From: an uncultured Sphingobacteriales bacterium
Lineage (GTDB): Bacteria; Bacteroidota; Bacteroidia; Chitinophagales; Chitinophagaceae
Length of the DNA: 64,000 nucleotides
Assembly: GCA_937991535.1 (NCBI GenBank)
Contig: CALKHN010000013.1
Coordinates: 1-64,000, forward strand
Direction: 5' to 3'
Shown: piece after piece, positions 1 to 64,000 of the stretch
Position numbering within the stretch: the first letter of the stretch is position 1
Layout of the letters: every line of letters starts with the position of its first letter
The notes under the pieces: model-generated
Seen by the model: the letters and a program-made list of their open reading frames with translations, nothing else
Told to the model about the DNA's origin: nothing
Databases searched by the model: none
Translations under genes and position numbers: made by a program

Positions 1-59
1 CACAAAGGGATACAGCCATTTTTAACCCGATTTTAGTCGGACAACAATGATTTTAAAAT

Positions 60-100
60 AGTTATTGAAAAATAAAAACTAACACTTATCTTTGCGCATC
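60..100 (+). promoter_or_regulatory. Putative Bacteroidota-type promoter (TAtcTTTG -7-like element at ~88-95) with a ~125 nt 5' UTR for the RRM protein gene
   Basis: The sequence cttaTCTTTGcg matches the TAnnTTTG -7 consensus of Bacteroidetes sigma-A promoters. A long untranslated leader precedes the ATG at 227. Confidence 0.3.
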
Positions 101-226
101 GAATTTGAGTTTGTACAGTTCCGGTAATGAAATGATTCAATCTGCTACGCATCTTCTGCTAATAGTTCAGTCGTCTTTACTTCCCTGTTTTCTCAGATTT
201 ACATTTGTAAAATTTAATCACTTAGT

Positions 227-538
227 ATGAACATTTATGTTTCCAATTTAAGTTTCAACGTCGTAGACGAGGACTTAAAAGCTTTTTTTGAAGAATACGG
301 AGAAGTATCTTCTGCCAGAGTTATTACCGACAAATTTACCGGCCGCAGCCGTGGATTTGGCTTTGTTGAAATGCCTATTGACGAAGAAGCTAAAAAAGCG
401 ATCAGCGAATTAGACAAAGGCGTTGTTGAAGGCAGGCCAATCACTGTTACAGAAGCCAAGCCGCGTGAAGAACGCAGCAATGATGGCGGTAACAGGCGTT
501 CATTTGCAGGCAGCAACCGTGGTGGCGGTCGCTACTAA
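227..538 (+). CDS. RNA-binding protein with RRM domain and glycine/arginine-rich C-terminus
   Basis: RNP-1-like motif RGFGFVEM and RNP-2-like IYVSNL, followed by an RGG-rich tail. ATG start. Confidence 0.85.
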   Translation: MNIYVSNLSFNVVDEDLKAFFEEYGEVSSARVITDKFTGRSRGFGFVEMPIDEEAKKAISELDKGVVEGRPITVTEAKPREERSNDGGNRRSFAGSNRGGGRY

Positions 539-632
539 GATGTTATCTTCCCCGGCTGTTTAACCACGCCAGGAAAATGTCTTTTAAAGGGAGAACAAAT
601 CGTTGTACAACAATATGTTCTCCCTTTATTTT

Positions 633-1964
633 TTATAACCGGGGAATGGTATATCCGTTATGATAAGCCTTTGACAGGTATTCTTTGTTTACAGCATCAT
701 CTGTAAATTTTCCCGCGGCTTTATCCCAGGCCAAACGTTTTCCGCTACGAAATGCGATATTGCCCATCTGCGCTACTATAGCCACATCGGCGCCTACCTG
801 TATCGGGGCAGTTAACGCTCCTATTTTCCCGGAACGAATTACTGACATGAAATTCTGCATATGTTTGTCGAGCCCGTTTTCGGAAGGATTACTATGCGGC
901 TTACTTACCTTATTTTTCGAATTTTTTTCTTCCATTACTTCCCATCCTCCCCGGTCTAATACAAGGGTACCATTATTGCCTACAAAGGCAATGCCATGGT
1001 CGCGGCCGTACTGTCCGTTATCAATACCCATAGCATGGTCCCAAACCATATTAAAATTTTCAAACTCGTATAATGTGGTAAGCGTATCAGGGGTCTCTTC
1101 GGCCAATTCGGGATAAGCAAACCGGCCCCCCAAAGCCATAACCGTTTTAGGCACATCGGCCTTCATACCAAAGAGCGCATAATCTATAAGATGTACACCC
1201 CAGTCTGTCATCAATCCTCCTGCATAGTCCCAAAACCAGCGAAAATTAAAATGAAAACGGCTTGCATTGAACGGTTTTTTAGGCGCAGGCCCCAGCCATC
1301 CGGCATAATCCACTCCCGCCGGCGGAGCAGTATTGGGACGAACAATATCGGGCTTCATCCATCCCTGGTAGCACCAAACTTTAGCCGTACGAATATTGCC
1401 CAACTGCCCGGAATGTACAAATTCAATAGCATCCCGGAAATGCTGCTGGCTTCTTTGCCACTGACCTACCTGAACAACGCTGTTGTATTTCTTTTGTGCG
1501 GCCACCATCACATTGCACTCTGTAACAGAATTGCCGATAGGTTTTTCAACATATACATGTTTGCCCGCCTGGCAAGCTTCTACCATTTGTAAACAATGCC
1601 AGTGATCGGGTGTACCTATAATTACCGCATCAATATCCTTGTTTTCCAAAAGTTTGCGGTAATCTCCGTAGGTTTTTACTTTGGCTGCATCTACATTCAG
1701 TGCAGCCAGCTCTTTTAAGCGTTTCTCCAGCACATTTTTATCTACATCACACAATGCCACGAGGTTTACACCCGGCACTTTTAAAGCGGCTTTCAGGTCC
1801 GACCAGCCCATTCCGTTGATGCCTATTGCGCCAATATTGATCTGGTCGGCGGCCATTACTCCCTTTTTATGAAATGCAAATACGTTGGGAGAGAGTGCAG
1901 ATAATATAAGCCCGCCGGCTGCTATGCGTGACCCGTTGGTCAAAAATTTTCTTCTGCTGGACAT
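633..1964 (-). CDS. Gfo/Idh/MocA family oxidoreductase with twin-arginine (TAT) signal
   Basis: N-terminal SRRKFL TAT motif. GAIGINGMG Rossmann motif typical of Gfo/Idh/MocA. Confidence 0.8.
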   Translation of the reverse strand: MSSRRKFLTNGSRIAAGGLILSALSPNVFAFHKKGVMAADQINIGAIGINGMGWSDLKAALKVPGVNLVALCDVDKNVLEKRLKELAALNVDAAKVKTYGDYRKLLENKDIDAVIIGTPDHWHCLQMVEACQAGKHVYVEKPIGNSVTECNVMVAAQKKYNSVVQVGQWQRSQQHFRDAIEFVHSGQLGNIRTAKVWCYQGWMKPDIVRPNTAPPAGVDYAGWLGPAPKKPFNASRFHFNFRWFWDYAGGLMTDWGVHLIDYALFGMKADVPKTVMALGGRFAYPELAEETPDTLTTLYEFENFNMVWDHAMGIDNGQYGRDHGIAFVGNNGTLVLDRGGWEVMEEKNSKNKVSKPHSNPSENGLDKHMQNFMSVIRSGKIGALTAPIQVGADVAIVAQMGNIAFRSGKRLAWDKAAGKFTDDAVNKEYLSKAYHNGYTIPRL

Positions 1965-2002
1965 ATATCTGTTGTTTTATAAAAAATTGATTAAATGAAG
2001 AA

Positions 2003-2854
2003 TCAGCCAACCAGGTTTTTACTGATGTATTTAAAGCTTTTTTCGATGCTTTCCAAGGGCGGGCCGGGGCATACATCCTGCTCTACGAAATAATGTTTCA
2101 TCCCGGAGGCTTTAGCATGTGCAAATATTCTCTTAAAGTCTATAACGCCATTACCCACTTCCGTAAAAAATCTTTTATCAGTGTTATCCATATCTTTTAC
2201 GTGCCAGAGCGGGAAGCGCCCGGGATGCTGCCTGAACATTTCTACCGGATCTTTTCCTGCAAAACCGGCCCAATACAAATCCAGCTCAAATTTTACCAGT
2301 TTCGGATCAGTTTCTTTTAGCAATATATCAAAGCCGTGCTCACCATTCATATCCACGAATTCAAAATCATGATTATGATAACCAAATTGTAAACCCGCTT
2401 TTTTACAGGCTTCTGCCGCTACGTTAAACTGAGCGGCAATTTTTTTATAATCGTCTATGGATTTTCGCTCCGTATCTAATAAATAAGCCACCACCATGTA
2501 TTTCTGTCCCGCAACTACAGCATCGTCAATTGCTTTTTGCCAGTTCCCGCCCAGGCTTGCCAGCATATAATGACTGCTGGGGTGCGCAAGTCTGTTTGCT
2601 TTCAATAAAGCGGCAAATTCCTTTGGTGCCATTCCAAAATATTTTCCGGAATTATAGCCAAAAGATTCAACTTCTTTGTAGCCTATCGCCGCCACTTTTT
2701 CAATGACGGCTTTTGGATCTTTTGATATATCCCCGCGGAGCGTATAGAGTTGCACTCCTATTTGCTTATTTACTTTAAGAAGAAAGGAAGGGGTTGCAAA
2801 AGCGGCAATTGAGAATAAGCCGGCTTGTTTGATAAATGTTCTTCGGGTGGTCAT
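2003..2854 (-). CDS. Sugar phosphate isomerase/epimerase (xylose isomerase-like TIM barrel) with TAT signal
   Basis: N-terminal TRRTFIKQAGL TAT-like signal. Length and HxD/E pattern consistent with the AP-endonuclease-2/xylose isomerase-like fold. Confidence 0.65.
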   Translation of the reverse strand: MTTRRTFIKQAGLFSIAAFATPSFLLKVNKQIGVQLYTLRGDISKDPKAVIEKVAAIGYKEVESFGYNSGKYFGMAPKEFAALLKANRLAHPSSHYMLASLGGNWQKAIDDAVVAGQKYMVVAYLLDTERKSIDDYKKIAAQFNVAAEACKKAGLQFGYHNHDFEFVDMNGEHGFDILLKETDPKLVKFELDLYWAGFAGKDPVEMFRQHPGRFPLWHVKDMDNTDKRFFTEVGNGVIDFKRIFAHAKASGMKHYFVEQDVCPGPPLESIEKSFKYISKNLVG

Positions 2855-2945
2855 GGCAAGTGTGGTTTTAAGGAAATGAAATTAAGGAAAAAAATCAGAC
2901 CCATCTCCGCTTAAAAACATTTCGGCTACGAAAGTGCAACATTGA

Positions 2946-3380
2946 TCAGGTATGGGTACAATCACTTTCGTGGCAATGACCTGCTCTGCGGCACAACCGG
3001 TAATTAATGTAGTGCGCGGCAACAATCAAAATAACGGCAGGAACCAGGAACCATATATGATAGTTGTGAAACAACTCTTTTAGCAGGAGAAAGGAAATCC
3101 CGGCGCTAAAAAAAACTACGGGCAGCGTTTTATGATGATGTTTTTTATACCCGTGGTATAAAGCATACATACCAACAACAAAGGCTAACCCTATCATACC
3201 ATATTCGAAGAAATAATTGTGGATAATATCAATCCCCAAAACCGGTAAACTGGTAAGCATTAAAGGTAATATAGCACAATGAATGGCACAGGCCAGTGAA
3301 GCAGTAATACCAAGGGCATCGTAATTGATCCTGAACATACTTATAGTTAAAATGGCTGCAAATGTATAAAAATTATGCAA
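2946..3380 (-). CDS. MerC-family membrane protein
   Basis: Four predicted TM helices. ACAIHCAILPL motif as in MerC-domain proteins. Commonly adjacent to Fur-family regulators in Bacteroidota. Confidence 0.5.
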   Translation of the reverse strand: MHNFYTFAAILTISMFRINYDALGITASLACAIHCAILPLMLTSLPVLGIDIIHNYFFEYGMIGLAFVVGMYALYHGYKKHHHKTLPVVFFSAGISFLLLKELFHNYHIWFLVPAVILIVAAHYINYRLCRRAGHCHESDCTHT

Positions 3381-3494
3381 CTTTGTTGCATTTAAAAATT
3401 AGAATAAAATTCCAACCCTATGGAGGCATTTTATTATAAGGCGGGAACATACCACTTACAGTTGTAACTTTGCACAGCATTAAATTGTTATTGT

Positions 3495-4109
3495 ATGAAG
3501 CGGAAAACGTGGCTGTATCTGATCTTTTTTGTTTTACTTTTTGGTGGATTTTATGCTTTTTTATACGCTACTATAGATTCTTCAAAGTCGCGTTTGCCTG
3601 TTTTGAATATAGTTAAACCTTTTTCGTTCGAGCGGCAGGATGGACAACATATAACCGGAAAAGATGTGTCCGGCAAAGTATATGCTGCAGAATTCTTTTT
3701 TACAACCTGTGAGGGTATTTGTCCTAAAATGAACAGGAATATGAAAAAGGTATTCGATCAGTTTAAAAATGAAAAAGATTTCCTGATCCTTTCGCATACG
3801 GTTGATCCGGAAACGGATAGTGTGGCACGGTTAAAAGTTTATGCCGATTCATTGGGAGCCGATATTAAAAGCTGGTGGTTTTTAACCGGAAGCAAAGACA
3901 GTTTATACAGAACTGCCAGAGAAAGCTATATTTTAGATGACCCGAAGAATAATGCAACCAATATTGATGAACAATTTATACATACACAATTTTTTGCATT
4001 AGTTGATAAAATCGGACAGGTAAGAGGAATTTATGATGGACTAAAAAAAGACGAAATTGAAAAGCTGATCACTGACATTAAGGATTTACTAAACGAGAAT
4101 CCACAGTAG
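3495..4109 (+). CDS. SCO1/SenC family copper chaperone (thioredoxin-like)
   Basis: N-terminal TM segment and CEGICP (CxxxC) motif characteristic of the SCO family. Confidence 0.75.
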   Translation: MKRKTWLYLIFFVLLFGGFYAFLYATIDSSKSRLPVLNIVKPFSFERQDGQHITGKDVSGKVYAAEFFFTTCEGICPKMNRNMKKVFDQFKNEKDFLILSHTVDPETDSVARLKVYADSLGADIKSWWFLTGSKDSLYRTARESYILDDPKNNATNIDEQFIHTQFFALVDKIGQVRGIYDGLKKDEIEKLITDIKDLLNENPQ

Positions 4110-4167
4110 CCAGGTTCGGCATGCCCGTGTAATATCATTTAAATGCTATTTTTCTAAACAAAAAGAT

Positions 4168-4584
4168 ATGGAACCGCATATAGCACATTTATTAAAGAAA
4201 AACCAGTTAAGTATAACAGACAGCAGAAGAAAAATACTGGAACTCTTTTTACAAAGCGACAGCGCATTGGCACATCACGATATAGAATCAAAAACGGAAG
4301 AAAAATATGACAGGGTAACGGTATACCGCACCCTGCAGACATTTATGGAAAAAGGTATTATCCATACCATTCCTACTCCTGATAATTCTATTAAATACGC
4401 TTTATGTAAAGACAATTGTGAACAGGGTCACCACCATGATGATCATGTACATTTTATCTGCACCAGTTGCGGCACAACTTGCTGCCTCGAAGATGTGCAT
4501 GTGCCGGAAATTAAATTACCACGCGGATACAAAACCCGTCAGACAGAAGTTGTTGTAAGTGGTTTATGCAAAGCATGCAGTTGA
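4168..4584 (+). CDS. Fur family transcriptional regulator
   Basis: Winged-helix N-terminus. HHHDDHVHFICTSCG and C-terminal CxxC metal sites. Confidence 0.8.
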   Translation: MEPHIAHLLKKNQLSITDSRRKILELFLQSDSALAHHDIESKTEEKYDRVTVYRTLQTFMEKGIIHTIPTPDNSIKYALCKDNCEQGHHHDDHVHFICTSCGTTCCLEDVHVPEIKLPRGYKTRQTEVVVSGLCKACS

Positions 4585-4601
4585 AAAATTGAAATGGACA
4601 T

Positions 4602-5624
4602 ATGCAAAACCCTAATTTAAATACTGATAAAGCGGCACTGACTCCGATTGAAAAAGAATTTGAAAATAATATACGCCCTAATGAAATTGCAGACTTTAGC
4701 GGACAGGATAAGGTTATTGAAAATATCAAAATTTTTATCAAAGCAGCAAGGATCAGAGGTGAAGCCCTAGATCATATTCTTTTTCACGGACCACCAGGCC
4801 TGGGTAAAACTACCTTAAGCCGCATCGTGGCCAATGAACTGGGGGTACATATTAAAGAAACTTCCGGCCCTGTAATTGAAAAACCCGCCGACCTTGCCGG
4901 TTTGCTTACTAACCTTCAACCCAACGATGTATTGTTTATAGATGAAATACACCGCCTCAGCACTGTAGTGGAAGAATATCTTTATTCTGCCATGGAAGAT
5001 TATCGCATTGACATAATGATAGATACCGGACCCAATGCCCGTAGTATACAAATCAACCTCAATCCTTTTACATTAATTGGCGCTACAACACGAAGCGGGC
5101 TGCTAACTGCACCTCTTCTTTCGCGTTTTGCAATTAAATCCAGGCTTGAATATTACGATGCAGAAATACTAAAAAAAATAATTGCGCGGTCGGCCGGAAT
5201 ATTACAGATTGGTATATCCGATGAAGCAGCAAAAGAAATTGCAGGACGGAGCAGGGGAACGCCGCGAATTGCCAATGGCCTGTTGAGGCGGGTTAGGGAT
5301 TTTGCGCAGGTATTAAATGATGGTGTTATAGATGAAGGCATAACACAGCATGCATTGAAAGCCTTAAATGTGGATACGTATGGGCTTGATGAAATGGACA
5401 ACCGGATTCTTTCCACCATCATTGAAAAGTTTAAGGGTGGCCCGGTGGGTATTACTACCATCGCCACGGCTGTTGGTGAAGAGCAGGGTACATTAGAAGA
5501 AGTATATGAACCTTTTTTAATTCAACAGGGGTTTATTATGCGCACTTCAAGAGGCAGGGAAGCTACCCCGAAGGCTTATGAGCATTTAGGAAAAATTTTT
5601 TCCGGAAAGAACCTTTTATTTTAG
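4602..5624 (+). CDS. ruvB: Holliday junction branch migration DNA helicase RuvB
   Basis: Walker [10 protein letters not shown]. The remaining sequence matches the AAA+ RuvB pattern throughout. Confidence 0.95.
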
Positions 5625-5739
5625 CAATTAAATAAAATGCCGGCTGTTACGTTTAACTGTAAATGGTATGACATTTGCAAAAGAAGGTTATCCTTAAGTC
5701 CTTCACAAGAAGCCCCTGATACCATTTTAATTAAACGCA

Positions 5740-6168
5740 ATGGATAAAAAAACACTTATCAACTCTAAGGACGGAAGAACAGTAAGATACAGGGAACAGG
5801 ACCCTCTTGTAATGGTAGTAGATAACGACCCCGACACCATAGTGTTGATTTCCGCTTTGTTAAAAAACATGGGATATAGAGTGATAGAAGCATCGAATGG
5901 CGAAAAAGCATTGAAGCTATTGGGAGCGTATAGCCCTGAAATAATTTTCATGGATGTGAATATGCCCGTTATGGATGGATATACGGCTGCCAGACACATC
6001 CGGCAAATGCCCGCTCCCTTCCATTCAATTCCTATTATTGCCCTGGTGGCAGATGCCGGGAGATCAGATTATGAAAAATGCAGGGCGGTGGGCATGGACG
6101 ATTATATTTCAAAGCCTTTCCGACTGGAAGAAATTCAGGGGAAATTAAATCTTCCTCCGGCAGCATAG
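5740..6168 (+). CDS. Stand-alone response regulator receiver domain protein
   Basis: Receiver-domain acidic pocket (VVDND...D), conserved MDGY and K. No output domain. Confidence 0.8.
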   Translation: MDKKTLINSKDGRTVRYREQDPLVMVVDNDPDTIVLISALLKNMGYRVIEASNGEKALKLLGAYSPEIIFMDVNMPVMDGYTAARHIRQMPAPFHSIPIIALVADAGRSDYEKCRAVGMDDYISKPFRLEEIQGKLNLPPAA

Positions 6169-6230
6169 TTTTACCTTGCAACCTTTTGCGCCGGTAATCG
6201 TCAATAATATGTTCACTTTTTAATAGCCAA

Positions 6231-6524
6231 ATGACCACAACACAAAAGCAACCATCTATATTGATTTGTATTATAATGGACTTACTTGGGTATGCCAGTT
6301 ATGCCCTGCCGTTTTTAGGTGAATTTGGAGATATAATTTGGGCTCCTGTATCAGGATTAATCTTTTATAAATTATTTGGTGGGTGGAAAGGTGCGACAGG
6401 CGGCATTTTTAATTTCGTAGAGGAGCTTTTTCCGGGTCTGGACTTTATCCCCAGTTTTACGATAATGTGGCTCATTAAATTCCTTGGCAAAAAGCAACAG
6501 ATTAAATCTATCCAACCCATATAA
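6231..6524 (+). CDS. Small membrane protein (DUF4112-like)
   Basis: 97 aa with two hydrophobic helices. Resemblance to DUF4112 is from memory only. Confidence 0.45.
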   Translation: MTTTQKQPSILICIIMDLLGYASYALPFLGEFGDIIWAPVSGLIFYKLFGGWKGATGGIFNFVEELFPGLDFIPSFTIMWLIKFLGKKQQIKSIQPI

Positions 6525-6560
6525 AGCTACGGCGCTTCAATTTGGTTGAAGCGCTATTTT

Positions 6561-7220
6561 TTACCCCAAAAACCAGTACGCCATCCATTGACTTAAAAAG
6601 CCTGCAATCAATCCAAATACAATATCTCCCATCCGGTGATCGGAAACAATAAGACGTGAGGTACAGATTAGTCCTGAAATAAAAATGGCAATTGCCAGGG
6701 GAATATTTACAAAACCGGAAGAAGTATATAACAGTACAGTAAATAAACCCATTAAACCGCCGGCGCCTGTTGCATGCATGCTTATTTTAAAAAAAATATT
6801 CGCAACAAAATCAATGATCACAGCAAGAAAAATACCAAGGCTCATTTGAGCCATAATTACGGGTATACCCGGTTTATTCCTAAACACATAAAAGGTCCAG
6901 AAAAAAAAGACCATACTTATGGCATACAGTATAATCCTTTCTTTCTGTGTTTTGAGATAAACAGACTGAACGAAACCCAATGCTTTACATAAAAGCACAG
7001 ATAACAGAGGAAAAAAGATACTATTAATAATATAAATAAAAAGCACCTGCGTTTTCGCCAGTACATTCATTCCAATAAAATATTCGGGATCAATGTAAAC
7101 AAGGTAAATGGCCATATATAATCCAACCAGCAATGGATGGAAAAGCCAGGAAATAAAATGAGCGCCTGTTCTTACCACCGGTAATACAGTGGCGGTATCA
7201 GGCGCAAAGTGGCTATTCAT
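6561..7220 (-). CDS. PAP2 superfamily phosphatase (membrane)
   Basis: Multi-TM protein with the motifs SMHATGAG (PSGH-like) and SRLIVSDHRMGD (SRx5Hx3D). Confidence 0.6.
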   Translation of the reverse strand: MNSHFAPDTATVLPVVRTGAHFISWLFHPLLVGLYMAIYLVYIDPEYFIGMNVLAKTQVLFIYIINSIFFPLLSVLLCKALGFVQSVYLKTQKERIILYAISMVFFFWTFYVFRNKPGIPVIMAQMSLGIFLAVIIDFVANIFFKISMHATGAGGLMGLFTVLLYTSSGFVNIPLAIAIFISGLICTSRLIVSDHRMGDIVFGLIAGFLSQWMAYWFLG

Positions 7221-8701
7221 AATTGTTTTCTTAAGCGTGCTACCGGAATATTCATCTGTTCCCGGTATTTGGCTACTGTTCTCCGGGCAATATTATATCC
7301 TTTCTGTTGCAGCAATTCTGTAAGCCGTTCATCACTCAGCGGTTTTTTCTTGCTTTCTCCTTCTACCATATCACTTAATATTTTCTTTACCTCCCGTGTA
7401 GAAACTTCTTCACCACTGTCTGTACTCAAAGATTCGCTAAAAAAGAATTTAAGCCGGTATGTACCAAATTCTGTTTGTACAAATTTGCTGTTCGCCACCC
7501 GGCTTACCGTGGAAATATCCAATCCCGTACGTTCGGCAATATCTTTTAAAATCATCGGCTTTAACGTGGTTTCATCACCTGTAAGAAAAAATTCATACTG
7601 GTAATCCATTATAGCATGCATGGTAGTAAACAAGGTGTTTTGTCGTTGCTTAATAGCATCAATAAACCACTTGGCAGCATCAATTTTCTGTTTAATAAAA
7701 ATGACCGCTTCTTTCTGCCGTTTATCCTTTTTACTTCCCCGGTCATATTCTTTAAGCATATCTCTGTAACCCTCGCTGATACGCAGATCCGGCGCATTCT
7801 TCGAATTAAGTGTGAGTTCCAGTTTATTGGTATTATTATGAATAAAGAAGTCGGGAATAATATAGCTTTCTCCTTTATTGGTGTCGCCTACATTTCCCCC
7901 TGGTTTAGGATTAAGCCGGATGATTTGATTAATAGCAAGCTTAAGATCTTCGTCTGTCAGGTTTAACCCTCTTTGTATCTTTTCGTAATGTTTTTTGGTA
8001 AACTCATCAAAGTAATCCGAAAGTATACTGATCGCAATATCCACTTCCCGGCCGTCTTGTCTTTTCCGTTCCAACTGCAACAGAAGGCATTCTCTTAAAT
8101 CCCGTGCACCTATTCCGGGCGGATCAAACCGCTGTATCTCTTTTACCAGCAAAGCTATTTCTTCTTCAGTAGCAGCAATATTCTGCCGGAAAGCCAAATC
8201 ATCTGTAATGGCTCCAAAATCTCTTCTTAAATATCCGTCATCATCTATACTTCCCACTATATGCTCCGCAATTTTTCTTTGCTTTTCATCCAAATTCAGC
8301 ATACTGAGCTGTTCCAGCAAAGATTCATGAAAAGTACTTTCAATTTTAAAGGGCAGTGTTTGTTTTTCGTCAATTTCCGGGTAGTTCTCGTCTTTCAACC
8401 TGTAATCAGCTACATCATCATCTTCGCCCACATATTCACTTATATCAATATTATCATATTCATCCTCACTGCCTTCTGCCTCAAAATCGTCCTCTTTATC
8501 ACTTTCAAATTCATCAATCAGTTCTCCCTCGCCGGCATCGTTGTCTTCCTCATTTGCCTCAAGCGCAGGATTTTCTTCCATCTCTTCTTTAATTCTTTCT
8601 TCAAGGTTGGCAGTAGGAACCTGCAGCAATTTCATGAGTTGAATTTGCTGGGGTGATAGTTTTTGTAACAGCTTTTGTTGTAAACTCTGACTCAGAGCCA
8701 T
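7217..8701 (-). CDS. rpoN: RNA polymerase sigma-54 factor RpoN
   Basis: C-terminal RpoN box ARRTVAKYREQMNIP, an acidic region and a Gln-rich N-terminus. Start chosen at MALSQSLQQKL (ATG at 8701) rather than the ORF-track start at 8761. Confidence 0.9.
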   Translation of the reverse strand: MALSQSLQQKLLQKLSPQQIQLMKLLQVPTANLEERIKEEMEENPALEANEEDNDAGEGELIDEFESDKEDDFEAEGSEDEYDNIDISEYVGEDDDVADYRLKDENYPEIDEKQTLPFKIESTFHESLLEQLSMLNLDEKQRKIAEHIVGSIDDDGYLRRDFGAITDDLAFRQNIAATEEEIALLVKEIQRFDPPGIGARDLRECLLLQLERKRQDGREVDIAISILSDYFDEFTKKHYEKIQRGLNLTDEDLKLAINQIIRLNPKPGGNVGDTNKGESYIIPDFFIHNNTNKLELTLNSKNAPDLRISEGYRDMLKEYDRGSKKDKRQKEAVIFIKQKIDAAKWFIDAIKQRQNTLFTTMHAIMDYQYEFFLTGDETTLKPMILKDIAERTGLDISTVSRVANSKFVQTEFGTYRLKFFFSESLSTDSGEEVSTREVKKILSDMVEGESKKKPLSDERLTELLQQKGYNIARRTVAKYREQMNIPVARLRKQL

Positions 8702-9170
8702 AGTCGAATATATAATTATTGGAAACCCCGTAAATAATTTGAAAAAATGATGCGCCTCCACAAAAATCAGGCCGTAAATTTAAGTACAAAACGTATTAAC
8801 ATCACTTATATCGCTTTGTTTTATTTGGATGTTAACAATTCTTTCTTATTTGAACCGGTCATTTCATCACTTTAACCGGACTGGCATCACCTTGCAAAAG
8901 ACAACCGGAGGGAACAAACCAGGGTTGAAGCAATACGCGATAATAAGCATTTCCAACCTACATTTTACAATTGTATGATCACCCAGCTAACACTAAATTT
9001 CTTCTTCTGCCGTTTATTTAAAAAAGGAGTTTTGTAATTGACCGGCATTTCCGTATGCACCTAAAACCGGTTCTTTTATTTTTGAGCAAACATTTAATTT
9101 TAGCGTGGAAATTTTATATTTAGGCCTGGCACTTTTGAATGTATAAACCCGATGCTGTAAATAACAGATT

Positions 9171-9941
9171 ATGAACCCGAGGCCGCTTGCAAACATATCT
9201 ATACTGCTGGTAGAAGACAACGAAATGAACACGCTTTTAGCGTCAGCTATAATACAGGGAACTGGTGCAAAAGTTACGGAAGCCGACAATGGTATGGATG
9301 CTGTACAACTTTTGCGAAACCGCCCTTTTGACCTGGTATTAATGGATTTGCATCTGCCGGTAATGGATGGGTTTGAAACAACGAGGTACATCAGAAAAAA
9401 TCTTTCCCAAACCATTCCCATAATCGCTATAACCGCCAATGTAGTTAATGGAGAAGAAGAAAAATGTTTAGAAGCCGGGATGAACGGATTTATTTCAAAG
9501 CCTTATACAGAAAAAGATTTGCTTGATAAAATTTCAACCTGTATTCCTTTTAAAAATGGTATGGCCGAAAAATTTGTTCCAGCAACTGCTAACCCGGACG
9601 CTGCTCTTTACAGCCTGTCTTTCCTTAAAGATGTTAGTAAAGGAAACCGGGATATATTGCAACAAATGATTCTTGTGTTTACTGAACAGGTGTCTTTGGC
9701 GGTAAATGAGCTAAAAATTGCGTATAACAGTCACAGTTACGGTGAAATGTATGCTATTGCACATCGCATAAAGCCTGATATTGATAATCTGAATATAACT
9801 TCGCTGAAAGACAATATCAGGGAAATTGAGGTGTTTGCAGAACAAAAGAAGGATGGGCCGCTCCTTAAAAATCTTATTGTTAACCTGGATAATACAATTC
9901 AGCAAGTAGTGAAGGAATTAAAAGTAAATGTGCTGTTATAG
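9171..9941 (+). CDS. Response regulator receiver domain fused to a C-terminal HPt (histidine phosphotransfer) domain
   Basis: Receiver motifs (LLVEDN, MDLHLPVMDG, K105) plus an HPt-like helix with AIAHRIKPD. Confidence 0.7.
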   Translation: MNPRPLANISILLVEDNEMNTLLASAIIQGTGAKVTEADNGMDAVQLLRNRPFDLVLMDLHLPVMDGFETTRYIRKNLSQTIPIIAITANVVNGEEEKCLEAGMNGFISKPYTEKDLLDKISTCIPFKNGMAEKFVPATANPDAALYSLSFLKDVSKGNRDILQQMILVFTEQVSLAVNELKIAYNSHSYGEMYAIAHRIKPDIDNLNITSLKDNIREIEVFAEQKKDGPLLKNLIVNLDNTIQQVVKELKVNVLL

Positions 9942-10025
9942 CAATCTCCCCTTCCAGGCATAAGATTTAGTCTGGCAATTGCGTTATTACATTCTTTTAT
10001 CTATATTTATTGAATATTCATTTTT

Positions 10026-10862
10026 ATGAACGAGTTCGATAAGCTTAATGATGAAGAACGCCTGAAAGCAGAAAACGAATTTCTGAAAATGAAGCTTATG
10101 CTGGAAAACGGCGCCGAATTTCAAAAAACAGAAGATGGCGCCCACCTGTCTCCGCAGATAGAAAACGAATTTCTTAATTATATCCAGGCATTTGAGAAGC
10201 AATCCCAAAATCCAAAGTATATCAAAGTTTTTGATAAGATAGGGCGGCCAACTCAGTTTAAGCCGGTATCAGAAATACCTGATGATGAGATAGGCGAGGC
10301 CTGGGAAATGCTGCAGGAATATTTACACCAGTACCATATCAGCTTAAGCGCATGCAGCCCTAATATTTGTGTGCGTGAATTATATCGCTTTACCACCGAA
10401 GAATTGTTTGACCATGAAATGAGTGATATGGATATACCCGGTATAACGCATGGATTTATTTATGATGAATTTTACCCCGATCACCAGTACGATAATACCA
10501 GATATGCTGTTGATGACTGCATAGCATGCATACTTAAAAAAACGCCGTTTGACTATATGCCCTGCTTCCGGAACGAGAACCTCCGGCTAAACAATCATTA
10601 TCCACTTTCAGAAGATGGATTTAAATTGCTGGTGAACAGGTTTAAAGAAGCATACGATACAATGGAAGATATTGAAATCAGCAATGGGTTGTGTACCATC
10701 AACGACAAGGCCTGCATTGTAAAAGGCAACTATGCATTAACCGCATCAGTACACAATGATGCGGAAAACTTAAAAGGAAACTGGGAAGTTTGTTTTGAGT
10801 TGAATGAAGAATTCGGCTATTGGTATGTTTGGAATGTACAAATAGAAGGCATTCATTTTTAA
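10026..10862 (+). CDS. Hypothetical protein
   Basis: 278 aa ORF with no recognisable motif. Confidence 0.4.
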   Translation: MNEFDKLNDEERLKAENEFLKMKLMLENGAEFQKTEDGAHLSPQIENEFLNYIQAFEKQSQNPKYIKVFDKIGRPTQFKPVSEIPDDEIGEAWEMLQEYLHQYHISLSACSPNICVRELYRFTTEELFDHEMSDMDIPGITHGFIYDEFYPDHQYDNTRYAVDDCIACILKKTPFDYMPCFRNENLRLNNHYPLSEDGFKLLVNRFKEAYDTMEDIEISNGLCTINDKACIVKGNYALTASVHNDAENLKGNWEVCFELNEEFGYWYVWNVQIEGIHF

Positions 10863-10914
10863 CGGCAGGGAATTTGTGTTTGTACAACCCCCGTGGCTTG
10901 TTGTTCTGTTGTAA

Positions 10915-11847
10915 CTAAGGCTTCAATCCTTTCAAAAATCCACTGATCAGTTGTAGTGCATTCGTTATTACCTGCTCATTACCTACCGGTATTTTTAAAT
11001 AGGTTTGACCTGAAACCCCATCCTTCTCCGTTAGTTTGTCAACGAGTTGCTTTGTACTTTCGGGGTTGCTGAGCGATTCTGCCAGTTGCTCAAAAAAAGA
11101 AAAGCCTGTTTGAATAACCTGGTCTTCGGCAGATACGGCTTTTGTCTTTTCCTGTTCCGGCTCAGGAATATCGCCCGTTATTTCACGGGTAAACAACTCC
11201 TGTTGTGCGGGTGCGGTAGTCATTTCTTTCTCCGCGTTCCTTTCCGCGTTTTCCGATATGGATTGTTCCGTTGCACCAGGTATCCCGCCGGTAACCGATT
11301 CAACCGATTGCATAAACCGGTTGAATTTTTGTCCGCCCAGGAAAATATTATTATCGCCGGCATCGGTTGAAAGAAACACCCTGCAGGCAGGATCATTATT
11401 GAAATGTGCAAACAGGTCCTGCCTGTTTTTGGAGGGTATGCTGCCATGAAGGTATTGATATCCGATTCCTTTGTCGGTAAGCATTTGCGCTACCAGCCTT
11501 GTCATCCGTTCCCACTGACTGAATATTACTACTTTTTCTTCCTTCATGTCAATGATCTCATCTAATATATTTTCCAGTTCGTCTAACTTGGTTTGGTAAT
11601 TGGTTTCCTGGTCAATAATATAGGTGCTGTCGCAAACCATACACATCATGTTCAGGTTGTTCAGCAAACGCTGCCTGTCTTCTTTCTTCAGGAACTTCAT
11701 TCTTTTCCACTTATGCACCAACTTGGCTACGATCTCTCTAAATTCGTCATGCATTTGCATTTGCTCGTCCGTTATGGGGATAAGCAGGTTTTTATCCATG
11801 CGGGAGGGCAGTTCTTTCAGCACTTCTTTTTTGGTACGCCGCAGCAT
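10915..11847 (-). pseudogene. Decayed fragment of an SNF2-family helicase (C-terminal helicase domain only, frameshifted)
   Basis: LRRTKKEVLKELP and FSQWERM...YLHGSIPSKNRQDLFAHFNNDP match SNF2 helicase-C motifs. They are paralogous to the intact gene at 46825..50589. The N-terminal ATPase half is absent. After FLSTDAG the expected GGVGLNLTAAD/DRxHRIGQ motifs are lost, and an alternative frame shows IIFSW..NRLNRL remnants. Confidence 0.6.
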
Positions 11848-12085
11848 TACATCTTTTAGCAGTACGCCAATTTTATTAAGATCTTTATATCCTGTAACTT
11901 TTCCGGATTCATCCGTTATCTGATGCTGCTGTAAAAAATGGTTAACGTCAGCTATTAATTAACAATTCTTCCACTCTTTTCCGTTCGTTTGAGCGTGACC
12001 GTAAAAAAAATATTCTCAAAAAACTTGCACTATCAAAAAAATATCTCAACCTTTGCACCGCAAAACAAATTATAAATAACATTAC

Positions 12086-12175
12086 ATGCAGCAAACAAAG
12101 CAACAACTAAGATCAAAAGAATTTAACCGCCCGGGCCATGATGCCGGTTGCGGGGCATGTAATGCTGATGAATAA
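12086..12175 (+). other. 29-codon small ORF (MQQTKQQLRSKEFNRPGHDAGCGACNADE), candidate leader peptide
   Basis: ATG at 12086, TAA at 12173. Overlaps segment 1 of an alternative hairpin set and is followed by an intrinsic terminator. Confidence 0.3.
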
Positions 12176-12205
12176 GTTGAAACAACAGATTCGATCAAAT
12201 ATACG

Positions 12206-12233
12206 CCCCGCAGGAAATTGCGGGGTTTTTTAT
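12206..12233 (+). terminator. Rho-independent terminator (CCCCGCA-ggaaat-TGCGGGG + T6)
   Basis: 7 bp GC-rich stem, 6 nt loop and a U-tract, seen directly in the sequence. Confidence 0.7.
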
Positions 12234-12446
12234 TTTAAGTGAAGTTATAAAATAAAAATGCTGAAGTCTTTAGAACATAAACGATTTACGATTCCAATGC
12301 GGAATACACAGCTATCATTATCTGTACGCTATTGGCATGTGCAGGCGAACAACAGCATTGTGCCTGCAGGCAATAAAGAGGATAGCAAACATAAACGACC
12401 GTGGTATAACTATACCTAGCCTGTATTTAACAGGCACAATGAAAGG

Positions 12447-12480
12447 AACCCGGTTGCAGTAAACGACCGGGTTTTTTGTT
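12447..12480 (+). terminator. Rho-independent terminator (AACCCGGT-11nt-ACCGGGTT + T6)
   Basis: 8 bp stem followed by TTTTTT, immediately upstream of the tRNA array. Confidence 0.65.
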
Positions 12481-12489
12481 GAATTACAA

Positions 12490-12561
12490 GGTTCGCTGGT
12501 GTAACGGTTAACATCACAGATTGTCGATCTGTTGCTATGGGTTCGATTCCCGTGCGAACCG
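12490..12561 (+). tRNA. tRNA-Asp (anticodon GTC)
   Basis: Acceptor GGTTCGC/GCGAACC. D-arm GTGT..ACAT. Anticodon stem ACAGA/TCTGT with loop TTGTCGA. T-loop TTCGATT. No encoded CCA. Confidence 0.7.
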
Positions 12562-12566
12562 CTGAA

Positions 12567-12639
12567 TGTTGGATGGTGCAATGGTTGAGCATTTCAGCAT
12601 TTGAAGCTGAAGATGCTGGTTCGAGTCCGGCTCCAACAA
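12567..12639 (+). tRNA. tRNA-Gln (anticodon TTG)
   Basis: Acceptor TGTTGGA/TCCAACA. Anticodon stem TCAGC/GCTGA with loop ATTTGAA. T-arm GCTGG-TTCGAGT-CCGGC. Confidence 0.7.
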
Positions 12640-12646
12640 CAAAACG

Positions 12647-12720
12647 TAGGCTTTAGCTTAACCGGTAAAGCGCCACACTGCGAATGTGGAGAAATGAGTT
12701 CGGGTCTCAAAGTCAACCAA
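12647..12720 (+). pseudogene. Degenerate tRNA-like element (Arg-like, anticodon GCG) without a convincing acceptor stem
   Basis: Good D-arm GCTT-AACCGGTA-AAGC. Anticodon stem CCACA/TGTGG with loop CTGCGAA. T-loop TTCGGGT. No 7 bp acceptor pairing could be found. Confidence 0.3.
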
Positions 12721-12742
12721 TGCGACCTGGTGTAAGGCAATA

Positions 12743-12815
12743 TGGCCCGTAGCTCAATGGTTAGAGTATCCGGCTTTTAACCGGAGGGTTGTGAGTTCGA
12801 GTCACGGGGCCAACG
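12743..12815 (+). tRNA. tRNA-Lys (anticodon TTT), with irregular acceptor/T-arm
   Basis: TAGCTCAATGGTTAGAG D-arm. Anticodon stem TCCGG/CCGGA with loop CTTTTAA. The 3' acceptor strand CGGGGCCA carries an extra G relative to the 5' strand TGGCCCG. Confidence 0.5.
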
Positions 12816-12817
12816 AT

Positions 12818-12890
12818 GGACGAATAGCTCCAATGGCAGAGCATTGGTTTGAAGCACCAACTGTGCCGCTTCGAATCCGGTTTCGTCCAC
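12818..12890 (+). tRNA. tRNA-Phe (anticodon GAA)
   Basis: Perfect acceptor GGACGAA/TTCGTCC. D-arm GCTC..GAGC. Anticodon stem TTGGT/ACCAA with loop TTGAAGC. T-loop TTCGAAT with a C-C mismatch closing the T-stem. Confidence 0.7.
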
Positions 12891-12926
12891 ACAGAAAAAG
12901 ATTTTAAATACCGGTTAAGGCATAAA

Positions 12927-13412
12927 ATGGAACAACAGCAAAAATGGAGGAAATTATCCGGCGATAGCATTCAACAGCCGATTGAAGACGAAATAAGAAC
13001 TGTGATCATAAGAGAAAAAGAGATGGGGCATTCTTTAAAAGTATGCATTGGTACCGACAGCCAGGTAAAGGGCAGGGAAACTGAATTTGCCACTGTTATT
13101 GTTTTCATCCGGAAGGGCAGAGGCGGCTTCATGTATATACACAATGAAGTCACTGAACAAAAAATGAGCATCAAACAGCGGATGTTGCTCGAAGTGGCAA
13201 AAAGTATTGAAGTAGCTTATGCACTGTGCAGGATTTTTACTTTGTACAATGTAGATATGGAAGTACATGCTGACATCAACACCAATCCAAACTTTAAAAG
13301 CAATGATGCATTGAAGGACGCGATGGGGTATATTATGGGAATGGGTTTTGCGTTTAAGGCGAAACCGGAAGCGTTTGCAAGTTCAAGCTGTGCTAATAAA
13401 GTGGTGCAGTAG
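12927..13412 (+). CDS. RNase H-like YkuK family (DUF458) protein
   Basis: IGTDSQ motif, ~160 aa. The pattern TVIVF..KGRGG...HADINTNP...GF.FKAKPEAFASS matches my memory of YkuK/DUF458. The start was moved to the ATG at 12927 because the ORF-track start at 12849 overlaps tRNA-Phe. Confidence 0.55.
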   Translation: MEQQQKWRKLSGDSIQQPIEDEIRTVIIREKEMGHSLKVCIGTDSQVKGRETEFATVIVFIRKGRGGFMYIHNEVTEQKMSIKQRMLLEVAKSIEVAYALCRIFTLYNVDMEVHADINTNPNFKSNDALKDAMGYIMGMGFAFKAKPEAFASSSCANKVVQ

Positions 13413-13452
13413 AAATTGTCAATCCACTACTGGAAGTCTTGTTAATGCGAAT

Positions 13453-13650
13453 CACTCCTTAGCATAAAAGGAAGTGCTACAGAAAAAGTTACGGAGCCGC
13501 GGAGTGCCCGGAAGATGCCGTTCAGACTGTTCGTTTGAATGGACAGAATTTGCAGTTGCACCGAAATGTGAAAGACCAGAGTAGGGAAGCGCATTTACAG
13601 CCGGACTATTGCTACAAAAGAAAATATGGGTTCGAATTCCGTAGGAGTGA
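13453..13650 (+). ncRNA. ~200 nt tRNA-like element: paired acceptor ends, D-arm and T-arm, with a ~125 nt insertion replacing the anticodon arm
   Basis: 5' CACTCCT-TA-GCAT-AAAAGGAA-GTGC (acceptor 5' strand, U8A9, D-arm). 3' ATGGG-TTCGAAT-TCCGT-AGGAGTG-A (T-arm, acceptor 3' strand exactly complementary to CACTCCT, discriminator). Direct repeats GCTACAGAAAAAG / GCTACAAAAGAAAA flank the internal segment. Confidence 0.35.
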
Positions 13651-13917
13651 CAAAAAAATTAAAATAGACTTTACTATGCAAATAGATTGCAAAGTTGTGT
13701 TAGAGGTTTGTTTTGTCAAATAAAAACAATAGTTCTTTAAAATAAAATAAATTCCTTTTCCTCTTTGTAAAGGATGGAGGAGCTTCAAAAGCTTGCTTAA
13801 CGGTAAGATGGGAACCGGCATGTTAGCAGTAAACCGGATGTGTGTTTTAAAAGCATCATAGTGCAGCGGTAGTAACCGGCTGTATGCTGTTGCGCCAATA
13901 TGTATTTCCCACCACAC

Positions 13918-13952
13918 CCTGTGGGCCAGGGGTTCGAGTCCCTTTCCCGCCT
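13918..13952 (+). pseudogene. tRNA 3'-fragment (anticodon-stem 3' strand, T-arm AGGGG-TTCGAGT-CCCTT, acceptor TCCCGCC)
   Basis: Seen directly. No complementary 5' acceptor strand lies upstream. A D-arm-like GTGCAGCGGTAGTAAC lies ~40 nt upstream. Confidence 0.4.
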
Positions 13953-13954
13953 CA

Positions 13955-14014
13955 GGTGGGATAGCTCAGCGGTTAGAGCAACAGGCAATTGCGGGTTCGA
14001 ATCCCGCTCCCGCT
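13955..14014 (+). ncRNA. 60 nt mini-tRNA-like element lacking the anticodon arm
   Basis: GGTGGGA-TA-GCTCAGCGGTTAGAGC-AACAGGCAATT-GCGGG-TTCGAAT-CCCGC-TCCCGCT. Acceptor pairs with two G·U, canonical D-arm and T-arm, 11 nt linker instead of the 17 nt anticodon arm. Confidence 0.4.
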
Positions 14015-14018
14015 GAAA

Positions 14019-14060
14019 AGCGGGATAGTTCAATGGTAGAACACAACACTTCAGATGTTG
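14019..14060 (+). pseudogene. tRNA 5'-fragment with UCA (opal-reading) anticodon, no T-arm or 3' acceptor
   Basis: AGCGGGA-TA-GTTC-AATGGTA-GAAC-A-CAACA-CTTCAGA-TGTTG. The 5 bp anticodon stem is perfect and the loop is CTTCAGA, so positions 34-36 read TCA. Downstream sequence has no T-loop. Confidence 0.4.
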
Positions 14061-14371
14061 GGTAAAGAAGTACACCGCTTCTTAAAAAATGGTGACAACG
14101 TAAAGTAAGGATTGTTTATCGGCCGGTTTATAAAAGTGAATATGTTGTAAAGCATATTTACAGCAAAAATCCGGCAAGCCGGGAAATAGCCAGTATGTTC
14201 TGATTATAATAATGAGCAGCAACACATTTTCTTACATCGTTTTTCTGCTTTTGGGCAGGTAAAAGGTAAGAAACGGTATTGATTAACATTATATAACACA
14301 ACATCCGTTATTGAAGGTGATAAACAATCCGGACTTTAATATTACAAAAGACGATTTTAAAAGATATACTG

Positions 14372-15475
14372 ATGAAAAATGTAAAAGTAACCGCCTACCA
14401 GGTTGGATTGGTTTTTAAAAATGGCGTGTATCAGCGAATGCTGAATAAAGGAAGCTACTGGTTCTGGAGCAATGAAACCGTGCAGTTGTTTGATATAACC
14501 AAACCATTCAACGCACCAGTGGAATTGAATATATTGTTGAAAGATGCTGCACTTGCTGAGGCATTGCTTGTGCTGGATGTAAAAGACAATGAAATCGCTT
14601 TACATTATAAAAACGGTTTGCTGGAAGCAGTATTCGGTGCTGGTCGTTATGCCTTTTGGAAAGGCGCTGTTGAGTATAAATTCATAAAGGCAGATATTGG
14701 AAAGGTTGAGATCACTGAACCTGTAGACCGTACGGTATTGTTACATCGTTTGGTTGCTCCATTTGTTCGTAGCGTAAGTGTGGAAAGCTTTGAAAAGGCT
14801 GTATTGTTTGTTGATGGGAAATTTGTGCAGATTTTGCAGAGTGGCGTTTATTACTGGTGGAAGAACAGCATAGCAGTGCATGTGGGTAAGGTAGATGCCC
14901 GTCAGCAGCAACTGGAAATAAACGGACAGGAAATTCTGACCAAAGATAAAGCGGCATTGCGCATCAACGCCTGGGCGCAATATCAGGTAACTGATATTGA
15001 AAAGGCCTTGCTGCAAAACAAAGAATACGACAGGCAATTGTATGTGGCATTTCAACTTGCATTGCGGGAATATGTCGCCGGCTTTGGATTTGATGAATTG
15101 CTGGAGAAAAAAGAAGCCATTACCCCTTTCATTTTGCAAAGTATACAGAAAAACGCTGAAGCATTGGGTATATTGGTGAATGGCTTCGGTATCCGTGATA
15201 TCATATTGCCGGGCGATGTAAAGGAGATCATGAACCAGGTATTGATCGCTGAAAAGAAAGCGCAGGCAAATACCATCATGCGGCGGGAAGAAACTGCCTG
15301 CACCCGTAGCTTGCTGAATACTGCCAGGCTGATGGAAGAAAATGCGATGTTGTGGAAGCTGAAAGAAATGGAATATGTAGAAAAGATCGCGGACAAGATC
15401 AGCAATATCAGCGTGAGCGGAAACGGCGTATTGATTGAGCAGTTGAAGGATATCTTTGTACCGAATAAACAGTGA
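14372..15475 (+). CDS. SPFH/band-7 (slipin-like) domain protein
   Basis: C-terminal half matches the SPFH pattern (ILTKDKAALRINAWAQYQV...RDIILPGDVKEIMNQVLIAEKKAQAN). No N-terminal TM helix. Confidence 0.7.
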   Translation: MKNVKVTAYQVGLVFKNGVYQRMLNKGSYWFWSNETVQLFDITKPFNAPVELNILLKDAALAEALLVLDVKDNEIALHYKNGLLEAVFGAGRYAFWKGAVEYKFIKADIGKVEITEPVDRTVLLHRLVAPFVRSVSVESFEKAVLFVDGKFVQILQSGVYYWWKNSIAVHVGKVDARQQQLEINGQEILTKDKAALRINAWAQYQVTDIEKALLQNKEYDRQLYVAFQLALREYVAGFGFDELLEKKEAITPFILQSIQKNAEALGILVNGFGIRDIILPGDVKEIMNQVLIAEKKAQANTIMRREETACTRSLLNTARLMEENAMLWKLKEMEYVEKIADKISNISVSGNGVLIEQLKDIFVPNKQ

Positions 15476-15479
15476 TTAT

Positions 15480-15508
15480 GGTTGCCAACCTTTAGAAGGT
15501 TGGCAACC
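15480..15508 (+). terminator. Perfect 11 bp inverted repeat GGTTGCCAACC-tttagaa-GGTTGGCAACC (hairpin, no U-tract)
   Basis: Seen directly, 4 nt after the SPFH stop codon. Could be a terminator, an RNA processing site or a protein-binding palindrome. Confidence 0.4.
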
Positions 15509-15570
15509 ATTCAATAAAATTGTGCACGGATATTAATAGCTTAGATATTTCAAAATAAAACGCTTGCATA

Positions 15571-16767
15571 ATGATTAATATAGAGGATAAGACCCAGAAT
15601 GAAATGGGCGAATTGATTACAATATTTCAAAGTTGTTGTGAATTTCATTTTACAAATAGATTTAATGAGCATAAATTTCTTTTTTTTGACGCGCTTCCCT
15701 TTGACAATTTGGGAACAAAATATAGTACGGAATTAGTTAGCAGAAGATTTAGTTGGAAAGGAACTCCCACTATTGTTAGGAAAATACATAAAGGCATAGA
15801 TGCAAAAGAGGGCGAAGAGGAATATAAATTTGAACAGAAATGTTGCGTAGATTACTCTTTCAAAATAGGTTCAATTATTTGTTCTCTAGTCAATAATAAA
15901 GAGCTGACGTTTATTGCTACTACATTTAGTCCTTTTGGAGTAACGTTTTTCCCCTCATTTCATGAATGTCAAACTCAAGTGTTAGATTATTTAACTGAAA
16001 ATAAGATCGAACTAAAAAAACAACTAAATCTCCTACATATTGACGAACAAGAATATGATAATTCGAATATTGGAGCTGCGTTTTTTACCAATGTAATTAG
16101 GAAGCAGCGAATAAACAAGCAAAGTAACAATGGAATAAGCCATTTAAATTATTATTTTGAAATAGCGAATTGTCATTGGCAAATCGAAGACTGTCTCTTA
16201 AAGGCCGCTTATTATTTTAAATATACAACTGATTTTTTATCAAAGAGAATTGATGAAAACGATGTTACCTTTTTTATGCCAACCATGAACAATTATGATA
16301 ATCAATATCTGCTTTATATAGGGTTCGGCTTTGAAAGAATCTATAGTTTTTGGGACAGAATGGCTATTCTATTGCACAACTTTGAGAATTTAAACCTTAA
16401 ACAAAAAAATCTGTCTTTTGATCGTTATATGCAAGGTTTTAAAAAAACAAATAATTGTAATCTGAATAAAAATTCTCAATATTCCTTATGGCTACAAGAA
16501 TTTTATGAAAAGTCATTTAAGCCAATGATTGAATATCGCCATAGGATTGTGCATTTTCAATTCACTCATGATTGGGCAGGAATATTAACCGCCAAGTTTA
16601 GTAGTATCGCACAAGAAAACATTACAAATAAAAATAGATTAGTAGAATTAAAAAAGGAATTCGAAGGGCTTCTTAAACTTTTACATGATAATTACTTGCG
16701 CTGTAAAGAAGGCTTCGTAAATGTGCTGAAATTAATAGACGAGATACAATTGTCTATATTAACATAA
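15571..16767 (+). CDS. AT-rich hypothetical protein with C-terminal Rx4H motif (HEPN-like candidate)
   Basis: 398 aa ORF visibly more AT-rich than its neighbours. C-terminal MIEYRHRIVHFQ contains R-x4-H preceded and followed by helical-looking segments. No other recognisable domain. Confidence 0.35.
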   Translation: MINIEDKTQNEMGELITIFQSCCEFHFTNRFNEHKFLFFDALPFDNLGTKYSTELVSRRFSWKGTPTIVRKIHKGIDAKEGEEEYKFEQKCCVDYSFKIGSIICSLVNNKELTFIATTFSPFGVTFFPSFHECQTQVLDYLTENKIELKKQLNLLHIDEQEYDNSNIGAAFFTNVIRKQRINKQSNNGISHLNYYFEIANCHWQIEDCLLKAAYYFKYTTDFLSKRIDENDVTFFMPTMNNYDNQYLLYIGFGFERIYSFWDRMAILLHNFENLNLKQKNLSFDRYMQGFKKTNNCNLNKNSQYSLWLQEFYEKSFKPMIEYRHRIVHFQFTHDWAGILTAKFSSIAQENITNKNRLVELKKEFEGLLKLLHDNYLRCKEGFVNVLKLIDEIQLSILT

Positions 16768-16770
16768 TGT

Positions 16771-17535
16771 GTGCATATGAAAAATATAATAACAGCATTA
16801 TCTGAAATCGGACAAAAGAAAAACATCAAAATACTTCACGCCTGCGAAACAGGTAGCAGGGCGTGGGGTTTTCCTTCGCCGGATAGCGATTATGATGTGA
16901 GGTTTATTTATATGCATGAGCGGGATTGGTATCTGTCCCTAAGTCAGCGCAAAGACACGATAGAATATATGGATGACGATCTGGACATAACAGGCTGGGA
17001 TCTGAAAAAATGTCTGAATTTGTTAAAGAAATCAAATGTCCCACTGATAGAACGGTTTCAGTCTCCGTTTGAATATTATGCAGTGCCGGGATTTAAGGAC
17101 GAGTTTAAAAAGTTGATAGAAAGTTATTATTCGCCAACGGCGGTTTTCTTTCATCACTATTCATTAGCCCATAAGTTTTGGGAGGACATGATAGGAAAGG
17201 ATGATTTTAAATTGAAAGGCTTTTTTTACCTGGTGCGGTCTTTACTTTCCTGCAACTGGATCATGCATGACAAAACTGTATTGCCCATGCATATAGAAGG
17301 ATTGATGCGGTACTCGGATGAAAAAATCAATACCCCGCTAAGGGAATTGGTGCAATTGAAGTTAGGTGTAGGCGAAAAATATCTTCATAGCAAAGACAGT
17401 GTAATGGAAGTATGGATATTGCAATTATTGGAAAAGCTGGAAATATCAAAACAAAAACTTGGTGTAAACCAAACTGATATGTCGTTATTAAATGAATTCT
17501 TTTTAAAAATGCTGTATGCAAAAGCTGACTATTGA
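16771..17535 (+). CDS. Pol-beta superfamily nucleotidyltransferase (COG3541 / RtcB-associated 'RlaP'-like)
   Basis: GSRAWGFPSPDSDYDVRF motif (G[S]x9-13DxD NTase signature). 3 nt from the previous gene and overlapping the next. Confidence 0.65.
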   Translation: MHMKNIITALSEIGQKKNIKILHACETGSRAWGFPSPDSDYDVRFIYMHERDWYLSLSQRKDTIEYMDDDLDITGWDLKKCLNLLKKSNVPLIERFQSPFEYYAVPGFKDEFKKLIESYYSPTAVFFHHYSLAHKFWEDMIGKDDFKLKGFFYLVRSLLSCNWIMHDKTVLPMHIEGLMRYSDEKINTPLRELVQLKLGVGEKYLHSKDSVMEVWILQLLEKLEISKQKLGVNQTDMSLLNEFFLKMLYAKADY

Positions 17536-18595
17536 CTGGATAAAAGATAATGGGTTATTGGTATTTGAAGCCATCACCGGTAGTCGGGCGTATGGGTTGG
17601 ATACTCCAAAATCTGACACAGATATTAGAGGAGTATTTGTATTACCCAAAAATATGTTTTATGGATTGGAATATACCGGGCAGGTTAATAATGCTACCAA
17701 TGATATTGTGTACTATGAATTGAAAAGATTTATAGAGTTGCTTTCAAAAAACAACCCGAATATACTGGAAATGCTGAATACACCAGAAAGCTGCGTATTG
17801 CAAAAACATTCAATAATGGACGGGATGAAGCCTGCACTTTTTCTGTCTAAGCTGTGCAAGAAAACTTTTGCTAACTATGCTTATACACAAATAAAAAAAG
17901 CATATGGATTGGAAAAGAAGATAGTGAATCCTGTGGGCGAAGAAAAAAAATCGGTATTGGATTTTTGTTTTGTGCATGAGGAGAATGAAGCTGTAGGATT
18001 AAAAGAATATATGAAGGAGAAAAATTTACGCCAAGAGAAAATGGGATTGACTGCTATAGCACATATGCGGGATTGCTACAATTTGTTTTATTCGGATGAC
18101 TTGCCATATTCCGGTATAATGAGAAAGGAAGAGTCGAATGAAGTATGCTTGAGCAGTGTACCCAAAAATGAAAAGCCCATAGCTATGCTTTATTTTAACA
18201 AGGATGGCTACTCAGTATACTGTAAGAAATACAAAGAATACTGGGGGTGGGTAGAAAAAAGAAGCGAGGAGCGATATCAAACAACCATGACCCATGGCAA
18301 GAATTATGATTCAAAAAGCATGATGCATGTATTCAGATTATTATTGATGGCAAGGGAAATAGCTACAGAAAGAAGGGTCAATGTTTGGCGGAAAGACAGG
18401 GAATTCCTGTTATCTATAAAAGAAGGAAAATTTGAGTACGATGAATTGTTGCAAAAAGCAGAAGCCTTAAAAGATGAGTTGCCAATCTTATATCAAAATT
18501 CGGATTTGAAAGCAGAACCGGATATTGACGTAATTGATGCCCTATTAATAAAAATGAGAGGAATGTATTACAATGAAGTAAAGGATCATCAGTGA
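17516..18595 (+). CDS. Pol-beta superfamily nucleotidyltransferase, paralog of the preceding gene
   Basis: GSRAYGLDTPKSDTDIRGV motif. 359 aa. Start overlaps the upstream gene by 20 nt. Confidence 0.65.
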   Translation: MQKLTIDWIKDNGLLVFEAITGSRAYGLDTPKSDTDIRGVFVLPKNMFYGLEYTGQVNNATNDIVYYELKRFIELLSKNNPNILEMLNTPESCVLQKHSIMDGMKPALFLSKLCKKTFANYAYTQIKKAYGLEKKIVNPVGEEKKSVLDFCFVHEENEAVGLKEYMKEKNLRQEKMGLTAIAHMRDCYNLFYSDDLPYSGIMRKEESNEVCLSSVPKNEKPIAMLYFNKDGYSVYCKKYKEYWGWVEKRSEERYQTTMTHGKNYDSKSMMHVFRLLLMAREIATERRVNVWRKDREFLLSIKEGKFEYDELLQKAEALKDELPILYQNSDLKAEPDIDVIDALLIKMRGMYYNEVKDHQ

Positions 18596-18748
18596 GCCGA
18601 AACCCCGAACGGAGCGTCGCAACAAAAGTACGATCAGTGCTCAAAAGCTGGTACAAAAAATCATAAAGTCACAAAAACTCCGGGCTCACAAAACAGCCCT
18701 TTGTGTTACCCCGTGTTATGTGCCTCCGTGGTTCAAAAAAGAAAAACA

Positions 18749-20188
18749 ATGAGCAAATTAAAAATAACAGGAAAAGAATTACGCGCTACCGGCTACCCGC
18801 AGGGCCCGGTGATCAGCGTGGCAATGAATGTGATGCAGAAACATTACAAGCATCACACAAAAGAGAAAGTGATGGAAATATTGAAGCGTGTATTGGAAAG
18901 CCCGGTACAATATAAAGATGATGTCGTATTGGCAGTGATAGCGGAGCAATTATTGCCCAAAGCGCCAAAAGAGGACGCAACAATTTCATTGAACAACCAG
19001 GGTATTCCGTTCAATGTATTCGGACAGGAACACATTGAAGAAGGCGCCCTGCACCAGATGTATGTCGCGGCTAAATTGCCGGTGGCAGTTGCGGGCGCAT
19101 TGATGCCTGATGCACACAGCGGTTATGGCTTGCCGATAGGCGGTGTTCTGGCAACGGATAACGCCGTGATACCGTATGGCGTGGGAGTGGACATTGGCTG
19201 CCGCATGTGCCTGAGTGTTTTCGATATCAATCCAAAAGAGCTTACGCAGCGGGAAACTTCTTTTGCAAGGGAATTAAATGAAGCCACCCTTTTTGGAAGC
19301 GGCGCACAGTTTGACCGGGCATCAGATCATGAAGTAATGGAACATGCCGCATTTTATGAAATGCCTTTGCTGAAAAGTTTGCACGAACGCGCATGGAAAC
19401 AATTGGGATCTTCCGGAAGTGGCAATCATTTCGTGGAGTTTGGCATAGTGGATATTGCAGAAAAGGATCCGGTACTGGGCATTGAACCCGGAAGTTATGT
19501 GGGATTGTTATCGCATTCCGGTTCCAGGGCGCTGGGTGCTACTATTGCAAATCATTATACTAAAATTGCGATCAGCAAAAGACGTTTACCACAGGATGCA
19601 AAAAATCTGGCGTGGTTGAATATGGATGAAGAAGCAGGAATAGAATACTGGATCGCCATGAACCTGGCGGGTGATTATGCTTCTGCATGTCATCACATTA
19701 TTCACGAAAAAATTTCGAAACAGTTAGGACGTAAACCTCTTAAGAGGATAGAGAATCACCACAACTTTGCATGGAAGGAACAATGGGAAGGTAAGGAGGT
19801 AATTGTACACCGTAAAGGCGCTACACCTGCCGGAAAGGATGTATTGGGCATCATTCCCGGCTCTATGACAGCGGATGGGTATATTGTAAAAGGGAAAGGC
19901 GAACCGGCGGCTGTTAACTCGGCTTCCCACGGCGCAGGAAGGTTGATGAGCCGTACCAGAGCAATGCAGTCCATTACCGAAAATGCATTGAAGCAGGAAC
20001 TGAAAAAGCATAGCGTGAAGCTGATCGGCGGAGGGCTGGATGAAGCGCCTTTCGCCTATAAGGATATTCATGTGGTAATGCAAAGTCAGCGGCAGTTGGT
20101 AGATGTGGTGGGAAGATTCACTCCCAGAATCGTAAAAATGGACGGCGCAAAGCATAAAACATGGGGAAAGAAGACAAGAGAAATGTAG
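18749..20188 (+). CDS. rtcB: RNA-splicing ligase RtcB (3'-phosphate/5'-hydroxyl RNA ligase), long form (~479 aa)
   Basis: NHHN (IENHHNFAWKE), SHGAGR (ASHGAGRLMSR) and several His/Cys metal ligands. The ORF-track start is a TTG at 18701. The ATG at 18749 (MSKLKITGKEL) is preferred. Confidence 0.9.
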   Translation: MSKLKITGKELRATGYPQGPVISVAMNVMQKHYKHHTKEKVMEILKRVLESPVQYKDDVVLAVIAEQLLPKAPKEDATISLNNQGIPFNVFGQEHIEEGALHQMYVAAKLPVAVAGALMPDAHSGYGLPIGGVLATDNAVIPYGVGVDIGCRMCLSVFDINPKELTQRETSFARELNEATLFGSGAQFDRASDHEVMEHAAFYEMPLLKSLHERAWKQLGSSGSGNHFVEFGIVDIAEKDPVLGIEPGSYVGLLSHSGSRALGATIANHYTKIAISKRRLPQDAKNLAWLNMDEEAGIEYWIAMNLAGDYASACHHIIHEKISKQLGRKPLKRIENHHNFAWKEQWEGKEVIVHRKGATPAGKDVLGIIPGSMTADGYIVKGKGEPAAVNSASHGAGRLMSRTRAMQSITENALKQELKKHSVKLIGGGLDEAPFAYKDIHVVMQSQRQLVDVVGRFTPRIVKMDGAKHKTWGKKTREM

Positions 20189-20387
20189 CAGGGCTGCAAG
20201 CTGAATGGTGTTAAAAACAAGCGCTGTGCATCTCAGTGCCACCGCACCTCCCTGGTTCAACCCAAAAAATAAACCAAATTACAGACACAACCAGGTATAC
20301 TTTCCCGGCAAAAAGAAATGCCCATCAAAAAGTACATTGCGAATAACAATTTGCAACGATTTCACGCATCGCACAAGCAGGCAGCAC

Positions 20388-21284
20388 CTACCTGTGCTGT
20401 TCATAATAATTTACCGGGATAGATGCGCGTAAAAAAATCATTTCATTATCTGTAAGCAATGGCGTATGCGTGGCAGCAACAATATCGTTCAATTGTTCCA
20501 TCGTTCTAACACCAACAATGGCGGCAGTAATGGGCTGTTGCTGCAACGCAAACCGGATGGCAGTTTGGGAAGGATTTCGGTTCATGCCGGAAATAGCGTG
20601 CACAGCAGACTGGGCTTTGTACACTTCATCTTCTGTATAATTTAAGTATGTTTTTGCCGGTTTATTTACCAGCAGTCCCCCGGCAAGGCTTCCCCGCGCC
20701 AGTACAGCTATATCATTCGACTGCAGGAGCGGGAAACAGGTTTCTTCAGGGCGCCGGTCCAATACACTGTATTGCATCATTACGCTGACTATATGAGATC
20801 GCTGTACATATTCCCCGATTACATTAGGACGTATAGACGAAATACCGTAATACCGTATTTTACCTGCTGCCTGTAAGCTTTCAAAAGCTTCTATGGTTTC
20901 GTCTATTGGGTCGCCAATAGTACCTCCGTGCAACTGGTAAAGATCAATATAATCCGTGTTTAACCTTTTTAAACTTTGTTCCACAGCCGAAATAATATAG
21001 TGCTTATAAGGGTTCCATTCCCAACCACTGCCATCGGGCCGCCATTTATTGCCTACCTTGGTGGCTAAAATAACTTTATCTCTTTTTCCCTGCAGGGCTT
21101 TACCAACGGTAGTTTCGTTCAGCCCTTTCTGGTACATATCGGCCGTATCAAAATAATTTAATCCGCCTTCAATTGCACTATGTATGAGGCGTGCGTTGTT
21201 TGTATCGCTATCGGTCAGGGACATACAACCAAAGCCAACCTCGCTTATGGTTAATGACGATTTCCCTAAAAGGTGATAATTCAT
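20388..21284 (-). CDS. Aldo/keto reductase
   Basis: AKR signature motifs (GxD, DxY, K) and (α/β)8-barrel length. Confidence 0.85.
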   Translation of the reverse strand: MNYHLLGKSSLTISEVGFGCMSLTDSDTNNARLIHSAIEGGLNYFDTADMYQKGLNETTVGKALQGKRDKVILATKVGNKWRPDGSGWEWNPYKHYIISAVEQSLKRLNTDYIDLYQLHGGTIGDPIDETIEAFESLQAAGKIRYYGISSIRPNVIGEYVQRSHIVSVMMQYSVLDRRPEETCFPLLQSNDIAVLARGSLAGGLLVNKPAKTYLNYTEDEVYKAQSAVHAISGMNRNPSQTAIRFALQQQPITAAIVGVRTMEQLNDIVAATHTPLLTDNEMIFLRASIPVNYYEQHR

Positions 21285-21397
21285 ATCCGTTCTTTTAATT
21301 ATACAAAGTTCAAATTCCTGGACACAAAGGCCAAACAGAATTCCAGAAATACACGGACTGCTATTATTTTGAAATGATTGTAATTAACTTTACCATT

Positions 21398-22681
21398 ATG
21401 CAAATTGACAAACTCTATCAATTGTTTCTTCAATATCCTTCGGTTCAGACAGATACCAGGAAGCTAAAAAAAGATGATATTTTTTTCGCGTTAAAAGGCC
21501 CGAATTTTAATGGCAATCTTTTTGCAAAGCAGGCGCTTGAAAAAGGCGCCGCGTATATAATAGTAGACGAGCCGCCCGGTTTTAAAGATAAAAGGATCAT
21601 ACTTGCGGATGATGTGCTAACTACGCTGCAGCAACTGGCAGGCTACCACCGTGGTCAGTTTGCCATTCCTTTTTTGGCTATTACGGGAAGCAATGGCAAA
21701 ACCACCACTAAAGAACTGGTTCATGCAGTGCTTTCATCCACCTATAAAACTTATACAACCCGGGGAAACCTTAACAACCATATAGGAATACCGCTTACCA
21801 TCCTGGATATTAAGCCTGATGCAGAAATGGGGATCATTGAAATGGGTGCTAACCATCTTAAAGAGATTGAAGGTTACTGCAAATACACCGAACCTACACA
21901 TGGTATTATTACCAATTGCGGAAAAGCGCACCTTGAAGGTTTTGGAAGCATAGAAGGGGTTAGAAAGGCCAAAGGCGAACTGTATGATTACCTGAAACTC
22001 CACGACGGCACAGCCTTCGTAATGTGGGATTATGATTACCTGAGGGAAATGAGCAAAGGCATACCTCACATTTTTACCTATGGAACTTCGGGATCTGAAG
22101 TAGTAGGTGATATATATGCAACAGATCCTTTTTTGGAAGTGGTCTTAATGAAAAAAAACGCAAAGGCTATCATCCGTTCTGCTCTGGTTGGAGATTATAA
22201 CCTTCCAAATATACTTGCTGCCGTAGCTGCAGGCAGATATTTTAATGTTAAGGAAGATAAAATAAAAGCAGCCATTGAAGCATACCATCCATCCAACAGC
22301 AGGTCTCAATTAATACATAAAGGAAATAATAAAATTATTTTAGACGCTTATAATGCCAACCCCAGCAGCATGAAAGCAGCTATAGAAAATTTTGCGGGAA
22401 CCGCAGGCAGCAATAAGATACTTGTATTGGGCGCTATGATGGAATTAGGAAAAGAAAGCATAAAAGAACATGAAGACCTTACGGAACTGCTAAAGCATTA
22501 TTTATGGAAAGAAGTAATATTGGTTGGTGGCGATTTTGCCTTTATCACACATCCTTTCAGGTTTTTTAATACCGCACAGGAAGCAAGAGAGTGGCTCTTG
22601 CAACACCCGGCAGAAAATAGTGTATATCTTGTAAAAGGATCACGCAGCATGCAGATGGAGATCATTGCGGATGCATTATGA
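21398..22681 (+). CDS. murF: UDP-N-acetylmuramoyl-tripeptide--D-alanyl-D-alanine ligase MurF
   Basis: ITGSNGKTTTKE P-loop. Mur ligase middle and C-terminal domain patterns. Confidence 0.85.
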   Translation: MQIDKLYQLFLQYPSVQTDTRKLKKDDIFFALKGPNFNGNLFAKQALEKGAAYIIVDEPPGFKDKRIILADDVLTTLQQLAGYHRGQFAIPFLAITGSNGKTTTKELVHAVLSSTYKTYTTRGNLNNHIGIPLTILDIKPDAEMGIIEMGANHLKEIEGYCKYTEPTHGIITNCGKAHLEGFGSIEGVRKAKGELYDYLKLHDGTAFVMWDYDYLREMSKGIPHIFTYGTSGSEVVGDIYATDPFLEVVLMKKNAKAIIRSALVGDYNLPNILAAVAAGRYFNVKEDKIKAAIEAYHPSNSRSQLIHKGNNKIILDAYNANPSSMKAAIENFAGTAGSNKILVLGAMMELGKESIKEHEDLTELLKHYLWKEVILVGGDFAFITHPFRFFNTAQEAREWLLQHPAENSVYLVKGSRSMQMEIIADAL

Positions 22682-22757
22682 AGCTTATTATTGCACTTTT
22701 CAGATTTTTAATCGCTGATATTTGGCGAAGAATTGAGACCTTTGCAAAAACCCCCGA

Positions 22758-23225
22758 ATGAGCACAGAAGAAAGGAGACCAGGTTATTTTTTATCGGTAT
22801 TGGATAATCGTTGCCCGCGTTGCCGCCGGGGTGTAATTTTTAAAAGCAGTAGCCCGTATAAATTAAAAACGGCTCTTAAAATGCATTCTGCCTGCCCGGT
22901 TTGCGGGCAGCCCACCGAAATTGAAGTAGGCTTTTATTACGGCACTGCTTATGTAAGCTACGGGCTCACTGTAAGTTTTAGTATATTTACTTTTATTGCC
23001 TGGTGGCTGCTCATCGGCTTTTCTGTTCAGGAGGGTGATTTTCGCTTATTATGGTGGGGCATTACCAATGCCGTTTTATTGATTGTGCTGCAGCCCATAT
23101 TCATGCGCCTGTCGCGCAGTCTCTGGCTTTCGTGGTTTGTAAAATATGATCCCAACTGGAAAATTAACCATATTGCAAAAGAAACCGTGGAGCGCATTGT
23201 TCCCGAACAAATGAATAACTGGTAA
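22758..23225 (+). CDS. DUF983-like zinc-ribbon membrane protein
   Basis: CPRCRRG...CPVCGQ zinc ribbon followed by two TM helices. Confidence 0.5.
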   Translation: MSTEERRPGYFLSVLDNRCPRCRRGVIFKSSSPYKLKTALKMHSACPVCGQPTEIEVGFYYGTAYVSYGLTVSFSIFTFIAWWLLIGFSVQEGDFRLLWWGITNAVLLIVLQPIFMRLSRSLWLSWFVKYDPNWKINHIAKETVERIVPEQMNNW

Positions 23226-23444
23226 AGTTTAAAGGAGTAACCCGTAATAAGCGGCGGATTCATAAAATCAGTCTTTTTTAATTTACATCATATTAATCGT
23301 ATGCGTCTGCCGGCAGTATCATGCCTATCACCGGGAATATAACAACAGTAAACTTATTTCCATTTCTTATATTAGCAATCTATAACGATTGTGTGGCAGC
23401 AGGTGATGAAGCAAATCAAATTCAACAATTCACTTTAATAAATT

Positions 23445-24758
23445 ATGACACTGCTTATTATCGCCGGCTGTATTCTGCTGCTTGTATTGCTTATTACCTG
23501 GGGAAAAACCAATGCCTTCCTGGCTTTTTTAATAGTATCCTTACTTGCCGGGGGGCTGTTGGGCATTCCGCTAAACAAACTGGCAGTAGCCGTAGAAAAA
23601 GGAATGGGCGATACTTTGGGAGCGCTGACCGGGGTAATTATGATGGGGGCTATGCTGGGAAAACTGGTTGCCGAAAGCGGCGCAGCGCAGCAAATCGCTT
23701 CTTCCTTAATGAAAGTTTTTGGCGTAAAGTATATCCAGTGGGCTTTAATGATCACTGGTTTTGTGATAGGCATACCCTTGTTTTATAATGTTGGCTTTGT
23801 ATTAATGGTTCCCCTTATTTTTTCTGTTGCCTACCAGTTCAAATTACCGGCAGTGTATATCGGGTTGCCCATGCTGGCTTCCTTATCGGTTACTCACGGA
23901 TATCTGCCGCCGCACCCTGCACCTGCTGCACTTGTAGCGCAATTCAACGCGAATATGGGATTGACGCTATTGTATGGTATGGCGGTTGCTATCCCTGCCA
24001 TCATTATTGCCGGCCCTCTGTATGCCAAAACGCTAAAAAAGATCGTTTCAGTTCCTTTGCAAACTTTTAAACCTGTTGTACTACCGGAAGAAAGCCTGCC
24101 GGGACTTGCTAATAGCCTTTTGTCTTCTTTATTACCTGTTGTATTACTCATTGCCACAACGATTATACCTTTTGTTTCTCCTTCATCTGAACTGCTGGGC
24201 AACATCTCTGCCTTTTTTGGTAATGCGATGATCGTTATGCTTATAGCCCTTATCGTTGCTACCTTTTCCCTGGGTGTGTCAACAGGTATGCCCATGAAAA
24301 AAATAATGAGTGTATATGAAAGCGCGGTAAAAGATGTGGCCATGATATTGCTGATCATTGCAGGAGCCGGCGCATTCAAAGAAGTACTTACGGCGAGCGG
24401 TGTAAGTAACGAGATCGCGCAGGCGCTGCAACACTGGACATTGCATCCTTTGTTGCTTGCCTGGATTATTGCCGCCATCATACGGGTTTGCATCGGTTCG
24501 GCTACTGTAGCCGGGCTTACCACTGCAGGCATTGTTGCCCCAATTGTTATGCAGGGAGATGTAGATCCCAACCTTATGGTTTTATCTATCGGTGCAGGCA
24601 GTTTAATGTTTTCGCATGTAAACGACGGAGGATTCTGGTTGTTTAAAGAATACTTTAACCTGAGTGTAAAAGATACTATTCGCTCGTGGTCAGTGATGGA
24701 AACAATTGTGGCTATAGTAGGACTTGGCGGGGTAATGCTACTGAGTATGTTTGTGTAG
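23445..24758 (+). CDS. GntP family gluconate:H+ symporter
   Basis: 12-13 TM permease. N-terminal region conserved across GntP/GntT transporters. Confidence 0.85.
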   Translation: MTLLIIAGCILLLVLLITWGKTNAFLAFLIVSLLAGGLLGIPLNKLAVAVEKGMGDTLGALTGVIMMGAMLGKLVAESGAAQQIASSLMKVFGVKYIQWALMITGFVIGIPLFYNVGFVLMVPLIFSVAYQFKLPAVYIGLPMLASLSVTHGYLPPHPAPAALVAQFNANMGLTLLYGMAVAIPAIIIAGPLYAKTLKKIVSVPLQTFKPVVLPEESLPGLANSLLSSLLPVVLLIATTIIPFVSPSSELLGNISAFFGNAMIVMLIALIVATFSLGVSTGMPMKKIMSVYESAVKDVAMILLIIAGAGAFKEVLTASGVSNEIAQALQHWTLHPLLLAWIIAAIIRVCIGSATVAGLTTAGIVAPIVMQGDVDPNLMVLSIGAGSLMFSHVNDGGFWLFKEYFNLSVKDTIRSWSVMETIVAIVGLGGVMLLSMFV

Positions 24759-24913
24759 AAAGGTTTGAGGTATCAGCCTTCAGCACTCAGCTATCAGGTA
24801 CTAACGATAGGATAAGTACTTCTCTTTGTGCTGGTAATGGATAGCTACTTGCTCACAGCCTCCTTGTCTCTTGCTATTTGGTTCCTGGTGCTTTGTATTT
24901 CTTTGGGCCAACT

Positions 24914-25687
24914 CTATTCTTTTTTCTTCAATTTTTCGAGGGCCATTTTTGTAAAGGAACTCATTACCAGCTTGCCGCTGATAGCGGCCCGCTGATATAA
25001 TACCGTATCCCAATTTTCAGATCCTTCCCACAACACCGTCTTTAACCCCGCAACGGCTTCCGAAGAAGAATGAGCCAGATCATTGGATAAACGTTGTATA
25101 GATTCATCCATACTTTGCGCAGTGGGGTGCAGTTCGGCATATAAACCATGTCTTCTCGCCCAGTCTGCAGGGCGCCACATACCGGCATCAATAGCCAGTT
25201 GGCTAAAAGCGCTCAACCCTATTTTTCTTTCTATCGCCGGGCCTACCACAAAAGGTCCAAGACCTATTGACAATTCACTCAGCTTCACATCGGCGCCTTC
25301 CAAAGCAATAGCATAATCAGCCGCTGCTGCAAGCCCCAAACCGCCACCAACACATTTGCCCTGTATTCGTGCTATAATTAATTTAGGGCATCGCCGCATG
25401 GCATTGATTACATTAGCAAAGCCACTGAAAAATTTTTTGCCCTCTTCAGCAGTCGTAATGGCCAGTAATTCTTTAAACGAGGCGCCGGCGCAAAATGCGC
25501 CAGTGTCACCCGATCGTAAAATAATGACTTTCGTTTCTTTCTCCAGTCCGGTGCTGTGTATTTCGTGGCTAAGATCATTTAATATAGCTGCCGGTAAGGA
25601 ATTGCTTTGCGGATGAAAAAATTCAATAACCGTTATTTCTTTTTGACGTTCAACCTTTACATACCCTTCCTGTATTTCATGTATCAT
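24914..25687 (-). CDS. Enoyl-CoA hydratase/isomerase (crotonase) family protein
   Basis: AFCAG oxyanion-hole motif. Crotonase-fold length. Confidence 0.8.
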   Translation of the reverse strand: MIHEIQEGYVKVERQKEITVIEFFHPQSNSLPAAILNDLSHEIHSTGLEKETKVIILRSGDTGAFCAGASFKELLAITTAEEGKKFFSGFANVINAMRRCPKLIIARIQGKCVGGGLGLAAAADYAIALEGADVKLSELSIGLGPFVVGPAIERKIGLSAFSQLAIDAGMWRPADWARRHGLYAELHPTAQSMDESIQRLSNDLAHSSSEAVAGLKTVLWEGSENWDTVLYQRAAISGKLVMSSFTKMALEKLKKKE

Positions 25688-25792
25688 ACTGTTATTGAAT
25701 TGTAACACAAATTACTAAAATTAAAGAAGCGTAGTATCTTCCGCTTTACCTTTGCGGTAATCATTATACAGGTAATCTTTATATATTGGCGT

Positions 25793-26251
25793 ATGATAAA
25801 AATATTTGTTTCCGTTATTGTGGTGATAATGACCATGGCCTGCAATAGCCATAGTGGCAGTTCCGGCAACGAAGAACAGCAGAACAACTCATCCATTCCC
25901 AAAACGCTTTCAGACAGCTTATACAAAGCGGCAATGGAAGGACACGATGCCGGAATGGCAAAAATGGGTGAAATAGCCCGTTACCAGAAACGGGTAAAAC
26001 AGAAAATAGATTCAGTGGCGGATCAAAAAAACAAAGCACAGCTTCAACCACCATTGGATTCCGCACTGCAGGGCCTTACTTATGCGGAGGAGCTGATGAA
26101 CCGGTGGATGCAGAATTTTGATCCCGATAAAGCAGGCAATTCCGAAGCGGAGAAGGTTGGTTATTACAGGAGCGAAAAAGAAAAAATAGATACCGTTAAT
26201 GCGCAGATCTTTAAAAGCATTGAAAATGCAAAGCAATTGCTGAATGAATAG
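25793..26251 (+). CDS. Hypothetical lipoprotein
   Basis: Signal peptide with a Cys lipobox (MTMAC). No recognisable domain. Confidence 0.4.
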   Translation: MIKIFVSVIVVIMTMACNSHSGSSGNEEQQNNSSIPKTLSDSLYKAAMEGHDAGMAKMGEIARYQKRVKQKIDSVADQKNKAQLQPPLDSALQGLTYAEELMNRWMQNFDPDKAGNSEAEKVGYYRSEKEKIDTVNAQIFKSIENAKQLLNE

Positions 26252-26426
26252 CTGGTTGATTAACCCGTTAACATGAGTTTTGGATGTTATCAGTTTAAAG
26301 CCTAACATTCGTTACTTTACGCCCGCTCCCATTTTCAAACCAGCTTGCCGGCTGGCAGGTTTTCAAATCATCACATTTTCACATTTCTGCTCCCTTGCAC
26401 CTTGTAACCTGCGACTTGTAATCCAC

Positions 26427-27011
26427 TTACTGCTTACCACTCTTCTTATCCACTTCTTTGCAGAGCGCGGTAAAAATCTCATCAATGCTGCCCTCCCCTT
26501 TTACCTGTTTTACTTTATCAAATTTTTTATAATAGTCTGCGACAGCCGATGTTTTTTTATGATATTCCGCTATCCTTGCACGAATAACCGTTTCATTGGT
26601 ATCATCGCTGCGGCCAGAAGTTTTGCCCCTGTTAAGCAGGCGCGACACCAGCTCTTCCTCGCTCACTTCTAATGCAAGCATAAGATGTATGCTTGTTTTT
26701 TTGAGTTTAAGCAGCTTATCTAAGGCTTCGGCCTGTGCTTCTGTACGCGGAAACCCATCAAATAAAAAGCCGGCAGCTTCCGGATTGGCATCTAATGCTG
26801 AACTGATCATGCCAATTACCACTTCATCAGGAACCAATTGACCCTTGTCCATAAAATTCTTCGCTTCCAGTCCCAGGGGTGTTTGACCGGCAATTTCACT
26901 GCGAAGCAAATCCCCGGTAGAAAGGTGCTTTAACCCGTATTTTGAGATCAGTTTTTCAGATTGCGTGCCCTTACCACTCCCGGGAGGGCCAAATAAAATC
27001 AAATTAAACAT
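26427..27011 (-). CDS. adk: Adenylate kinase
   Basis: GPPGSGKGTQ P-loop and a LID domain. Confidence 0.95.
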   Translation of the reverse strand: MFNLILFGPPGSGKGTQSEKLISKYGLKHLSTGDLLRSEIAGQTPLGLEAKNFMDKGQLVPDEVVIGMISSALDANPEAAGFLFDGFPRTEAQAEALDKLLKLKKTSIHLMLALEVSEEELVSRLLNRGKTSGRSDDTNETVIRARIAEYHKKTSAVADYYKKFDKVKQVKGEGSIDEIFTALCKEVDKKSGKQ

Positions 27012-27181
27012 GTACTTATTAACCTTGGGTGAGGGGCAAATATAAAGGAACAGCTTTAAAATTCTCTTAACATTTGCAGGAAATATGGAACAGGAGGCGT
27101 TATTTTCTTAACTTCCTGCCTCAGAAGTTTTCGTTAATACCAAATAAATAATCTTGGCTTCTCCCTTAACAGAGGGTAATT

Positions 27182-28501
27182 TTGCGCCATATGGAACATA
27201 CATCACAACAGCGGGAACAGGCATCGGAAACCATTGCGCCTCAGGAGCATTTTTCACAACTTGCAGAAACCTTAATAGGTTCAGAAATCGTTAAACTGGG
27301 AGGTGAAATACGGGAGAAAATAAAACAGGGAGAGAAAATATACAATTTTACGATTGGCGATTTTGATCCCGAAATTTTCCCTATCCCAAAAGAACTGGAA
27401 AATGAAATTATAGATGCCTACCGCAAACATTTTACCAATTACCCGGCGGCAGAAGGTAATTTTGATCTTCGCAAGGCTATAGCGGCTTTCCTGCATCAAA
27501 AAGAAGGATTGGTATACGATACCTCCGAAATATTAGTAGCATCCGGAGGGCGGCCGCTGATTTACGCTTTTTTTAGAACCATCGCCGATAAAGGCGATAA
27601 AATAATTTACGCCGTTCCTTCCTGGAACAACAATCATTATACTCATTTTGTTGAAGGCATTCATTGTGAAGTAGAAGCCAGCGCCGAAAATAATTTCATG
27701 CCAACGGCAGCAGATATTAGGCCCTATATTAAAGACGCTGTAATATTAGCTCTTTGCTCGCCCCAAAACCCAACCGGTACTACTTTCACTAAAGAAGCGC
27801 TGGAAGCCATTTGCGATATGGTGCTGGAAGAAAACAGGCGCCGTGGAGAAGGAGAAAAGAAATTGTATGTTTTATACGATCAAATGTACTGGCAGCTTAC
27901 TTATGGTGATATCCGGCATTACGATCCGGTATCGCTCCGCCCTCAAATGAAAGCCTATACGGTTTATATAGACGCCATAAGCAAATGCTTTGCCGCCACC
28001 GGCGTAAGAGTAGGGTGGGCCATGGGGCCCGGGGTGATCATGAATAAAATGAAAGCTATCCTTTCGCACGTAGGCGCCTGGGCTCCTATGGCCGAGCAAA
28101 AAGCCGTTGCACGGTTCTTATTGCAGTACGATGCAATAAATCATTACCTGCAACAGTTTAAGGATGGCATATCGTTACGGCTGAAAAAAATATTTGATGG
28201 TTTTATGCGGTTGAAAACAGAGGGATTGCCGGTAGATGCCATTGCCCCCCAGGCTGCCATTTACCTTACTGTTAGGGTAACGGCCAAGGGTATGAAAACG
28301 GCTTCGGGGCGCCTGCTTGAACAACAAAAAGACGTTACCAGCTACCTGCTCAATGAAGCAGCAATTGCTTTGGTGCCGTTCTATGCATTTGGCGCATCAA
28401 AAGATTCCAGTTGGTACCGGTTGAGTGTAGGGACATGTAAGAAAGAAGAAATTGATGCTATGATAGAATCGCTGGCCAATGCATTGCGTAAGTTACAATA
28501 G
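27182..28501 (+). CDS. Pyridoxal-phosphate-dependent aminotransferase (class I/II)
   Basis: Fold-type I aminotransferase pattern (SKCFAATGVRVGW lysine region). Confidence 0.8.
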   Translation: MRHMEHTSQQREQASETIAPQEHFSQLAETLIGSEIVKLGGEIREKIKQGEKIYNFTIGDFDPEIFPIPKELENEIIDAYRKHFTNYPAAEGNFDLRKAIAAFLHQKEGLVYDTSEILVASGGRPLIYAFFRTIADKGDKIIYAVPSWNNNHYTHFVEGIHCEVEASAENNFMPTAADIRPYIKDAVILALCSPQNPTGTTFTKEALEAICDMVLEENRRRGEGEKKLYVLYDQMYWQLTYGDIRHYDPVSLRPQMKAYTVYIDAISKCFAATGVRVGWAMGPGVIMNKMKAILSHVGAWAPMAEQKAVARFLLQYDAINHYLQQFKDGISLRLKKIFDGFMRLKTEGLPVDAIAPQAAIYLTVRVTAKGMKTASGRLLEQQKDVTSYLLNEAAIALVPFYAFGASKDSSWYRLSVGTCKKEEIDAMIESLANALRKLQ

Positions 28502-28543
28502 CGTTATTGTGAAACTATCCTTTTAAAAACCAAAAATAACTTT

Positions 28544-29251
28544 ATGAAAATATTGCTAACAATCGCGGCGTTCTGTTTACTTTCCGGCTGCGAAACAGCA
28601 CAGCAGGTATTAAGTGGTATGAATACCGGCTCAACGGGTTTAAGTTCTGCCGAAATAGCGTCAGGTTTAAAGGAGGCCCTGCGCATTGGCACTCAAAATG
28701 GCACTGGCAAACTTGCAGCCGCAGATGGATTTTTCAGCAATGCCGCTGTTAAGATACTGATGCCGGAAGAGGCTAAAAAAGTGGAAAGCACTTTAAGAAA
28801 CATCGGGCTGGGCAGCCTGGTAGATAAAGCAGTGCTTTCTATGAACAGAGCCGCTGAAGACGCTGCCAAATCTGCCACCCCTATTTTTGTGGATGCTATA
28901 AAAGCGATGACGATAACAGATGCGCTTGGCATATTAAAAGGCGGGGATTACGCCGCTACCAATTACTTTAAAGACAAAACCACGCTGCCATTAACCAACG
29001 CCTTTCGCCCTGTAATTGAAAAAGCGTTAACCAAAGTTGATGCTACCAAATACTGGAATGATGTATTTACCACCTATAATAAATTCGCTGCAAAACCAGT
29101 AAATACCGACCTTGCCGGTTATGTAACCGAAAGATCTTTAGCGGGTATTTTTTATGAAGTGGGGCAGGAAGAACTGAAGATCAGGAAAGACCCCGCGGCA
29201 AGAGTAACCGAACTCTTAAAAAAAGTTTTTGGCAGTGCCAGTCAGCAATAA
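28544..29251 (+). CDS. DUF4197 family lipoprotein
   Basis: Signal peptide + Cys lipobox. GLKEALRIGT motif recalled from DUF4197. Confidence 0.5.
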   Translation: MKILLTIAAFCLLSGCETAQQVLSGMNTGSTGLSSAEIASGLKEALRIGTQNGTGKLAAADGFFSNAAVKILMPEEAKKVESTLRNIGLGSLVDKAVLSMNRAAEDAAKSATPIFVDAIKAMTITDALGILKGGDYAATNYFKDKTTLPLTNAFRPVIEKALTKVDATKYWNDVFTTYNKFAAKPVNTDLAGYVTERSLAGIFYEVGQEELKIRKDPAARVTELLKKVFGSASQQ

Positions 29252-29397
29252 AAATAAAATTAAGCCGGATATCCCAGGGCTGAAACCATCCCGCTCTTGT
29301 TTTCATTTACGATTTTAGGAGAATGTTACCATAAGGAAAGCCGTTTGGAGGTACATTGTGCCGGTATAATCTTAATTTTGCTGTTATTTCAATAACC

Positions 29398-30435
29398 ATG
29401 AGTATAACAGCAGTTCCCACCCAGCCCACATTAACCGCTAAAGATTTTGCCACCGACCAGGAAGTAAGGTGGTGCCCGGGTTGCGGGGATTATTCCATAT
29501 TGGCACAGGTACAAAAAGTGATGCCTGGTATAGGTGTTCCCAAAGAAAACATTGTAATTATTTCCGGTATAGGCTGCTCCTCCCGGTTTCCCTATTATAT
29601 GAACACTTATGGAATGCATTCCATACATGGGAGAGCAACGGCCATTGCCTCTGGTTTAAAGGCTTCCAGGCCCGAACTGAGCGTATGGATTGTTGCGGGA
29701 GACGGGGATGCCTTAAGTATCGGTGGCAATCATACCATACATTTATTGCGGCGCAATTTTGATGTGAACATGTTATTGTTCAATAACCAGATATATGGCC
29801 TAACCAAAGGACAATATTCACCCACTTCAGAACAACAAAAAATCACCAAGTCTACCCCATTAGGAAGCATAGACCATCCTTTTAACCCGTTGGCGCTGGC
29901 TATGGGTGCAGATGCTACTTTTATTGCCCGCAGTATGGATCGCGATCCAAAGCATTTGCAGGAGATGCTGGTACGCAGCCACAGGCATAAAGGCGCGTCC
30001 TTTTTAGAAATATACCAGAACTGCAATATTTTCAATGACGGCGCTTTTGAGATGTTTACGGAAAAAAGTTCCAAGCCCGAACAGTCCCTTTTTTTAGAGC
30101 AGGGGAAACCGCTGGTATTTGGCGCTGCAAAAAATAAAGGTGTAAAGTTAGATGGCTTTAAGCCGGTAGTTGTGGAGTTGGGTAATGGGTTAAGTGAAAA
30201 TGATCTTTGGATACACGATGAAAATGATTTTTACAAAGCACAGATATTGGTAAGAATGTTTGATGATCCTGCTGTAGAAGGTCATTTACCGCGCCCCTTC
30301 GGTGTTTTTTATGAAACGACAAGGGACTGTTATGAAGATGTTATGGCCATGCAGATTGAAGAAGCCATAGCCACCAGGGGGGCAGGTGATTTAGATAAAT
30401 TATTAAGAGGTAAGGAAGTTTGGGAAATAGTTTGA
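29398..30435 (+). CDS. korB: 2-oxoacid:ferredoxin oxidoreductase subunit beta (KorB-like, TPP-binding)
   Basis: WCPGCGDY and GIGCSSR motifs. TPP-binding GDG. Confidence 0.85.
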   Translation: MSITAVPTQPTLTAKDFATDQEVRWCPGCGDYSILAQVQKVMPGIGVPKENIVIISGIGCSSRFPYYMNTYGMHSIHGRATAIASGLKASRPELSVWIVAGDGDALSIGGNHTIHLLRRNFDVNMLLFNNQIYGLTKGQYSPTSEQQKITKSTPLGSIDHPFNPLALAMGADATFIARSMDRDPKHLQEMLVRSHRHKGASFLEIYQNCNIFNDGAFEMFTEKSSKPEQSLFLEQGKPLVFGAAKNKGVKLDGFKPVVVELGNGLSENDLWIHDENDFYKAQILVRMFDDPAVEGHLPRPFGVFYETTRDCYEDVMAMQIEEAIATRGAGDLDKLLRGKEVWEIV

Positions 30436-30470
30436 AGCAATTCGGGTTTGAGCTAACTGCAATATCCAAC

Positions 30471-31607
30471 CTATTCCACTCCCGCATTACTTAATACTGC
30501 TGCAAGTTTCTTTTCCAGCGCATCTCCCCTTAAGTTCATGGCAATAATTTTTCCTTCGGGGTCTAACAACACGTTAAAAGGAATTCCTTCAATACCATAT
30601 AAAGGCACTACCATACTCTCCCATTCCCTTAAATCGCTCACATGCTGCCAGGTTAGCCCGTCTTTATAAATAGCATTTAACCATGCTGCTTTATCCTTAT
30701 CTAAAGACACGCCAAGAACAGTGAAATTTTTATCTTTATACGCATTAAATGCAGCTACCACAGCCGGGTTCTCTTTCCTGCAGGGTGCGCACCAGCTTGC
30801 CCAAAAATCCACCAGGGTGTATTTCCCCCTGAAAGATTGCAGCGAAACCGTTTGCCCCGCAGTATCCGGTAAACTAAATACCGGCGCGGTTTTGCCAATA
30901 GCCGGCATAGCCGTTTGCTTTGTAAGAAACCCGCTATAGGCTTCGGTTATCTTTTTTACTTCTTCATTATCTTTAAAGCGGCTGGACAGCCTGGTGACAA
31001 TCGGTTTTATTATTTCCGGATCTGTTTGTTTTTGCTGCAGGATGCCCAGTGCGTATAAGGCCACTGCCGGGGTCTTTGTTGTATCTGTATAATGCAACAG
31101 ATATTCCTGCGTTTCTTCTGTTTTTTTTTGTTCAGCCTGGCTCCATATATTTTTTATACTGTCTGTTTCACTGCGGATGCTATTGCTTCGCAGTGTGTCA
31201 ATAGCGGTTAAATAATTATTGAACGTAACGAGCAAAGTTTTAAGCGATGAGGAACCCGGGGAGGATGCGGAATATGCCGAAAAATTATTCCAGTCAGCAG
31301 CTATATCAATAACCGGTTCATCATTGATGAATAAGATATACCTGCCATCCGCTTCAAATTTCACACTGTAAATACCCTGTGCCTCTGTAAGTGTTTCAAA
31401 GCGGCAACTGCCATTTCCCGCATCCATAGTGGCAGTATCCAATACAACGGCTGATGATCCATAGGCTTTCGCGATAAGCGATACCACCTGCTTTTTCGGA
31501 TTGTTCTGTATGGTAACATTTACCTGTGTCAGTTCCTGTTTTTGGTTGCAGGCAATAAAAACAAAAGAGATAATAAATAAGCTGATTACCGGGGAACAGT
31601 ATTTCAT
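30471..31607 (-). CDS. TlpA-family thiol:disulfide oxidoreductase with N-terminal DUF4369-like domain
   Basis: WASWCAPCR thioredoxin motif and a signal peptide. Confidence 0.8.
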   Translation of the reverse strand: MKYCSPVISLFIISFVFIACNQKQELTQVNVTIQNNPKKQVVSLIAKAYGSSAVVLDTATMDAGNGSCRFETLTEAQGIYSVKFEADGRYILFINDEPVIDIAADWNNFSAYSASSPGSSSLKTLLVTFNNYLTAIDTLRSNSIRSETDSIKNIWSQAEQKKTEETQEYLLHYTDTTKTPAVALYALGILQQKQTDPEIIKPIVTRLSSRFKDNEEVKKITEAYSGFLTKQTAMPAIGKTAPVFSLPDTAGQTVSLQSFRGKYTLVDFWASWCAPCRKENPAVVAAFNAYKDKNFTVLGVSLDKDKAAWLNAIYKDGLTWQHVSDLREWESMVVPLYGIEGIPFNVLLDPEGKIIAMNLRGDALEKKLAAVLSNAGVE

Positions 31608-31708
31608 ATTCATAAAATCATTCGGCCGCAAAGATATTCAACATTCACCAGTATAAAAAAGGCGGCTGCATCTGCAACCGCCCGGGTAAAAACAATTGAA
31701 GTCTTTTG

Positions 31709-32731
31709 CTACAGATCAGTAGTTTCTAATTTCCTGGGAATTTTTATATCAATATTCACTGTTTCATTATTACGCAATACTTTAACCGGGTACGATGATT
31801 TGTCTTTAATATCAACCATTTTCTTTTTGGCCTCATCTGCATTTTTTATTTCGGTACCATCAATGGAGATAATGATGTCATCCTTTTTTATACCCGACTT
31901 TTCTGCAGCCGATGCCTCATTTACATCTATAACTTTTACGCCGTTACCTTTTTCGGTGTCCTGTATACGAATACCAAGCTGGGGCTTACTGTTAAACATA
32001 TCCCAATCGCCCTGCCAGTTTTGCGGTCCGCGAAATTTAAACTCCCTGATCATGTCGTCATTGAAGGAAGGTGCATTATAATGAAATGTTCGTGCGGACG
32101 GTTTATGCTCTCCTAACGCTATTTTAACCTTTTTATGTTTGTTATCACGGAGGTATTGGATCTGTACTTCGTCTCCGGGTTTTAAATCGCCAATAGCATC
32201 TGCCAGGGAAGAAGGATCTGCAATATCTTTATCTCCGGCTTTTGTTATAATATCTCCTTTGGCCAAGCCGGCTTTTTCTGCCGGACTATCATCCATTACC
32301 TGGTTAATTTTGGCCCCCTTTTCATCTTTTTCTGTATATACGCCAAGCATGGCCCGCGGTTCTGCATCCATCATTGCATCGCCGCCAGAGTATCCCCATG
32401 CCCCGGGTGGCGCCGGCGGGAAGGGTTTACGGGGCGCACGGAAATCCCTGGCTCCCCGATCTTCCCCATCAGGAGAAATAAAGAGATCTCTTTTCCTGAT
32501 AACAATGTCATCATCTTTGAATTCTGCTAATGGTTCGCCGTTTACAGTTACCTTCTCTCCATCTATTACAATAGTTATTTTCTCATTTTTATCACCCTTC
32601 TTTTTTATGATGATCTCCTCCTGCTTTTGCTTTTTATTTTTGGTATTCTGTGCGTTAGCTGAAACAGTGATCAGCATGAACGCACATACCAACGCCGTAA
32701 ACGCAGAACTCTTAAAGAATGCTGTTTTCAT
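31709..32731 (-). CDS. Secreted PDZ-domain protein (two PDZ domains)
   Basis: Signal peptide and two GLxxGDxI PDZ-like segments. Confidence 0.65.
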   Translation of the reverse strand: MKTAFFKSSAFTALVCAFMLITVSANAQNTKNKKQKQEEIIIKKKGDKNEKITIVIDGEKVTVNGEPLAEFKDDDIVIRKRDLFISPDGEDRGARDFRAPRKPFPPAPPGAWGYSGGDAMMDAEPRAMLGVYTEKDEKGAKINQVMDDSPAEKAGLAKGDIITKAGDKDIADPSSLADAIGDLKPGDEVQIQYLRDNKHKKVKIALGEHKPSARTFHYNAPSFNDDMIREFKFRGPQNWQGDWDMFNSKPQLGIRIQDTEKGNGVKVIDVNEASAAEKSGIKKDDIIISIDGTEIKNADEAKKKMVDIKDKSSYPVKVLRNNETVNIDIKIPRKLETTDL

Positions 32732-32829
32732 ATCATTTGATTTTAATTACGAAAGTATTAGTAGATCAAATGTAAAGCATTTATTTGAAATACGAAAGAC
32801 TTCGGAAATGTTAAAATTAATACTCCCTG

Positions 32830-33363
32830 CTAAGGTTTACTGATAAAATGTTGCAGCTTGACTGTATATTCTTTTCCTCTTTTATAAGCGAGGTAACCCG
32901 TACCTGATAACACCAACGACTGAATAATAAATACTACCCCTATGCCCACCCAAAATGCAGAACCTCCCGGTTGCATATTTACAAAAAATAGCCGGTTTGC
33001 CCAGATCAGCAATATACCGGCAGCCAGCAAAACAAATTCCAGCGCTAAAAAAACAGTTATGCCTTTTATTGCTTTTTTTATCCGTGGAAACTCTTCAGCC
33101 TTTAGTTTGCCAGGATTCATATCATACGCGTACACGGTATCAATGCGTTGCTTATCGCTTCGGGCATATATTGTATATCCCATGCCCATTTGAAGGGTAC
33201 CGAGAATAATCAATGACCACGCAGCGCCTTTGTATATAGGAAATTTTAAAAAAATAAAAAAAACAACCGCTATCAAAACGGCTGCAGCGCCCAGGATCAG
33301 GAATAACAGGGCTGCATTTTTTTCTGCAATAAAATATTGCTCAATATCTGCCTTCGTGAGCAT
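32830..33363 (-). CDS. Hypothetical membrane protein
   Basis: Four predicted TM helices. Start set at MLTKADIEQYF. Confidence 0.4.
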   Translation of the reverse strand: MLTKADIEQYFIAEKNAALLFLILGAAAVLIAVVFFIFLKFPIYKGAAWSLIILGTLQMGMGYTIYARSDKQRIDTVYAYDMNPGKLKAEEFPRIKKAIKGITVFLALEFVLLAAGILLIWANRLFFVNMQPGGSAFWVGIGVVFIIQSLVLSGTGYLAYKRGKEYTVKLQHFISKP

Positions 33364-33473
33364 ACAACACTTTTTAAGAACAATAAGATAATAATTGCGG
33401 GTATTGAATTTTAAAATTGGGCTGAACTGGCGATTCCGTCTACAAATTAATACATCGGCAATCAAAAATCATT

Positions 33474-34847
33474 TTATCGCAGTATCATTTTTATCATTTT
33501 TAGTTTTTCTTTAAAGGAGGGGTATTTTACTGAAGGATCAAACCATACAGGAGATTTTAATACCGCCTTGGGTCTTGTAAACAGTTCAAAACTGAATTTC
33601 CCATGGTAATATCCTATACCACTGTTGCCTGTGCCGCCAAAAGGAAGGTTGGGGTTAGAGAAATGCACAAGCGTATTATTAATACATCCGCCACCAAAAG
33701 AAACGGTATTGATCCAGGTATCCTCTTTCTTTTTATTTGCCGTAAAAAGATAAAGCGCCAGCGGGTTTGGATTAATTGCAATAACCGCTAAAGCCTCTTC
33801 CATTGTTTCAAAGGGAATAACGGGTAAAATAGGACCGAATATTTCTTCTTTCATCAATTCCGACTCTAATGAGATGCCATCCATAATAGTGGGCTGTAAA
33901 AACAAAGAAGCTTCTGCGTAACTGCCTCCGGCAACAATATTACCCTGCTGCAGATAATTTATTAATTTATCGAATCGTTTTTTGTTTATAATTTTTCCGT
34001 AATCGTAACTGTTGCCGGGGTCATCTCCATAAAAGTTTTTAATGCTCTTAATCAAAGCTTTCAGCAGCTTTTCTTTAACGGATGAGTGTACCAGCACATA
34101 ATCAGGTGCTATGCATATTTGTCCCGAATTGGTATATTTTCCTACCACTATGCGTTTTGCTGCAATATCAATATTGGCATCTGCTTCTACTATAGCGGGA
34201 TTTTTGCCGCCAAGCTCCAGGGTAACCGGAATGAGCTTTTGCGCGGCCAATTCATAAACAGCCTTGCCCACTCGGGGGCTGCCTGTAAAAAACACATGAT
34301 CAAAACGAAATGATTCCATCATTTCAGTTACTACCCGGGCGCCGTCTCCAGGTGCTACGTATACATATTCCGGGGGAAAACTGGCAGTGATTATTTTTTG
34401 AAGAATAGCCGCTGTGGCAGGAGCAAGCTCAGAAGGTTTTATTACTACACAGTTTCCCGCTGCAATGGCTCCCGCTGCTGCCATCAATGCAAGCTGCAAC
34501 GGAAAATTCCAGGGAGAAACAACCAATACAACGCCAAGTGAATCACGGTAAATGATACTGGATGATGCAAAGTTAAAAAGGTTGGTTGCAACAGGTTTTG
34601 GTTTCATCCATTGCCGCAAATTTTTAAGAATTGTTCTGATCTCAGCAAGCATGAGTCCAAACTCTGTTAAGTAAGCTTCTTCCCTGCTCTTTTTCAGATC
34701 AATATACAGCGCCTCATATATTTCTTCTTCGTAGTGTAAGAGCGCCTGCCTTAATTTTTTTAACTGTTGTTTTCTGAAATCATATGAACGCGTAGCTCCG
34801 CTGCGATAAAAGGCACGTATATTTTGCAAAACTACGGTGGCAACCAT
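33474..34847 (-). CDS. Aldehyde dehydrogenase family protein
   Basis: Catalytic LELGGK(N) and GQICIAPD cysteine motifs. Confidence 0.9.
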   Translation of the reverse strand: MVATVVLQNIRAFYRSGATRSYDFRKQQLKKLRQALLHYEEEIYEALYIDLKKSREEAYLTEFGLMLAEIRTILKNLRQWMKPKPVATNLFNFASSSIIYRDSLGVVLVVSPWNFPLQLALMAAAGAIAAGNCVVIKPSELAPATAAILQKIITASFPPEYVYVAPGDGARVVTEMMESFRFDHVFFTGSPRVGKAVYELAAQKLIPVTLELGGKNPAIVEADANIDIAAKRIVVGKYTNSGQICIAPDYVLVHSSVKEKLLKALIKSIKNFYGDDPGNSYDYGKIINKKRFDKLINYLQQGNIVAGGSYAEASLFLQPTIMDGISLESELMKEEIFGPILPVIPFETMEEALAVIAINPNPLALYLFTANKKKEDTWINTVSFGGGCINNTLVHFSNPNLPFGGTGNSGIGYYHGKFSFELFTRPKAVLKSPVWFDPSVKYPSFKEKLKMIKMILR

Positions 34848-34872
34848 GTAAAGGAGTTTAACGCCTGCACTG

Positions 34873-35862
34873 TTAGGCCAAATCTAATTTTGGTTTATTC
34901 TGTAATATTTTTTCTATTTTTTCAATGATCTCCGGAGTAAATTTTTCAACCACGGCAAGCGCTTTTAAATTCTCCTCGAGTTGCTGTTTTTTTGTTGCAC
35001 CCAGTATAGTTGTCGTAACGTTGGGGTTATTGATTGTCCATGCAATGGCAAGAGATGCCAGTGATACATTCATCTTCTTTGCGAGTTCGCCTAATTTTTT
35101 TACTTTTTTTATTTTATCATCCTGGATCCATCTTTCTTTCAACCAGTCAAAACCTTCCATAGCCAGCCTCGATCCGGCAGGAATACCTTCATTGTATTTA
35201 CCAGTTAAAAACCCCGCCGCCAGCGGGCTCCAGATAGTAGTTCCTAACCCAACGTTCTGGAAAACAGGTAAATAATCCTGTTCCATTTTAAAACGCTCAA
35301 ACATGTTATACTGGGGTTGTTCCATTGCCGGACCGATTAGCTTGTACTGCCCGGCTACACGATGTGCTTCCATAATTTCGGCGCCGCTCCACTGGCTGGT
35401 GCCCCAGTACAGAATTTTGCCCTGTTGAATTAAATGGTTCATTGTCCATACAACTTCCTCAATAGGCACGGTAGTATCGGGCCGGTGACAAAAATACAGA
35501 TCAAGATAATCAACCTGCAGCCGCTGCAAGGCTTCATTACAGGCTTCAACCAAGTGCTTGCGGCTCAACCCGGTTTGATTGGGTTTGTTGTTTTTTCCTC
35601 TCCAGCCAAAGTAAGCTTTGGAAGAGATAATGTATGAACTGCGATCCCAGTTTTTTCTTTTGAGCACCCTTCCCATTAATTTTTCGCTTTCACCCAAAGC
35701 ATATACTTCCGCATTGTCAAAAAAATTAATCCCATTGTCATAGGCAATGCCCATCAGTTCATCTGCCAAACCATCATCAACCTGTTTATGAAAAGTAACC
35801 CAACTGCCATAGGAAACTACGCTTAGCCGCAGCCCTGTATGCCCCATGTTGCGATAATCCAT
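34873..35862 (-). CDS. Aldo/keto reductase (Kv-beta-like)
   Basis: Typical MxYRNLGxTGLxxS N-terminus of Kvβ-type AKRs. Confidence 0.85.
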   Translation of the reverse strand: MDYRNMGHTGLRLSVVSYGSWVTFHKQVDDGLADELMGIAYDNGINFFDNAEVYALGESEKLMGRVLKRKNWDRSSYIISSKAYFGWRGKNNKPNQTGLSRKHLVEACNEALQRLQVDYLDLYFCHRPDTTVPIEEVVWTMNHLIQQGKILYWGTSQWSGAEIMEAHRVAGQYKLIGPAMEQPQYNMFERFKMEQDYLPVFQNVGLGTTIWSPLAAGFLTGKYNEGIPAGSRLAMEGFDWLKERWIQDDKIKKVKKLGELAKKMNVSLASLAIAWTINNPNVTTTILGATKKQQLEENLKALAVVEKFTPEIIEKIEKILQNKPKLDLA

Positions 35863-36038
35863 TCTTAAAAAATTAATAATCAATAATATAAAAGGACGTT
35901 CAAATTTAAGCGTTTCTTATTTAGAAAGCATATCGCCGGGGCTGGCAATAACCACTTATTTCAAAGTTTTTTCCTTTTCTTTGTAAGGAACGGTGCTGTA
36001 TATGGAGCAAAAAAATTATTTTAGCAATTAATTGAGGT

Positions 36039-36827
36039 ATGAACAGGATGAGTTACGAAATTAAACAAGATGGTAAATTCAAATATATTGAGGAAGGCAG
36101 CGGTGAAACATTGATTTTACTCCATGGCCTTTTTGGGGCACTGAGTAATTTTGGAGACCTTATTGAATATTTCCGCCGTCAGTATAAAGTAGTGGTACCC
36201 ATGCTTCCGTTGCTGGAGCTTGATCTGCTGCACACTTCTGTTGGCGGAATTGAAAAGTTTGTTCATAAGTTTATAGAATATAAATCGTATTCAAATATTC
36301 ACCTTTTGGGTAACTCCCTGGGAGGGCATGTGGCTTTGCTTTATGTTTTGAAACATCCCGAAAACATTAAATCACTTATACTTACAGGCAGTTCGGGATT
36401 ATTTGAAAGCGGGATGGGAGACACTTATCCCAAACGGGGCGACTATGAGTACATCAGAACCAAAACAGAACTCACTTTTTATGATCCCAAAATGGCTACT
36501 AAAGAGTTGGTAGATGAAGTATTTGAAATTACTTCCAACAGGTTAAAAGTGATAAAGATTATTGCATTGGCTAAAAGTGCCATTCGCAACAATCTTGGTG
36601 AAGAACTGAATGAAATTAAACAACCTACTTTACTGGTTTGGGGAAACAATGATACCATTACCCCACCTTTTGTTGGCAGAGAATTTAACCGCCTTATTCC
36701 AAACAGTGAATTGCATTTTATTGACAAGTGCGGGCATGCTCCTATGATGGAGGTAGCCGATGAGTTTAACAAAATTTTGCACCAGTTTCTCACAAAATTG
36801 AACGAACCTGCAGCGGTAACCGGTTAA
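36039..36827 (+). CDS. Alpha/beta hydrolase
   Basis: HGLFG oxyanion motif. GNSLGG nucleophile elbow. Confidence 0.8.
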   Translation: MNRMSYEIKQDGKFKYIEEGSGETLILLHGLFGALSNFGDLIEYFRRQYKVVVPMLPLLELDLLHTSVGGIEKFVHKFIEYKSYSNIHLLGNSLGGHVALLYVLKHPENIKSLILTGSSGLFESGMGDTYPKRGDYEYIRTKTELTFYDPKMATKELVDEVFEITSNRLKVIKIIALAKSAIRNNLGEELNEIKQPTLLVWGNNDTITPPFVGREFNRLIPNSELHFIDKCGHAPMMEVADEFNKILHQFLTKLNEPAAVTG

Positions 36828-36862
36828 TTTGCATCTATACAGAATAAGAAAATTTACTTCTT

Positions 36863-37522
36863 ATGTTTGCAGGAGAACTTATATCACAGAACATTCCCAT
36901 TTTGCATTTGAACGACAGTGCGGGTAAAGCACTACGGGAGATGAATGATTTTCATGTCTCTCATCTCCCTGTTGCAGATGAAGATAAATACCTGGGCCTG
37001 ATAAGCGAAGATAGTTTATTGGACAATGATGAAAACACCACAATGGGAAGTATGCAAGGTATTTTTACCACGCCTTTTGTACGCGAGAACGACTTTTTTT
37101 TACTGGCAGTAAAACGTGCAAAGGACCTTCATTTATCTGTAGTACCGGTAATAACTGAACAGTATGAATTATTGGGCGCAATTGGCGAAGACGACTTGTT
37201 CAGGCATTTGGCTGTTTTTACCGGAATTGAAGAACAGGGTGGTATTATTATCCTTGAAATGGAGAAGAATGATTTTTCGGCAGGAGAATTAAACCGGCTA
37301 ATTGAATCGAACGATGCTTACATTACACAATTCAATAGTTTTTTCGATACAACTTCCCAACTCCTTACCATCACCATCCGCATCAATAAAGCCGAGATAT
37401 CCGATATTGTTGCAACCCTTCAACGTCATGAATACCATATAAAATTTTATTATGGCAAAGAATTGTACCAGAATGAATTGCAGAATAATTTTGTTCATTT
37501 AATGAATTATCTTAATATTTAA
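36863..37522 (+). CDS. CBS domain-containing protein
   Basis: Tandem CBS-like segments. Confidence 0.7.
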   Translation: MFAGELISQNIPILHLNDSAGKALREMNDFHVSHLPVADEDKYLGLISEDSLLDNDENTTMGSMQGIFTTPFVRENDFFLLAVKRAKDLHLSVVPVITEQYELLGAIGEDDLFRHLAVFTGIEEQGGIIILEMEKNDFSAGELNRLIESNDAYITQFNSFFDTTSQLLTITIRINKAEISDIVATLQRHEYHIKFYYGKELYQNELQNNFVHLMNYLNI

Positions 37523-37611
37523 TTTGTTAGTAGCTATTTAACAAATAAAAATTCTGTAATAATCCTATTTTAGTTCTTTGTCCACAAAAACAATATACAT
37601 CAATAGAGCGG

Positions 37612-39042
37612 ATGAGGGTACAGTATAAATACGTGTTATTGTGTGGGATGGTGCTTTGCTTTTTTCAATGTCTGTTAGCTCAGGAAAAAGAAGAAATACC
37701 CCATGAAGATGACAACGTGCTCAAGTCATCATTTCTTACCATTCGCGATATTATCATTACCGGCAATAAAATTACCAAAACCTATATTATTGCAAGGGAA
37801 ATACCCATGAAGGAAAATGGCCAATATTCCATTTCAGATATACTTAAAAACCTTCCACGCTCAAAACAAAACTTAATCAACACAGGCCTGTTTATTGATG
37901 TTACAGTTGATTTTTCCAATTGGTTCAATGATTCGATGGATATTGTAATTGACGTAAAGGAAAGATGGTATTATTTTCCTGTTCCTTATTTTAAACCCGT
38001 TGACCGTAATTTTAATGTTTGGATCAATGAATACGGCGCCAGCCTGGCCAGAGTAGACTACGGCATTAAACTTATTCGTAACAATGTAAGTGGCAGAAAC
38101 GATAAGTTAAACATATGGCTCATTACCGGATATTCCAAGCAGGTGCTGCTGAATTATACAGCGCCTTATTTTGATAAATCATTAAAAAATGGCATGAGCA
38201 TTGACTTCCAGTTTTCGCAAAATAAAGAGCTCAATTATACTACGGAAAACAATAAGCAGATATTTTATAAAGATGAAAGCAGGTTTGTAACCGAAAAACT
38301 GCGGGTAGGGTTAGGCTATAGTTACCGTACCGGCTATATCAGGAGGCATAGCGTAAAATTGAGTTATAATGTCAGTAAGATCAATGATTCTGTATTAAGT
38401 CTTAACCCCGAGTATTATGGAAATAATACAAAGAAAGTAAAGTATCCCGAACTGAATTATCAATATCAATATTTCAATGTCAATTATATCCCCTTTCCGT
38501 TAAAGGGCTTTCAAGGGGAGCTTTCTTTCATGAAGAGAGGTATTACCAAAGATATGAACCTGTGGGAGTTTTCAGCAAAGGTGGGAAAATACTGGGAATT
38601 GTTTCCCAAATATTATTTTTCAATACAGGGTGTAGCAACCGTAAAACTTCCCTTTAAACAACCTTATTTTAATCGGCAAATGCTGGGCTATGGCGATATG
38701 TTCATGCGCGGGTTGGAATATTATGTGGTGGATGGGGTTGCCGGCGGTATGTCTAAAATAACATTGAGAAGGGAAATATGGAGCCCTAAGTTAAAAACTG
38801 GTTTAAAATCCAGATCTTATGGGGTTATTCCTTTTAAATTTTACCTGAAAACATACGGCGATTTAGGCTACATATACAGTAAAAAAGTGCTGAATGCTAA
38901 CCCGCTTAATAATCGCTTATTGTACACAGGTGGTGTGGGGTTGGATATGCTGTCAATTTACGATCTTACCCTTTTCCTGGAATATAGCTTTAACCAGTTA
39001 GGTGAAAACGGCGTATTTTTACAGGCCCGTCTTGGTTTTTAG
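37612..39042 (+). CDS. Omp85/BamA-like outer-membrane protein (POTRA + beta-barrel)
   Basis: Signal peptide. β-strand-rich C-terminus ending in an aromatic residue (GF). Confidence 0.5.
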   Translation: MRVQYKYVLLCGMVLCFFQCLLAQEKEEIPHEDDNVLKSSFLTIRDIIITGNKITKTYIIAREIPMKENGQYSISDILKNLPRSKQNLINTGLFIDVTVDFSNWFNDSMDIVIDVKERWYYFPVPYFKPVDRNFNVWINEYGASLARVDYGIKLIRNNVSGRNDKLNIWLITGYSKQVLLNYTAPYFDKSLKNGMSIDFQFSQNKELNYTTENNKQIFYKDESRFVTEKLRVGLGYSYRTGYIRRHSVKLSYNVSKINDSVLSLNPEYYGNNTKKVKYPELNYQYQYFNVNYIPFPLKGFQGELSFMKRGITKDMNLWEFSAKVGKYWELFPKYYFSIQGVATVKLPFKQPYFNRQMLGYGDMFMRGLEYYVVDGVAGGMSKITLRREIWSPKLKTGLKSRSYGVIPFKFYLKTYGDLGYIYSKKVLNANPLNNRLLYTGGVGLDMLSIYDLTLFLEYSFNQLGENGVFLQARLGF

Positions 39043-39053
39043 AAAATATTACA

Positions 39054-39929
39054 ATGAAAATCGCGATATACAGCCGTGGTGGTGAAACCGTTAGGCAAGA
39101 AGACCTGATGCTGCTCCTGGATGAACTGGAGAAGCAAAAGATATCATGTTATATGCATCTTGATTTTTTTGAACAGGTCAGGCAACTCTTTCAATCCAAT
39201 CAATACCCCACCTTTATAGATGCGGGCGATTTGGATGAGAGTTTTGAGTGCGTAATTAGCATGGGGGGCGATGGCACCTTACTGGATACCTTAACTTTTA
39301 TAAGGGATAGTAATATCCCTGTGCTGGGTATTAATTTCGGCCGACTGGGTTTTTTGGCAACTATTGGCAAGCATGAACTCACCAACACAGTAACTGCTTT
39401 AGTTAACCGTACTTATGTCGTAGACAGAAGAAGTCTCATTCACCTGGATGCCAATATTCCCCTTTTTGGTAAAACGCCTTATGCCCTTAATGAATTCGCG
39501 ATCCACAAAAGAGATACCTCTTCCATGATCAAGATCCATACCTATCTCAATGGCGAGTTCTTAAACACCTATTGGGCAGATGGAATAATTGTATCTACGC
39601 CCACGGGGTCAACAGGATATTCGTTAAGTTGTAACGGGCCAATATTATTTCCCGAAACCGGAAGTTTTATTATAACCCCGGTAGCGCCTCACAATCTTAA
39701 TGTTAGACCCATAGTAATCCCCGACGATAGTATTGTTTCTTTTGAAATAGAAGGCCGAACAGACCAATTTATATGTGCGCTGGATTCCCGTCGTGAAATT
39801 GTGAATAAAGACATACAATTAGCCGTTAAAAAAGAAACATTTACCATAGGGTTGTTGCGGTTGGGCGAAAACAGTTACTTACAAACGCTCAGAAGTAAGC
39901 TTTCCTGGGGGCTTGATAAAAGAAACTGA
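39054..39929 (+). CDS. nadK: NAD(+) kinase
   Basis: GGDGTLL and NEF/DGxxxSTPTGSTGYS motifs. Confidence 0.9.
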   Translation: MKIAIYSRGGETVRQEDLMLLLDELEKQKISCYMHLDFFEQVRQLFQSNQYPTFIDAGDLDESFECVISMGGDGTLLDTLTFIRDSNIPVLGINFGRLGFLATIGKHELTNTVTALVNRTYVVDRRSLIHLDANIPLFGKTPYALNEFAIHKRDTSSMIKIHTYLNGEFLNTYWADGIIVSTPTGSTGYSLSCNGPILFPETGSFIITPVAPHNLNVRPIVIPDDSIVSFEIEGRTDQFICALDSRREIVNKDIQLAVKKETFTIGLLRLGENSYLQTLRSKLSWGLDKRN

Positions 39930-40095
39930 GCCTGGATTTCTATTAAGATTTCATTAAAATCAATCACAATATCATTGACATTAGCTACTAATCCTGTATT
40001 TTGCGTTACTTAATGTAATGGTACGATGCGATGTTCAGATGCGTATTAAGTTGTTTCAACTTTAGTGATGAGCGTTTTGTAAAACAAATTTTGTA

Positions 40096-40953
40096 TTGAT
40101 GAAGAAGTTATTCGTATCAATTTTCTGTATAGCCTTTTTTTTATCTTCGATGGCACAGGTAGATGGCGTTGTGCAGGAAGGTGAATTTGGCGTTACTGTG
40201 GGTGCCGCACATTATTTTGGCGACATCAATACCAACGCATCACTAAACCGCCCAAAGCCGGCACTGGGTATTTTCTTTCGTAAACAGTTTGGAGAATACA
40301 TCGCGTTACGCCTTGGGGTACACTATGCACAAATAGGGTATTCAGATATTTATAGCAAGAACGACTATCAAAAAAGAAGGAACCTCAGTTTTAACAGTAA
40401 TCTTTGGGAAGCTACCATACAGGGAGATTTTAACTTTATGCGCTTTGTACCGGGCGAGCCTTTCTTAAACTTTACCCCATATGTTACGCTGGGTATAGGC
40501 GCTTTTAACTACGATCCCTACGCATATTTACAGGGTAAAAAATATTTTTTACGAAATTTAGGTACAGAGGGTCAGGGGTCATCCCTGTATCCGGGTCGTA
40601 AACCTTATAGTGCGGTGGCTTTTTGCATGCCATTGGGTATGGGCTTTAAATACAATATTAATCCCAATATTAATTTCTCTTTTGAAGTAGCTTACCGGTT
40701 TACCACCTCCGATTATATAGATGATGTAAGTACTTATTATTATCCTGATGCATTTGCAACTACCCTGCCTGGCGGTGCGCTTACTCCGTGGTATTCATTG
40801 CAGGATCGTTCCTATGAAACCGGAGATGGCGTAAGGATAGGTACAAAAGGCCGCCAGAGAGGATTCAGGAATCAAACAGATGCATATGTAATAGCGGAGG
40901 TGGGATTGGCATTTACGCTTACTTCGTACAGGTGCCCCACAGCTAAGCCATAA
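40096..40953 (+). CDS. Outer-membrane beta-barrel protein (DUF6089-like)
   Basis: Signal peptide, alternating aromatic β-strands. Confidence 0.45.
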   Translation: MMKKLFVSIFCIAFFLSSMAQVDGVVQEGEFGVTVGAAHYFGDINTNASLNRPKPALGIFFRKQFGEYIALRLGVHYAQIGYSDIYSKNDYQKRRNLSFNSNLWEATIQGDFNFMRFVPGEPFLNFTPYVTLGIGAFNYDPYAYLQGKKYFLRNLGTEGQGSSLYPGRKPYSAVAFCMPLGMGFKYNINPNINFSFEVAYRFTTSDYIDDVSTYYYPDAFATTLPGGALTPWYSLQDRSYETGDGVRIGTKGRQRGFRNQTDAYVIAEVGLAFTLTSYRCPTAKP

Positions 40954-41091
40954 TGCAGGTTGGCCGATTAGCGGTTTGCTTCATGCTGGTTTAATATGCT
41001 GATCAGTGGTTTTTTCGCTGATTTGTATTTTCTGCACTTCAACTTCAATTTAACCAGTCCGTTATTCGCTTCAATTATCACCTAATTTTAC

Positions 41092-43344
41092 GTGCGAATG
41101 GTGCGTACAATTTCAGGTATGAATTATGTGACCGAGTTTAAGAAGTTTATAACCGGTCAATACCTTACAAAAGGACTGCGAATTACTGTAGGGGCAATAT
41201 TGCCTGCCTGGATTTTATACAAATTCAACCTGCTGTCTGTTGGCATTGCTTTGCCATTGGGGGCCTTAATGGTTAGCCTTACCGATTCGCCCGGACCGAT
41301 TCATCATCGCAGGAATGGTATGCTGGCCAGCAATATCCTCAACTTTGTTGTTGCCCTAATTATCGGGTATACCCGTAATTATCCCTGGCTGCTGGCCATA
41401 GAGCTTACTGTATTAAGTTTTTTTTTCTCCTTTATCGGTATCTATGGCAACCGTACCAACGCTATAGGACTTATTGCCATTATTGTAATCGTACTCAATA
41501 TTGATGTATATTATGCGCAGGAACGGGTAATCAGCGATGCCCTTTTTATGCTGGGTGGAGGCATTTGGTATATGTTGCTAAGTCTTTTATTGTATTCGTT
41601 AAAACCGTATCGCCTTATACAGCAGGCACTGGGCGAATGTATTATGCTTACCGCTTCCTATCTTAAAACAAAATCAAAATTATACAAAACCAATGTGGTA
41701 TACGATGAGGTATATAAAGAACTTCTTCCCCTGCAAATCAGCATACATCACCAGCAGGAACAATTGCGGGAATTATTATTCAAAGCAAGAAGATTTACCA
41801 GCGAATCAACAACAAGGGGACGAATTTTACTGATGATGTTCGTTGATTCGGTTGATTTGTTTGAGCAGGTAATGACATCACAGCAAAATTATAAATCTCT
41901 TCACGATTATTTTAAGGAAGGAAATTTATTGGAACAATTCAGGCAGCTTATTTTAGAAGCGGCAAATGAATTGGATAAAATAGGACTGGTTATTCAAAGC
42001 GGATTCCCATCCAGAGACACAGACAGCTTAAATATGCTTATTAAAGAAACGGAGGAAGCGTTTGTAGCATACAGGGATACCTTCCTGAAGCCCGATAACC
42101 TGGAAGGGTTTATCAGCCTCAAGCATATACTCAATTCTATAAAGGATATTGCGGATCGCATTAAGCGCCTGCATAAATATACGACTTACAGCAGCGAAGC
42201 CGATAAGGAAATAAAACATGAAATAGATGCAGAGCACTTTGTTTCACGGCAGGAATTCGATCCGAAGCTACTGGCAGAGAATTTTTCACTGAAGTCCAAT
42301 ATTTTTCGTCACTCTCTCCGGGTTAGCCTGTGTATTTTGGCTGGATACATTATTGCGCAGTTTCTTCCATTTGGTCATGGTTACTGGATACTTTTAACCA
42401 TTGTTACCATATTAAAACCTGCATACAGCATCAGCAAAAAGCGAAATGTGGAGCGGCTGCTGGGTACCTTAACCGGCGCAGGAGCGGGGTTTTTACTATT
42501 GTATAATGTGCAAACCGATACCGTGTTGTTTGGCGTAATGATCATTGTGATGATCATTGGCTACAGCTTTCTTCAGATCCAGTATTCAATAAGTGTGGCC
42601 GCCATTACGGTATATGTACTGCTCGCCTTTCACTTCCTGCATCCTGCTGATTTCAAAAGCCTGGCAACAGACCGTGTAATAGATACGGCTATTGGATCTG
42701 CTATTTCTTTTACAGCCGCTTTGTTTTTTTTACCAAGATGGGAGCAGGAGCAGGTGAATGAATATATTCATAAGTTAATGGAAGCCAATCTTAAATATTT
42801 TAGTACAGTAGCCCGTGCATTTTATGATGCTGCCCCGGAGATCAATGTATATAAAATTGCAAGAAAAGACGCGTATGTTGCGTTGGCCAATCTTTCAGAT
42901 GCTTTTCAGCGTCTATTATCGGAACCTAAAAACAAAACAAAGCAGGCGCAGCTACTACACCACCTGGTGGTAGGTAATCATATGCTTACCTCTCATATTG
43001 CCACGTTGGGTATATACATGCAATCCCTGGCGCCAAGGTACCATTCCGATGCATTTAAGCCCGTAGCAGACAGCATAGAATGGCAAATGCAAATGGCTAT
43101 TGCTTTATCGCAAAACAGCGGGGGCGAAGTAACAGACCCAACAGAAAAAGGGTTTGCACAGATACGTGATATTGTTCAGGTTCTTTTAACACAGAGAGTG
43201 TCTGAGTTAAGAGACGGATCGGTAAACAGTAATGTAAGAAAAACGCTGTCTGGTTTTAAAACTATAACGGATCAGTTTGAATTGATTTATACCATAACAA
43301 TTGACATCAATAATGTGCTTAAAAAATTAAAAAACGTTATTTGA
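41092..43344 (+). CDS. FUSC/YccS family inner-membrane protein
   Basis: Two multi-TM blocks separated by a long cytoplasmic region. 750 aa. Confidence 0.7.
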   Translation: MRMVRTISGMNYVTEFKKFITGQYLTKGLRITVGAILPAWILYKFNLLSVGIALPLGALMVSLTDSPGPIHHRRNGMLASNILNFVVALIIGYTRNYPWLLAIELTVLSFFFSFIGIYGNRTNAIGLIAIIVIVLNIDVYYAQERVISDALFMLGGGIWYMLLSLLLYSLKPYRLIQQALGECIMLTASYLKTKSKLYKTNVVYDEVYKELLPLQISIHHQQEQLRELLFKARRFTSESTTRGRILLMMFVDSVDLFEQVMTSQQNYKSLHDYFKEGNLLEQFRQLILEAANELDKIGLVIQSGFPSRDTDSLNMLIKETEEAFVAYRDTFLKPDNLEGFISLKHILNSIKDIADRIKRLHKYTTYSSEADKEIKHEIDAEHFVSRQEFDPKLLAENFSLKSNIFRHSLRVSLCILAGYIIAQFLPFGHGYWILLTIVTILKPAYSISKKRNVERLLGTLTGAGAGFLLLYNVQTDTVLFGVMIIVMIIGYSFLQIQYSISVAAITVYVLLAFHFLHPADFKSLATDRVIDTAIGSAISFTAALFFLPRWEQEQVNEYIHKLMEANLKYFSTVARAFYDAAPEINVYKIARKDAYVALANLSDAFQRLLSEPKNKTKQAQLLHHLVVGNHMLTSHIATLGIYMQSLAPRYHSDAFKPVADSIEWQMQMAIALSQNSGGEVTDPTEKGFAQIRDIVQVLLTQRVSELRDGSVNSNVRKTLSGFKTITDQFELIYTITIDINNVLKKLKNVI

Positions 43345-43598
43345 TAAATGATAAAGTGCTTTGGACATTCTAACTAAATCGTTAATTTTAAGGAATATCT
43401 TACGTTGTATGTTTTAAATCTGTTAATGTATGTCAAAACAAAGCAGCAATTGCATCCCGAATTTGTACTTTTGGAGCCTTTTAAACAAGTTCAATCCTTC
43501 TGATTTTAAAAAGATAAGGATCAGGTAAGATATTACTGGTTTAAGAAGATATTTTCCAGGATTATTATTTACAATATCCAAAAGCTAATGCCGTTAAT

Positions 43599-44375
43599 AT
43601 GAGGCTTAGAAATTATACCCCGATGAAATTCCATTCCGTACCTAAAAAACTGGGCTTTGCCCTTCTTTTTCTTGCGCCTGTGCTCATTTCGGGCATCATT
43701 AAAGCAAACCGCTTTTCCCCTGTTCTTCCAACAGTTACCTATTATCTTCCAAACGATTTTCGTGCCGGGGTTCACAAGGTATTTGTAAACCGGTTATACG
43801 ACAGCATTCATTTAAATGAATTAGGCCTCCAAAAAAATGTGCTCGAACTGGCGCTGAAAGGGTTTAGCAAATTAGCAAATAAGGGCAGGTTAAACAAAGA
43901 CAGTATTCTTACGATTGTTGATTTTTCAAAATCGTCGCGCGAAAAAAGAATGTATATAATTGATCTGAAAAATGTTATGCTTTTGTTTAATACCAGGGTA
44001 GCACATGGCAAAAATTCGGGAATGGAATATGCACATAATTTCTCCAACATCATGTCTTCCCATAAGAGCAGCCTTGGGTTTTATGTAACAGAAAAAACCT
44101 ACAGGGGTGAAAACGGGTATTCGCTTCGGTTGAGGGGAATGGAAAAGAATATTAATGATAAAGCGCTCAGGAGAAGTATAGTTATACATGGCGCAGCTTA
44201 TGCAGACGATCGTTTTTTAAACGAAAAAGGAATGCTGGGAAGGAGTTACGGTTGCCCGGCGGTACCGATGGAAGACCACAAGGCTATCATTGATGCCATT
44301 AAAGAGGGTTCCTGTTTATTCATTTATTCGCCCAGCAGTAAATATTTAAAAACTTCCACGATCCTAAACGGTTAG
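43599..44375 (+). CDS. L,D-transpeptidase catalytic-domain-like secreted protein
   Basis: Signal peptide. HG...SYGCPAV region resembles the YkuD catalytic His/Cys. Confidence 0.45.
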   Translation: MRLRNYTPMKFHSVPKKLGFALLFLAPVLISGIIKANRFSPVLPTVTYYLPNDFRAGVHKVFVNRLYDSIHLNELGLQKNVLELALKGFSKLANKGRLNKDSILTIVDFSKSSREKRMYIIDLKNVMLLFNTRVAHGKNSGMEYAHNFSNIMSSHKSSLGFYVTEKTYRGENGYSLRLRGMEKNINDKALRRSIVIHGAAYADDRFLNEKGMLGRSYGCPAVPMEDHKAIIDAIKEGSCLFIYSPSSKYLKTSTILNG

Positions 44376-44432
44376 AATAAATATAAGAATGGTTAAGGTT
44401 GAAGCCTGGTCTGCTACGGAGACCGGGCTGTT

Positions 44433-45125
44433 TTATTCCATTACAAATCTGTAGCCAACCCCTTTTACGGTAATAATTTTCAATGCAGGATCGCTTTTAA
44501 GATAGCTCCTGATTTTAGTGACGTATACATCCAGTGTTCGGGAATTAAAGAAGGAATCGCTTCCCCATAATACGTTCAGGATATCTCTGCGGTCAATAAC
44601 ATGCTGACGGTTTTCATATAGCAGTTTCAACAACTCACTTTCCCTGAAAGATAATTTTTTCTCCACCATATTGTATATTAAAGTTTGCCGGTGCGGATTA
44701 AAAATATACTCACCCATTCTGATCTCATCTTTCGGTTCCTCGCTTTGTGCTTCCCCGTTGCGGTAGCGCAAAGCATTTTCAACCCGTACAATCAGTTCTT
44801 CCATGCTAAAGGGCTTGCGGATGTAATCATTGGCGCCTTTGTGGAATCCTTTTACGAGATCGGTGGTTTGAGTTTTGGCAGTTAAAAAAATAATGGGCAT
44901 ATTCATATCTGCCTTCCTGATTTCTTCGGCAATGGTGAAACCGTCTTTATTGGGAAGCATAACATCCAGGATGCAGATATCAGGTTTGATTTCATGAAAT
45001 TGTGCCATCACATCTGCACCATCCATCTCTAACAACACTTCATAACCCCTGCTTTCAAGGCTTTCTTTTACAATCTTCGCCAGGAATGTTTCATCTTCAA
45101 CATACAGTATCCTAGTTTTCCTCAT
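44433..45125 (-). CDS. OmpR/PhoB-type response regulator
   Basis: Receiver domain + winged-helix (VGYRFV). Confidence 0.9.
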   Translation of the reverse strand: MRKTRILYVEDETFLAKIVKESLESRGYEVLLEMDGADVMAQFHEIKPDICILDVMLPNKDGFTIAEEIRKADMNMPIIFLTAKTQTTDLVKGFHKGANDYIRKPFSMEELIVRVENALRYRNGEAQSEEPKDEIRMGEYIFNPHRQTLIYNMVEKKLSFRESELLKLLYENRQHVIDRRDILNVLWGSDSFFNSRTLDVYVTKIRSYLKSDPALKIITVKGVGYRFVME

Positions 45126-46536
45126 GGGTAATGGGCAGTTTGATTATAAATTCGCTTCCACTGCCCGGTTCGCTCTGCAGTGTAATTGTGCCGTGGTGCT
45201 GCTGAACAATATGAGCTACATAACTTAAACCTAAACCATATCCTTTTATGTTGTGCCTGTTATCGGTTGGAACGCGGAAGAATTTTTCAAAGATTTTGTT
45301 TTTAAATTCTGCAGGTACCCCAATGCCATTATCCTTCACCCTTAATATGCATTCATTGTCTTTACAGCTAATGCTCACATCAATGAGAGGTTTGCCTTTG
45401 CTGTACTTAAGTGCATTATCCAAAAGATTATACAGCACACTGGTAATATGCAACTGATCTGCCGTTATCATAAACTGGCTGCCGGAACTGTGCAGGTTGA
45501 CTTTTGCTTTCGCCTTTTCAAATTGCAGTCCCATGGAGTCTATTACTTCAGTTGCCAGTTGTTTTAAATCAAATTGTTCATATTTTAACTCTGTCTGCTG
45601 TTTTTCAAACATCGAAAGTTTAAGCACTTTATCTACCAGCATAGACAACCTGCTTAATTCATTTCCTGCTATATCAAGGTATTCCTTTGTACGTTCGGGC
45701 TGCTGTAATACATTAAAGTTTTTTATGGCTTCAATGGCCACACTCACTGTAGAAATTGGTGTTTTTAGCTCATGGGTGATGTTGCTGATGAAGTCGTTTT
45801 TAATATTGGTAAGCCTTTGCTGATCTCTTAAATTCCTGTATAAAACAGAAAAGGCGGTGATGGTTAGACCTATAAGGAAAATTGAAAAAACAATTTGAGG
45901 CAAAATTTTTCCAAATATATAATTAGAAGTATTGCCTAACTGTACCTGGTAACTGATCGGGTGCGTAAGTCCGATAGTGGCTTTATTCCACTCGGGCCGC
46001 GATTGTTCATCGCGTTTTTTTTCAGATTCCTCCTTTCTTGTAATAGAAAAAGGAACATTTATATCTTCCTTCTGCAGGTTTTTTTTGTAGGCCTCTCCGA
46101 TATCCACAACCCGTAGCGAATCCTGGAGAGAATCTATGCCGATTAAAAATTCAAAAAAGCGTCCGCCGGCTTTATAACTTCTGCGCAACGAGGTATCGCC
46201 GGGTACCGATCCTGCAGATCTTTCCACTGTAATAATGGAATTGCGTGTGGGTTGCGGGGGAATATTATAAAACGAATCACTCATGCGTTTTCTTATCGTT
46301 TCTGTAAACCGCGCTATATCAGGAGGTAAACCATAGCGCAGCCTGGAGGTACTGTCTAACTTTAGCCTGGATGACTGCAGGTCGAAAACCGATTCGCGGA
46401 ATATTACATTGGTACGAAAGCGAAGCACTCTTTTCTCTTCGTTAATTTTCATACCGATCCAATACACCTGAAAGGCGGCAATCAATAAGATGGCTGCTAC
46501 CATTAAACCAACCGATATATTGAATTTACGGGTCAT
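45112..46536 (-). CDS. Sensor histidine kinase
   Basis: H-box ITHELKTP. N, G1, G2 boxes. Two TM helices. Confidence 0.9.
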   Translation of the reverse strand: MTRKFNISVGLMVAAILLIAAFQVYWIGMKINEEKRVLRFRTNVIFRESVFDLQSSRLKLDSTSRLRYGLPPDIARFTETIRKRMSDSFYNIPPQPTRNSIITVERSAGSVPGDTSLRRSYKAGGRFFEFLIGIDSLQDSLRVVDIGEAYKKNLQKEDINVPFSITRKEESEKKRDEQSRPEWNKATIGLTHPISYQVQLGNTSNYIFGKILPQIVFSIFLIGLTITAFSVLYRNLRDQQRLTNIKNDFISNITHELKTPISTVSVAIEAIKNFNVLQQPERTKEYLDIAGNELSRLSMLVDKVLKLSMFEKQQTELKYEQFDLKQLATEVIDSMGLQFEKAKAKVNLHSSGSQFMITADQLHITSVLYNLLDNALKYSKGKPLIDVSISCKDNECILRVKDNGIGVPAEFKNKIFEKFFRVPTDNRHNIKGYGLGLSYVAHIVQQHHGTITLQSEPGSGSEFIIKLPITHEEN

Positions 46537-46824
46537 GTAGCTGCAAAAATATATTTTACCCCCTTCAAGTTGTTATTGCTTTAACCTTAATTAACATCTC
46601 ACCCCAAAATATAATAAAACGCTTAATGCTGCGTTACCTCTAAATACGCTTCATCCAATATTATTAAAATAGCCATCATGAACTCCTTTACATCAAGAAA
46701 CTCATTTGATCTTAACAGGCTGTTTTTCAGCTTGCTGAATAAAATTATGCAACGTCCTGACTTTTACCCTATCAAATACTATCATAAGAGAAGACGGGGA
46801 AGAAACGAGTTGGAAAGTTTATAG

Positions 46825-49800
46825 TTAGCTGAAAAGATATTCCACATCATCCCTGGAAAGGCTCTTAACGAAAGTGCTGTCGTCTGCGATGAGGTCACGC
46901 GCTAAAGAACGCTTTTTTTCCTGCAATTGAAGTATCTTATCCTCAATAGTGTCTTTGCATATCATGCGATAGGCGAAAATATTTTTCGTTTGTCCTATAC
47001 GATGGGTACGGTCAATGGCCTGCTGCTCTACGGCAGGGTTCCACCATGGGTCAACAATATATACATAATCGGCAGCGGTAAGGTTCAATCCCACGCCACC
47101 GGCTTTGAGAGAAATTAAAAACGCCCTGCAGGTATCATCGTTCTGAAAACGGTTGATGGCACGCTCTCTTTCGTGTGCAGGTGTGCTTCCGTCGAAATAT
47201 TCAAAAGGCACATCCAGCGATTTAAGCTTGTCTTTAATAAGTGCCAGCATACCCAGGAACTGCGAAAATACCAGTGCCTTGTGATTGCTTATATTTTCAG
47301 TGATCTCCCTGGCTATTTCTTCCAGCTTTATCGAATGATTGGGGTATTTCTCCGGTTCATTCATAATTGCAGGCGAATCGCATATCTGCCGCAGTTTCAT
47401 CAACCCCTGCAAAATGGTTAGCTGCGAACGCTCAATACCCTGCTCATTGATCACGCCCAATATTCTATTGCGGTAGTCGTTGCGGAAAGCTTCATAAATT
47501 TCCCTTTGCTCAGACTGCATTTCGCAAAACAGGATCGTTTCCGTTTTTTCGGGAAGATCTTTTGCCACCTGTTCTTTGGTGCGCCGGAGGATAAACGGAT
47601 ACAGCAGTTTCTTCAAATGCTCTTTCCTGTCCTGTTCTCCAAATTTATCAATCGGAGTAGCAAATTCATTTCTGAAGTATTCAACACTGCCCAGCATACC
47701 CGGATTTAAAAAATTCATCTGTGCATATATATCAAATGTGTTGTTCTGCAGGGGCGTACCACTCAGGCAAAGCCGGTTTTTTGATACCAGCAGGCCCGCG
47801 GCTTTGGTTACCTTGCTTTGGGGGTTTTTAATGGCCTGCGATTCATCAAGAATAACGTAATCAAAATGCATTTCGGTAAGCAATTTGATATCGCTGCGTA
47901 AAGTGCCGTAAGTGGTGATAATAATATTATGAGCATTAAAAACTTCCTTGCTCCGGCCCCTGTCGCCACCATGGTGAATATAATAGCTCAGATCGGGGGT
48001 GAATTTTTTTATTTCATTTTCCCAGTTGAACATCAGGGTCGTAGGACAAACCACTATGGCCTTCAGTGATTGATGGGTATCGCGGTAAAACTGCAAAAAT
48101 GACAAAGCCTGCACTGTTTTACCCAAACCCATGTCGTCGGCCAGGATACCACCCCAGCCTACTTCGCTCAGGTAATTCAACCAGTGATACCCAGCTACCT
48201 GGTAGGGGCGTAAAATATGCGCCAACGCCGGGGGTGGGTCAATTTCCTTGATACGGTTAAATCCTCTCAGCCGGTTGTATTTCTCTTCCAGTTCTATTAA
48301 AACTTCGGCTTCATTCCGCTCTTCGTACAGTTCATCTATTACACTCAGATGGTATTTTGAAAGACGCAAAGAATTGTTTTTACCCTCCCCTACCCTGAAC
48401 AGCAGTGAATATTTTTTTAGCCAGCCCTCGGGTAATATGCCAAGCGTGCCATCGTTAAGCTGAACAAACTGCTGTTTGTTAACCAGCGCTCTTTTAATTT
48501 CGTCTATACTTACCTGTTGTCCGCCAAACACTACCTTTACCCTGGCATCGAACCAGTCCATGCCACTGCTGATATGAATTTCAGTAGAAGGTCGCGCTGT
48601 ATTAAAGCGAAAGTTTTTCAGCACATCAAAACCCACTACCGGTACATTCATTTCTTTCATACTGTCTACAAACAAAAAGAACCAGTTGTTCTTCAAAACG
48701 TCGGCGCCTTTTAAAGCCAGTGTGGCCGCACCCTCGGGATGAATGAAATTGGAATGAAGCCCTTCTAATTTTTTTATAAACTGCAATTCCACCTGCCGGT
48801 TTCTGTGAATTTCAAGCACCTTATCGTTTACAGGCAATGTAATGATATCATTGGCGTTGAACCGTGTTTCAAAACCCTTATACGAAAATACAGGCACAAA
48901 TAAAAGGTAGTCTCCTTTTTCCTGCAGCAGTACTTTTACCTCCGGATCACCATCTTTTATTTCCTGAACAAGACTTTCGGCAAAGCGTACTTTATAATCC
49001 TTCGTTAGTGGGATAATAACTTTTTGCAGGTAGTCGGGCCAGTCATTCCCGGCAATAAGCAGGTTATCCTTTTGGGCAAACCTTTCAATTTCCATTATAT
49101 CTTCCTGCCGGCTCCAGTTATAAAAAGTATCCGCGTATTTAAAAACCATGTTGCTGTTCCACTCGTTTTCCTGCAAAGGCACTTCGGTTCCGTTCACCTG
49201 TACATAACAGGTTATTTCAACTTTTTCTTTCCGGGTATTTACATGAAAAACGGGAGTTGCCGTTTCATCCGACAACTGAACCTGAAGGAGATTTGAGGTA
49301 ATGAAATTTTTCCGGTGTGGTAATAAATAGATGAGTGGGTTATCTTTTTGCTCGTTGAATAATTTAAGCAGTTTGGGATACCAGTATTCCGTGATCAGGG
49401 ATTTGGTTTCTTCGGGAAGATCATCATCTTCATGATGGATAATGTTTTCCCAGATTCCCGAAAAAGGAGAATTACGGCTCACGTATTTATTTACTTCAGC
49501 TTCGTTTAGTTTACGGATTTGCTGCAGCAGTTGTTTATCCTGGTCTGTATACTGATCTGCATTTACAAACTTTGCGATATCAAGTTTCTCAATCTTACCG
49601 CTAAAACCTGTACCACTGTCATTTATTTCACCGCTAATGGCATCCAGTCTAAAGCAAGGATATGCTCCTTTTGTTTCATTAAATACTACACCAATGCGGT
49701 TGATATTTTCACCGGGCAGCGGAACTTCTTCCTCAGCTATTACCGGTTCCTGCTCAGCAACAGCAGTACGTGACTTAAGCAATCCCCCTGCTACAGGATC

Positions 49801-50589
49801 CGCCCTTTTAATAGAAGAATCAAGCACACGCAAAAAAGGCTTTCCATCTTTATAGGTAAATTCAAATTTACCCTTCAGATCATCCTCCAGTGAATAGCCG
49901 TATACTTCAAGCAGTTTATTTTTTTGCTTATCCCAGTTGCGGATAGAGTCAAAATAATACGGACCGTAGGCATTGAGCAATTGCAGAAACAGGGCCACTT
50001 TATGTACACAAAGCGGATGTTCCTGCTCATCGCATTTGCAGGATGTGTCAAAATTTCTCTCCTCGTTTTTTTGTATCACCAAAGGGAAGGATTCGCCATT
50101 GTATACCAGGTTTGCTTCTACCCTTTCGTTTGCCGCGCTTATGATATTTACTTTTAGCTTCTGCAGTATTTTTTCGGCTTCTGCATAAATATCGGGTGAA
50201 CTCAGCAGCCTAATGCTTTTAAGTTCAATATCCCTCATTTTTATAACGGTGTGGCGCTGGTGATACAATACATCTTTTTCACCGAGCACATTTTTATCTA
50301 ACAGTTCCTGTAACTGAAGCAAAGCCGCTGTTTCATGGCGGCAAATATCTCCCAGGTTGTACGGACAGGTACAGCGAACTGAAAGCCCTTTGGGGTCTTT
50401 GTATTTTTGGATGTATACTTTGTAAAAAGTGGCATAACTGTCATCCTTTACTCTAAAGGTAACTGAACCCAGCAGGTCATCATGTTCCATTAGTTCAACG
50501 TATCCGATAGAATGGATTTTTTTACCCCTGCGGATTACTTCATCTGTGCCATTATTATATACAAACTTAATAAGATGTGGTAAAGCCAT
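46825..50589 (-). CDS. SNF2-family helicase with N-terminal SWIM zinc finger
   Basis: CxC...CxH SWIM motif. SNF2 ATPase motifs I-VI (LADDMGLGKT, DESQAIKN, DRTHRIGQ). Confidence 0.9.
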   Translation of the reverse strand: MALPHLIKFVYNNGTDEVIRRGKKIHSIGYVELMEHDDLLGSVTFRVKDDSYATFYKVYIQKYKDPKGLSVRCTCPYNLGDICRHETAALLQLQELLDKNVLGEKDVLYHQRHTVIKMRDIELKSIRLLSSPDIYAEAEKILQKLKVNIISAANERVEANLVYNGESFPLVIQKNEERNFDTSCKCDEQEHPLCVHKVALFLQLLNAYGPYYFDSIRNWDKQKNKLLEVYGYSLEDDLKGKFEFTYKDGKPFLRVLDSSIKRADPVAGGLLKSRTAVAEQEPVIAEEEVPLPGENINRIGVVFNETKGAYPCFRLDAISGEINDSGTGFSGKIEKLDIAKFVNADQYTDQDKQLLQQIRKLNEAEVNKYVSRNSPFSGIWENIIHHEDDDLPEETKSLITEYWYPKLLKLFNEQKDNPLIYLLPHRKNFITSNLLQVQLSDETATPVFHVNTRKEKVEITCYVQVNGTEVPLQENEWNSNMVFKYADTFYNWSRQEDIMEIERFAQKDNLLIAGNDWPDYLQKVIIPLTKDYKVRFAESLVQEIKDGDPEVKVLLQEKGDYLLFVPVFSYKGFETRFNANDIITLPVNDKVLEIHRNRQVELQFIKKLEGLHSNFIHPEGAATLALKGADVLKNNWFFLFVDSMKEMNVPVVGFDVLKNFRFNTARPSTEIHISSGMDWFDARVKVVFGGQQVSIDEIKRALVNKQQFVQLNDGTLGILPEGWLKKYSLLFRVGEGKNNSLRLSKYHLSVIDELYEERNEAEVLIELEEKYNRLRGFNRIKEIDPPPALAHILRPYQVAGYHWLNYLSEVGWGGILADDMGLGKTVQALSFLQFYRDTHQSLKAIVVCPTTLMFNWENEIKKFTPDLSYYIHHGGDRGRSKEVFNAHNIIITTYGTLRSDIKLLTEMHFDYVILDESQAIKNPQSKVTKAAGLLVSKNRLCLSGTPLQNNTFDIYAQMNFLNPGMLGSVEYFRNEFATPIDKFGEQDRKEHLKKLLYPFILRRTKEQVAKDLPEKTETILFCEMQSEQREIYEAFRNDYRNRILGVINEQGIERSQLTILQGLMKLRQICDSPAIMNEPEKYPNHSIKLEEIAREITENISNHKALVFSQFLGMLALIKDKLKSLDVPFEYFDGSTPAHERERAINRFQNDDTCRAFLISLKAGGVGLNLTAADYVYIVDPWWNPAVEQQAIDRTHRIGQTKNIFAYRMICKDTIEDKILQLQEKKRSLARDLIADDSTFVKSLSRDDVEYLFS

Positions 50590-50711
50590 GCTCGAGAAAA
50601 ATTCAGTAATTCAAGCCTGTCGTTCAAAAAAGGCTAATTGGCGAAATTACAAAAAAAAGCTCAGTAGAGACTAAGTTAAGAAGGAGGTATAATATTTGAT
50701 GGCCGGAAACG

Positions 50712-51446
50712 TCATTGAATAGCTATCAGCTTTCCTTCGGCATATACAGGCAGTATATCCGCAATATCCGCCGAAAGGCAGTACTGTATATCCTTTTGCA
50801 GCCCATATCCGCTTAAGCGCAGGTAATGTGAAGCCTGCCTGTCTTTAACAAATTGATAAATATCCGGTTTTGCTTCCATATAAAGCATATGCGCTATGGT
50901 GGAAGAATCACAGTTGACGTTAAAATAGGGTTTTACCCGGTCAATAACTGCCCCGGCAAATAATGTATCTTCCAGGTTTATCCTGTCTTTCCACGCGGCA
51001 CAGGCTAATACTACATTTTGTTTTTGGGCAATGAGGTGGGTGGCTACAGCCGATAAATTAGGAAAGGCGCCAGTAATAATGTTTTTTGCGCCTCTTTCAA
51101 GCGCCATATGTAAAAGCCGGGTGCCATTGGTAGTGGTAAGTATAAGTATTTTATTTTCGATGAACTTACGCGGGTATTCGAATGGAGAGTTTCCATATTG
51201 CAGTCCTTCAGCTATTTTTCCGTCCCGTTCCCCGGCCGTAACCGTACCGGGCTCCCTGCCTAATGCTATGCATCGGGCCACCGTGTCTACCGGTACAACA
51301 TAACTGGCGCCATTGTATAATGCCGTGGCGATAGTAGAGGTAGCCCGCAAAACATCAATGATTACAACGATGGTATTGTTTGCATCGTAAAGATGCAGCA
51401 TGGAAGGCGAAAGCGCTGTATGTAAAGCAGGTTTATTTCCGTTCAT
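50712..51446 (-). CDS. 2-phosphosulfolactate phosphatase (ComB) family protein
   Basis: VIIDVLRATST N-terminal motif typical of ComB. Confidence 0.65.
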   Translation of the reverse strand: MNGNKPALHTALSPSMLHLYDANNTIVVIIDVLRATSTIATALYNGASYVVPVDTVARCIALGREPGTVTAGERDGKIAEGLQYGNSPFEYPRKFIENKILILTTTNGTRLLHMALERGAKNIITGAFPNLSAVATHLIAQKQNVVLACAAWKDRINLEDTLFAGAVIDRVKPYFNVNCDSSTIAHMLYMEAKPDIYQFVKDRQASHYLRLSGYGLQKDIQYCLSADIADILPVYAEGKLIAIQ

Positions 51447-51496
51447 AATTAGCTGCCATGCAAATATCTGAAAGAAAGGGGGATTTACATAAAAGA

Positions 51497-51970
51497 TCAG
51501 CCCATTACGGCACGCCATTTTTCCGATTCGGCATAAAGCTTTATCAAGGCATTGCGTTTGTTCAGCAAAACTTCAAAATAGTTTTTCATGAAAAATTTTC
51601 CCAGCATGCCGCCAACAGCATCCCTTGGTTCTTCCATTTCAATAAGATCAATGACCAAAGTGCCATTTTCGACCGGTTTAAAATAATGCTCATGCCTGAA
51701 ACTTTTTAAATCTCCCTTCACCTGCTCCTCCACAAATTTTTCGGGAACATTCATCTCCAGCACCCTTGCGGTTATAACTCTTGTTTTGCCCAAATGTTTG
51801 GCGGAGAGTGTAATGGTATCACCCGCATTTACCAGTATTCCGGCAGCGCTTGCCGATAAACTCTCATTTCTGCCTTCCAGCGCTTTTTTATACACTGTAG
51901 TATTGCGGCAAAGATCAAATACCCGTTCAACAGGGGCTTTAATGAATGTGGTAAGATGAATGGAAGCCAT
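51497..51970 (-). CDS. SRPBCC (START/Bet v1-like) family protein
   Basis: ~155 aa with the IKAPVERVFD N-terminal pattern of polyketide-cyclase/SRPBCC proteins. Confidence 0.55.
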   Translation of the reverse strand: MASIHLTTFIKAPVERVFDLCRNTTVYKKALEGRNESLSASAAGILVNAGDTITLSAKHLGKTRVITARVLEMNVPEKFVEEQVKGDLKSFRHEHYFKPVENGTLVIDLIEMEEPRDAVGGMLGKFFMKNYFEVLLNKRNALIKLYAESEKWRAVMG

Positions 51971-51995
51971 AGGATATAAAGGTTGTTTATACACA

Positions 51996-53111
51996 TTATA
52001 TTTGTTGCACAAAAGGCAGTTTTACTACTTTTGCCTTTAGCAACCTGTCTCTTATTTCAATATACACTTCACTGTCTATGTCCGCAAATTCCGTTGTTAC
52101 ATATCCCATGCCTATGGCGCGTCCCAGGGTGGGAGATTGCGTACCGGAAGTTACCCGTCCAATTAAGTTCCCTTCTGCATCCTTAATCCGGTAATCGTGG
52201 CGTGGAATACCTTTATCTGTCATTTCAAAACCCACTAATTTTTTGTCAACACCCGCTGCTTTCTGTTTTTGAAGATATTCACTTGCCGTAAAGGGTTTGG
52301 TAAACTTGGTGATCCAGCCCAAACCTGCTTCCAGCGGTGTGGTAAAGTCATCAATATCATTACCATACAAACAATAACCCATTTCTAACCGGAGGGTATC
52401 CCTGGCTCCAAGTCCTATGGGTTTTAGTCCTGCCTGCGCTCCTGCCTCAAATATGGCATTCCATATAGCTTCCGCGTTACCATTCATACCTTGCCCGCCC
52501 GCAGGCAAATCTTCAAAGTATATTTCCACCCCACCGGCGCCAGTATACCCCGTAGCGCTGATCAGCACATTATCAATGCCGGCAAAGCGGCCTTTCACAA
52601 AAGTGTAATATTTCAGGTTCAATATATTTAGTTCTGTAAGCGGTTGCAGCATTTTTGCCGCATTAGGCCCCTGAACCGCTAAAAGACAGGTTTTCTCTGA
52701 AATATTATGCATTTCCACATTGCCGGTATTGTGATAGCTGATCCAGTCCCAGTCTTTTTCAATATTAGAAGCATTAACCACCAGCATGTAAACTTTATTG
52801 TATTCGATACAATATATCAGCAGGTCATCAATAATTCCACCGTTTTCGTTGGTCAGGCAACTGTACTGTATTTTGCCGGCGGTAAGTTTGGATGCATCGT
52901 TAGTTGTTACCCGCTGAATGAGATCCAAAGCACCTTCGCCTTTAAAAATAAACTCTCCCATATGGCTAACGTCAAAAACGCCGGCATTGTTACGTACGGC
53001 TGCATGTTCATCATTAATTCCTGTATAACTGATTGGCATATTGTATCCCGCAAACTCGGCCATTTTGGCACCGGCAGCAATGTGTTTTGCTGTAAAAGCT
53101 GTTTGTTTCAT
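51996..53111 (-). CDS. gcvT: Glycine cleavage system aminomethyltransferase GcvT
   Basis: [17 protein letters not shown] and folate-binding domain pattern. ATG at 53111 preferred over the TTG at 53120. Confidence 0.9.
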
Positions 53112-53224
53112 GAAAGTCAATTATTAAAATGTTAGTGGGCAATGCGGTTTATTTTATGGTGAACAGTCAATAGTGAGTAGTAAATAGAAAAAACCTTAAT
53201 TCACCCGTTGTCTTTCAATGTAAT

Positions 53225-53322
53225 CTTACCACTTACTACTTACTACTTACCACTTATCCCTCACCCCCTTCCTGCAATCTGCACCATGTATCCCTTACCA
53301 CTTACTCCTTACCCCTTCTCTC
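53225..53322. repeat. Heptanucleotide tandem repeats (CTTACYA) x ~9 in two blocks upstream of gcvT
   Basis: cttacca cttacta cttacta cttacca cttatcc ... cttacca cttactc cttaccc, seen directly. Confidence 0.6.
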
Positions 53323-53833
53323 CCTTAAACCAACTGCTGTACATAAGGTAATTATTAGCTATGCGGTTAATTTCTCCGCCGATCAGTTCCTCCGGTACAT
53401 TCTTCACTTTTTTTGCAGGAACGCCTGCATAAATAGACCCTGCCGCTACTTTTACTCCTTCCAGTACAACAGCACCTGCCGCAATTATGCTGTGGCTTCC
53501 TATTTCAGCATTGTCCATTATAATGGCGCCCATGCCAATCAAGACATTGTCGTGCACTGTGCAACCATGCACAATGGCATTATGACCAATGCTAACATTA
53601 TTTCCAATAATGGTTTTTGTTTTTTGATAAGTACAATGTACTACTGCTCCGTCCTGTATATTAACCTTATTACCTATGCGAATAGCGTTAACATCACCTC
53701 TTACCACAGCATTGAACCATACGCTACAGTCATCACCTATTGTTACATCTCCCACTATTGTAGCATTAGGCGCTAAATAGCAATTTTGTCCAAAAACAGG
53801 AGATATTCCTTTTACGGGCAATAATAATGGCAT
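53309..53833 (-). CDS. Gamma carbonic anhydrase family protein (hexapeptide repeat)
   Basis: Left-handed β-helix hexapeptide repeats, His ligands. Confidence 0.85.
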   Translation of the reverse strand: MPLLLPVKGISPVFGQNCYLAPNATIVGDVTIGDDCSVWFNAVVRGDVNAIRIGNKVNIQDGAVVHCTYQKTKTIIGNNVSIGHNAIVHGCTVHDNVLIGMGAIIMDNAEIGSHSIIAAGAVVLEGVKVAAGSIYAGVPAKKVKNVPEELIGGEINRIANNYLMYSSWFKGEKG

Positions 53834-53910
53834 AACGAAAAGTTTCTTTTATTTTTTTGTGGTCTTAAACATGGCATATGCGACATTATTCGTGTACTGA
53901 TGGCAATAGT

Positions 53911-54834
53911 TTATACCAATGCGATATCAAAATTTACCAGCTCAACAAATTGTTGCACTCTTTCGTCAATAGTGTTTTTCGTGAGTTCTCTCAGTCGCGT
54001 AGTCCCAAATTTTTCTACACAGAAGGAAGCTATTGCCGAACCGATGATAATAGCCGACTTCATTCCTTCAAAAGAAAAATCTTTAGTACTGTCTAAATAA
54101 CCAACAAATCCGCCAGCAAAAGTATCTCCGGCGCCTGTAGGGTCAAATACTTCATCTAAAGGCAAGGCTGGTGCAAAAAACACATGATCACCATGAAAAA
54201 GCAGAGCGCCATGCTCTCCTTTTTTTATAACCAGGAATTTAGGCCCCATTTTCATTATCTCCCTGGCAGCCCGTACCAAAGAATATTGAGCACTCAACTG
54301 TCTTGCCTCGCTATCGTTTACCAACAGTACATCCACTTCTTTAAGTACTTTTTCCAACTCAGGCATTGCAGTATCCATCCAAAAGTTCATGGTATCCAGA
54401 ACAATGAGTTTGGGAGGCTCCTTTAATTGTTCTATTACACTAAGCTGAACAGCAGGTGACAGGTTGCCCAGCATTAAAATATCGGCTCCCTGGTAACTGG
54501 CAGGAACAACGGGTTCAAAATCTTCCAGAACATTTAACTGCGTTTCAAGGGTATCCCGTGTATTCATGTCCATGTGATATTTACCACTCCAGAAAAAAGA
54601 TTTTTTATCTTTTTTTCTTTGTACCCCTTCCATCTGAACTCCCCGGGCTTCCAGCATATCCAGTTCCTCCTGGGGAAAATCGCCTCCTACAACAGAAATT
54701 TGCTGAATAGGCTTAGTGAAATTAGACGCACTCCATGCAATATAGGTAGCCGCCCCACCCACTATTTTATTACTCTTTGCGAAAGGCGTTTCAATTGCAT
54801 CAAAAGCCATGGATCCAACAACTATCACAGACAT
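53911..54834 (-). CDS. PfkB family carbohydrate/nucleoside kinase
   Basis: GG dipeptide and DPTGAGD(T/A)F C-terminal motif. Confidence 0.85.
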   Translation of the reverse strand: MSVIVVGSMAFDAIETPFAKSNKIVGGAATYIAWSASNFTKPIQQISVVGGDFPQEELDMLEARGVQMEGVQRKKDKKSFFWSGKYHMDMNTRDTLETQLNVLEDFEPVVPASYQGADILMLGNLSPAVQLSVIEQLKEPPKLIVLDTMNFWMDTAMPELEKVLKEVDVLLVNDSEARQLSAQYSLVRAAREIMKMGPKFLVIKKGEHGALLFHGDHVFFAPALPLDEVFDPTGAGDTFAGGFVGYLDSTKDFSFEGMKSAIIIGSAIASFCVEKFGTTRLRELTKNTIDERVQQFVELVNFDIALV

Positions 54835-54955
54835 GATTATACATTTATTAAATGATCAAAACATTGTTTTAAAACCGTGCAAAACTAAGTCAAATAAATT
54901 AAGACTATAGGTTTTTAACCCCTTCAGAGACATTGATTCTTTTTATTTTTGCAAC

Positions 54956-55252
54956 ATGGAATTTGAAAATTTTATTTCAACGCTCAGCGCGTCTTCGCCA
55001 CCTGGGATCATATCTGCTTATTTGCAGGCCATGTGGTTTGATGCTAAAGGAGATTGGGATAAGGCTCATGGTATAGTACAGGATATAGATGACAGCAAAG
55101 CCTCCCTGCTTCATGCGTATCTGCACCGCAAAGAAGGTGATGCCTCCAATGCACGGTACTGGTACAATCGCGCAGGTAAACCATTCCCTGCCATTTCGTT
55201 GCAGCAGGAATGGGAGCAGATTGTACAAGATTTATTGCACATGACAAAGTAA
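54956..55252 (+). CDS. Hypothetical protein
   Basis: 98 aa ORF with no motif recognised. Confidence 0.35.
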   Translation: MEFENFISTLSASSPPGIISAYLQAMWFDAKGDWDKAHGIVQDIDDSKASLLHAYLHRKEGDASNARYWYNRAGKPFPAISLQQEWEQIVQDLLHMTK

Positions 55253-55427
55253 ACGGCTGAATAATTTTGCAGCAAACACACGAAGAAACAAAGCCTGGAG
55301 TTCAGGCGTATGTATTGAGTCTTAGCATCCTATACTATCCTAATGAAAGCCTCTGATTATTTTAAGTTATTATTGTCTGGAGAAAACTTTTGAAAGTTAC
55401 ATGAAAACCAATACAGGAGAGCATTTT

Positions 55428-55463
55428 AACCCCTCTCCGGGCGGAGAGGGGTTGGGGTGAGAC
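55428..55463. repeat. REP-like palindromic intergenic element, copy 1 (CCCCTCTCCGG-gc-GGAGAGGGG-tt-GGGGTGAG)
   Basis: Perfect 11 bp palindrome. Related copy at 59901. Confidence 0.55.
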
Positions 55464-55532
55464 AAAATCAGACTGCTAAAAACTTTTATTGCTTTTACCG
55501 GACAATAATGATTGTACGTTTCGGGTTATGAT

Positions 55533-56777
55533 CTATTTTTCTTTTACATTAACGGATATACGCCTGTTTTTCATTTTATTTTCCTCAGTGTCGTTGGGCG
55601 CCACAAAATGGGTGGGGCCATAGCCTTCGGCGCCTGTTAACTGCTGGGCATTGGTTCCTGATGCTTTTAATTTTTCCAGAACAGCATCGGCCCGCGCCTG
55701 TGATAGTTTTACATTGGCAGCCGAATCGCCTGTATTATCTGTGTAGCCGCCTATTTTAATTTTGGCTGAAGGAAAGGCTTTTAAAATAGCAGCGATGTTA
55801 TTTACCTGTTTTGAAGATGCAGCTGTAATGGCAGCGCTTCCTGTTTCAAAATTCAGGTCGTCAAAATCAAACCATTTGTCTTTGCTGATGGGATCATTTG
55901 AGATCAGGTAAGTTACCAGCATATCTTCAATGCCCCCTTTATAGGCGTCAAGTTCCGTATTGTCCGGTAATTTTACTTTTATTGATTCACGAACCGACTC
56001 CATAGCCGCCGGCCGGGTTTCGGTTGCCTGTGTAGCTACGGTATCTGCCGGCTTGGTTTGCATGGTATCGCTGCCACAGCTTTTAAACAAATAAAGCAGC
56101 AGGGCAAATGCCAGCACTGCCAGGACAAGGGGAAGCATCCAGTTGGTTTTTCTGGCGGTGGTTTGCATCGTAGGCGCCGCGTGACTGCCATGATCCTGCG
56201 CTTCCGAAAAAACGGATCCCAATGTAGACCCTATTCCCGAAAGGCTACCCAAACCTAAGGCGCCTGCCAGGTTGAGACCAGAAGGAATAGCGGACAGAAT
56301 ACTATCTTTTTGTGAGGCCAAAAAAGAAGCGATACCTGAGGCGCCAATATTATTATCTGTAACATATTTGCCCAGGCTTCCCAAAGCAGCAGGCGCAACC
56401 ATATTCAGTAAAGAGGAAGCAGAAGATTGTTTAATACCTGAAAATCCTGCAATAAGATTAGAAATATTGCCTGATTTATCTCCGAATAAATTGCCTGCCA
56501 TATTTAATAAACCCGAAAACTTTCCACCGCCACCCTCTAATAGTCCTCCGGGGTTGGTTAATATACCGCTGCTGCCTGCCTGGTTCGCCAGATTTAAAAG
56601 CGATTGAGCTCCTTCCTTGCTTTCCGCTTTGTTTAAAAAACCTGCTAAAACAGATGGTACCGCTCCGCTTAGCGCTTTCTGAATGCCACCATTACTTTCC
56701 CCAAAAGCGGATGCAGCCTTGCTTATCAGATCATTACTGAAAAGATTGTTAACAGAATCGAGAAGATTGAATGCCAT
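55533..56777 (-). CDS. DUF937 + OmpA-family protein
   Basis: N-terminal DUF937-like Gly/Ser-rich region, one TM helix, C-terminal OmpA motif (NTDxxGxxxxNxxLSxxRA). Confidence 0.8.
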   Translation of the reverse strand: MAFNLLDSVNNLFSNDLISKAASAFGESNGGIQKALSGAVPSVLAGFLNKAESKEGAQSLLNLANQAGSSGILTNPGGLLEGGGGKFSGLLNMAGNLFGDKSGNISNLIAGFSGIKQSSASSLLNMVAPAALGSLGKYVTDNNIGASGIASFLASQKDSILSAIPSGLNLAGALGLGSLSGIGSTLGSVFSEAQDHGSHAAPTMQTTARKTNWMLPLVLAVLAFALLLYLFKSCGSDTMQTKPADTVATQATETRPAAMESVRESIKVKLPDNTELDAYKGGIEDMLVTYLISNDPISKDKWFDFDDLNFETGSAAITAASSKQVNNIAAILKAFPSAKIKIGGYTDNTGDSAANVKLSQARADAVLEKLKASGTNAQQLTGAEGYGPTHFVAPNDTEENKMKNRRISVNVKEK

Positions 56778-57111
56778 AGTGATTAGATTTAAAATGTATA
56801 CAATATGGACGCGAAGAATTTTAAGATGTGTTTTGTTGCTGAATCGGCTGCAAAGTATAAAAAATACATGTCATACTCCAGCATAAATCCTGATCCTTTA
56901 AGGGTTTATTTACGTACATCCGGGCGAAATAATTGGTTTGCATTACTTTATATTAAATATCTTTGCAGCAGCGGTAAAGGGGTGTATTTGAATGGAATGC
57001 ATCCTTTATATTTACCAGCCCGTTTTTGTTCGTATTGCTAAGGCAAATGCAGACCATTATTGGCCGAATGTTTTAAAGTTCTGTTTATATTCGTAAAAAC
57101 CTTATCCGAAT

Positions 57112-57768
57112 ATGCTTGAATACAATCCTGTGAATGATAAAATTACTATATTAATAGTTGATGATCATAAACTGATCAGAGATACCTGGTCGTTTATTTT
57201 GAACAGCGATCCACGTTTCCAGGTTATCGCCGAAACCGATTCAGGGAAAGATTCCATTGATCTCGCCGAAAACAATCATCCCAACATTGTATTAATGGAT
57301 ATCAATATGAGCCCAATGAATGGTTTTGAGGCTACAAAAGAAATCCGCAAAGTATCTCCTGAGTCAAAGATAATCGGTGTTTCCATGCATTCCCAGCCTG
57401 CCTATGCAAAAAAAATGCTCCAGGTTGGCGCTATGGGTTATATCACAAAAAACTCTTCCAAGGAAGAAATGATCGGCGCTATAAGCGAAGTGGCACAGGG
57501 CAACAAATACATCTGTCATGAAGTGAAAACCATCCTGTCTGAGCAAATTTTGGAGGACAATGAAAAGCCGGATATCAATCTCTTATCACAGCGCGAAATA
57601 GAAATCATTGACCTGATCAAGCAGGGGCAGTCTTCAAAGGAAATTGCACAGCAATTAAGCATAACACTTAAAACAGTAGAAGTTCACCGGCACAATATTC
57701 TGAAAAAACTGAACTTAAAAAATACGGCGGCTCTCGTAAACTTTATTAATAATGCCGGGATAGCGTAG
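57112..57768 (+). CDS. LuxR/NarL-family response regulator
   Basis: Receiver + LuxR HTH (SQREIEII...KEIA). Confidence 0.9.
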   Translation: MLEYNPVNDKITILIVDDHKLIRDTWSFILNSDPRFQVIAETDSGKDSIDLAENNHPNIVLMDINMSPMNGFEATKEIRKVSPESKIIGVSMHSQPAYAKKMLQVGAMGYITKNSSKEEMIGAISEVAQGNKYICHEVKTILSEQILEDNEKPDINLLSQREIEIIDLIKQGQSSKEIAQQLSITLKTVEVHRHNILKKLNLKNTAALVNFINNAGIA

Positions 57769-57844
57769 AGCCCGTCAAAAAATCAATTATTTTACATACC
57801 AATTCATTCCTGCTTCCCGGAGGCAGGTTTTTTACGCATTAATC

Positions 57845-58657
57845 ATGTCGGCACTTTCTATCACTACCATTCAAACCCAGTTGTACTGGGAAGATAAAAC
57901 AGCCAACCTCCGGATGTTAACGGAAAAGATCAATGCCATTCCCGGGAAAACGGAAATCGTTGTTTTACCGGAGATGTTCAGTACAGGATTTAGCATGCAC
58001 CCACAGGCGCTTGCCGAAAAAATGGATGGTGCTACCGTTGAATGGATGAAAACGGTAGCTGCCCATAAAAAGGTGATCCTTACCGGCAGTTTAATAATAG
58101 AGGAGGAGGGAAACTACTTTAACCGTTTGATATGGATGCTGCCCGACGGCAATTATGGTTATTATGATAAACGGCATTTATTCGCCTACGCTTCGGAAAA
58201 TGAATACTATACTGCCGGTAAAAAAAGGCTTATCGCTTCGGTAAAGAAATGGAAGATTAACCTGCAGGTTTGTTATGATCTGCGGTTTCCGGTTTGGGTG
58301 CGGCAAAGAAATTTTTCCCGGCAGGAAGAAGGAGCGATAATACATAATGAATACGATCTTATCATTTATATAGCCAATTGGCCCGAACGGCGCAATCACG
58401 CCTGGAAAACACTGCTCCAGGCCAGGGCTATCGAAAATCAATGTTATGTGGTGGGTGTAAACCGTGTGGGAAACGATGGAAACAACATCTACCACAGCGG
58501 CGATTCCATGATTATTGACCCGCTTGGTGAAGTGCTGTATACACAGGCGCATAAGGAGGATATTTTTACCTGTATTTTGCAAAAAGAAAAACTGGAAGAA
58601 GTGCGCACGAAATTTCCTTTCTGGAAAGACGCAGATCGTTTTTTAATAGATCCCTGA
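57845..58657 (+). CDS. Carbon-nitrogen hydrolase (nitrilase superfamily, omega-amidase-like)
   Basis: E-K-C triad context (LPEMF, ...CYDLRFP). Confidence 0.85.
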   Translation: MSALSITTIQTQLYWEDKTANLRMLTEKINAIPGKTEIVVLPEMFSTGFSMHPQALAEKMDGATVEWMKTVAAHKKVILTGSLIIEEEGNYFNRLIWMLPDGNYGYYDKRHLFAYASENEYYTAGKKRLIASVKKWKINLQVCYDLRFPVWVRQRNFSRQEEGAIIHNEYDLIIYIANWPERRNHAWKTLLQARAIENQCYVVGVNRVGNDGNNIYHSGDSMIIDPLGEVLYTQAHKEDIFTCILQKEKLEEVRTKFPFWKDADRFLIDP

Positions 58658-58674
58658 ACCAAACAATCCATGCA

Positions 58675-59778
58675 ATGAACACAGCCTGGCTGAACGGCAA
58701 CATCTATACCGGAAACAATAAGGAAACGGGCAAAGCCATCCTCGTTAACAACAATGTTATTGAAGGAGTGGTTAGTATAAATGAAATTGGGGAAGGCTAT
58801 ACTGTTAAAGATCTTGAGGGGCTCAATATAGCGCCCGCTTTTATTGACCTGCAGATCTACGGTGGCAACGGCAAACTGTTCTCGGCCGAATTGACCACAG
58901 ACGCTATCGCCGCCACTTATCAGTATTGCCTTAGCGGTGGTTGTACGCAGTTTATGCTTACCATGGCCACCAATACCATTGAAAATTTTTTGAAGGGTAT
59001 TGAACTGGTGAAGCAGTACTGGCAGCAGGGCGGCAAAGGCGTGCTGGGCTTGCACATGGAAGGACCTTATCTCAATCCTGTCAAAAAAGGAGCCCATGTT
59101 CTGGAATGCATTAAAAAACCAACGGTTGATGAAGTGAGCATGCTGCTGGAAAAGGGCAAGGGCGTTCTTAAAATGATGACGATTGCGCCTGAAGTATGCG
59201 ATGAAGAAATAATAAAAATGCTCATTGGCAATGATATTATTGTTTCGGCCGGGCACAGCAATGCCACCTATGCCGAAGCCACAAAAGCCTTCGCTTTGGG
59301 CATCCCCGCCGCTACACATTTGTTCAACGCCATGTCGCCCTTCCAGAGCCGCGAGCCGGGACTGGTTGGGGCTGTATACAATAATGCCAACGTTAAAAGC
59401 AGCATTGTGCCGGATGGGATACACGTTGATTTTGTGTCGCTGCGCATCAGTAAAAAAATTATGGACCACCGGCTCTTCTTTATAACAGACGCGGTTGCCG
59501 AAACAGCCGAAGGTGAGTACCAGCATGTATTTAAAGGCGACCGCTATACCCTTCCCAACGGAACGCTTTCGGGTTCTGCTTTAACCATGATGCAATCGGT
59601 AAAAAACGTAGTACAGCATGCGGGTATAACGCTTGAAGAAGCATTGCGCATGGCATCCACCTATCCTGCACAGTTGTTAAAACGAAAGGTGCCTTTAGGA
59701 AAAATAGAGGCCGGCTATGCCGCGGAGTTCGTGGTTTTTAATGACGCGCTGGAGGTGAAGGATGTGGTTACTCCGTAA
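58675..59778 (+). CDS. nagA: N-acetylglucosamine-6-phosphate deacetylase
   Basis: Amidohydrolase metal ligands (HxH-like, GHSNAT, THLFNAM). Confidence 0.85.
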   Translation: MNTAWLNGNIYTGNNKETGKAILVNNNVIEGVVSINEIGEGYTVKDLEGLNIAPAFIDLQIYGGNGKLFSAELTTDAIAATYQYCLSGGCTQFMLTMATNTIENFLKGIELVKQYWQQGGKGVLGLHMEGPYLNPVKKGAHVLECIKKPTVDEVSMLLEKGKGVLKMMTIAPEVCDEEIIKMLIGNDIIVSAGHSNATYAEATKAFALGIPAATHLFNAMSPFQSREPGLVGAVYNNANVKSSIVPDGIHVDFVSLRISKKIMDHRLFFITDAVAETAEGEYQHVFKGDRYTLPNGTLSGSALTMMQSVKNVVQHAGITLEEALRMASTYPAQLLKRKVPLGKIEAGYAAEFVVFNDALEVKDVVTP

Positions 59779-59900
59779 ATGTTTGCGCCCTTTCAAAGGC
59801 CAATGCAAAAAGTAATTGCCACCCGGCACTGAGTTTGAGGAAATGAATATGAACCGTGGCTAGATACTACCTAAGCTGCTTAATAAACAGCAGCCGGATC

Positions 59901-59934
59901 TCCCTCTCCGGGAGGAGAGGGACCAAGGGTGAGG
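59901..59934. repeat. REP-like palindromic intergenic element, copy 2 (TCCCTCTCCGG-ga-GGAGAGGGA-cca-AGGGTGAG)
   Basis: Same architecture as 55428. Sits in a convergent intergenic region with further hairpins (59969-60008). Confidence 0.55.
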
Positions 59935-60031
59935 CGATTCGTTGCCGCGGCGAATCCCAATGACGTTTAAAGCGGTCTGACCCTCCTGCGTCGGGTGCCG
60001 ACCGCTTTATACAACCGCCAGGAACACCCAG

Positions 60032-61603
60032 TTAGCGCACAATCTTCCGAACATAGTTATTACCTGGGGTTCTGGTCATTAAAAAGTAAACACCGCTGCT
60101 CAGTTGCTGCAATCCATCCATCATATAGCTGTACCTGCCGGGTGTGCACTGCAACTGTTTCTGCATGATCATTCTTCCATGCATATCCACAATGCTGAAC
60201 TGCACGGTTTGCCGGGTGTTGCTGTAAAAACTGATGTCTAATTTATCCCGGAAAGGATTGGGCGCTACAGTAAGGTTAAATTGCAAATTGCTGCTGTCTG
60301 TTACGCTCAGTGTTTTGCTATAGGTAAATTTTCCGTCGGCCGAAACAAGCTTAACCCGGTAAAACCTTTGAGCAGATACAAGCGGTTCTTTATCCGTAAA
60401 ACTGAACAAGTTAGAAGCGGGGTTCGAAATGTACACTTTGCCCACGGACTTATATGCTCCATTACCCTTATCGGAAGCTTCCACTTCAAAATATTCAACG
60501 CCGGCTTCGCTGTATTCCCATGTAAGCACCACCTGGTTATTGCTGAGGCGGGAAGTGAAACTGGCAATACCCAGGGGAAGAACGTACTGGGCTGTCCACG
60601 CATCAGTGTTCAATCCGTATAAGCTTTGAGCAACATTCACAAATTGGTTAGGGTTAAAATGTTCATTAGAAACCAATACCCTGGTCTGCCTAACGGCGGT
60701 AATACTCTCCACCTGGCCATTCAAACCGGCGCTTCCCAAATCAATCCTTCTTTTATTACCCGTTGCAAATAACGCATCCATATTGGTAAAGCCGGAGATC
60801 ATCCAGATTGCACACGAACCTAGTCCCTGGTTACTATATCCTAATAGTATAATAATATTGTCATTGGCTATGGTGGCGCTTGTTATTAAAATTTGGCCTG
60901 CATCAAAACTCCCTTCTCTCGCGGCTATATACGTTCCGGGTGCTGCCGGAAGAATATAATGCGCCGTTTGATAACTTAACCAGTTCTTGGTAAACAAATG
61001 CAGTTTGCCATCACTGTACACCACCGCTTCGCAGTCAAAGGCAGTGTTATTGCTGCCTGTTGGTGAAAAATCCGTTTGATCGGCATATGAAAAATTAATG
61101 ATTTCTATATCTGCCGCAGGTACGGTACCTGTAACTCCGGTAATATTAGTAATACTTTGTAAGGGAACCCGGTAAAATTTAAGATCTGTCCTGTTTCCAT
61201 TGGCATTGTTTCCAAAATCACCCACATATATATAGGTACCGTCTGTTGTAAGGTCTTCCCAGTCTGAATTGGTGGCACCTGCTAATGTTATGGTTTGTTG
61301 AATCACCCCGCTTGTTGAATCCAAAACATAAATATCAGGGGTATTCCCTCCATCATTCAGCGCATACAATTTACCGTTGATATGGATCATCCCGCTTATT
61401 TCGGCAAGCGTTGACGAAAGGTCGGCTTTTTTGGTCAGGGAACCGCTTGTTGCATCATACGTGCATGAGCCATTATTGACCGTGGCAGACGATTGCCAGT
61501 TATTAGCCAAAGGATCCATACAACCCGGCACCTGTGCACGCAGGGAATAGCTTGCTGTAACGCACAGCAAAAGTGCAATAAAAACGACACGCATTTTATA
61601 CAA
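60032..61603 (-). CDS. Secreted protein with T9SS C-terminal sorting domain
   Basis: Signal peptide and a C-terminal ~80 aa Por-secretion CTD-like β-sandwich tail. Confidence 0.7.
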   Translation of the reverse strand: MYKMRVVFIALLLCVTASYSLRAQVPGCMDPLANNWQSSATVNNGSCTYDATSGSLTKKADLSSTLAEISGMIHINGKLYALNDGGNTPDIYVLDSTSGVIQQTITLAGATNSDWEDLTTDGTYIYVGDFGNNANGNRTDLKFYRVPLQSITNITGVTGTVPAADIEIINFSYADQTDFSPTGSNNTAFDCEAVVYSDGKLHLFTKNWLSYQTAHYILPAAPGTYIAAREGSFDAGQILITSATIANDNIIILLGYSNQGLGSCAIWMISGFTNMDALFATGNKRRIDLGSAGLNGQVESITAVRQTRVLVSNEHFNPNQFVNVAQSLYGLNTDAWTAQYVLPLGIASFTSRLSNNQVVLTWEYSEAGVEYFEVEASDKGNGAYKSVGKVYISNPASNLFSFTDKEPLVSAQRFYRVKLVSADGKFTYSKTLSVTDSSNLQFNLTVAPNPFRDKLDISFYSNTRQTVQFSIVDMHGRMIMQKQLQCTPGRYSYMMDGLQQLSSGVYFLMTRTPGNNYVRKIVR

Positions 61604-61873
61604 TTGCTTTTAAGTTTCCTTTTTGTATACAGAGGTTGGCGCCGCCGGTAGCGGAGGCATTGAATAGGACCTGGTTTGTGCTCAGTTGAATGCGGCAAAT
61701 ACCGCTATAGTGTAAGATTAGAGGTAAAACATCGGGATAAGGGATTCGATCGGGATATTCAGGTCGCTAAGATAATTGTTTTGTAATGATAAAAAAAGAA
61801 AGACCTGTGTTATTATTATATTACCTGTGGTAAGGTTGCTGCAAGGTATGATTACCCGTTAGCATCTCCATAT

Positions 61874-63376
61874 TTATTGTGTTGCAGATGAATCGTATAT
61901 GATCTCCATCACTTTATCCATCTTTCCGTCCCTGCCCTGTCTTACGTTTTCAACGGTGGGCGGCACATAAATATCTGGCATAACGCCCCTGCCATCCTTC
62001 GGCACATGATTGAACTGCACCAGCCTGAACAAAGGCATCCGCACTTTCATTCTGGTTTCGGGCAGCACCACATCCGGAATAAGAATACCGCTATTGCCAT
62101 GCGCTCCGCCCCCGGCTTCTTCACCAACAAGCAATACATTAGACTGGCCTTTTACAGCATGGGCAAATAAAGTGGAGGCCGAAAACGTGGGGCCGTTGAT
62201 CAATACAAATACCTTTCCGCTGTAATGATTTTTTTTCCGGGGATGGAAAACATGGTTTTCCCAATACCTGAAATGATACCTGCCATCCTCTTTTTTGCGG
62301 GTGGTAAAAAAAAGGATCAGTGAATTGATCCACCCCGAGCTGAAATAGCGTTTGTAGCGGCCCAGTCCATTGTGCATGGCGGTAACGGTATCAGCCACCT
62401 TAAACGGGGTATTACGGATATACCGGGCAAGCGTGGTATAATTGTTCACCTTTCCCCCCCCGTTGGTGCGCAGGTCAATAACCAGGTTGGGTATTCCCTT
62501 TTTCTGCAACTGGCGGAAGCTCTTCCTGAAAAAAGAAGGCAGCCTTCCCTTGCTGCCAAAACTGTGCACCGTCATTACAGCCAGGGAACTGGTGGTATCA
62601 ATTTTCAGTGATCTGAAATTTTCCCATTTCGCCGGCTTCTCCTCCGGGTCAATCTGCCTGTTCCTGTTCCGGATAAAGGATTTTGCCAGGCTGTCATTGG
62701 CCGGATCAAATAATGCAGCACTGGCTGTTCTTTCATCACCCGCGCTGTCTGTATATTCAACTGTATAGCATTTCGACAACCCTATGATATTGCGGTGATA
62801 ATAAGGGAACGCCGCGCTGAGCCTGATGTAATTAATATTTTCTGCAAACCCGTCGGTTGGCATGAACTGGAAAAGCGTATCTGTCAATTGCCGCACATCA
62901 AGCCCGTTGATGCGGGTGATCAATGTACCTCGTTTTAATATGCTGTCCTGTTTATTGAGATTGGAAGTAAGCACCATGGTATCGGGCCATATTTTCATGA
63001 ACAGGGGGAAGGAGGGTTGTACATGCTCACGCTGGCGTTTGCTGTATGCCCGCGGATAATTAAAGCTGGTATGGCCGCAATGCACTTTGGTGGTGAGGGG
63101 GGCAAGTATGGTAAAGCCAAACTGCTGGCGGGTCATAGAATCGGTAATGGCATTGTAGTATTTGTTGAAATAATAATCCATGCTGTCTTTTGGCGTATAC
63201 CAATACAGAGCGGGATGAAATTCCTCCATTATTTTACGAAGGAGGGCATAGTCTTTACGAAGCGCTTCGGCGGGAAATTTTTTAGCCGGATCCATTGCTT
63301 TTTTTGCTGTTTGGCAGCTTGCCGCGGATAATAGAAGTGCGGATAACAGTAAACCATACAAAAACCTGTTTGTCAT
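61874..63376 (-). CDS. S41 family C-terminal processing peptidase
   Basis: DLRTNGGG and catalytic Ser/Lys region. Start set at MTNRFLY (signal peptide) rather than the upstream ORF-track start. Confidence 0.8.
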   Translation of the reverse strand: MTNRFLYGLLLSALLLSAASCQTAKKAMDPAKKFPAEALRKDYALLRKIMEEFHPALYWYTPKDSMDYYFNKYYNAITDSMTRQQFGFTILAPLTTKVHCGHTSFNYPRAYSKRQREHVQPSFPLFMKIWPDTMVLTSNLNKQDSILKRGTLITRINGLDVRQLTDTLFQFMPTDGFAENINYIRLSAAFPYYHRNIIGLSKCYTVEYTDSAGDERTASAALFDPANDSLAKSFIRNRNRQIDPEEKPAKWENFRSLKIDTTSSLAVMTVHSFGSKGRLPSFFRKSFRQLQKKGIPNLVIDLRTNGGGKVNNYTTLARYIRNTPFKVADTVTAMHNGLGRYKRYFSSGWINSLILFFTTRKKEDGRYHFRYWENHVFHPRKKNHYSGKVFVLINGPTFSASTLFAHAVKGQSNVLLVGEEAGGGAHGNSGILIPDVVLPETRMKVRMPLFRLVQFNHVPKDGRGVMPDIYVPPTVENVRQGRDGKMDKVMEIIYDSSATQ

Positions 63377-63536
63377 AATGGTAAAAATATATTCCAAAAT
63401 CCAAACAGAGAGAAAAATGTGAAAATGCCTGCCCGGCTGAACAGGCGGGTGAAAAATGTGGGAGGCGGGTGTGGGTTGCAGGTTACAAGTTGCAAGGATA
63501 CCCCTGGTACCCTGTAACCTGCACCCTGCACGACCC

Positions 63537-64000
63537 CTATCCAAAAGCGTTCCAGCCCTGCGCAGTTAAAGCATGTTTATTACCAGACCGGGTTATTATA
63601 TGGCTACCTTCGGCCGGTTCTGTAATATAGCCAATTACACTAATCTGTTCATTAAGCACAATTTTCTCATAATCCTCCTGTTTAATGGTAAAAAGCAATT
63701 CATAATCTTCGCCACCGCTTAATGCACAGGCAGTTGGATCAAGGTCAAGCTTGAACGCAAACTGCCGCGATGCTTCGTCAACAGGAATTTTATCTTCGTG
63801 CAGTACACAACCGACGTTGCTTTGTTTACATATATGTAATATTTCGCTGCTCAGCCCGTCGCTTATATCCATCATGCTGGTAGGAAATATGTCGTTCGCT
63901 TCAAAAAAGCTGATGATGTCTTTCCTTGCTTCAGGCTTCAGTAACCTGCGTAAAATATAATCCTGATTTTCCAGGTCGGGTTGCACGGAAGGGCTTTCCA
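63537..64000 (-). CDS. PurM-like C-terminal domain protein, probably thiamine-monophosphate kinase ThiL (5' part outside window)
   Basis: C-terminal AIR-synthase-related domain pattern (DISDGL, GGEDYELLFT). Truncated by the window edge. Confidence 0.45.
   Translation of the reverse strand, partial: ESPSVQPDLENQDYILRRLLKPEARKDIISFFEANDIFPTSMMDISDGLSSEILHICKQSNVGCVLHEDKIPVDEASRQFAFKLDLDPTACALSGGEDYELLFTIKQEDYEKIVLNEQISVIGYITEPAEGSHIITRSGNKHALTAQGWNAFG

What the first reader, a model, noticed from the sequence alone, without database searches (positions are those of the whole stretch)
13453..13650. ~200 nt tRNA-like RNA candidate with complementary acceptor ends, D-arm and T-arm but a ~125 nt insert instead of an anticodon arm
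CACTCCT at 13453 is exactly complementary to AGGAGTG at 13643. The 5' end is followed by U8-A9 and a D-arm-like GCAT..GTGC, and the 3' end is preceded by a T-arm ATGGG-TTCGAAT-TCCGT. The internal segment is flanked by direct repeats GCTACAGAAAAAG/GCTACAAAAGAAAA. This is the architecture of a tRNA mimic, in the manner of Y-RNA/YrlA or tmRNA-like tRNA domains, or of a tRNA gene split by an insertion such as an intron or MITE. Bacterial Y-RNA-like tRNA mimics are known to be encoded next to RtcB in some proteobacteria. Finding one here next to RtcB, but without a Ro60 gene, would be new.
Basis: seen in the sequence. Interest (0 to 1): 0.7.

Follow-up and report, generated by a model that had tools for sequence, protein, structure and literature searches.

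The report
New tRNA-shaped RNA in RNA-repair loci
The flagged 198 bases encode a real, conserved RNA with the ends and elbow of a tRNA and a compact extra domain of about 130 bases on its anticodon side; it travels with a bacterial RNA-repair gene cluster and spare-tRNA arrays, and it matches no catalogued RNA family.

Summary
The element is one member of a family of at least 85 copies: 11 Chitinophagaceae genomes and 74 metagenome contigs. Its fold is supported by heavy covariation, with 97% of cells paired against 36-45% in slid controls, and 36 of 48 pairs show compensatory changes.

It has a 7-bp acceptor stem, U8, a D-arm with G18G19, a T-arm with UUCGAAU and a discriminator base. Two conserved expansions (P1, and P3-P5 inside P2) dock on each other through a covarying base triple.

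In 44 of 74 metagenome loci it lies with SPFH/Band-7, RtcB, RlaP or PF04308 genes or the YrlA-like RNA, on their strand. It can also fill a tRNA slot inside tRNA arrays (6-11 nt spacers), or stand alone behind a palindromic operator next to a WYL regulator.

It is not a tRNA, YrlA, tmRNA, intron or MITE by any test run.

The general idea, a tRNA-like RNA with Band-7 and RtcB and without Ro60, was predicted in 2016 (b7a-tRNA), so that part is not new. This RNA's architecture appears undescribed.

The most likely role is a tRNA-processed, stress-induced, Y-RNA-like cofactor or decoy. That function is inferred, not shown.

The parts
13453..13650 (+). The whole RNA ('element A'), 198 nt
   Evidence: The covariance-model match is 13453-13650 at 183.6 bits. 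It is 73-83% identical to copies in 10 other genomes.
13453..13459 (+). Acceptor stem, 5' strand. It pairs with 13643-13649. The discriminator is A13650 and no CCA is encoded.
   Evidence: All 7 pairs show compensatory changes, and 96% of cells are paired.
13462..13477 (+). D-arm: a 4-bp stem with loop AAAAGGAA carrying A14, G18, G19 and A21. It is preceded by U8-A9.
   Evidence: The stem is 99% paired. A-U/U-A and U-G/U-A/C-G exchanges occur, and the loop is invariant.
13478..13501 (+). P1 hairpin at the anticodon-arm position. The loop begins AAAAAG. The window copy has two A-C mismatches.
   Evidence: It is 98.3% paired in the model-based alignment, with C-G/U-A exchange (40/29). P1 has 5 of 5 pairs in 65 of 70 members but only 3 of 5 in the window.
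13488..13488 (+). P1-loop nucleotide that forms a base triple with the P4a pair G13552-C13592
   Evidence: Three-way covariation gives only G.G-C (31) or U.A-U (37), with one exception. The state changes 11 times on a neighbour-joining tree, counting gap states.
13506..13511 (+). P2, 5' strand. It pairs with 13601-13606 and closes the inserted domain.
   Evidence: Of 6 pairs, 4 have compensatory changes and 98% of cells are paired.
13518..13542 (+). P3 hairpin (about 10 bp)
   Evidence: All 9 scored pairs show compensatory changes.
13551..13593 (+). P4a/b/c and the variable hairpin P5. This part contains the invariant strands CACCGAAA and AGUAGGGAAGCG, a possible loop-E / sarcin-ricin-like AGUA/GAA motif.
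   Evidence: The P4a pair switches perfectly between G-C (33) and A-U (40). P5 pairs covary. L072 and L109 carry an extra hairpin in the P4 bulge. The motif assignment is by inspection only.
13594..13600 (+). Junction UUUACAG (family consensus UUUAYAR), a relic anticodon-loop-like strand next to the P2 3' strand
   Evidence: Conservation is shown. Deleting P1 and P3-P5 in silico leaves a class-II-like cloverleaf.
13609..13622 (+). P6, a short hairpin in the variable-arm position. The window copy has one G-A mismatch.
   Evidence: Three pairs show compensatory changes, and a fourth pair was found by mutual information.
13626..13642 (+). T-arm: a 5-bp stem with the invariant loop UUCGAAU
   Evidence: It is 99.5% paired and 4 of 5 pairs have compensatory changes. 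The window has G53-U61 where 72 of 73 members have G-C.
13673..13694 (+). Degenerate copy of the palindromic operator (consensus CTGTGCAA-N5-TTGCACAG) within the promoter-like block S (13652-13745). In the window it precedes element B, not A.
   Evidence: Alignment of S copies. There is a single window match with 2 mismatches, against 0 expected by chance. The operator lies 47-76 nt upstream of A (farther in three loci) in 29 of 78 other loci.
13786..14100 (+). Element B, the companion YrlA-like RNA with two circularly permuted tRNA-like modules. It lies directly upstream of the SPFH gene.
   Evidence: It is present in 79 of 80 genome loci. RNAalifold finds compensatory changes in 61 of 86 pairs. 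Rfam YrlA gives only partial hits of 32-37 bits.
12490..12890 (+). Array of five tRNA genes (Asp, Gln, Arg, Lys, Phe) at the head of the cluster
   Evidence: ARAGORN and Rfam. Homologous arrays of 5-16 tRNAs occur in most related loci.
12927..13412 (+). PF04308 (RNase H-like, YkuK-type) gene, ending 40 nt before A
   Evidence: Pfam E = 2.6e-37. The same gene-then-A order is seen in L092 and L110. The start at the first ATG is my reading.
14372..15475 (+). SPFH/Band-7 (slipin) gene
   Evidence: Pfam PF01145, E = 2.4e-30. No obvious membrane helix is seen by eye.
16771..18595 (+). Two RlaP-family nucleotidyltransferase genes (16771-17535 and 17516-18595)
   Evidence: Pfam PF10127, E = 1.8e-66 and 1.1e-26.
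18701..20188 (+). RtcB RNA ligase gene
   Evidence: Pfam PF01139, E = 5.7e-82.

Best explanation
Element A is the gene for a stable, trans-acting tRNA mimic that belongs to the SPFH(Band-7)-RtcB-RlaP RNA-repair and tRNA-array system of Bacteroidota.

Shown:
- It is a conserved structured RNA.
- It keeps the parts of a tRNA that processing and tRNA-binding enzymes read: a 7-bp acceptor stem with a discriminator base, U8, the D-loop G18G19 and the T-loop UUCGAAU, which together form the elbow.
- Its anticodon side is rebuilt into a compact domain of about 130 nt, in which the P1 loop docks on helix P4 through a base triple.
- It is encoded on the same strand as the system's genes.
- It can replace a tRNA in an array, with tRNA-like spacers on both sides.
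- In many genomes it has its own promoter-like region with the same palindromic operator that precedes the companion YrlA-like RNA.

Inferred:
1. It is cut out of array, operon or leader transcripts by RNase P and a tRNA 3' end nuclease, and it receives CCA.
2. It is induced together with the repair regulon, probably under a WYL-type repressor.
3. It cannot decode, because it has no free anticodon hairpin.
4. It works as Y RNAs do with Ro60. The tRNA-like half engages tRNA-handling proteins (RtcB, RlaP or others). The grafted domain, with its invariant CACCGAAA / AGUAGGGAAGCG strands, binds a system protein such as the SPFH scaffold. The RNA thereby acts as an adaptor or gatekeeper for repair of damaged tRNAs.
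For: Family and structure:
- Eleven genomic copies score 158-206 bits. The next hits, ordinary tRNAs, score 33 bits or less.
- All 74 metagenome matches to a short conserved motif turn out to be copies of the element; four are cut by a contig end, interrupted or divergent.
- 97.1% of cells are paired and the covariation score is 0.64, against about 0.1 for slid controls.
- The base triple is supported by three-way covariation.

Context:
- 44 of 74 metagenome loci carry SPFH, RtcB, RlaP, PF04308 or element B. Eight more carry only tRNA arrays. Of 247 neighbouring features, 246 are on A's strand.
- Recurrent gene orders are A-B-SPFH and B-SPFH-A-RtcB/RlaP.
- A sits in tRNA slots with 6-11 nt spacers in L014, L020, L121, L129, L134, L139 and L146.

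Regulation:
- The shared operator lies upstream of A in 29 of 78 loci.
- WYL-WCX regulator genes are divergent from A in L001, L138 and L154.

Precedent:
- YrlA is a tRNA mimic encoded with RtcB, and a Band-7-associated tRNA-like RNA has been predicted (bioRxiv 10.1101/312249).
- RlaP adds nucleotides to damaged tRNA (PMC12776372).
- Long tRNA arrays are co-regulated with rtcB in Anabaena (PMC8421152).
Against: - There are no expression, processing or binding data. Everything about function is inference from anatomy and neighbourhood.
- A was found in only 10 of 80 related genomes within 4 kb of the SPFH gene, so it is dispensable for the core system, which always has element B.
- Unlike YrlA, it has free acceptor ends. 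That is not needed for an adaptor and hints at something else, such as CCA-end chemistry or aminoacylation.
- 22 of 74 metagenome loci show no system gene nearby. Most of these are short contigs, but some are long (L100, L151).
- The protein partner is unidentified.
- The loop-E-like motif is assigned by eye only.
Confidence: 0.45

Rival explanations
1. Decoy or sensor for anticodon nucleases. The RNA shows tRNA identity features and a conserved anticodon-loop-like strand (UUUAYAR) held in a rigid scaffold. It would titrate or trap a tRNA-cleaving toxin, or it would be cleaved itself and its fragments would signal to the WYL regulator. This would protect housekeeping tRNAs alongside the spare tRNAs of the array.
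For: - The relic anticodon loop is conserved next to P2.
- A is accessory and patchy, as counter-defence parts often are.
- It is embedded among spare tRNAs.
- The arrays hold other odd tRNA-likes with altered anticodon arms.
- WYL regulator genes sit next to A.
- HEPN-like ORFs occur in the operon.
- A sponge role has been proposed for array tRNAs (PMC8421152), and a competitive-inhibitor role has been proposed for YrlA (PMC7790460).
Against: - No cognate nuclease has been identified.
- Positions 35, 36 and 38 of the 'anticodon' vary (A/G, C/U, G/A), so no single tRNA species is mimicked.
- The strand lies in a multi-helix junction, not in a hairpin loop.
- A decoy does not obviously need an invariant domain of about 130 nt.
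Confidence: 0.25
2. Intron-bearing pre-tRNA. The two inserted segments (P1 plus linker, and J2/3 through P4) are excised and the ends are joined by the operon's RtcB. The product would be a class-II-like tRNA of about 90 nt with anticodon UAC or UAU.
For: - In-silico removal of the two segments leaves a clean cloverleaf with a 6-bp stem and the 7-nt loop UUUACAG.
- ARAGORN in intron mode calls most members tRNA-Val(tac) or tRNA-Ile(tat) with an intron of about 110 nt.
- RtcB is the splicing ligase of archaea and animals (established knowledge).
- A tRNA-Phe in array L146 has a 54-nt insert at position 37/38.
Against: - The 'intron' is the most conserved part. It covaries and makes a tertiary contact between the two segments.
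- ARAGORN's anticodon stem has only 3-5 of 5 pairs and no covariation, whereas P1 is fully paired in 65 of 70 members.
- Excision would need four cuts and two ligations.
- There is no bulge-helix-bulge motif by inspection, and no splicing endonuclease, intron or ribozyme model match.
- The 'anticodon' changes between Val, Ile and Ala without matching identity changes; positions 3:70 stay C-G or U-A.
Confidence: 0.05
3. Cis-acting leader or riboswitch-like element that controls the downstream SPFH or RtcB genes.
For: In several loci it lies directly upstream of B-SPFH or of RtcB.
Against: - Its position relative to genes is not fixed. It can be upstream of B, downstream of SPFH, inside tRNA arrays, or stand-alone next to unrelated genes.
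- It has its own promoter/operator.
- Its ends are defined by a covarying acceptor stem.
Confidence: 0.03
4. Aminoacylated rescue RNA in the manner of tmRNA. The free acceptor end would be charged and the extra domain would act on stalled or damaged ribosomes.
For: - The acceptor end is free and the discriminator is mostly A.
- The variable-arm-like P6 resembles class II tRNAs, whose synthetases ignore the anticodon (established knowledge; not tested here).
Against: - There is no G3-U70, no reading frame or tag, and no SmpB-type context.
- ARAGORN and Rfam find no tmRNA here.
- A bulky domain on the anticodon side would clash with the decoding site.
Confidence: 0.03
5. Chance complementarity, or a decaying tRNA pseudogene with a junk insertion.
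For: - A single 7-nt complement 184 nt apart is not rare by chance.
- The window copy has three weakening substitutions.
Against: - There are 85 copies with full-length conservation and compensatory changes in every helix.
- The flanks are not conserved.
Confidence: 0.01

Closest known systems
YrlA (Y RNA-like A, Rfam RF02553)
   Same: - Both are bacterial tRNA mimics with T-arm, D-arm and acceptor stem, encoded in RtcB operons.
- YrlA is thought to be a cofactor that links a scaffold protein to tRNA-binding factors.
- The companion element B of this locus (13786-14100) has YrlA's permuted topology.
   Different: - A has the normal, unpermuted tRNA order with free 5' and 3' acceptor ends.
- A has no Ro60-binding stem and no rsr gene nearby.
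- A carries a domain of about 130 nt that YrlA lacks.
- Rfam YrlA gives no hit on A.
b7a-tRNA (Band-7-associated tRNA-like RNA; Burroughs & Aravind 2016, known here only through bioRxiv 10.1101/312249)
   Same: Both are predicted tRNA-like non-coding RNAs encoded with a Band-7/SPFH protein and RtcB instead of Ro60. A belongs to the same system-level class.
   Different: - b7a-tRNA is described as strongly resembling an authentic tRNA. A is 198 nt with two large expansions.
- A is not always next to the Band-7 gene, whereas element B is (79 of 80 loci).
- The original definition could not be read, so identity with A or with B is unresolved. I judge B the likelier equivalent.
tmRNA
   Same: Both have a tRNA-like acceptor and T-arm with free ends, flanking a large internal domain, and both are matured by tRNA enzymes.
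   Different: A has a full D-arm. It lacks G3-U70, a tag reading frame and a pseudoknot series, and it is half the size of tmRNA. ARAGORN and Rfam do not call it.
Class II tRNAs and intron-containing tRNAs
   Same: - A shares the acceptor, D- and T-arm architecture.
- P6 sits where a long variable arm would be.
- P2 plus UUUACAG looks like an interrupted anticodon arm.
- ARAGORN's intron mode calls A a tRNA.
   Different: - There is no contiguous anticodon hairpin.
- The Rfam tRNA model does not match.
- The inserts are conserved, structured and interacting rather than removable spacers.
[quoted passage not shown]
   Same: A lives in or beside such arrays in Bacteroidota. In Anabaena the arrays are stress-induced and linked to RtcB.
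   Different: That work describes ordinary, chargeable tRNAs and a few pseudogenes. The text passages I searched held no tRNA-like RNA with an appended domain.

Membership tests
tRNA (RF00005) | 7-bp acceptor stem with discriminator; D-arm with G18G19; T-arm with the T-loop | tested here: met
   The pairs covary, and the invariant loops AAAAGGAA and UUCGAAU are present.
tRNA (RF00005) | Contiguous anticodon arm (5-bp stem, 7-nt loop with U33) and a score above the model threshold | tested here: not met
   No Rfam tRNA hit on 13453-13650 even at E <= 10. ARAGORN in default mode makes no call. Its intron-mode call rests on a stem with 3-5 of 5 pairs and no covariation.
YrlA (RF02553) | Match to the family model at or above the gathering score (69 bits) | tested here: not met
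   There is no YrlA hit on A. The only hits, 32-37 bits, fall in element B.
YrlA (RF02553) | Circularly permuted tRNA-like domain with a closed acceptor hairpin, and 5'/3' ends forming the Ro60-binding stem | tested here: not met
   In A the acceptor strands are the two ends of the element and nothing closes them. In arrays, neighbouring tRNAs begin 6-11 nt away.
YrlA (RF02553) | Encoded next to rsr (Ro60/TROVE) | tested here: not met
   None of the 18 ORFs scanned against Pfam between 7.2 and 25.7 kb has a TROVE hit. The rest of the window was not scanned.
b7a-tRNA | tRNA-like RNA encoded with a Band-7/SPFH gene and RtcB | tested here: met
   The window order is A, B, SPFH, RlaP x2, RtcB. 44 of 74 metagenome loci carry system components.
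b7a-tRNA | Sequence and structure as originally defined | not testable with these tools
   The defining paper is not held. There is no Rfam model. Only a one-paragraph secondary description is available.
tmRNA | G3-U70 alanine identity, tag reading frame, pseudoknots, D-loop without a stem | tested here: not met
   Positions 3:70 are C-G (59) or U-A (10). A full D-stem is present. ARAGORN and Rfam make no tmRNA call.
Group I/II or bulge-helix-bulge tRNA intron | Ribozyme core or bulge-helix-bulge motif at the exon-intron junctions; the insert is dispensable for the mature RNA | tested here: not met
   No intron or ribozyme family matches at E <= 10 or at gathering score in 12 loci. Both junctions lie at one multi-helix junction, not across a 4-bp helix (inspection). 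The insert is the most conserved part.
MITE / insertion element in a tRNA gene | Target-site duplication, terminal inverted repeats, several dispersed copies of the insert alone | tested here: not met
   The putative duplication is not conserved. There is one copy in the window and one per locus, always as the whole element.

The most novel reading that the evidence does not exclude
The element is a bacterial split-personality pre-tRNA. Its two conserved inserts fold together into a processing domain, either a self-cleaving domain or one recognised by a protein. Their excision, followed by ligation by the co-encoded RtcB, releases a class-II-like tRNA (anticodon UAC/UAU) on demand. That would be the first RtcB-dependent tRNA splicing pathway in bacteria. 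A tRNA-Phe with a 54-nt insert at position 37/38 in a related array (L146) would belong to the same pathway.
Probability: 0.05. Interest if true: 0.9.

Novelty: new variant of a known kind. Interest (0 to 1): 0.62.

Why it matters
tRNA-like RNAs encoded with RtcB (YrlA, and the predicted b7a-tRNA) are known, but their job is still unclear. Here is a third, structurally distinct tRNA mimic of the same systems, with enough sequences to give a near-complete secondary structure and one tertiary contact.

It has three properties the others lack:
- It has the normal tRNA order with free ends.
- It can occupy a tRNA slot in stress-type tRNA arrays.
- It keeps what looks like a caged anticodon loop.

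This ties together three topics that have been studied separately: RtcB repair operons, SPFH scaffolds and spare-tRNA arrays. It also gives a defined RNA for pull-downs, structure work and genetics in cultivable Chitinophagaceae. If it proves to be a decoy, a sensor or a spliced tRNA, it would show how bacteria defend their tRNA pools against anticodon nucleases.

Tried and rejected
- **Rfam.** At gathering score over the whole window, at E <= 10 over 12300-14400, and at gathering score over 12 other loci, nothing covers A. The weak MS2 and RefA1 hits are noise.
- **ARAGORN.** Default mode makes no call on A. Intron mode calls tRNA-Val(tac) with a 111-nt intron. I rejected this because its anticodon stem is not supported.
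- **Single-sequence folding.** The z-score of -2.3 is suggestive only, and the predicted interior was partly wrong.
- **Direct repeats as a target-site duplication.** They are not conserved.
- **The tRNA-like hit at 13955-14015 (Rfam tRNA, 45.9 bits).** It reads across two closed acceptor hairpins of element B. That pairing is not kept in L001 or L014 (by inspection of the alignment).
- **Viral contigs, phage records and plasmid records.** No copy of A was found.
- **Reading the defining paper.** Burroughs & Aravind 2016 and the 2020 Y RNA review are not held. Further text searches for b7a-tRNA found nothing more.
- **Pedo-repair motif (RF01715).** It is in Rfam and does not match.
- **Defining b7a-tRNA from an enterobacterial rtcR-slipin locus (L155).** The intergenic region shows only a T-arm plus a hairpin, with no tRNA or YrlA hit, so this was inconclusive.
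- **The 398-aa ORF as a hidden Ro60.** It has no Pfam, NCBIfam or PDB sequence match. It has an Rx4H motif instead.
- **A covarying partner for the UUUACAG junction.** None was found.
Full report
**1. The observation**

The sequence at 13453-13650 reads as the first-stage reader said. It has a perfect 7-bp complement between the two ends, U8-A9, a D-arm GCAT/AAAAGGAA/GTGC, a T-arm ATGGG/UUCGAAU/TCCGT and a discriminator A.

Standard tools do not see it. ARAGORN and Rfam find five ordinary tRNAs at 12490-12890 and tRNA-like or YrlA-like fragments at 13920-14083, but nothing at 13453-13650, even at E <= 10. A single-sequence fold is only mildly better than shuffles (z = -2.3). The window alone therefore could not settle the matter.

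**2. The locus**

Protein homologues place the window in the family Chitinophagaceae, closest to Agriterribacter and Terrimonas. On the + strand the order is as follows:

- five tRNA genes;
- a PF04308 RNase H-like gene;
- the finding (element A);
- a spacer of about 90 nt (S);
- a conserved non-coding element of about 315 nt (B, 13786-14100);
- an SPFH/Band-7 (slipin) gene;
- a 398-aa ORF with no family match;
- two RlaP nucleotidyltransferase genes;
- RtcB.

None of the 18 ORFs scanned against Pfam between 7.2 and 25.7 kb has a Ro60/TROVE domain. No intrinsic terminator was found between 12230 and 14450. In the window, A has no promoter block of its own, so it is probably co-transcribed with the tRNAs and the PF04308 gene.

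**3. Homologues**

Eighty loci were fetched with the SPFH protein, one genome per species. Element B is present in 79 of them, immediately upstream of the SPFH gene. Element A is present in 10.

A motif from A's most conserved stretch, joined to the T-loop, was then scanned. It found 74 metagenome contigs and no viral contig. Every one of the 74 contains a copy of the element; four are cut by a contig end, interrupted or divergent.

A covariance model built from 68 distinct sequences separates the family cleanly. True copies score 158-206 bits, and the best other hits, ordinary tRNAs, score 33 bits or less. The window has exactly one copy, at 13453-13650, scoring 183.6 bits. BLAST finds nothing similar in the plasmid or phage records.

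**4. Structure**

RNAalifold and a hand-curated structure agree. In the model-based alignment (85 matches, 73 distinct):

- 97.1% of cells form standard pairs, against 36-45% when partners are slid by 1-3 columns;
- the covariation score is 0.64 against about 0.1;
- 36 of 48 pairs have compensatory double changes;
- 0 of 500 shuffles reach the observed values.

The helices, with window coordinates, are:

- acceptor stem, 7 bp (13453-59 with 13643-49);
- D-arm (13462-77);
- P1, a 5-6-bp hairpin that starts where an anticodon stem would and has a 13-22-nt loop beginning WAAAAK (13478-13501);
- a linker, GAGU;
- P2, 6 bp (13506-11 with 13601-06), which closes a multi-helix junction holding P3 (13518-42) and P4a/b/c with the variable hairpin P5 (13551-93);
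- a 7-nt junction strand UUUACAG (13594-13600);
- P6, a short hairpin in the variable-arm position (13609-22);
- T-arm (13626-42).

Hundreds of G-U cells fix the + strand as the transcript. Two members (L072, L109) carry an extra hairpin in a P4 bulge, and others carry insertions in the P1 and P3 loops. Peripheral variation of this kind is typical of a functional structured RNA.

**5. A tertiary contact**

A mutual-information scan recovered the helices and one three-way covariation. The last conserved nucleotide of the P1 loop motif (G13488 in the window) and the P4a pair (G13552-C13592) occur only as G with G-C (31 sequences) or U with A-U (37 sequences), with a single exception.

On a neighbour-joining tree built without these columns, the state changes 11 times counting gap states. 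By my reading of the tree, about six of these are true switches. This is the signature of a base triple. It means the P1 loop is docked on P4, and the two 'inserted' segments form one compact domain.

The strands CACCGAAA and AGUAGGGAAGCG are invariant. By inspection they could form a loop-E / sarcin-ricin-like AGUA/GAA motif, a common protein-binding module. This was not tested.

**6. What it is not**

*Not a decoding tRNA.* There is no contiguous anticodon hairpin, and the Rfam tRNA model does not match.

*Not an intron-containing tRNA as ARAGORN reads it.* With intron search on, ARAGORN calls the window copy tRNA-Val(tac) with a 111-nt intron, and it makes similar calls for most members. 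The anticodon stem it uses, the P1 5' strand paired with the P2 3' strand, has 3-5 of 5 pairs and no covariation. P1 itself is fully paired in 65 of 70 members.

A cleaner formal reading exists. Deleting P1 plus the linker, and the stretch from J2/3 to P4, leaves a class-II-like cloverleaf with a 6-bp stem and the loop UUUACAG. I take this as an evolutionary trace of a tRNA ancestor rather than a splicing pathway, for these reasons:

- the 'introns' are the most conserved and interacting parts;
- four cuts and two ligations would be needed;
- both junctions lie at one multi-helix junction rather than in a bulge-helix-bulge motif;
- no intron or ribozyme model matches;
- the 'anticodon' drifts between UAC, UAU and UGC with no change in acceptor identity.

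I keep splicing as a low-probability, high-interest rival.

*Not YrlA.* The topology is unpermuted, there is no Ro-binding stem and there is no model hit.

*Not tmRNA.* Positions 3:70 are C-G or U-A, a full D-stem is present and there is no tag.

They are not conserved in other members, and the insert never occurs alone.

**7. Where it sits**

Of the 74 metagenome loci, 44 also carry SPFH, RtcB, RlaP, PF04308 or element B, 8 carry only tRNA arrays, and 22 carry none of these (most are short contigs). Of 247 neighbouring features, 246 are on A's strand. Three arrangements recur:

1. A-(S)-B-SPFH, as in the window and in most of the A-carrying genome loci.
2. B-SPFH-A-RtcB or RlaP, in L090, L130, L131, L135, L142 and L148.
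3. A inside a tRNA array, taking the place of a tRNA with 6-11 nt spacers. Examples are tRNA-Pro|A|tRNA-Ala in L121, tRNA-Glu|A|tRNA-Arg in L134, A|tRNA-Gln in L014 and L020, and tRNA-Tyr|A in L129.

The third arrangement is strong indirect evidence that the acceptor stem ends are the mature ends, and that A is cut out by the enzymes that process tRNAs.

**8. Regulation**

The spacer S is a shared promoter-like block. It holds a palindrome (CTGTGCAA-N5-TTGCACAG), a TTTG motif and a short leader. S precedes both A and B in L001, L072, L073 and L077.

The palindrome lies upstream of A's first base in 29 of 78 loci, 47-76 nt away in most of them. In the window it occurs once, degenerate, before B only. 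WYL-WCX regulator genes lie divergently next to A in L001, L138 and L154. In many genomes, therefore, A is an independently transcribed and probably repressor-controlled gene, co-regulated with B.

**9. The companion RNA**

Element B folds into a 5' hairpin, a domain of about 110 nt, and two circularly permuted tRNA-like modules, each running T-arm, closed acceptor hairpin, D-arm. The second module is followed by an anticodon-like hairpin. Of 86 pairs, 61 have compensatory changes.

This is the topology of YrlA. Rfam's YrlA model matches parts of B at 32-37 bits, below the 69-bit threshold. The apparent 61-nt 'tRNA without an anticodon arm' at 13955-14015 is an artefact of reading across two acceptor hairpins.

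**10. Comparison with what is known**

- YrlA is a tRNA mimic encoded with Rsr and RtcB. Its tRNA-like domain is a permuted tRNA with a closed acceptor stem (bioRxiv 10.1101/312249).
- The same paper reports that Burroughs & Aravind (2016) predicted a Band-7-associated tRNA-like RNA, b7a-tRNA, next to RtcB in bacteria that lack Rsr, and that it had never been validated.
- RlaP adds one or two nucleotides to damaged RNA 3' ends and restores chargeability of repaired tRNA (PMC12776372).
- Long tRNA arrays are stress-induced and co-regulated with rtcB in Anabaena, and a sponge role against tRNA nucleases has been suggested for them (PMC8421152).

The system in the window is thus a known kind. 'A tRNA mimic with RtcB but without Ro60' is not new in principle.

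The 2016 paper is not held, so I cannot say whether b7a-tRNA corresponds to B (my guess, since B is the element always next to the Band-7 gene) or to A. An RNA described as strongly resembling an authentic tRNA is unlikely to be the 198-nt element A. No Rfam family covers A.

**11. How it most likely works**

*Shown:* A is a conserved, compactly folded RNA. It has an intact tRNA acceptor end and elbow and a rebuilt anticodon side. It lies in the repair and array system on the system's strand. It is exchangeable with a tRNA in arrays, and it often sits behind the regulon's operator.

*Inferred:* A matures through RNase P, 3' trimming and CCA addition. It is induced with the repair genes and cannot decode. 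It then acts in one of two ways:

- as a Y-RNA-like adaptor, with the tRNA half bound by tRNA-handling enzymes and the grafted domain bound by a system protein such as the SPFH scaffold (my best guess, about 0.45);
- as a decoy or sensor for anticodon nucleases that displays a caged anticodon-like strand (about 0.25).

Its presence in only 10 of 80 genomes near the SPFH gene shows it is an accessory to a core system that always has B.

**12. State of the window copy**

The window copy has two A-C mismatches in P1, G-U instead of the near-invariant G53-C61, and a G-A mismatch in P6. It also lacks its own operator. It still scores mid-range for the family, so I regard it as probably functional but possibly under relaxed constraint.

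**13. Verdict**

- The interpretation as a tRNA mimic in an RtcB locus is right. The YrlA, tmRNA, intron and MITE readings, and the claim of novelty in principle, are not.
- The element is a new structural variant within the known class of tRNA-like RNAs of RNA-repair systems.
- Its fold is well supported, and its function is open to experiment.

Noticed in passing
window 13786-14100 (+): Element B is a non-coding RNA of about 315 nt, conserved upstream of the SPFH gene in 79 of 80 related genomes. It has a 5' hairpin, a domain of about 110 nt, and two circularly permuted YrlA-like tRNA modules: T-arm 13928-44, closed acceptor hairpin 13945-61, D-arm 13964-79; then T-arm 13991-14007, hairpin 14008-25, D-arm 14028-42 and an anticodon-like hairpin 14044-60. 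Rfam YrlA reaches only 32-37 bits. It is probably the real Band-7-associated RNA.
   Followed up: partly
window 13652-13745; operator 13673-13694: A promoter-like block carries the palindrome CTGTGCAA-N5-TTGCACAG. It precedes both A and B genes in other genomes and also occurs before a protein gene (L080:5125-5225). It looks like the operator of a regulon, and WYL-WCX regulator genes lie next to it in L001, L138 and L154.
   Followed up: partly
window 12490-12890 and L009-L079 (about 0.1-3 kb in locus coordinates): Arrays of 5-16 tRNA genes lie upstream of the PF04308 / AAA ATPase / SPFH / RtcB genes in 58 of 80 related loci. The order recurs (Asp-Gln-His ... Lys-Asn ... Phe). These look like the stress-type long tRNA arrays described in cyanobacteria, here physically fused to an RNA-repair operon.
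   Followed up: partly
L014:426-519, L017:687-780, L020:703-796, L026:508-601 and about 12 more: A conserved tRNA-like element of about 94 nt directly follows tRNA-His in many arrays. It has normal acceptor, D- and T-arms but an anticodon arm about 12 bp long, with an internal loop (UAAGUAGC) and the loop CUUUCUGA. ARAGORN misses it in default mode and gives it inconsistent anticodons in intron mode.
   Followed up: partly
L146:2078-2203: A tRNA-Phe (anticodon GAA; Rfam tRNA 53 bits) has a 54-nt insertion exactly after position 37, the canonical intron site. It lies in an array that also holds a copy of A. The insertion is too short for a group I intron, and no ribozyme model matches.
   Followed up: partly
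window 15571-16767 (+): A 398-aa ORF between the SPFH and RlaP genes has no Pfam, NCBIfam or PDB sequence match, low G+C, and a C-terminal EYRHRIVH (Rx4H) motif suggestive of a HEPN RNase. It is found in only one other locus (L037). L001 has a different ORF in the same place with a weak Swt1-like HEPN hit.
   Followed up: partly
L020:2224-3300, L001:200-1276: A 358-aa AAA-type ATPase gene lies between the PF04308 gene and B in L020, and upstream of the WYL regulator gene in L001. It is absent from that position in the window, where A sits between the PF04308 gene and B.
   Followed up: no
window 12230-12489 (+): A non-coding stretch of about 260 nt lies upstream of the tRNA array. It has two strong hairpins and a hairpin followed by a T-run at 12449-12480, immediately before tRNA-Asp. 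Rfam gives only a weak Thr_leader hit (23 bits). Its role is unknown.
   Followed up: no
L155:4660-4995 (Citrobacter freundii, rtcR-slipin intergenic region): An enterobacterial rtcR / slipin / nucleotidyltransferase locus has a sigma-54-like promoter followed by a T-arm (UGGGUUCGAUUCCCA) and a closed hairpin. Neither the tRNA nor the YrlA model matches. It may be a reduced relative of element B.
   Followed up: partly
window 7217-8761 (-) and 9171-9941 (+): A sigma-54 gene (rpoN) and a response-regulator gene lie a few kb upstream of the repair cluster. Enterobacterial rtc operons depend on sigma-54, but no sigma-54 promoter was seen here.
   Followed up: no

Follow-up and report, generated by a model that had tools for sequence, protein, structure and literature searches.

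A predicted ~400-nt RNA with two permuted tRNA-shaped modules in front of slipin/RtcB RNA-repair operons of Chitinophagaceae and related bacteria

Upstream of an RtcB RNA ligase gene of an uncultured Sphingobacteriales bacterium (Chitinophagaceae; contig CALKHN010000013.1, positions 1 to 64,000, here called the window), a stretch of the forward strand at 13918-14060 looks like a run of tRNA parts, and the question is whether these are the debris of tRNA genes or belong to an RNA in its own right. The first-pass annotation had described three abutting pieces, and it placed the parts accurately: anticodon-stem 3' strand, T-arm, and acceptor 3' strand at 13918-13951; a tRNA-like unit lacking an anticodon arm at 13955-14015; and acceptor 5' strand, D-arm, and anticodon arm at 14019-14060, with TCA at 14051-14053. 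ARAGORN called neither a tRNA nor a tmRNA in the region. The Rfam tRNA model, whose gathering score is 29 bits, matched 13955-14015 at 45.9 bits, with a short linker where the 17-nt anticodon arm would be, and 14025-14083 at 31.1 bits. The Rfam YrlA model matched twice in a permuted register, at 13920-13983 (32.3 bits) and 13989-14042 (37.3 bits), both times partially and below its gathering score of 69. At permissive thresholds, tRNA and YrlA were the only Rfam families found, and the 5' domain and pseudoknot described below matched none.

Extent and conservation of the element

The resemblance of 13918-14060 to tRNA is genuine and lies far beyond chance. A covariance model built from its relatives gave the window 140.8 bits; the same model scored genuine tandem tRNAs in related genome loci at no more than 66 bits and those of metagenomic arrays at up to about 70 bits. 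Two metagenomic matches of the 60-75-bit class (L123 and L141) turned out on an Rfam check to be ordinary tRNA arrays and were discarded as tandem-tRNA false positives. We compared two sequence sets, one of 75 related loci and an independent one of 38 copies from metagenomes. Among the related loci, conservation spans about 13731 to about 14135, so the limits first drawn around the element were too narrow, and about 75 of the 80 related Chitinophagaceae loci carry the complete RNA. These comparisons establish the tRNA-like region as the core of a predicted structured non-coding RNA of ~400 nt on the forward strand, which comprises, in order, a 5' rod domain, tRNA-shaped module 1, tRNA-shaped module 2, and an H-type pseudoknot (Table 1).

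Table 1. Predicted parts of the RNA and neighbouring genes, in window coordinates.
Feature	Position	Strand	Evidence
Five-tRNA array, upstream, co-oriented	12490-12890	+	ARAGORN, Rfam
RNase H-like PF04308 protein, upstream, co-oriented	12849-13412	+	Pfam
Conserved 5' motif AGTTCTTTAAAATA..., element start	13731-13747	+	upstream sequences of 75 loci
P0 hairpin (relatives: GTTGATG...CATCAAC)	13752-13782	+	arms variable yet complementary, by eye; in MFE fold of window
P1 hairpin CTTGCT-TAAC-GGTAAG	13792-13807	+	RNAalifold on MAFFT alignment A1; GC/CG/UA exchanges
5' rod domain	13809-13911	+	RNAalifold
Rod stem P2, long, irregular	13809-16/13904-11, 13818-25/13896-903, 13829-32/13890-93, 13835-37/13887-89	+	
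Hairpin P3, inside P2	13838-59	+	
Hairpin P4, inside P2, near-invariant AGTGCAG..GTAGTAAC..CTGTATGCT	13861-85	+	
Module 1, YrlA topology	13918-13985	+	Rfam YrlA partial match, 32.3 bits; covariation of all four helices
Module 1 closing "anticodon" stem, 4-5 bp	13918-22/13981-85	+	
Module 1 variable-loop nucleotides	13923-27	+	
Module 1 T-arm	13928-44	+	
Module 1 acceptor hairpin, 7 bp	13945-51/loop TCA/13955-61	+	
Module 1 U8 A9	13962-63	+	
Module 1 D-arm	13964-79	+	
Module 1 A26	13980	+	
Linker CAATT, variable loop (positions 44-48) of module 2	13986-13990	+	15-48 covariation
Module 2, complete circularly permuted tRNA shape	13991-14060	+	Rfam YrlA partial match, 37.3 bits; helix covariation
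Module 2 T-arm	13991-14007	+	
Module 2 acceptor hairpin, 7 bp	14008-14/GAAA/14019-25	+	
Module 2 U8 A9	14026-27	+	
Module 2 D-arm	14028-42	+	
Module 2 anticodon arm, loop CTTCAGA, triplet TCA at 14051-53	14044-60	+	
H-type pseudoknot	14066-14094	+	loop-tail covariation
Pseudoknot stem 1, AGAAG/CTTCT	14066-70/14078-82	+	
Pseudoknot loop TACACCG	between stem 1 strands	+	
Pseudoknot stem 2, CACC/GGTG	14073-76/14091-94	+	
Pseudoknot A-rich strand	14083-90	+	
Conserved 3' tail, consensus TAAAGCCGG..TT.TTT.CCGGC	14095-14135	+	conservation in alignment A1
Slipin/Band-7 (SPFH) protein, 367 aa	14372-15475	+	Pfam PF01145; PDB stomatin matches
Two RlaP-family nucleotidyltransferases	16771-17535, 17516-18595	+	Pfam PF10127
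RtcB RNA ligase	18701-20188	+	Pfam PF01139, NCBIfam

Pairing register of the two modules

RNAalifold on a neutral MAFFT alignment (A1) recovered every helix, with compensatory changes at 55 of 68 pairs. In the covariance-model alignment, which is fitted to the model, 97.1% of cells were paired, compared with 72.4% after shuffling and 40-48% with slid partners, and 34 of 39 pairs were compensatory; 38 sequences left out of model building reached 96.5% versus 65.2%, again in an alignment fitted to the model. The acceptor strands fold back on themselves as hairpins. In A1, acceptor hairpin 1 was 89.7% paired in this register, and both acceptor hairpins together had a covariation of 0.62 versus 0.22 shuffled, a value reached by none of 500 shuffles; at least six of seven pairs form in 61/73 (hairpin 1) and 60/73 (hairpin 2) sequences. 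The acceptor of the proposed 60-nt "mini-tRNA" (13955-61 with 14008-14) was 60.3% paired in relatives versus 58.3% shuffled, had at least six of seven pairs in 10/73, and was fully formed in 3/73. The cloverleaf in tRNA register was rejected on this ground, its acceptor pairing being no better than shuffles across relatives, and the three abutting tRNA pieces are not conserved units. By canonical tRNA criteria, the 73 sequences had no conserved end-to-end acceptor stem and no conserved anticodon or identity. Annotation calls for caution here: the Rfam tRNA model reports a tRNA in a register that is not conserved in relatives. The earlier remark that the layout recalls bacterial Y RNAs was the right lead, but the unit that corresponds is the T-arm/closed acceptor/D-arm register and not the mini-tRNA.

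Both modules contain all tRNA elbow invariants. Module 1 lacks an anticodon loop; its Levitt pair is G15:C48 in 58/73 sequences, and its tRNA invariant nucleotides are retained. Module 2 runs from the variable-loop linker through T-arm, closed acceptor, and D-arm to the anticodon arm, with both ends in the variable loop. T13990 in the linker makes the Levitt pair with A15 of the second D-loop, and this 15-48 pair covaries (A:U in 35, G:C in 32, and other combinations in 6 of 73 sequences; A:U and G:C in 15/39 each in the metagenomic set). The anticodon-like loop of module 2 has 7 nt in 68/73, with Y32 U33 and R37 A38 retained. The triplet position within it is hypervariable: at least 26 triplets occur in the 73 sequences, UCA is found only in the window, and the nearest relative has UCG. 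Because the triplet differs in almost every relative, the initial reading of UCA as a suppressor or Sec-like anticodon is unsupported. Acceptor sequences likewise vary freely, and CCA is not encoded. Recent gene conversion of module 2 from tRNAs of the local array was considered and dismissed, the best local matches spanning the D-arm only.

Circularly permuted tRNA genes, as in Cyanidioschyzon merolae, and tmRNA genes of the permuted, two-piece kind are processed to functional RNA and have conserved identity. As in module 2, their 3' half (T-arm and acceptor 3' strand) lies upstream and the acceptor strands are joined by a loop; unlike them, the present RNA, known from sequence alone, has no conserved anticodon and no encoded CCA. 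It is very unlikely that the element is a permuted pre-tRNA. In that case the 7-bp acceptor hairpin(s) would be opened by RNase P and by 3' processing, CCA would be added, and RtcB would possibly join the variable-loop ends. [quoted passage not shown] Yet the triplet is not conserved, the acceptor sequences vary freely with no CCA encoded, module 1 has no anticodon loop, and nothing resembling a bulge-helix-bulge was noticed when the sequence was read by eye. If such a product existed, it would be a stress-induced tRNA with a species-varying anticodon, the UGA-reading UCA in this genome.

Flanking domains and operon context

The conserved motif at the start of the element is a candidate promoter or 5' leader. 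In relatives it directly follows either the stop codon of an upstream gene or a T-arm element, likewise tRNA-like, that lies upstream; a unit of ~85 nt (13652-13740) is repeated in some loci. Support for the P0 hairpin is moderate. In the rod domain, 90.4% of cells are paired versus 79.1% in shuffles (maximum 80.2), and many pairs occur as three to six pair types. Downstream of module 2, where the third piece of the first-pass annotation would have its T-arm, stands the pseudoknot. Its loop-tail pairing is complete in 72/75 sequences, compared with 33.7 +/- 2.6 (maximum 40) after loops and tails of different sequences are matched at random, and stem 2 occurs as CACC/GGTG (32), CATC/GATG (11), CAGC/GCTG (10), CGCC/GGCG (4), and others. 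RNAalifold on A1 found no consensus helix in the 3' tail.

In Chitinophagaceae and related bacteria, the RNA is encoded ahead of an RNA-repair operon with slipin and RtcB genes. It always lies upstream of the slipin gene on the same strand (about 75/80 Chitinophagaceae loci), and RtcB follows slipin in most related loci. A metagenome scan for the RNA only, with T-loop and D-loop motifs as the sole criteria, found slipin directly downstream in 23 of 25 testable loci; the slipin homologues behind the RNA are down to 35% identical and are mostly followed by RtcB. The RlaP-family genes occur in a subset of related loci only, tRNA arrays in about 45/60, and the PF04308 gene in about 60/80. The slipin protein has a stomatin-like core (residues 137-346) and an additional N-terminal ~135 aa, in which we found no Pfam or PDB match to the stomatin-type N-terminal membrane region and no sequence relative in the PDB; the protein had no phage matches. 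A Pfam scan of 30 ORFs, including all of at least 180 aa within about 8 kb on each side, detected no TROVE (Ro60) domain. The Ro-binding motif GNCGAAN0-1G is absent from the window RNA and occurs in 9/75 relatives, incidentally and at varying positions.

This context also bears on the proposal that the pieces are tandem tRNA genes in decay, or copies of an att core that site-specific integration left behind, which we regard as extremely improbable. The pieces resemble tRNA parts, and a tandem-tRNA origin is plausible because a tRNA array lies 1 kb upstream. Against this, compensatory changes in two independent sets uphold a register that is not that of tRNA, the pseudoknot and the 5' domain are conserved, and even in diverged lineages the RNA keeps its place with respect to slipin. 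A repeat search found no matching direct repeat at the far end of the operon, and none of the ORFs scanned with Pfam encodes an integrase, in agreement with the first-pass annotation. Its "island" of integrated cargo is an RNA-repair operon, whose slipin gene, usually with RtcB, follows the RNA in relatives.

The invariant strand and upstream position could also suit a cis-acting leader, a 5' UTR that would control transcription or translation of slipin-RtcB, for example via tRNA-recognising proteins or damaged tRNA. No terminator was predicted between RNA and slipin in a sigma-70/terminator scan that carries little information, and in E. coli and Burkholderia homologues single sigma-54 -24/-12-like elements, identified by eye, precede the tRNA-like RNA together with the slipin gene and its operon. 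A sigma-54 promoter search of the window gave nothing above chance, and the Bacteroidetes -7 motif TAnnTTTG was not upstream in any locus. We nevertheless find a leader role decidedly unlikely: the spacer between RNA and slipin is unconserved (237 nt in the window) and varies from 230 to 500 nt, neither an alternative terminator/anti-terminator nor sequestration of a ribosome-binding site was seen, and Y RNAs that share a transcript with their operon, in rsr-yrlBA-rtcBA, work in trans.

The neighbouring tRNA arrays invite a further alternative, in that they hold classic targets of anticodon nucleases (Lys, Asn, Gln, His, Arg, Asp, Glu, and Tyr). The anticodon-like arm of module 2 might be a decoy for such nucleases, a role that we consider possible but doubtful. 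The same doubt attaches to the sequel, in which the cut would leave a 2',3'-cyclic-phosphate end, thereby titrating the toxin or signalling damage and inducing the module, and RtcB would reseal the RNA. The loop keeps the build of an anticodon loop (7 nt, U33, R37 A38); close relatives differ by exchange of the triplet and in some cases of the entire D/anticodon half; and in Salmonella, RtcR is activated by tRNA 5' halves that bear a cyclic phosphate (PMC7790460). Column counts, judged by inspection, nonetheless put the variability of the triplet close to that of the unconstrained linker, a pattern that fits neutrality as well as an arms race; no sensor-domain regulator turned up in the operon, and a bait would leave module 1 and the 5' domain unexplained.

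Known relatives and a proposed function

The closest described RNA is YrlA (Rfam RF02553; PMC4201824; 10.1101/312249), which shares the closing stem, variable nucleotides, T-arm, loop-closed acceptor, D-arm, tRNA elbow invariants, Levitt-pair covariation, and linkage to RtcB. Its topology is exactly that of module 1, and its T-arm/closed acceptor/D-arm domain occurs twice here. The present RNA differs from YrlA in its tandem modules, the second with a full anticodon arm, in its rod domain of about 130 nt and 3' pseudoknot, and in its Rfam scores (32-37 bits versus a gathering score of 69). It also has slipin as its partner protein, with no Ro60/Rsr gene among the scanned ORFs and no GNCGAAN0-1G Ro-binding helix. 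[quoted passage not shown] What we find here is likewise a tRNA-like non-coding RNA that adjoins a Band-7/SPFH gene, among repair genes that include RtcB. In the description drawn on, b7a-tRNA strongly resembles authentic tRNA (10.1101/312249), whereas the fold here, compared with b7a-tRNA by description only, is permuted, doubled, and set within an RNA of ~400 nt; the Burkholderia homologue that we examined has a cloverleaf in normal register. The best reading is that the RNA is a new structural variant of the predicted b7a-tRNA/YrlA class, with b7a-tRNA compared by its description only. A ΔtrcR mutant of Anabaena de-represses three components at once, namely a silent tRNA array, rtcB, and a slipin gene, and repression by TrcR is relieved under translational stress (PMC10272220). 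The same three are physically clustered here, unlike in Anabaena, where they are scattered under the control of the repressor and where no tRNA-like RNA is reported to accompany them (PMC10272220).

The early suggestion of tRNA mimics linked to the adjacent RtcB and nucleotidyltransferase genes stands as regards association and mimicry; for the mechanism, we infer the following. By analogy, and with a probability of roughly 0.55, the RNA would be a Y-RNA-like, tRNA-mimicking cofactor of the slipin/RlaP/RtcB RNA-repair module. It would be co-transcribed with the operon, as the sigma-54-like elements read by eye ahead of the E. coli and Burkholderia homologues may also suggest, and then processed out, as are the Y RNAs of Salmonella rsr-yrlBA-rtcBA. 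In a cytoplasmic ring or cage of slipin it would be the RNA subunit, in a role much like that of Y RNA with Ro60. The 5' rod and the pseudoknot may anchor it to protein, and the two L-shaped tRNA mimics may dock the tRNA-recognising repair enzymes RtcB and RlaP, such that tRNAs broken by nucleases would be held and ligated again; the anticodon-like loop, which is exposed, may double as bait or as a surrogate for the substrate. YrlA mimics tRNA and is encoded together with RtcB (PMC4201824; 10.1101/312249), and RlaP favours nicked-tRNA substrates (PMC12776372).

The covariation-backed RNA model is absent from Rfam and usable to annotate hundreds of Bacteroidota genomes. The finding bears on what bacterial RtcB repairs and on why tRNA-like Y RNAs accompany RtcB: it would provide a second, structurally richer case, with two tRNA mimics, one bearing an anticodon loop, and a slipin scaffold in place of Ro60, in an RNA clustered with spare-tRNA arrays and RlaP. 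The hypotheses that it raises are clear enough to be taken up in pull-down, RNase P, ribotoxin, and cryo-EM work.

Extent of the RNA upstream of slipin

A slipin protein search with one genome per species yielded 80 related loci (71-93% protein identity), nearly all labelled Chitinophagaceae or unclassified Bacteroidota, with a few implausibly labelled MAG records; Agriterribacter is the closest to the window. In the aligned upstream DNA, conservation extends over a block of about 13786-14135, preceded from about 13731 by a conserved motif and a hairpin. An nhmmer profile recovered the full-length block in about 75 loci, in every case on the slipin strand and a few hundred bases ahead of the gene. 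We refer to this element of about 400 nt as the main RNA. The first-pass annotation had described three abutting tRNA pieces at 13918-14060; the motifs it listed are present and the interval is tRNA-like, but the conserved block in the relatives is larger, and the interval is therefore just its middle third. Within the downstream operon, a 398-aa ORF has no Pfam or NCBIfam match and is missing in almost all related loci, so that it looks like variable cargo.

Features of the locus (positions in the window; pairing values of the acceptor registers from the neutral MAFFT alignment)
Feature	Position	Strand	Description
rpoN (sigma-54)	7217-8761	-	about 5 kb upstream
Truncated SNF2-helicase C-terminal fragment	10915-11847	-	similar to DrmD/ZorD; between rpoN and tRNA array
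Small ORF	12080-12236	+	own terminator; between rpoN and tRNA array
Leader	12250-12480	+	conserved, ahead of tRNA array
tRNA array	12490-12890	+	Asp-gtc, Gln-ttg, Arg-gcg, Lys-ttt, Phe-gaa; Rfam 42-61 bits
RNase H-like PF04308 protein			upstream of main RNA
Element U	13448-13665	+	second conserved RNA, about 200 nt, just upstream of main RNA
~85-nt unit	13652-13740	+	…GATTGCA…GGTTTGT…ACAATAGTTCTTTAAAAT; ahead of main RNA
5' domain	13792-13911	+	hairpin, then long irregular stem around two hairpins
Module 1	13918-13985	+	4-5-bp closing stem, five variable-loop nt, T-arm, 7-bp acceptor hairpin, U8 A9, D-arm, A26
Module 2	13986-14060	+	5-nt linker as variable loop, T-arm, acceptor hairpin, U8 A9, D-arm, A26, full anticodon arm
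Acceptor hairpin 1			89.7% of cells paired; at least 6/7 pairs in 61/73 sequences
Acceptor hairpin 2			at least 6/7 pairs in 60/73 sequences; inner pairs mis-registered in the alignment, no reliable percentage
Mini-tRNA register	13955-61 with 14008-14		60.3% paired vs 58.3% shuffled, 48/500 shuffles as high; at least 6/7 pairs in 10/73 sequences
H-type pseudoknot	14066-14094	+	directly 3' of anticodon arm
Slipin/Band-7 protein	14372-15475	+	downstream of main RNA
398-aa ORF	15571-16767	+	between slipin and RlaP
Two RlaP nucleotidyltransferases		+	after 398-aa ORF
RtcB	18701-20188	+	downstream of RlaP genes

A structured RNA with two permuted tRNA mimics

ARAGORN called five tRNAs in the window, all in the upstream array, and none at 13918-14060. 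With the Rfam tRNA model, two intervals reach the gathering score: 13955-14015 (45.9 bits), where a short linker takes the place of the anticodon arm, and 14025-14083 (31.1 bits). Under a permissive cutoff, the model of the bacterial Y RNA class YrlA (RF02553), which is known to give false positives on dimeric tRNAs (PMC4201824), partially matched 13920-13983 (32.3 bits) and 13989-14042 (37.3 bits). Both matches run from T-arm through a hairpin of two acceptor strands to D-arm, a register that differs from that of the tRNA model.

The two rival acceptor pairings were compared on a neutral MAFFT alignment, by RNAalifold and then by counts. RNAalifold paired each acceptor 3' strand locally with the next acceptor 5' strand. 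The rest of its prediction comprises a pair of T-arms, a pair of D-arms, one anticodon arm, a hairpin downstream of these, and several helices of the 5' part; compensatory changes occur in 55 of the 68 pairs. Jointly, the two acceptor hairpins have a covariation of 0.62 vs 0.22 when shuffled, a level reached in 0 of 500 shuffles. The mini-tRNA that the first-pass annotation proposed as a unit does not hold up, its pairing being close to that of shuffled sequences. All seven of its pairs are possible in only three sequences, among them the window, which can form them because its two acceptor hairpins happen to resemble each other in sequence. The minimum-free-energy fold of the window contains both acceptor hairpins, the second with 7 bp and a GAAA tetraloop.

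For the core (13914-14063 and equivalents) we used a covariance model, R1, of 153 positions and 39 pairs. Family members score 82-149 bits (window, 140.8), and real tandem tRNAs, taken from the arrays upstream in these loci, stay at or below 66 bits. Across 73 members, standard pairs occupy 97.1% of cells vs 72.4% when shuffled and 40-48% with slid partners; 34 of 39 pairs have changes on both sides, and all eight helices have support. This alignment is fitted to the model, and the result agrees with the neutral analysis. The same holds for 38 metagenomic sequences, none of them used in model building (96.5% of cells paired vs 65.2% shuffled; 35 of 39 pairs compensatory).

The main RNA is tightly linked to slipin and RtcB. 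Metagenome contigs were scanned with a pattern of T-loop, D-loop, and T-loop motifs alone, spaced too closely for a normal tRNA, and 34 of the returned loci score at least 80 bits with R1. Among 25 loci with at least 600 nt downstream, the next gene in the same orientation is a slipin homologue (35-75% identity) in 23, with RtcB after it in most; in one locus, an RtcB-like gene directly follows the RNA. Two lower-scoring matches lie within ordinary tRNA arrays according to an Rfam check. A two-module-like element at 4163-4317 of another metagenomic locus (L142, contig Ga0207156_10608; R1 84 bits, GC 0.63) lies among the roughly 33 tRNA genes of an array, and slipin was not detected in the 1.3 kb downstream of it.

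Module 1 has the topology of YrlA, and module 2 is a circularly permuted tRNA shape whose ends fall between positions 43 and 44. U8, A14, G18 G19, A21, the T-loop UUCRAnU, and G53-C61 are near-invariant in both. The Levitt 15-48 pair covaries in module 2 (A:U 35, G:C 32, other 6; n=73), and Levitt pairs hold in the metagenomic set too; this covariation is good evidence that the permuted wiring folds into an L shape. The anticodon-like loop of module 2 is 7 nt long in 68 of the 73 sequences, with Y32 U33 and R37 A38. Its triplet exists in at least 26 versions (GUU 10, GAU 8, UAG 7, GAG 6, GAA 5, and others) and, by inspection of column counts, looks about as variable as the unconstrained linker; UCA is restricted to the window, its closest relative carrying UCG. 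Two sequence classes of the D/anticodon half exist, and they replace one another even among close relatives. A recent copy of a local-array tRNA was rejected as the source of this half on comparison with the window's array. The main RNA is not a canonical tRNA.

On the 3' side, loop nucleotides 3-6 of the pseudoknot pair with a segment beyond the A-rich strand in 72 of 75 sequences, with many compensatory types, compared with 33.7 +/- 2.6 (maximum 40) when loops and tails were shuffled among sequences. The 5' domain is 90.4% paired vs 79.1% shuffled. No Rfam family matched the 5' domain or the pseudoknot flank. The main RNA, about 400 nt long, is both conserved and structured, and its two permuted tRNA mimics lie between a 5' rod and a 3' pseudoknot.

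These data bear on the earlier suggestion that the tRNA pieces are att duplicates left by integration. That no integrase is present, as already remarked, was borne out: a scan of 30 ORFs, covering the surroundings of the main RNA, gave neither an integrase nor a TROVE domain. No direct repeat of the tRNA-like core was found at the far end of the operon, and the flanks are housekeeping genes (ruvB, rpoN, and Mur ligase). Given these observations and the covariation, we therefore reject integration scars or decayed tRNAs as the present function. Descent of the main RNA from a tandem tRNA array is plausible.

tRNA arrays and other conserved upstream elements

Plus-strand arrays of 1-10 tRNAs lie upstream of the PF04308 gene or the main RNA in about 45 of 60 related loci (L009, L043, L044, L048, and L062 among others), and the five-tRNA array is a conserved component of the locus. 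The recurring set (Lys, Asn, Phe, Gln, His, Arg, Ile, Met, Ser, Tyr, Trp, Asp, and Glu) consists of typical anticodon-nuclease targets, and the arrays resemble a stock of spare tRNAs that accompanies the repair module. The leader is 67-70% identical in L024, L061, L043, L028, and L018 and ends with a terminator-like hairpin and U-run (12449-12480) only 10 nt ahead of the first tRNA; it may be an attenuator that holds the array silent. In Anabaena, deletion of trcR (ΔtrcR) jointly de-represses rtcB, a slipin gene, and an otherwise silent tRNA array; translational stress relieves the repression exerted by TrcR (PMC10272220).

Element U has about 80% identity in seven related genome loci and is weaker in three metagenomic loci. 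Its 5' strand TCACTCC pairs with GGAGTGA right after the T-arm, giving an acceptor and T-arm of normal topology. A D-arm-like and a variable-arm hairpin are present as well, and about 110 nt are inserted at the place of the anticodon arm; a second internal GGAGTG copy could permit alternative pairing. Neither ARAGORN nor Rfam called it. The ~85-nt unit occurs in two or three copies in some relatives (L001, L045, and L080) and may be a promoter or boundary cassette.

Class, possible role, and the wider slipin family

[quoted passage not shown] The main RNA works like the YrlA tRNA-like domain but lacks three of the four features of YrlA membership. [quoted passage not shown] RlaP adds nucleotides with a preference for the 5' half of nicked tRNA (PMC12776372). 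The slipin is stomatin-like, without a recognisable N-terminal membrane region, and by analogy we infer that the main RNA is the RNA partner of such an oligomer, a role in which its tRNA-shaped surfaces would be tethered or presented to RtcB and RlaP, in the manner of Y RNA with Ro60. Less likely alternatives to an RNA partner are, in falling order, a bait or sensor, a cis-leader, and a permuted pre-tRNA.

Full-length slipin homologues (35-39% identity) in E. coli, Burkholderia, and a Subdoligranulum record each have a tRNA-like RNA upstream, and the architectures differ: a T-arm and a closed 7-bp hairpin in E. coli (read by eye), a minihelix and a cloverleaf in normal tRNA register in Burkholderia (Rfam tRNA, 42 bits), and one closed acceptor hairpin with two T-arms in Subdoligranulum. 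The Burkholderia case shows that the slipin-linked RNA family is architecturally diverse. In Burkholderia stagnalis (L083, 5029-5292), a putative sigma-54-type promoter is followed by the acceptor/T-arm minihelix, the cloverleaf (loop UGAAAAC), and slipin; this element is probably what was named b7a-tRNA. Immediately before the E. coli and Burkholderia RNAs, putative sigma-54 -24/-12 elements were read by eye (TGGCACGCTTCTCGCA and TGGCACGCTCCTCGCT), which suggests that these RNAs are co-transcribed with the operon. The E. coli island lies between a DUF3811 gene and lysC (L081, 5684-5870, CP061233.1) in the order putative sigma-54-type promoter, RNA, slipin, zeta-toxin-like protein, and RlaP-type NTase, without RtcB. 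It is present in 1425 of 5426 complete E. coli genomes and could serve as a tractable model of the system.

What the first reader, a model, noticed from the sequence alone, without database searches (positions are those of the whole stretch)
14372..20188. Five-gene plus-strand block: SPFH - AT-rich Rx4H protein - two paralogous nucleotidyltransferases - RtcB, next to tRNA genes and tRNA mimics
RtcB seals RNA 2',3'-cyclic-phosphate/5'-OH breaks of the kind produced by anticodon nucleases and HEPN RNases. Two tandem pol-beta NTases are tightly coupled to RtcB here. NTases of this COG3541 type could add or repair 3' ends, and as far as I recall they have been noted as RtcB/Pnkp-Hen1 associates. 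Upstream are an SPFH protein and an AT-rich gene with a HEPN-like Rx4H motif. The block lies immediately downstream of a tRNA array and several tRNA-like RNAs. Together this reads as an RNA-damage/RNA-repair conflict or defence island, possibly a toxin-immunity arrangement. The exact gene combination is not one I can place in a described system. There is no RtcA, RtcR or Ro60 here, although rpoN lies 10 kb upstream.
Basis: partly seen in the sequence, partly recalled or inferred. Interest (0 to 1): 0.8.

Follow-up and report, generated by a model that had tools for sequence, protein, structure and literature searches.

The report
RNA-repair operon with captured HEPN RNase
This is a Chitinophagaceae copy of an already predicted but untested bacterial RNA-repair system (SPFH protein, tRNA-like RNA, two RlaP nucleotidyltransferases, RtcB ligase), and it carries a rare, horizontally acquired HEPN RNase gene in a slot that holds other RNase genes in related genomes.

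Summary

The backbone is not new. Band-7 plus a tRNA-like RNA ("b7a-tRNA") plus RlaP plus RtcB was predicted as an RNA-repair system by Burroughs and Aravind (2016). It is conserved here:
- RlaP1-RlaP2 in 43 of 44 Chitinophagaceae loci
- RtcB downstream in 36
- Band-7 upstream in 23
- usually behind a tRNA array of up to 16 genes and a PF04308 RNase H-like gene

The HEPN gene is not a conserved partner. It is AT-rich cargo (GC 0.30 against 0.41) between the Band-7 terminator and RlaP1. That slot is empty in 14 of 23 loci. Elsewhere it holds other HEPN families (Cthe_2314, AbiV, an RNKVIH protein) or DinB. The closest relative has Band-7, a short Cthe_2314 HEPN and RtcB, with no RlaP.

The "tRNA mimics" are a real structured RNA of about 310 nt: two circularly permuted tRNA-like modules plus a pseudoknot, with strong covariation. 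The nearby rpoN is coincidental.

Best reading: a repair operon that recurrently captures RNases whose cut ends RtcB can reseal. That coupling is inferred, not shown. I class it as a new variant of a known kind.

The parts
12490..12890 (+). Array of five tRNA genes: Asp-GTC, Gln-TTG, Arg-GCG, Lys-TTT, Phe-GAA. It is the short local version of arrays of up to 16 tRNAs (4-16 in 24 of 33 loci scanned), which lie upstream of the operon in most of them.
   Evidence: ARAGORN; Rfam tRNA hits of 42-61 bits; arrays in related loci.
12927..13412 (+). PF04308 RNase H-like (DUF458) gene. The ORF is listed from TTG 12849, which overlaps tRNA-Phe, so the likely start is ATG 12927. It is conserved between the tRNA array and the ncRNAs.
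   Evidence: Pfam 2.6e-37. Homologs (63-84% identity) lie upstream of the operon in 27 of 44 loci, aligning mostly from query residue 22-33.
13450..13660 (+). Second conserved non-coding element of about 210 nt. A closing stem abuts a T-arm-like hairpin, as in the acceptor/T domain of a tRNA or tmRNA. No Rfam family matches it.
   Evidence: blastn hits of 73-83% identity in 10 other loci. RNAalifold gives 46 pairs, 13 with compensatory changes. No Rfam hit.
13787..14095 (+). Band-7-associated tRNA-like ncRNA (ends approximate). It has a conserved 5' domain, then two circularly permuted tRNA-like modules (T arm, closed acceptor hairpin, D arm). The second module carries a full anticodon arm. 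A terminal hairpin follows, and its loop pairs with the 3' tail to form a pseudoknot.
   Evidence: Rfam tRNA hits of 45.9 and 31.1 bits, and YrlA hits of 37.3 and 32.3 bits, below the gathering score of 69. Present upstream of every Band-7 ortholog examined. In the covariation test 96.9% of cells pair and 31 of 54 pairs show compensatory change, against 39-49% paired in slid controls. For the pseudoknot, 0 of 5000 permutations reach the observed complementarity.
14372..15475 (+). Band-7/SPFH ('slipin family') protein of 367 aa. Predicted scaffold or cofactor partner of the tRNA-like RNA.
   Evidence: Pfam Band_7 2.4e-30; NCBI names orthologs 'slipin family protein'; found upstream of RlaP1 in 23 of 44 loci.
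15478..15510 (+). Perfect 13-bp hairpin immediately after the Band-7 stop codon. Probably the terminator of the ncRNA-Band-7 unit.
   Evidence: Sequence. Strong hairpins, many followed by T runs, sit after Band-7 in nearly all loci. The same hairpin occurs in L008, whose slot is empty.
15571..16767 (+). HEPN protein of the Cthe_2314 family, 398 aa, AT-rich. An uncharacterised N-terminal domain of about 190 aa precedes a C-terminal helical HEPN domain. The Rx4H motif RHRIVH is encoded at 16537-16554. It occupies variable slot A.
16771..17535 (+). RlaP1, a PF10127 Pol-beta nucleotidyltransferase of 254 aa. Signature residues G28-S29 and D40/D42. Likely start ATG 16777, 9 nt after the HEPN stop.
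   Evidence: Pfam 1.8e-66; sequence; 44 related loci.
17516..18595 (+). RlaP2, a divergent PF10127 paralog of 359 aa. Signature residues G22-S23 and D34/D36. It overlaps RlaP1 by 20 nt.
   Evidence: Pfam 1.1e-26 for residues 15-129; paralogy at E 4e-10; follows RlaP1 in 43 of 44 loci.
18682..18699 (+). Small GC-rich hairpin between RlaP2 and RtcB, in the position of variable slot B, which is empty here. Significance unknown.
   Evidence: Terminator-like scan. The number of sites found is no higher than in shuffles.
18746..20188 (+). RtcB RNA ligase of 480 aa from ATG 18746 (the ORF is listed from TTG 18701). The catalytic motifs are intact.
   Evidence: Pfam RtcB 5.7e-82. P. horikoshii RtcB matches at E 4e-31, with GVDIGC, GSGNHF, HSGSR, HHN and HGAGR aligned. 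Found downstream of RlaP2 in 36 of 44 loci.

Best explanation
The block is a Chitinophagaceae version of the Band-7 / tRNA-like-RNA / RlaP / RtcB RNA-repair system.

Shown by sequence and comparison:
- The locus has two units. The first is a structured tRNA-like ncRNA plus Band-7, ending in a terminator hairpin. The second is RlaP1-RlaP2-RtcB.
- Both units usually sit behind a tRNA gene array and a PF04308 RNase H-like gene.
- At the head of the second unit is a variable cargo slot. In this genome it holds a horizontally acquired HEPN RNase of the rare Cthe_2314 family, 9 nt upstream of RlaP1.

Inferred mechanism:
- HEPN RNases are metal-independent and leave 2',3'-cyclic phosphate and 5'-OH ends. 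These are exactly the ends RtcB seals.
- RlaP enzymes add one or two nucleotides to damaged RNA 3' ends.
- Band-7 with its tRNA-like RNA acts as scaffold or cofactor. The tRNA array supplies replacement or sponge tRNAs.
- I think the repair operon makes a self-harming RNase tolerable, or reversible. That would explain why HEPN genes of several families are repeatedly retained at this one position.
- The HEPN gene then works as an Abi-like or stress-activated RNase, probably acting on tRNA or mRNA. Its damage is confined or reversed by the co-transcribed ligase and nucleotidyltransferases.
For: - Families.
- Conservation: RlaP1-RlaP2 in 43 of 44 loci, RtcB in 36, Band-7 in 23 and the PF04308 gene in 27. 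tRNA arrays were found in 24 of 33 loci scanned.
- Slot A is empty (210 bp or less) in 14 of 23 Band-7 loci. Elsewhere it holds Cthe_2314 HEPN (window; L003/L004, 79% identity; L018, 37% identity with RHKSVH), HEPN_AbiV (L005, 6.3e-12), a 358-aa protein with RNKVIH and a weak DUF3644 hit (L022), or DinB_2 and DUF5677.
- All slot cargo is AT-richer than its flanks.
- In 803 kb of related loci, the only Cthe_2314-family hit lies in slot A.
- The closest relative (Band-7 96% identical, same downstream aldo-keto reductase gene) has Band-7, a 239-aa Cthe_2314 HEPN and RtcB.
- Away from these operons the family sits alone in defence-type contexts: beside a PIN/UPF0175 toxin-antitoxin pair, a type III R-M system, and an HTH gene with type I HsdR and GmrSD.
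- Literature: the Band-7/b7a-tRNA/RtcB prediction (10.1101/312249); RlaP adds 1-2 NMP to damaged RNA 3'-OH ends (PMC12776372); RlaP's predicted role in restoring lost nucleotides (PMC7824862, PMC6514570); tRNA arrays neighbouring and co-regulated with rtcB in cyanobacteria (PMC8421152).
- The end chemistry of HEPN cleavage and RtcB ligation is established knowledge.
Against: - No expression or activity data exist for any component here.
- HEPN occupies the slot in only about 4-6 of about 30 loci. DinB, PurU and an ABC ATPase also occur there, so the slot may simply be permissive.
- The window protein itself gets no Pfam hit even at E 10.
- The AlphaFold models are poor (pLDDT 57-58), so the fold evidence is weak.
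- ncRNA-Band-7 also occurs without RlaP, RtcB or a tRNA array nearby. The modules are therefore separable.
- I could not read Burroughs and Aravind 2016, so I cannot say whether HEPN partners were already listed there.
- No PADLOC defence model matches any of the five proteins.
Confidence: 0.55

Rival explanations
1. The HEPN gene is an independent Abi-like defence gene, or a selfish one, that landed in a permissive integration hotspot between two conserved units. It has no functional link to Band-7, RlaP or RtcB.
For: - Other members of the family are stand-alone genes in defence or mobile contexts.
- The gene is AT-rich cargo.
- Slot A also holds unrelated genes: PurU, an ABC ATPase and DinB.
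- Slot B is also variable.
- The island's flanks differ between genomes.
Against: - At least three HEPN lineages occupy the same slot, always co-oriented.
- The HEPN stop lies 9 nt from the RlaP1 start, with no intervening terminator.
- The only family hit in 803 kb of related loci is in this slot.
- A short HEPN is retained directly between Band-7 and RtcB in the closest relative.
- No classical multi-gene defence system (R-M, CBASS and the like) was seen in the slot.
Confidence: 0.3
2. HEPN and RtcB act together as a cut-and-rejoin RNA-processing pair, as Ire1 and RtcB do. They would act on the neighbouring permuted tRNA-like RNA or on the array tRNAs, for example to mature or rearrange permuted tRNA modules. 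RlaP would finish the 3' ends.
For: - The ncRNA consists of circularly permuted tRNA-like modules, with strong covariation.
- The anticodon loop of module 2 follows tRNA-like rules but differs in identity between loci.
- RtcB is a tRNA-splicing ligase in archaea and animals, and the Ire1 KEN domain is a HEPN nuclease (established knowledge).
Against: - The ncRNA is present in every Band-7 locus, yet HEPN is present in few.
- ncRNA-Band-7 exists without RtcB or RlaP nearby.
- HEPN families vary between loci, which fits poorly with one conserved processing site.
Confidence: 0.08
3. HEPN plus RlaP1 is a HEPN-MNT type VII toxin-antitoxin pair, in which the adjacent Pol-beta nucleotidyltransferase neutralises the HEPN toxin by nucleotidylylation.
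For: - A HEPN gene lies 9 nt upstream of a Pol-beta superfamily nucleotidyltransferase.
Against: - The nucleotidyltransferases are PF10127 RlaP of about 250-360 aa, with no MNT-family Pfam hit. That MNT antitoxins are much smaller is my own knowledge.
- The RlaP pair is present without HEPN in at least 36 loci.
- A Cthe_2314 HEPN occurs with RtcB but without any RlaP in the closest relative.
- RlaP acts on RNA 3' ends in vitro (PMC12776372).
Confidence: 0.04

Closest known systems
Band-7 / b7a-tRNA / RlaP / RtcB RNA-repair systems (Burroughs and Aravind, NAR 2016; a comparative-genomics prediction)
   Same: - RtcB is encoded beside a Band-7 protein and a tRNA-like ncRNA, with RlaP (PF10127) nucleotidyltransferases.
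- Distribution is sporadic and the island's flanks differ between genomes.
   Different: - There are two tandem RlaP paralogs.
- The ncRNA is a double, circularly permuted tRNA-like RNA with a pseudoknot.
- An RNase (HEPN) cargo slot lies between the Band-7 unit and RlaP1.
- The system is linked to a tRNA array and a PF04308 gene.

I could not read the original paper, so some of these features may already be noted there.
E. coli / Salmonella rtcBA(-rsr-yrlBA) operon controlled by RtcR and sigma-54
   Same: - RtcB ligase with an intact active site.
- In Salmonella, a tRNA-like Y RNA (YrlA) with the same permuted T-arm/acceptor/D-arm topology.
- In Pseudomonas, an RlaP gene lies between rtcB and rtcA (PMC12776372).
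   Different: - No RtcA, RtcR or Ro60 (Rsr) in the block or in the flanks examined.
- Band-7 takes the place of Ro60.
- rpoN is nearby only in this genome.
- The Rfam YrlA score is below the gathering threshold.
[quoted passage not shown]
   Same: - A tRNA gene array lies next to RtcB.
- The arrays are proposed to supply backup or sponge tRNAs during translational stress while RtcB repairs cleaved tRNAs.
   Different: - The window has only 5 tRNAs; relatives have up to 16.
- This is a different phylum.
- Band-7, RlaP and HEPN are not mentioned in the text of that paper's neighbourhood analysis (no occurrences).
Stand-alone HEPN abortive-infection RNases (AbiV, AbiD/F and similar) and the Cthe_2314 HEPN family (Anantharaman et al. 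2013, PMC3710099)
   Same: - An invariant Rx4H motif and a C-terminal helical domain.
- The gene is rare, AT-rich and horizontally mobile.
- Relatives sit in defence islands.
   Different: - Here the gene is embedded co-directionally at the head of an RNA-repair operon.
- The 2013 survey lists 'None detected' for contextual associations of the Cthe_2314 family.
Host anticodon nuclease versus phage repair: PrrC/RloC against T4 Pnk-Rnl1
   Same: An RNase that cuts tRNA is paired with enzymes that heal and seal the break. RlaP-type nucleotide restoration has been proposed for RloC-type damage (PMC7824862).
   Different: In that case the nuclease and the repair enzymes belong to opposing genomes. 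Here both are encoded in one host operon, so any antagonism would be internal (self-limiting or reversible).

Membership tests
Band-7/b7a-tRNA/RlaP/RtcB RNA-repair system | RtcB-family ligase with an intact active site | tested here: met
   Pfam RtcB 5.7e-82. In the alignment to P. horikoshii RtcB (E 4e-31), the metal-binding and nucleophile motifs GVDIGC, GSGNHF, HSGSR, HHN and HGAGR are present.
Band-7/b7a-tRNA/RlaP/RtcB RNA-repair system | Band-7/SPFH protein encoded next to the ligase | tested here: met
   Band_7 2.4e-30. Same order in 23 of 44 related loci.
Band-7/b7a-tRNA/RlaP/RtcB RNA-repair system | tRNA-like ncRNA adjacent to the Band-7 gene | tested here: met
   - Rfam tRNA hits at 13955-14015 and 14025-14083.
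- Paired T-loop motifs lie upstream of every Band-7 ortholog examined.
- Covariation: 31 of 54 pairs are compensatory and 96.9% of cells pair, against 39-49% in controls.

I could not check whether this architecture equals the published b7a-tRNA.
Band-7/b7a-tRNA/RlaP/RtcB RNA-repair system | RlaP (PF10127) nucleotidyltransferase in the operon | tested here: met
   Two copies, at 1.8e-66 and 1.1e-26. Both have the GS...DxD signature.
Band-7/b7a-tRNA/RlaP/RtcB RNA-repair system | Actual repair of cleaved RNA | not testable with these tools
   Needs biochemistry or genetics. According to 10.1101/312249, even b7a-tRNA expression had not been validated.
HEPN superfamily, Cthe_2314 family (PF18730) | Conserved Rx4-6H catalytic motif | tested here: met
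   The motif is RHRIVH. R323 and H328 are two of only three invariant columns across 29 members that are 15-80% identical to the window protein.
HEPN superfamily, Cthe_2314 family (PF18730) | Match to the Pfam model at its gathering score | tested here: inconclusive
   - The window protein has no hit even at E 10.
- Its 79%- and 71%-identical homologs score 28.1 and 27.8 bits against a cut-off of 27.1.
- 10 of 29 family members hit the model, the best at 3e-09.
- NCBI names the 68%-identical homolog 'Cthe_2314 family HEPN domain-containing protein'.
HEPN superfamily, Cthe_2314 family (PF18730) | All-alpha HEPN fold | tested here: inconclusive
HEPN superfamily, Cthe_2314 family (PF18730) | RNase activity | not testable with these tools
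   No experiment was possible.
HEPN-MNT type VII toxin-antitoxin | Small MNT-type nucleotidyltransferase that strictly co-occurs with the HEPN toxin | tested here: not met
   - The adjacent nucleotidyltransferases are PF10127 RlaP of 254 and 359 aa.
- The RlaP pair occurs without HEPN in most loci.
- HEPN occurs without RlaP in the closest relative.
rtcBA / RtcR sigma-54 operon | RtcA cyclase and RtcR (CARF-type enhancer-binding protein) adjacent; sigma-54 dependence | tested here: not met
   - No RtcA or RtcR domain appears among the proteins scanned from 633-11847 and 12849-20188.
- rpoN is present at 7217-8761 but is not near the operon in any related locus.
- I did not look for a sigma-54 promoter.
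YrlA / bacterial Y RNA (Rfam RF02553) | Score at the Rfam gathering threshold, a Ro60-binding stem, and an adjacent rsr gene | tested here: not met
   The scores are 37.3 and 32.3 bits against a gathering score of 69, and only the tRNA-like module of the model matches. No TROVE/Ro60 hit appears among the neighbouring proteins. The permuted T-arm/acceptor/D-arm topology is shared.
tRNA array unit / L-array | Long array: at least 20 tRNA genes at 2 or more per kb (Tran et al. 2015), or arrays of up to 43 genes (PMC8421152) | tested here: not met
   The window has 5 tRNAs in 401 bp. Related loci have 4-16. The density criterion is met but the number is not, so it resembles an L-array without qualifying as one by that definition.

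The most novel reading that the evidence does not exclude
The RlaP-RtcB operon of Chitinophagaceae may be a chassis for exchangeable RNases, forming a self-contained cut-and-reseal module.

Under this reading, a captured HEPN nuclease (Cthe_2314, AbiV or another family) deliberately cleaves tRNAs or the tRNA-like decoy RNA during phage attack or stress. The co-transcribed nucleotidyltransferases and ligase later restore translation. The result would be reversible growth arrest rather than suicidal abortive infection.

The Band-7-bound double permuted tRNA-like RNA, whose anticodon identity varies between loci, would serve as sensor, decoy or guide.
Probability: 0.2. Interest if true: 0.8.

Novelty: new variant of a known kind. 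Interest (0 to 1): 0.55.

Why it matters
The Band-7/tRNA-like-RNA/RlaP/RtcB system has been a bioinformatic prediction since 2016. As far as the held literature shows, there are no experiments on the Band-7 or RNA parts, and the first RlaP biochemistry appeared only in a December 2025 preprint.

This locus and its roughly 50 relatives give a concrete anatomy to test:
- two transcription units
- a covariation-supported ncRNA of about 310 nt, built of two permuted tRNA-like modules and a pseudoknot
- a conserved pair of RlaP paralogs
- two variable cargo slots

If HEPN RNases are truly selected at the head of the repair operon, a nuclease and its repair machinery would be deployed together by one genome. 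That is a route to reversible rather than suicidal RNA-targeting defence. It would also give a natural pairing for finding RtcB and RlaP substrates in bacteria, which are still largely unknown.

Cultured relatives carry the operon, so experiments are feasible: Terrimonas ginsenosidimutans NA20 and Ferruginibacter sp. SUN106.

Tried and rejected
- Pfam, NCBIfam and PADLOC scans of the 398-aa protein itself gave nothing. The family was placed only through homologs.
- No solved structure matches either RlaP by sequence.
- Searches for close HEPN relatives found nothing in JGI metagenome contigs, IMG/VR (one search failed for lack of conserved stretches), phage records or plasmids.
- Burroughs and Aravind 2016 (PMC5062991) is not held. 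Its content is cited second-hand.
- The sigma-70 promoter scan and the terminator scan were not enriched over shuffles and do not suit Bacteroidota promoters.
- The sigma-54/RtcR idea was rejected, as was the HEPN-MNT toxin-antitoxin idea.
- The 269-272-aa slot proteins of L020, L034 and L051 could not be linked to HEPN.
- The L026 slot content is unresolved. One search suggests a possible partial RlaP1 duplicate.

Full report
**What is there**

The five plus-strand ORFs exist exactly as described. Pfam assigns them as follows:

| Coordinates | Pfam result |
|---|---|
| 14372-15475 | Band_7/SPFH, 2.4e-30 |
| 15571-16767 | no hit |
| 16771-17535 | RlaP PF10127, 1.8e-66 |
| 17516-18595 | RlaP PF10127, 1.1e-26 (N-terminal core only) |
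| 18701-20188 | RtcB, 5.7e-82 |

- NCBIfam and PADLOC add nothing for the block.
- The 398-aa gene has GC of about 0.30, against about 0.41 in its flanks.
- The two RlaP proteins are distant paralogs: 32% identity over the 73-residue catalytic core, E 4e-10. Both keep the Pol-beta GS...DxD signature (and the sequences).
- RtcB aligns to Pyrococcus horikoshii RtcB at E 4e-31 with all metal-binding and nucleophile motifs present. Homologs align from the ATG at 18746.
- Upstream lie five tRNA genes (12490-12890), a PF04308 RNase H-like gene, and two Rfam tRNA hits that ARAGORN does not call (13955-14015 and 14025-14083).

**The AT-rich gene is a HEPN protein**

- It has only four close homologs among 5.8 billion protein clusters (68-80% identity).
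- Two of those homologs pass the Pfam gathering score for PF18730 HEPN_Cthe2314. NCBI names a third "Cthe_2314 family HEPN domain-containing protein".
- An exhaustive profile search found 102 cluster representatives at E of 1e-3 or better among 1.84 billion.
- In an alignment of 29 members that are 15-80% identical to the window protein, only three columns are invariant. Two of them are R323 and H328 of the RHRIVH motif. Ten of the 29 hit PF18730.
- The N-terminal part of about 190 residues is unassigned.

**Neighbourhood**

A scan of one genome per species with RlaP1 returned 44 loci, nearly all from Chitinophagaceae. Mapping the window's proteins onto them gives a conserved order:

tRNA array, PF04308 gene, ncRNA(s), Band-7, [slot A], RlaP1, RlaP2, [slot B], RtcB.

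- RlaP2 follows RlaP1 in 43 of 44 loci.
- RtcB follows in 36. In seven of the other eight, the contig ends within about 1.2 kb.
- Band-7 is upstream in 23 loci and the PF04308 gene in 27.
- ARAGORN finds arrays of 4-16 tRNA genes in 24 of 33 loci scanned, in most of them just upstream of the PF04308 gene.
- The window's own flanking genes (rpoN, a response regulator, an aldo-keto reductase, the ORF at 21374-22681 and others) are not near the operon in any other locus. The one exception is a 278-aa protein in L029. The island is therefore not syntenic, and the rpoN proximity is coincidental.

**Two units and two slots**

Band-7 is followed by a perfect 13-bp hairpin (15478-15510). Comparable strong hairpins, many with T runs, follow Band-7 in nearly all loci. 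L008, whose slot is empty, has the same hairpin sequence. The ncRNA-Band-7 unit therefore probably terminates here, and HEPN-RlaP1-RlaP2-RtcB forms a second unit. The HEPN stop is 9 nt from the likely RlaP1 start.

Slot A lies between the Band-7 terminator and RlaP1. It is 210 bp or shorter in 14 of 23 loci. Where it is occupied, it holds the following:

| Slot A content | Loci |
|---|---|
| Cthe_2314 HEPN | window; L003/L004 (79% identity); L018 (37% identity, RHKSVH) |
| HEPN_AbiV, 6.3e-12 | L005 |
| 358-aa protein with RNKVIH and weak DUF3644/HEPN_Swt1 hits | L022 |
| DinB_2 | L009, L012, L014, L028, L042, L051 |
| DUF5677 | L028 |
| Apparently unrelated genes (PurU, an ABC ATPase, a second tRNA array) | L032, L029 |

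- All slot A cargo is AT-richer than its flanks.
- Slot B (RlaP2 to RtcB) is empty in the window. Elsewhere it holds an Rv2179c-like DEDD 3'-5' exonuclease (6 loci), a minus-strand DUF6169 gene (10 loci), small unknown proteins, or an AAA ATPase.
- A Cthe_2314 family HMM run over all ORFs of 52 related loci (803 kb) hits only the L018 slot A gene.
- The closest relative has a Band-7 that is 96% identical and the same downstream aldo-keto reductase gene. Its order is PF04308 gene, Band-7, a 239-aa Cthe_2314 HEPN, RtcB, with no RlaP genes at all (no DNA was available).
- Away from these operons, the family sits alone in defence-type settings: beside a PIN/UPF0175 toxin-antitoxin pair, beside a type III R-M system, and after an HTH gene beside type I HsdR and GmrSD.
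- No relatives were found in phage, plasmid, IMG/VR or JGI metagenome collections.

**The "tRNA mimics"**

Every Band-7 ortholog examined has two T-loop motifs 60-67 nt apart, 330-640 nt upstream of its start. This includes loci that lack RlaP, RtcB and tRNA arrays. ncRNA plus Band-7 is therefore the invariant core.

The alignment of 23 loci and RNAalifold give this order of elements:
- a conserved 5' domain
- module 1: T arm, closed acceptor hairpin, D arm, with an open anticodon-type stem
- module 2: the same three elements plus a complete anticodon arm
- a terminal hairpin

[quoted passage not shown] Rfam's YrlA model matches both modules, but below threshold (37.3 and 32.3 bits against 69).

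The support is strong:
- On the named structure, 96.9% of cells pair and 31 of 54 pairs show compensatory changes. Slid controls give 39-49% paired and 10-17 compensatory pairs.
- The terminal hairpin loop is complementary to the 3' tail beyond an A-rich linker in every sequence. None of 5000 permutations reaches the observed value. This indicates a pseudoknot.
- Conservation extends 5' to about 13787.
- The "anticodon" of module 2 differs between loci while keeping U33 and a purine at position 37.

**Literature**

- PF10127 was named RlaP by Burroughs and Aravind (2016) because it is encoded with RNA ligases (PMC12776372). A December 2025 preprint shows that Pseudomonas RlaP adds one or two NMPs to damaged RNA 3'-OH ends.
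- The same 2016 survey predicted Band-7 plus a "band 7-associated tRNA" next to RtcB. This RNA had not been validated experimentally as of 2018 (10.1101/312249).
- RlaP is proposed to restore nucleotides lost after endonucleolytic cleavage, before ligation (PMC7824862, PMC6514570).
- Long tRNA arrays neighbour rtcB and are co-regulated with it in cyanobacteria. They are proposed to act as backup or sponge tRNAs under translational stress (PMC8421152).
- The 2013 HEPN survey lists no contextual association for the Cthe_2314 family.
- I could not obtain the 2016 paper itself.

**Mechanism**

Shown here: gene identities, intact catalytic motifs, operon anatomy, conservation, the cargo nature of the HEPN gene, and the ncRNA structure.

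Inferred from established enzymology: HEPN RNases leave 2',3'-cyclic-phosphate and 5'-OH ends, RtcB seals exactly these, and RlaP rebuilds trimmed 3' ends.

My best explanation is that the repair operon makes a self-harming RNase tolerable or reversible. That would explain why HEPN genes of at least three lineages are retained, co-oriented, at the head of the RlaP-RtcB unit.

The main rival is that the slot is simply a permissive hotspot and the HEPN gene is an independent Abi-like gene. The data favour coupling but do not prove it.
- For coupling: recurrence, orientation, tight spacing, and the Band-7/HEPN/RtcB arrangement in the closest relative.
- For the hotspot: low occupancy and the unrelated cargo.

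A HEPN-MNT toxin-antitoxin reading is rejected. The RlaP pair exists without HEPN in most loci, and HEPN exists without RlaP in the closest relative. An Ire1-like processing role on the permuted tRNA-like RNA is possible but unlikely, since the RNA is universal in these loci and HEPN is rare.

**Verdict**

- The backbone is a known, predicted system, so the claim that the gene combination is undescribed fails.
- As far as I can tell from the literature held, these points are new: the HEPN cargo slot, the paired RlaP paralogs, the double permuted tRNA-like RNA with a pseudoknot, and the tight link to tRNA arrays and a PF04308 gene in Bacteroidota.
- I rate it a new variant of a known kind, with interest 0.55.

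Noticed in passing
window 13450-13660 (+): A second conserved non-coding element of about 210 nt lies between the PF04308 gene and the Band-7-associated RNA. It is found at 73-83% identity in 10 other loci, including AAA-type operons that lack Band-7. A closing stem (CACTCC...GGAGTG) abuts a T-arm-like hairpin, as in a tRNA or tmRNA acceptor domain. 13 of 46 predicted pairs are compensatory. There is no Rfam hit and no ARAGORN call.
   Followed up: partly
window 13670-13694 (+); L005, L022, L026, L027, L028, L032, L040: An inverted repeat (TGTGCAA-N5-TTGCACA in relatives, degenerate in the window) sits about 100 nt upstream of the Band-7-associated RNA, followed by a conserved TCTTTAAAATA motif. 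It is a candidate operator and promoter for the ncRNA-Band-7 unit.
   Followed up: no
window 14058-14064 and the same column block in alignment A4: The anticodon loop of the second tRNA-like module keeps U33 and a purine at position 37, but its 'anticodon' differs between loci: GTT, GAG, GAT, TAG, GAA, TTT, ACG and others. In the window it is TCA. This suggests recombination with, or mimicry of, different tRNAs.
   Followed up: no
related loci L005-L045 (for example L014:587-2169, L035:3251-4817): Arrays of up to 16 tRNA genes, including unusual species such as Ile-TAT, lie upstream of the PF04308 gene and the repair operon in most Chitinophagaceae loci. L029 has a second array inside slot A (8210-8967). 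In the window, the Arg tRNA has anticodon GCG, while most related arrays that carry an Arg tRNA have ACG.
   Followed up: partly
JGI sample 3300048101, 8.4-kb contig carrying P0110 (no DNA available): The closest relative of the window locus (Band-7 96% identical, same downstream aldo-keto reductase gene) has Band-7, a 239-aa Cthe_2314 HEPN and RtcB, with no RlaP genes. It also has an extra 256-aa gene after RtcB.
   Followed up: partly
L009, L013, L014, L019, L020, L021, L023, L030, L038; L051:5107-7259: A variant of the operon carries a 355-386-aa AAA ATPase in place of, or in addition to, Band-7. L051 and L052 also have a divergently oriented WYL-domain regulator next to it.
   Followed up: no
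slot B of related loci (for example L005:12267-12794 + and L005:12817-13338 -): Between RlaP2 and RtcB, many loci carry a 175-aa Rv2179c-like/DEDDh 3'-5' exonuclease (PADLOC 'Effector Exonuclease', 2e-38), a minus-strand DUF6169 gene, and small unknown proteins of 107-129 aa. This slot is empty in the window.
   Followed up: partly
window 10915-11847 (-): A 310-aa ORF contains only the C-terminal half of an SNF2-type helicase (Helicase_C, with weak DpdE/ZorD/DrmD-like PADLOC hits). It looks like a truncated remnant of a defence-type helicase, just upstream of the tRNA array.
   Followed up: no
L054-L059: Band-7 orthologs (83-86% identical) with the upstream tRNA-like RNA also occur in genomes with no RlaP, RtcB or tRNA array within 7 kb. 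One example sits next to radical-SAM/SPASM and Sua5 genes. The ncRNA-Band-7 pair is therefore an autonomous module.
   Followed up: partly
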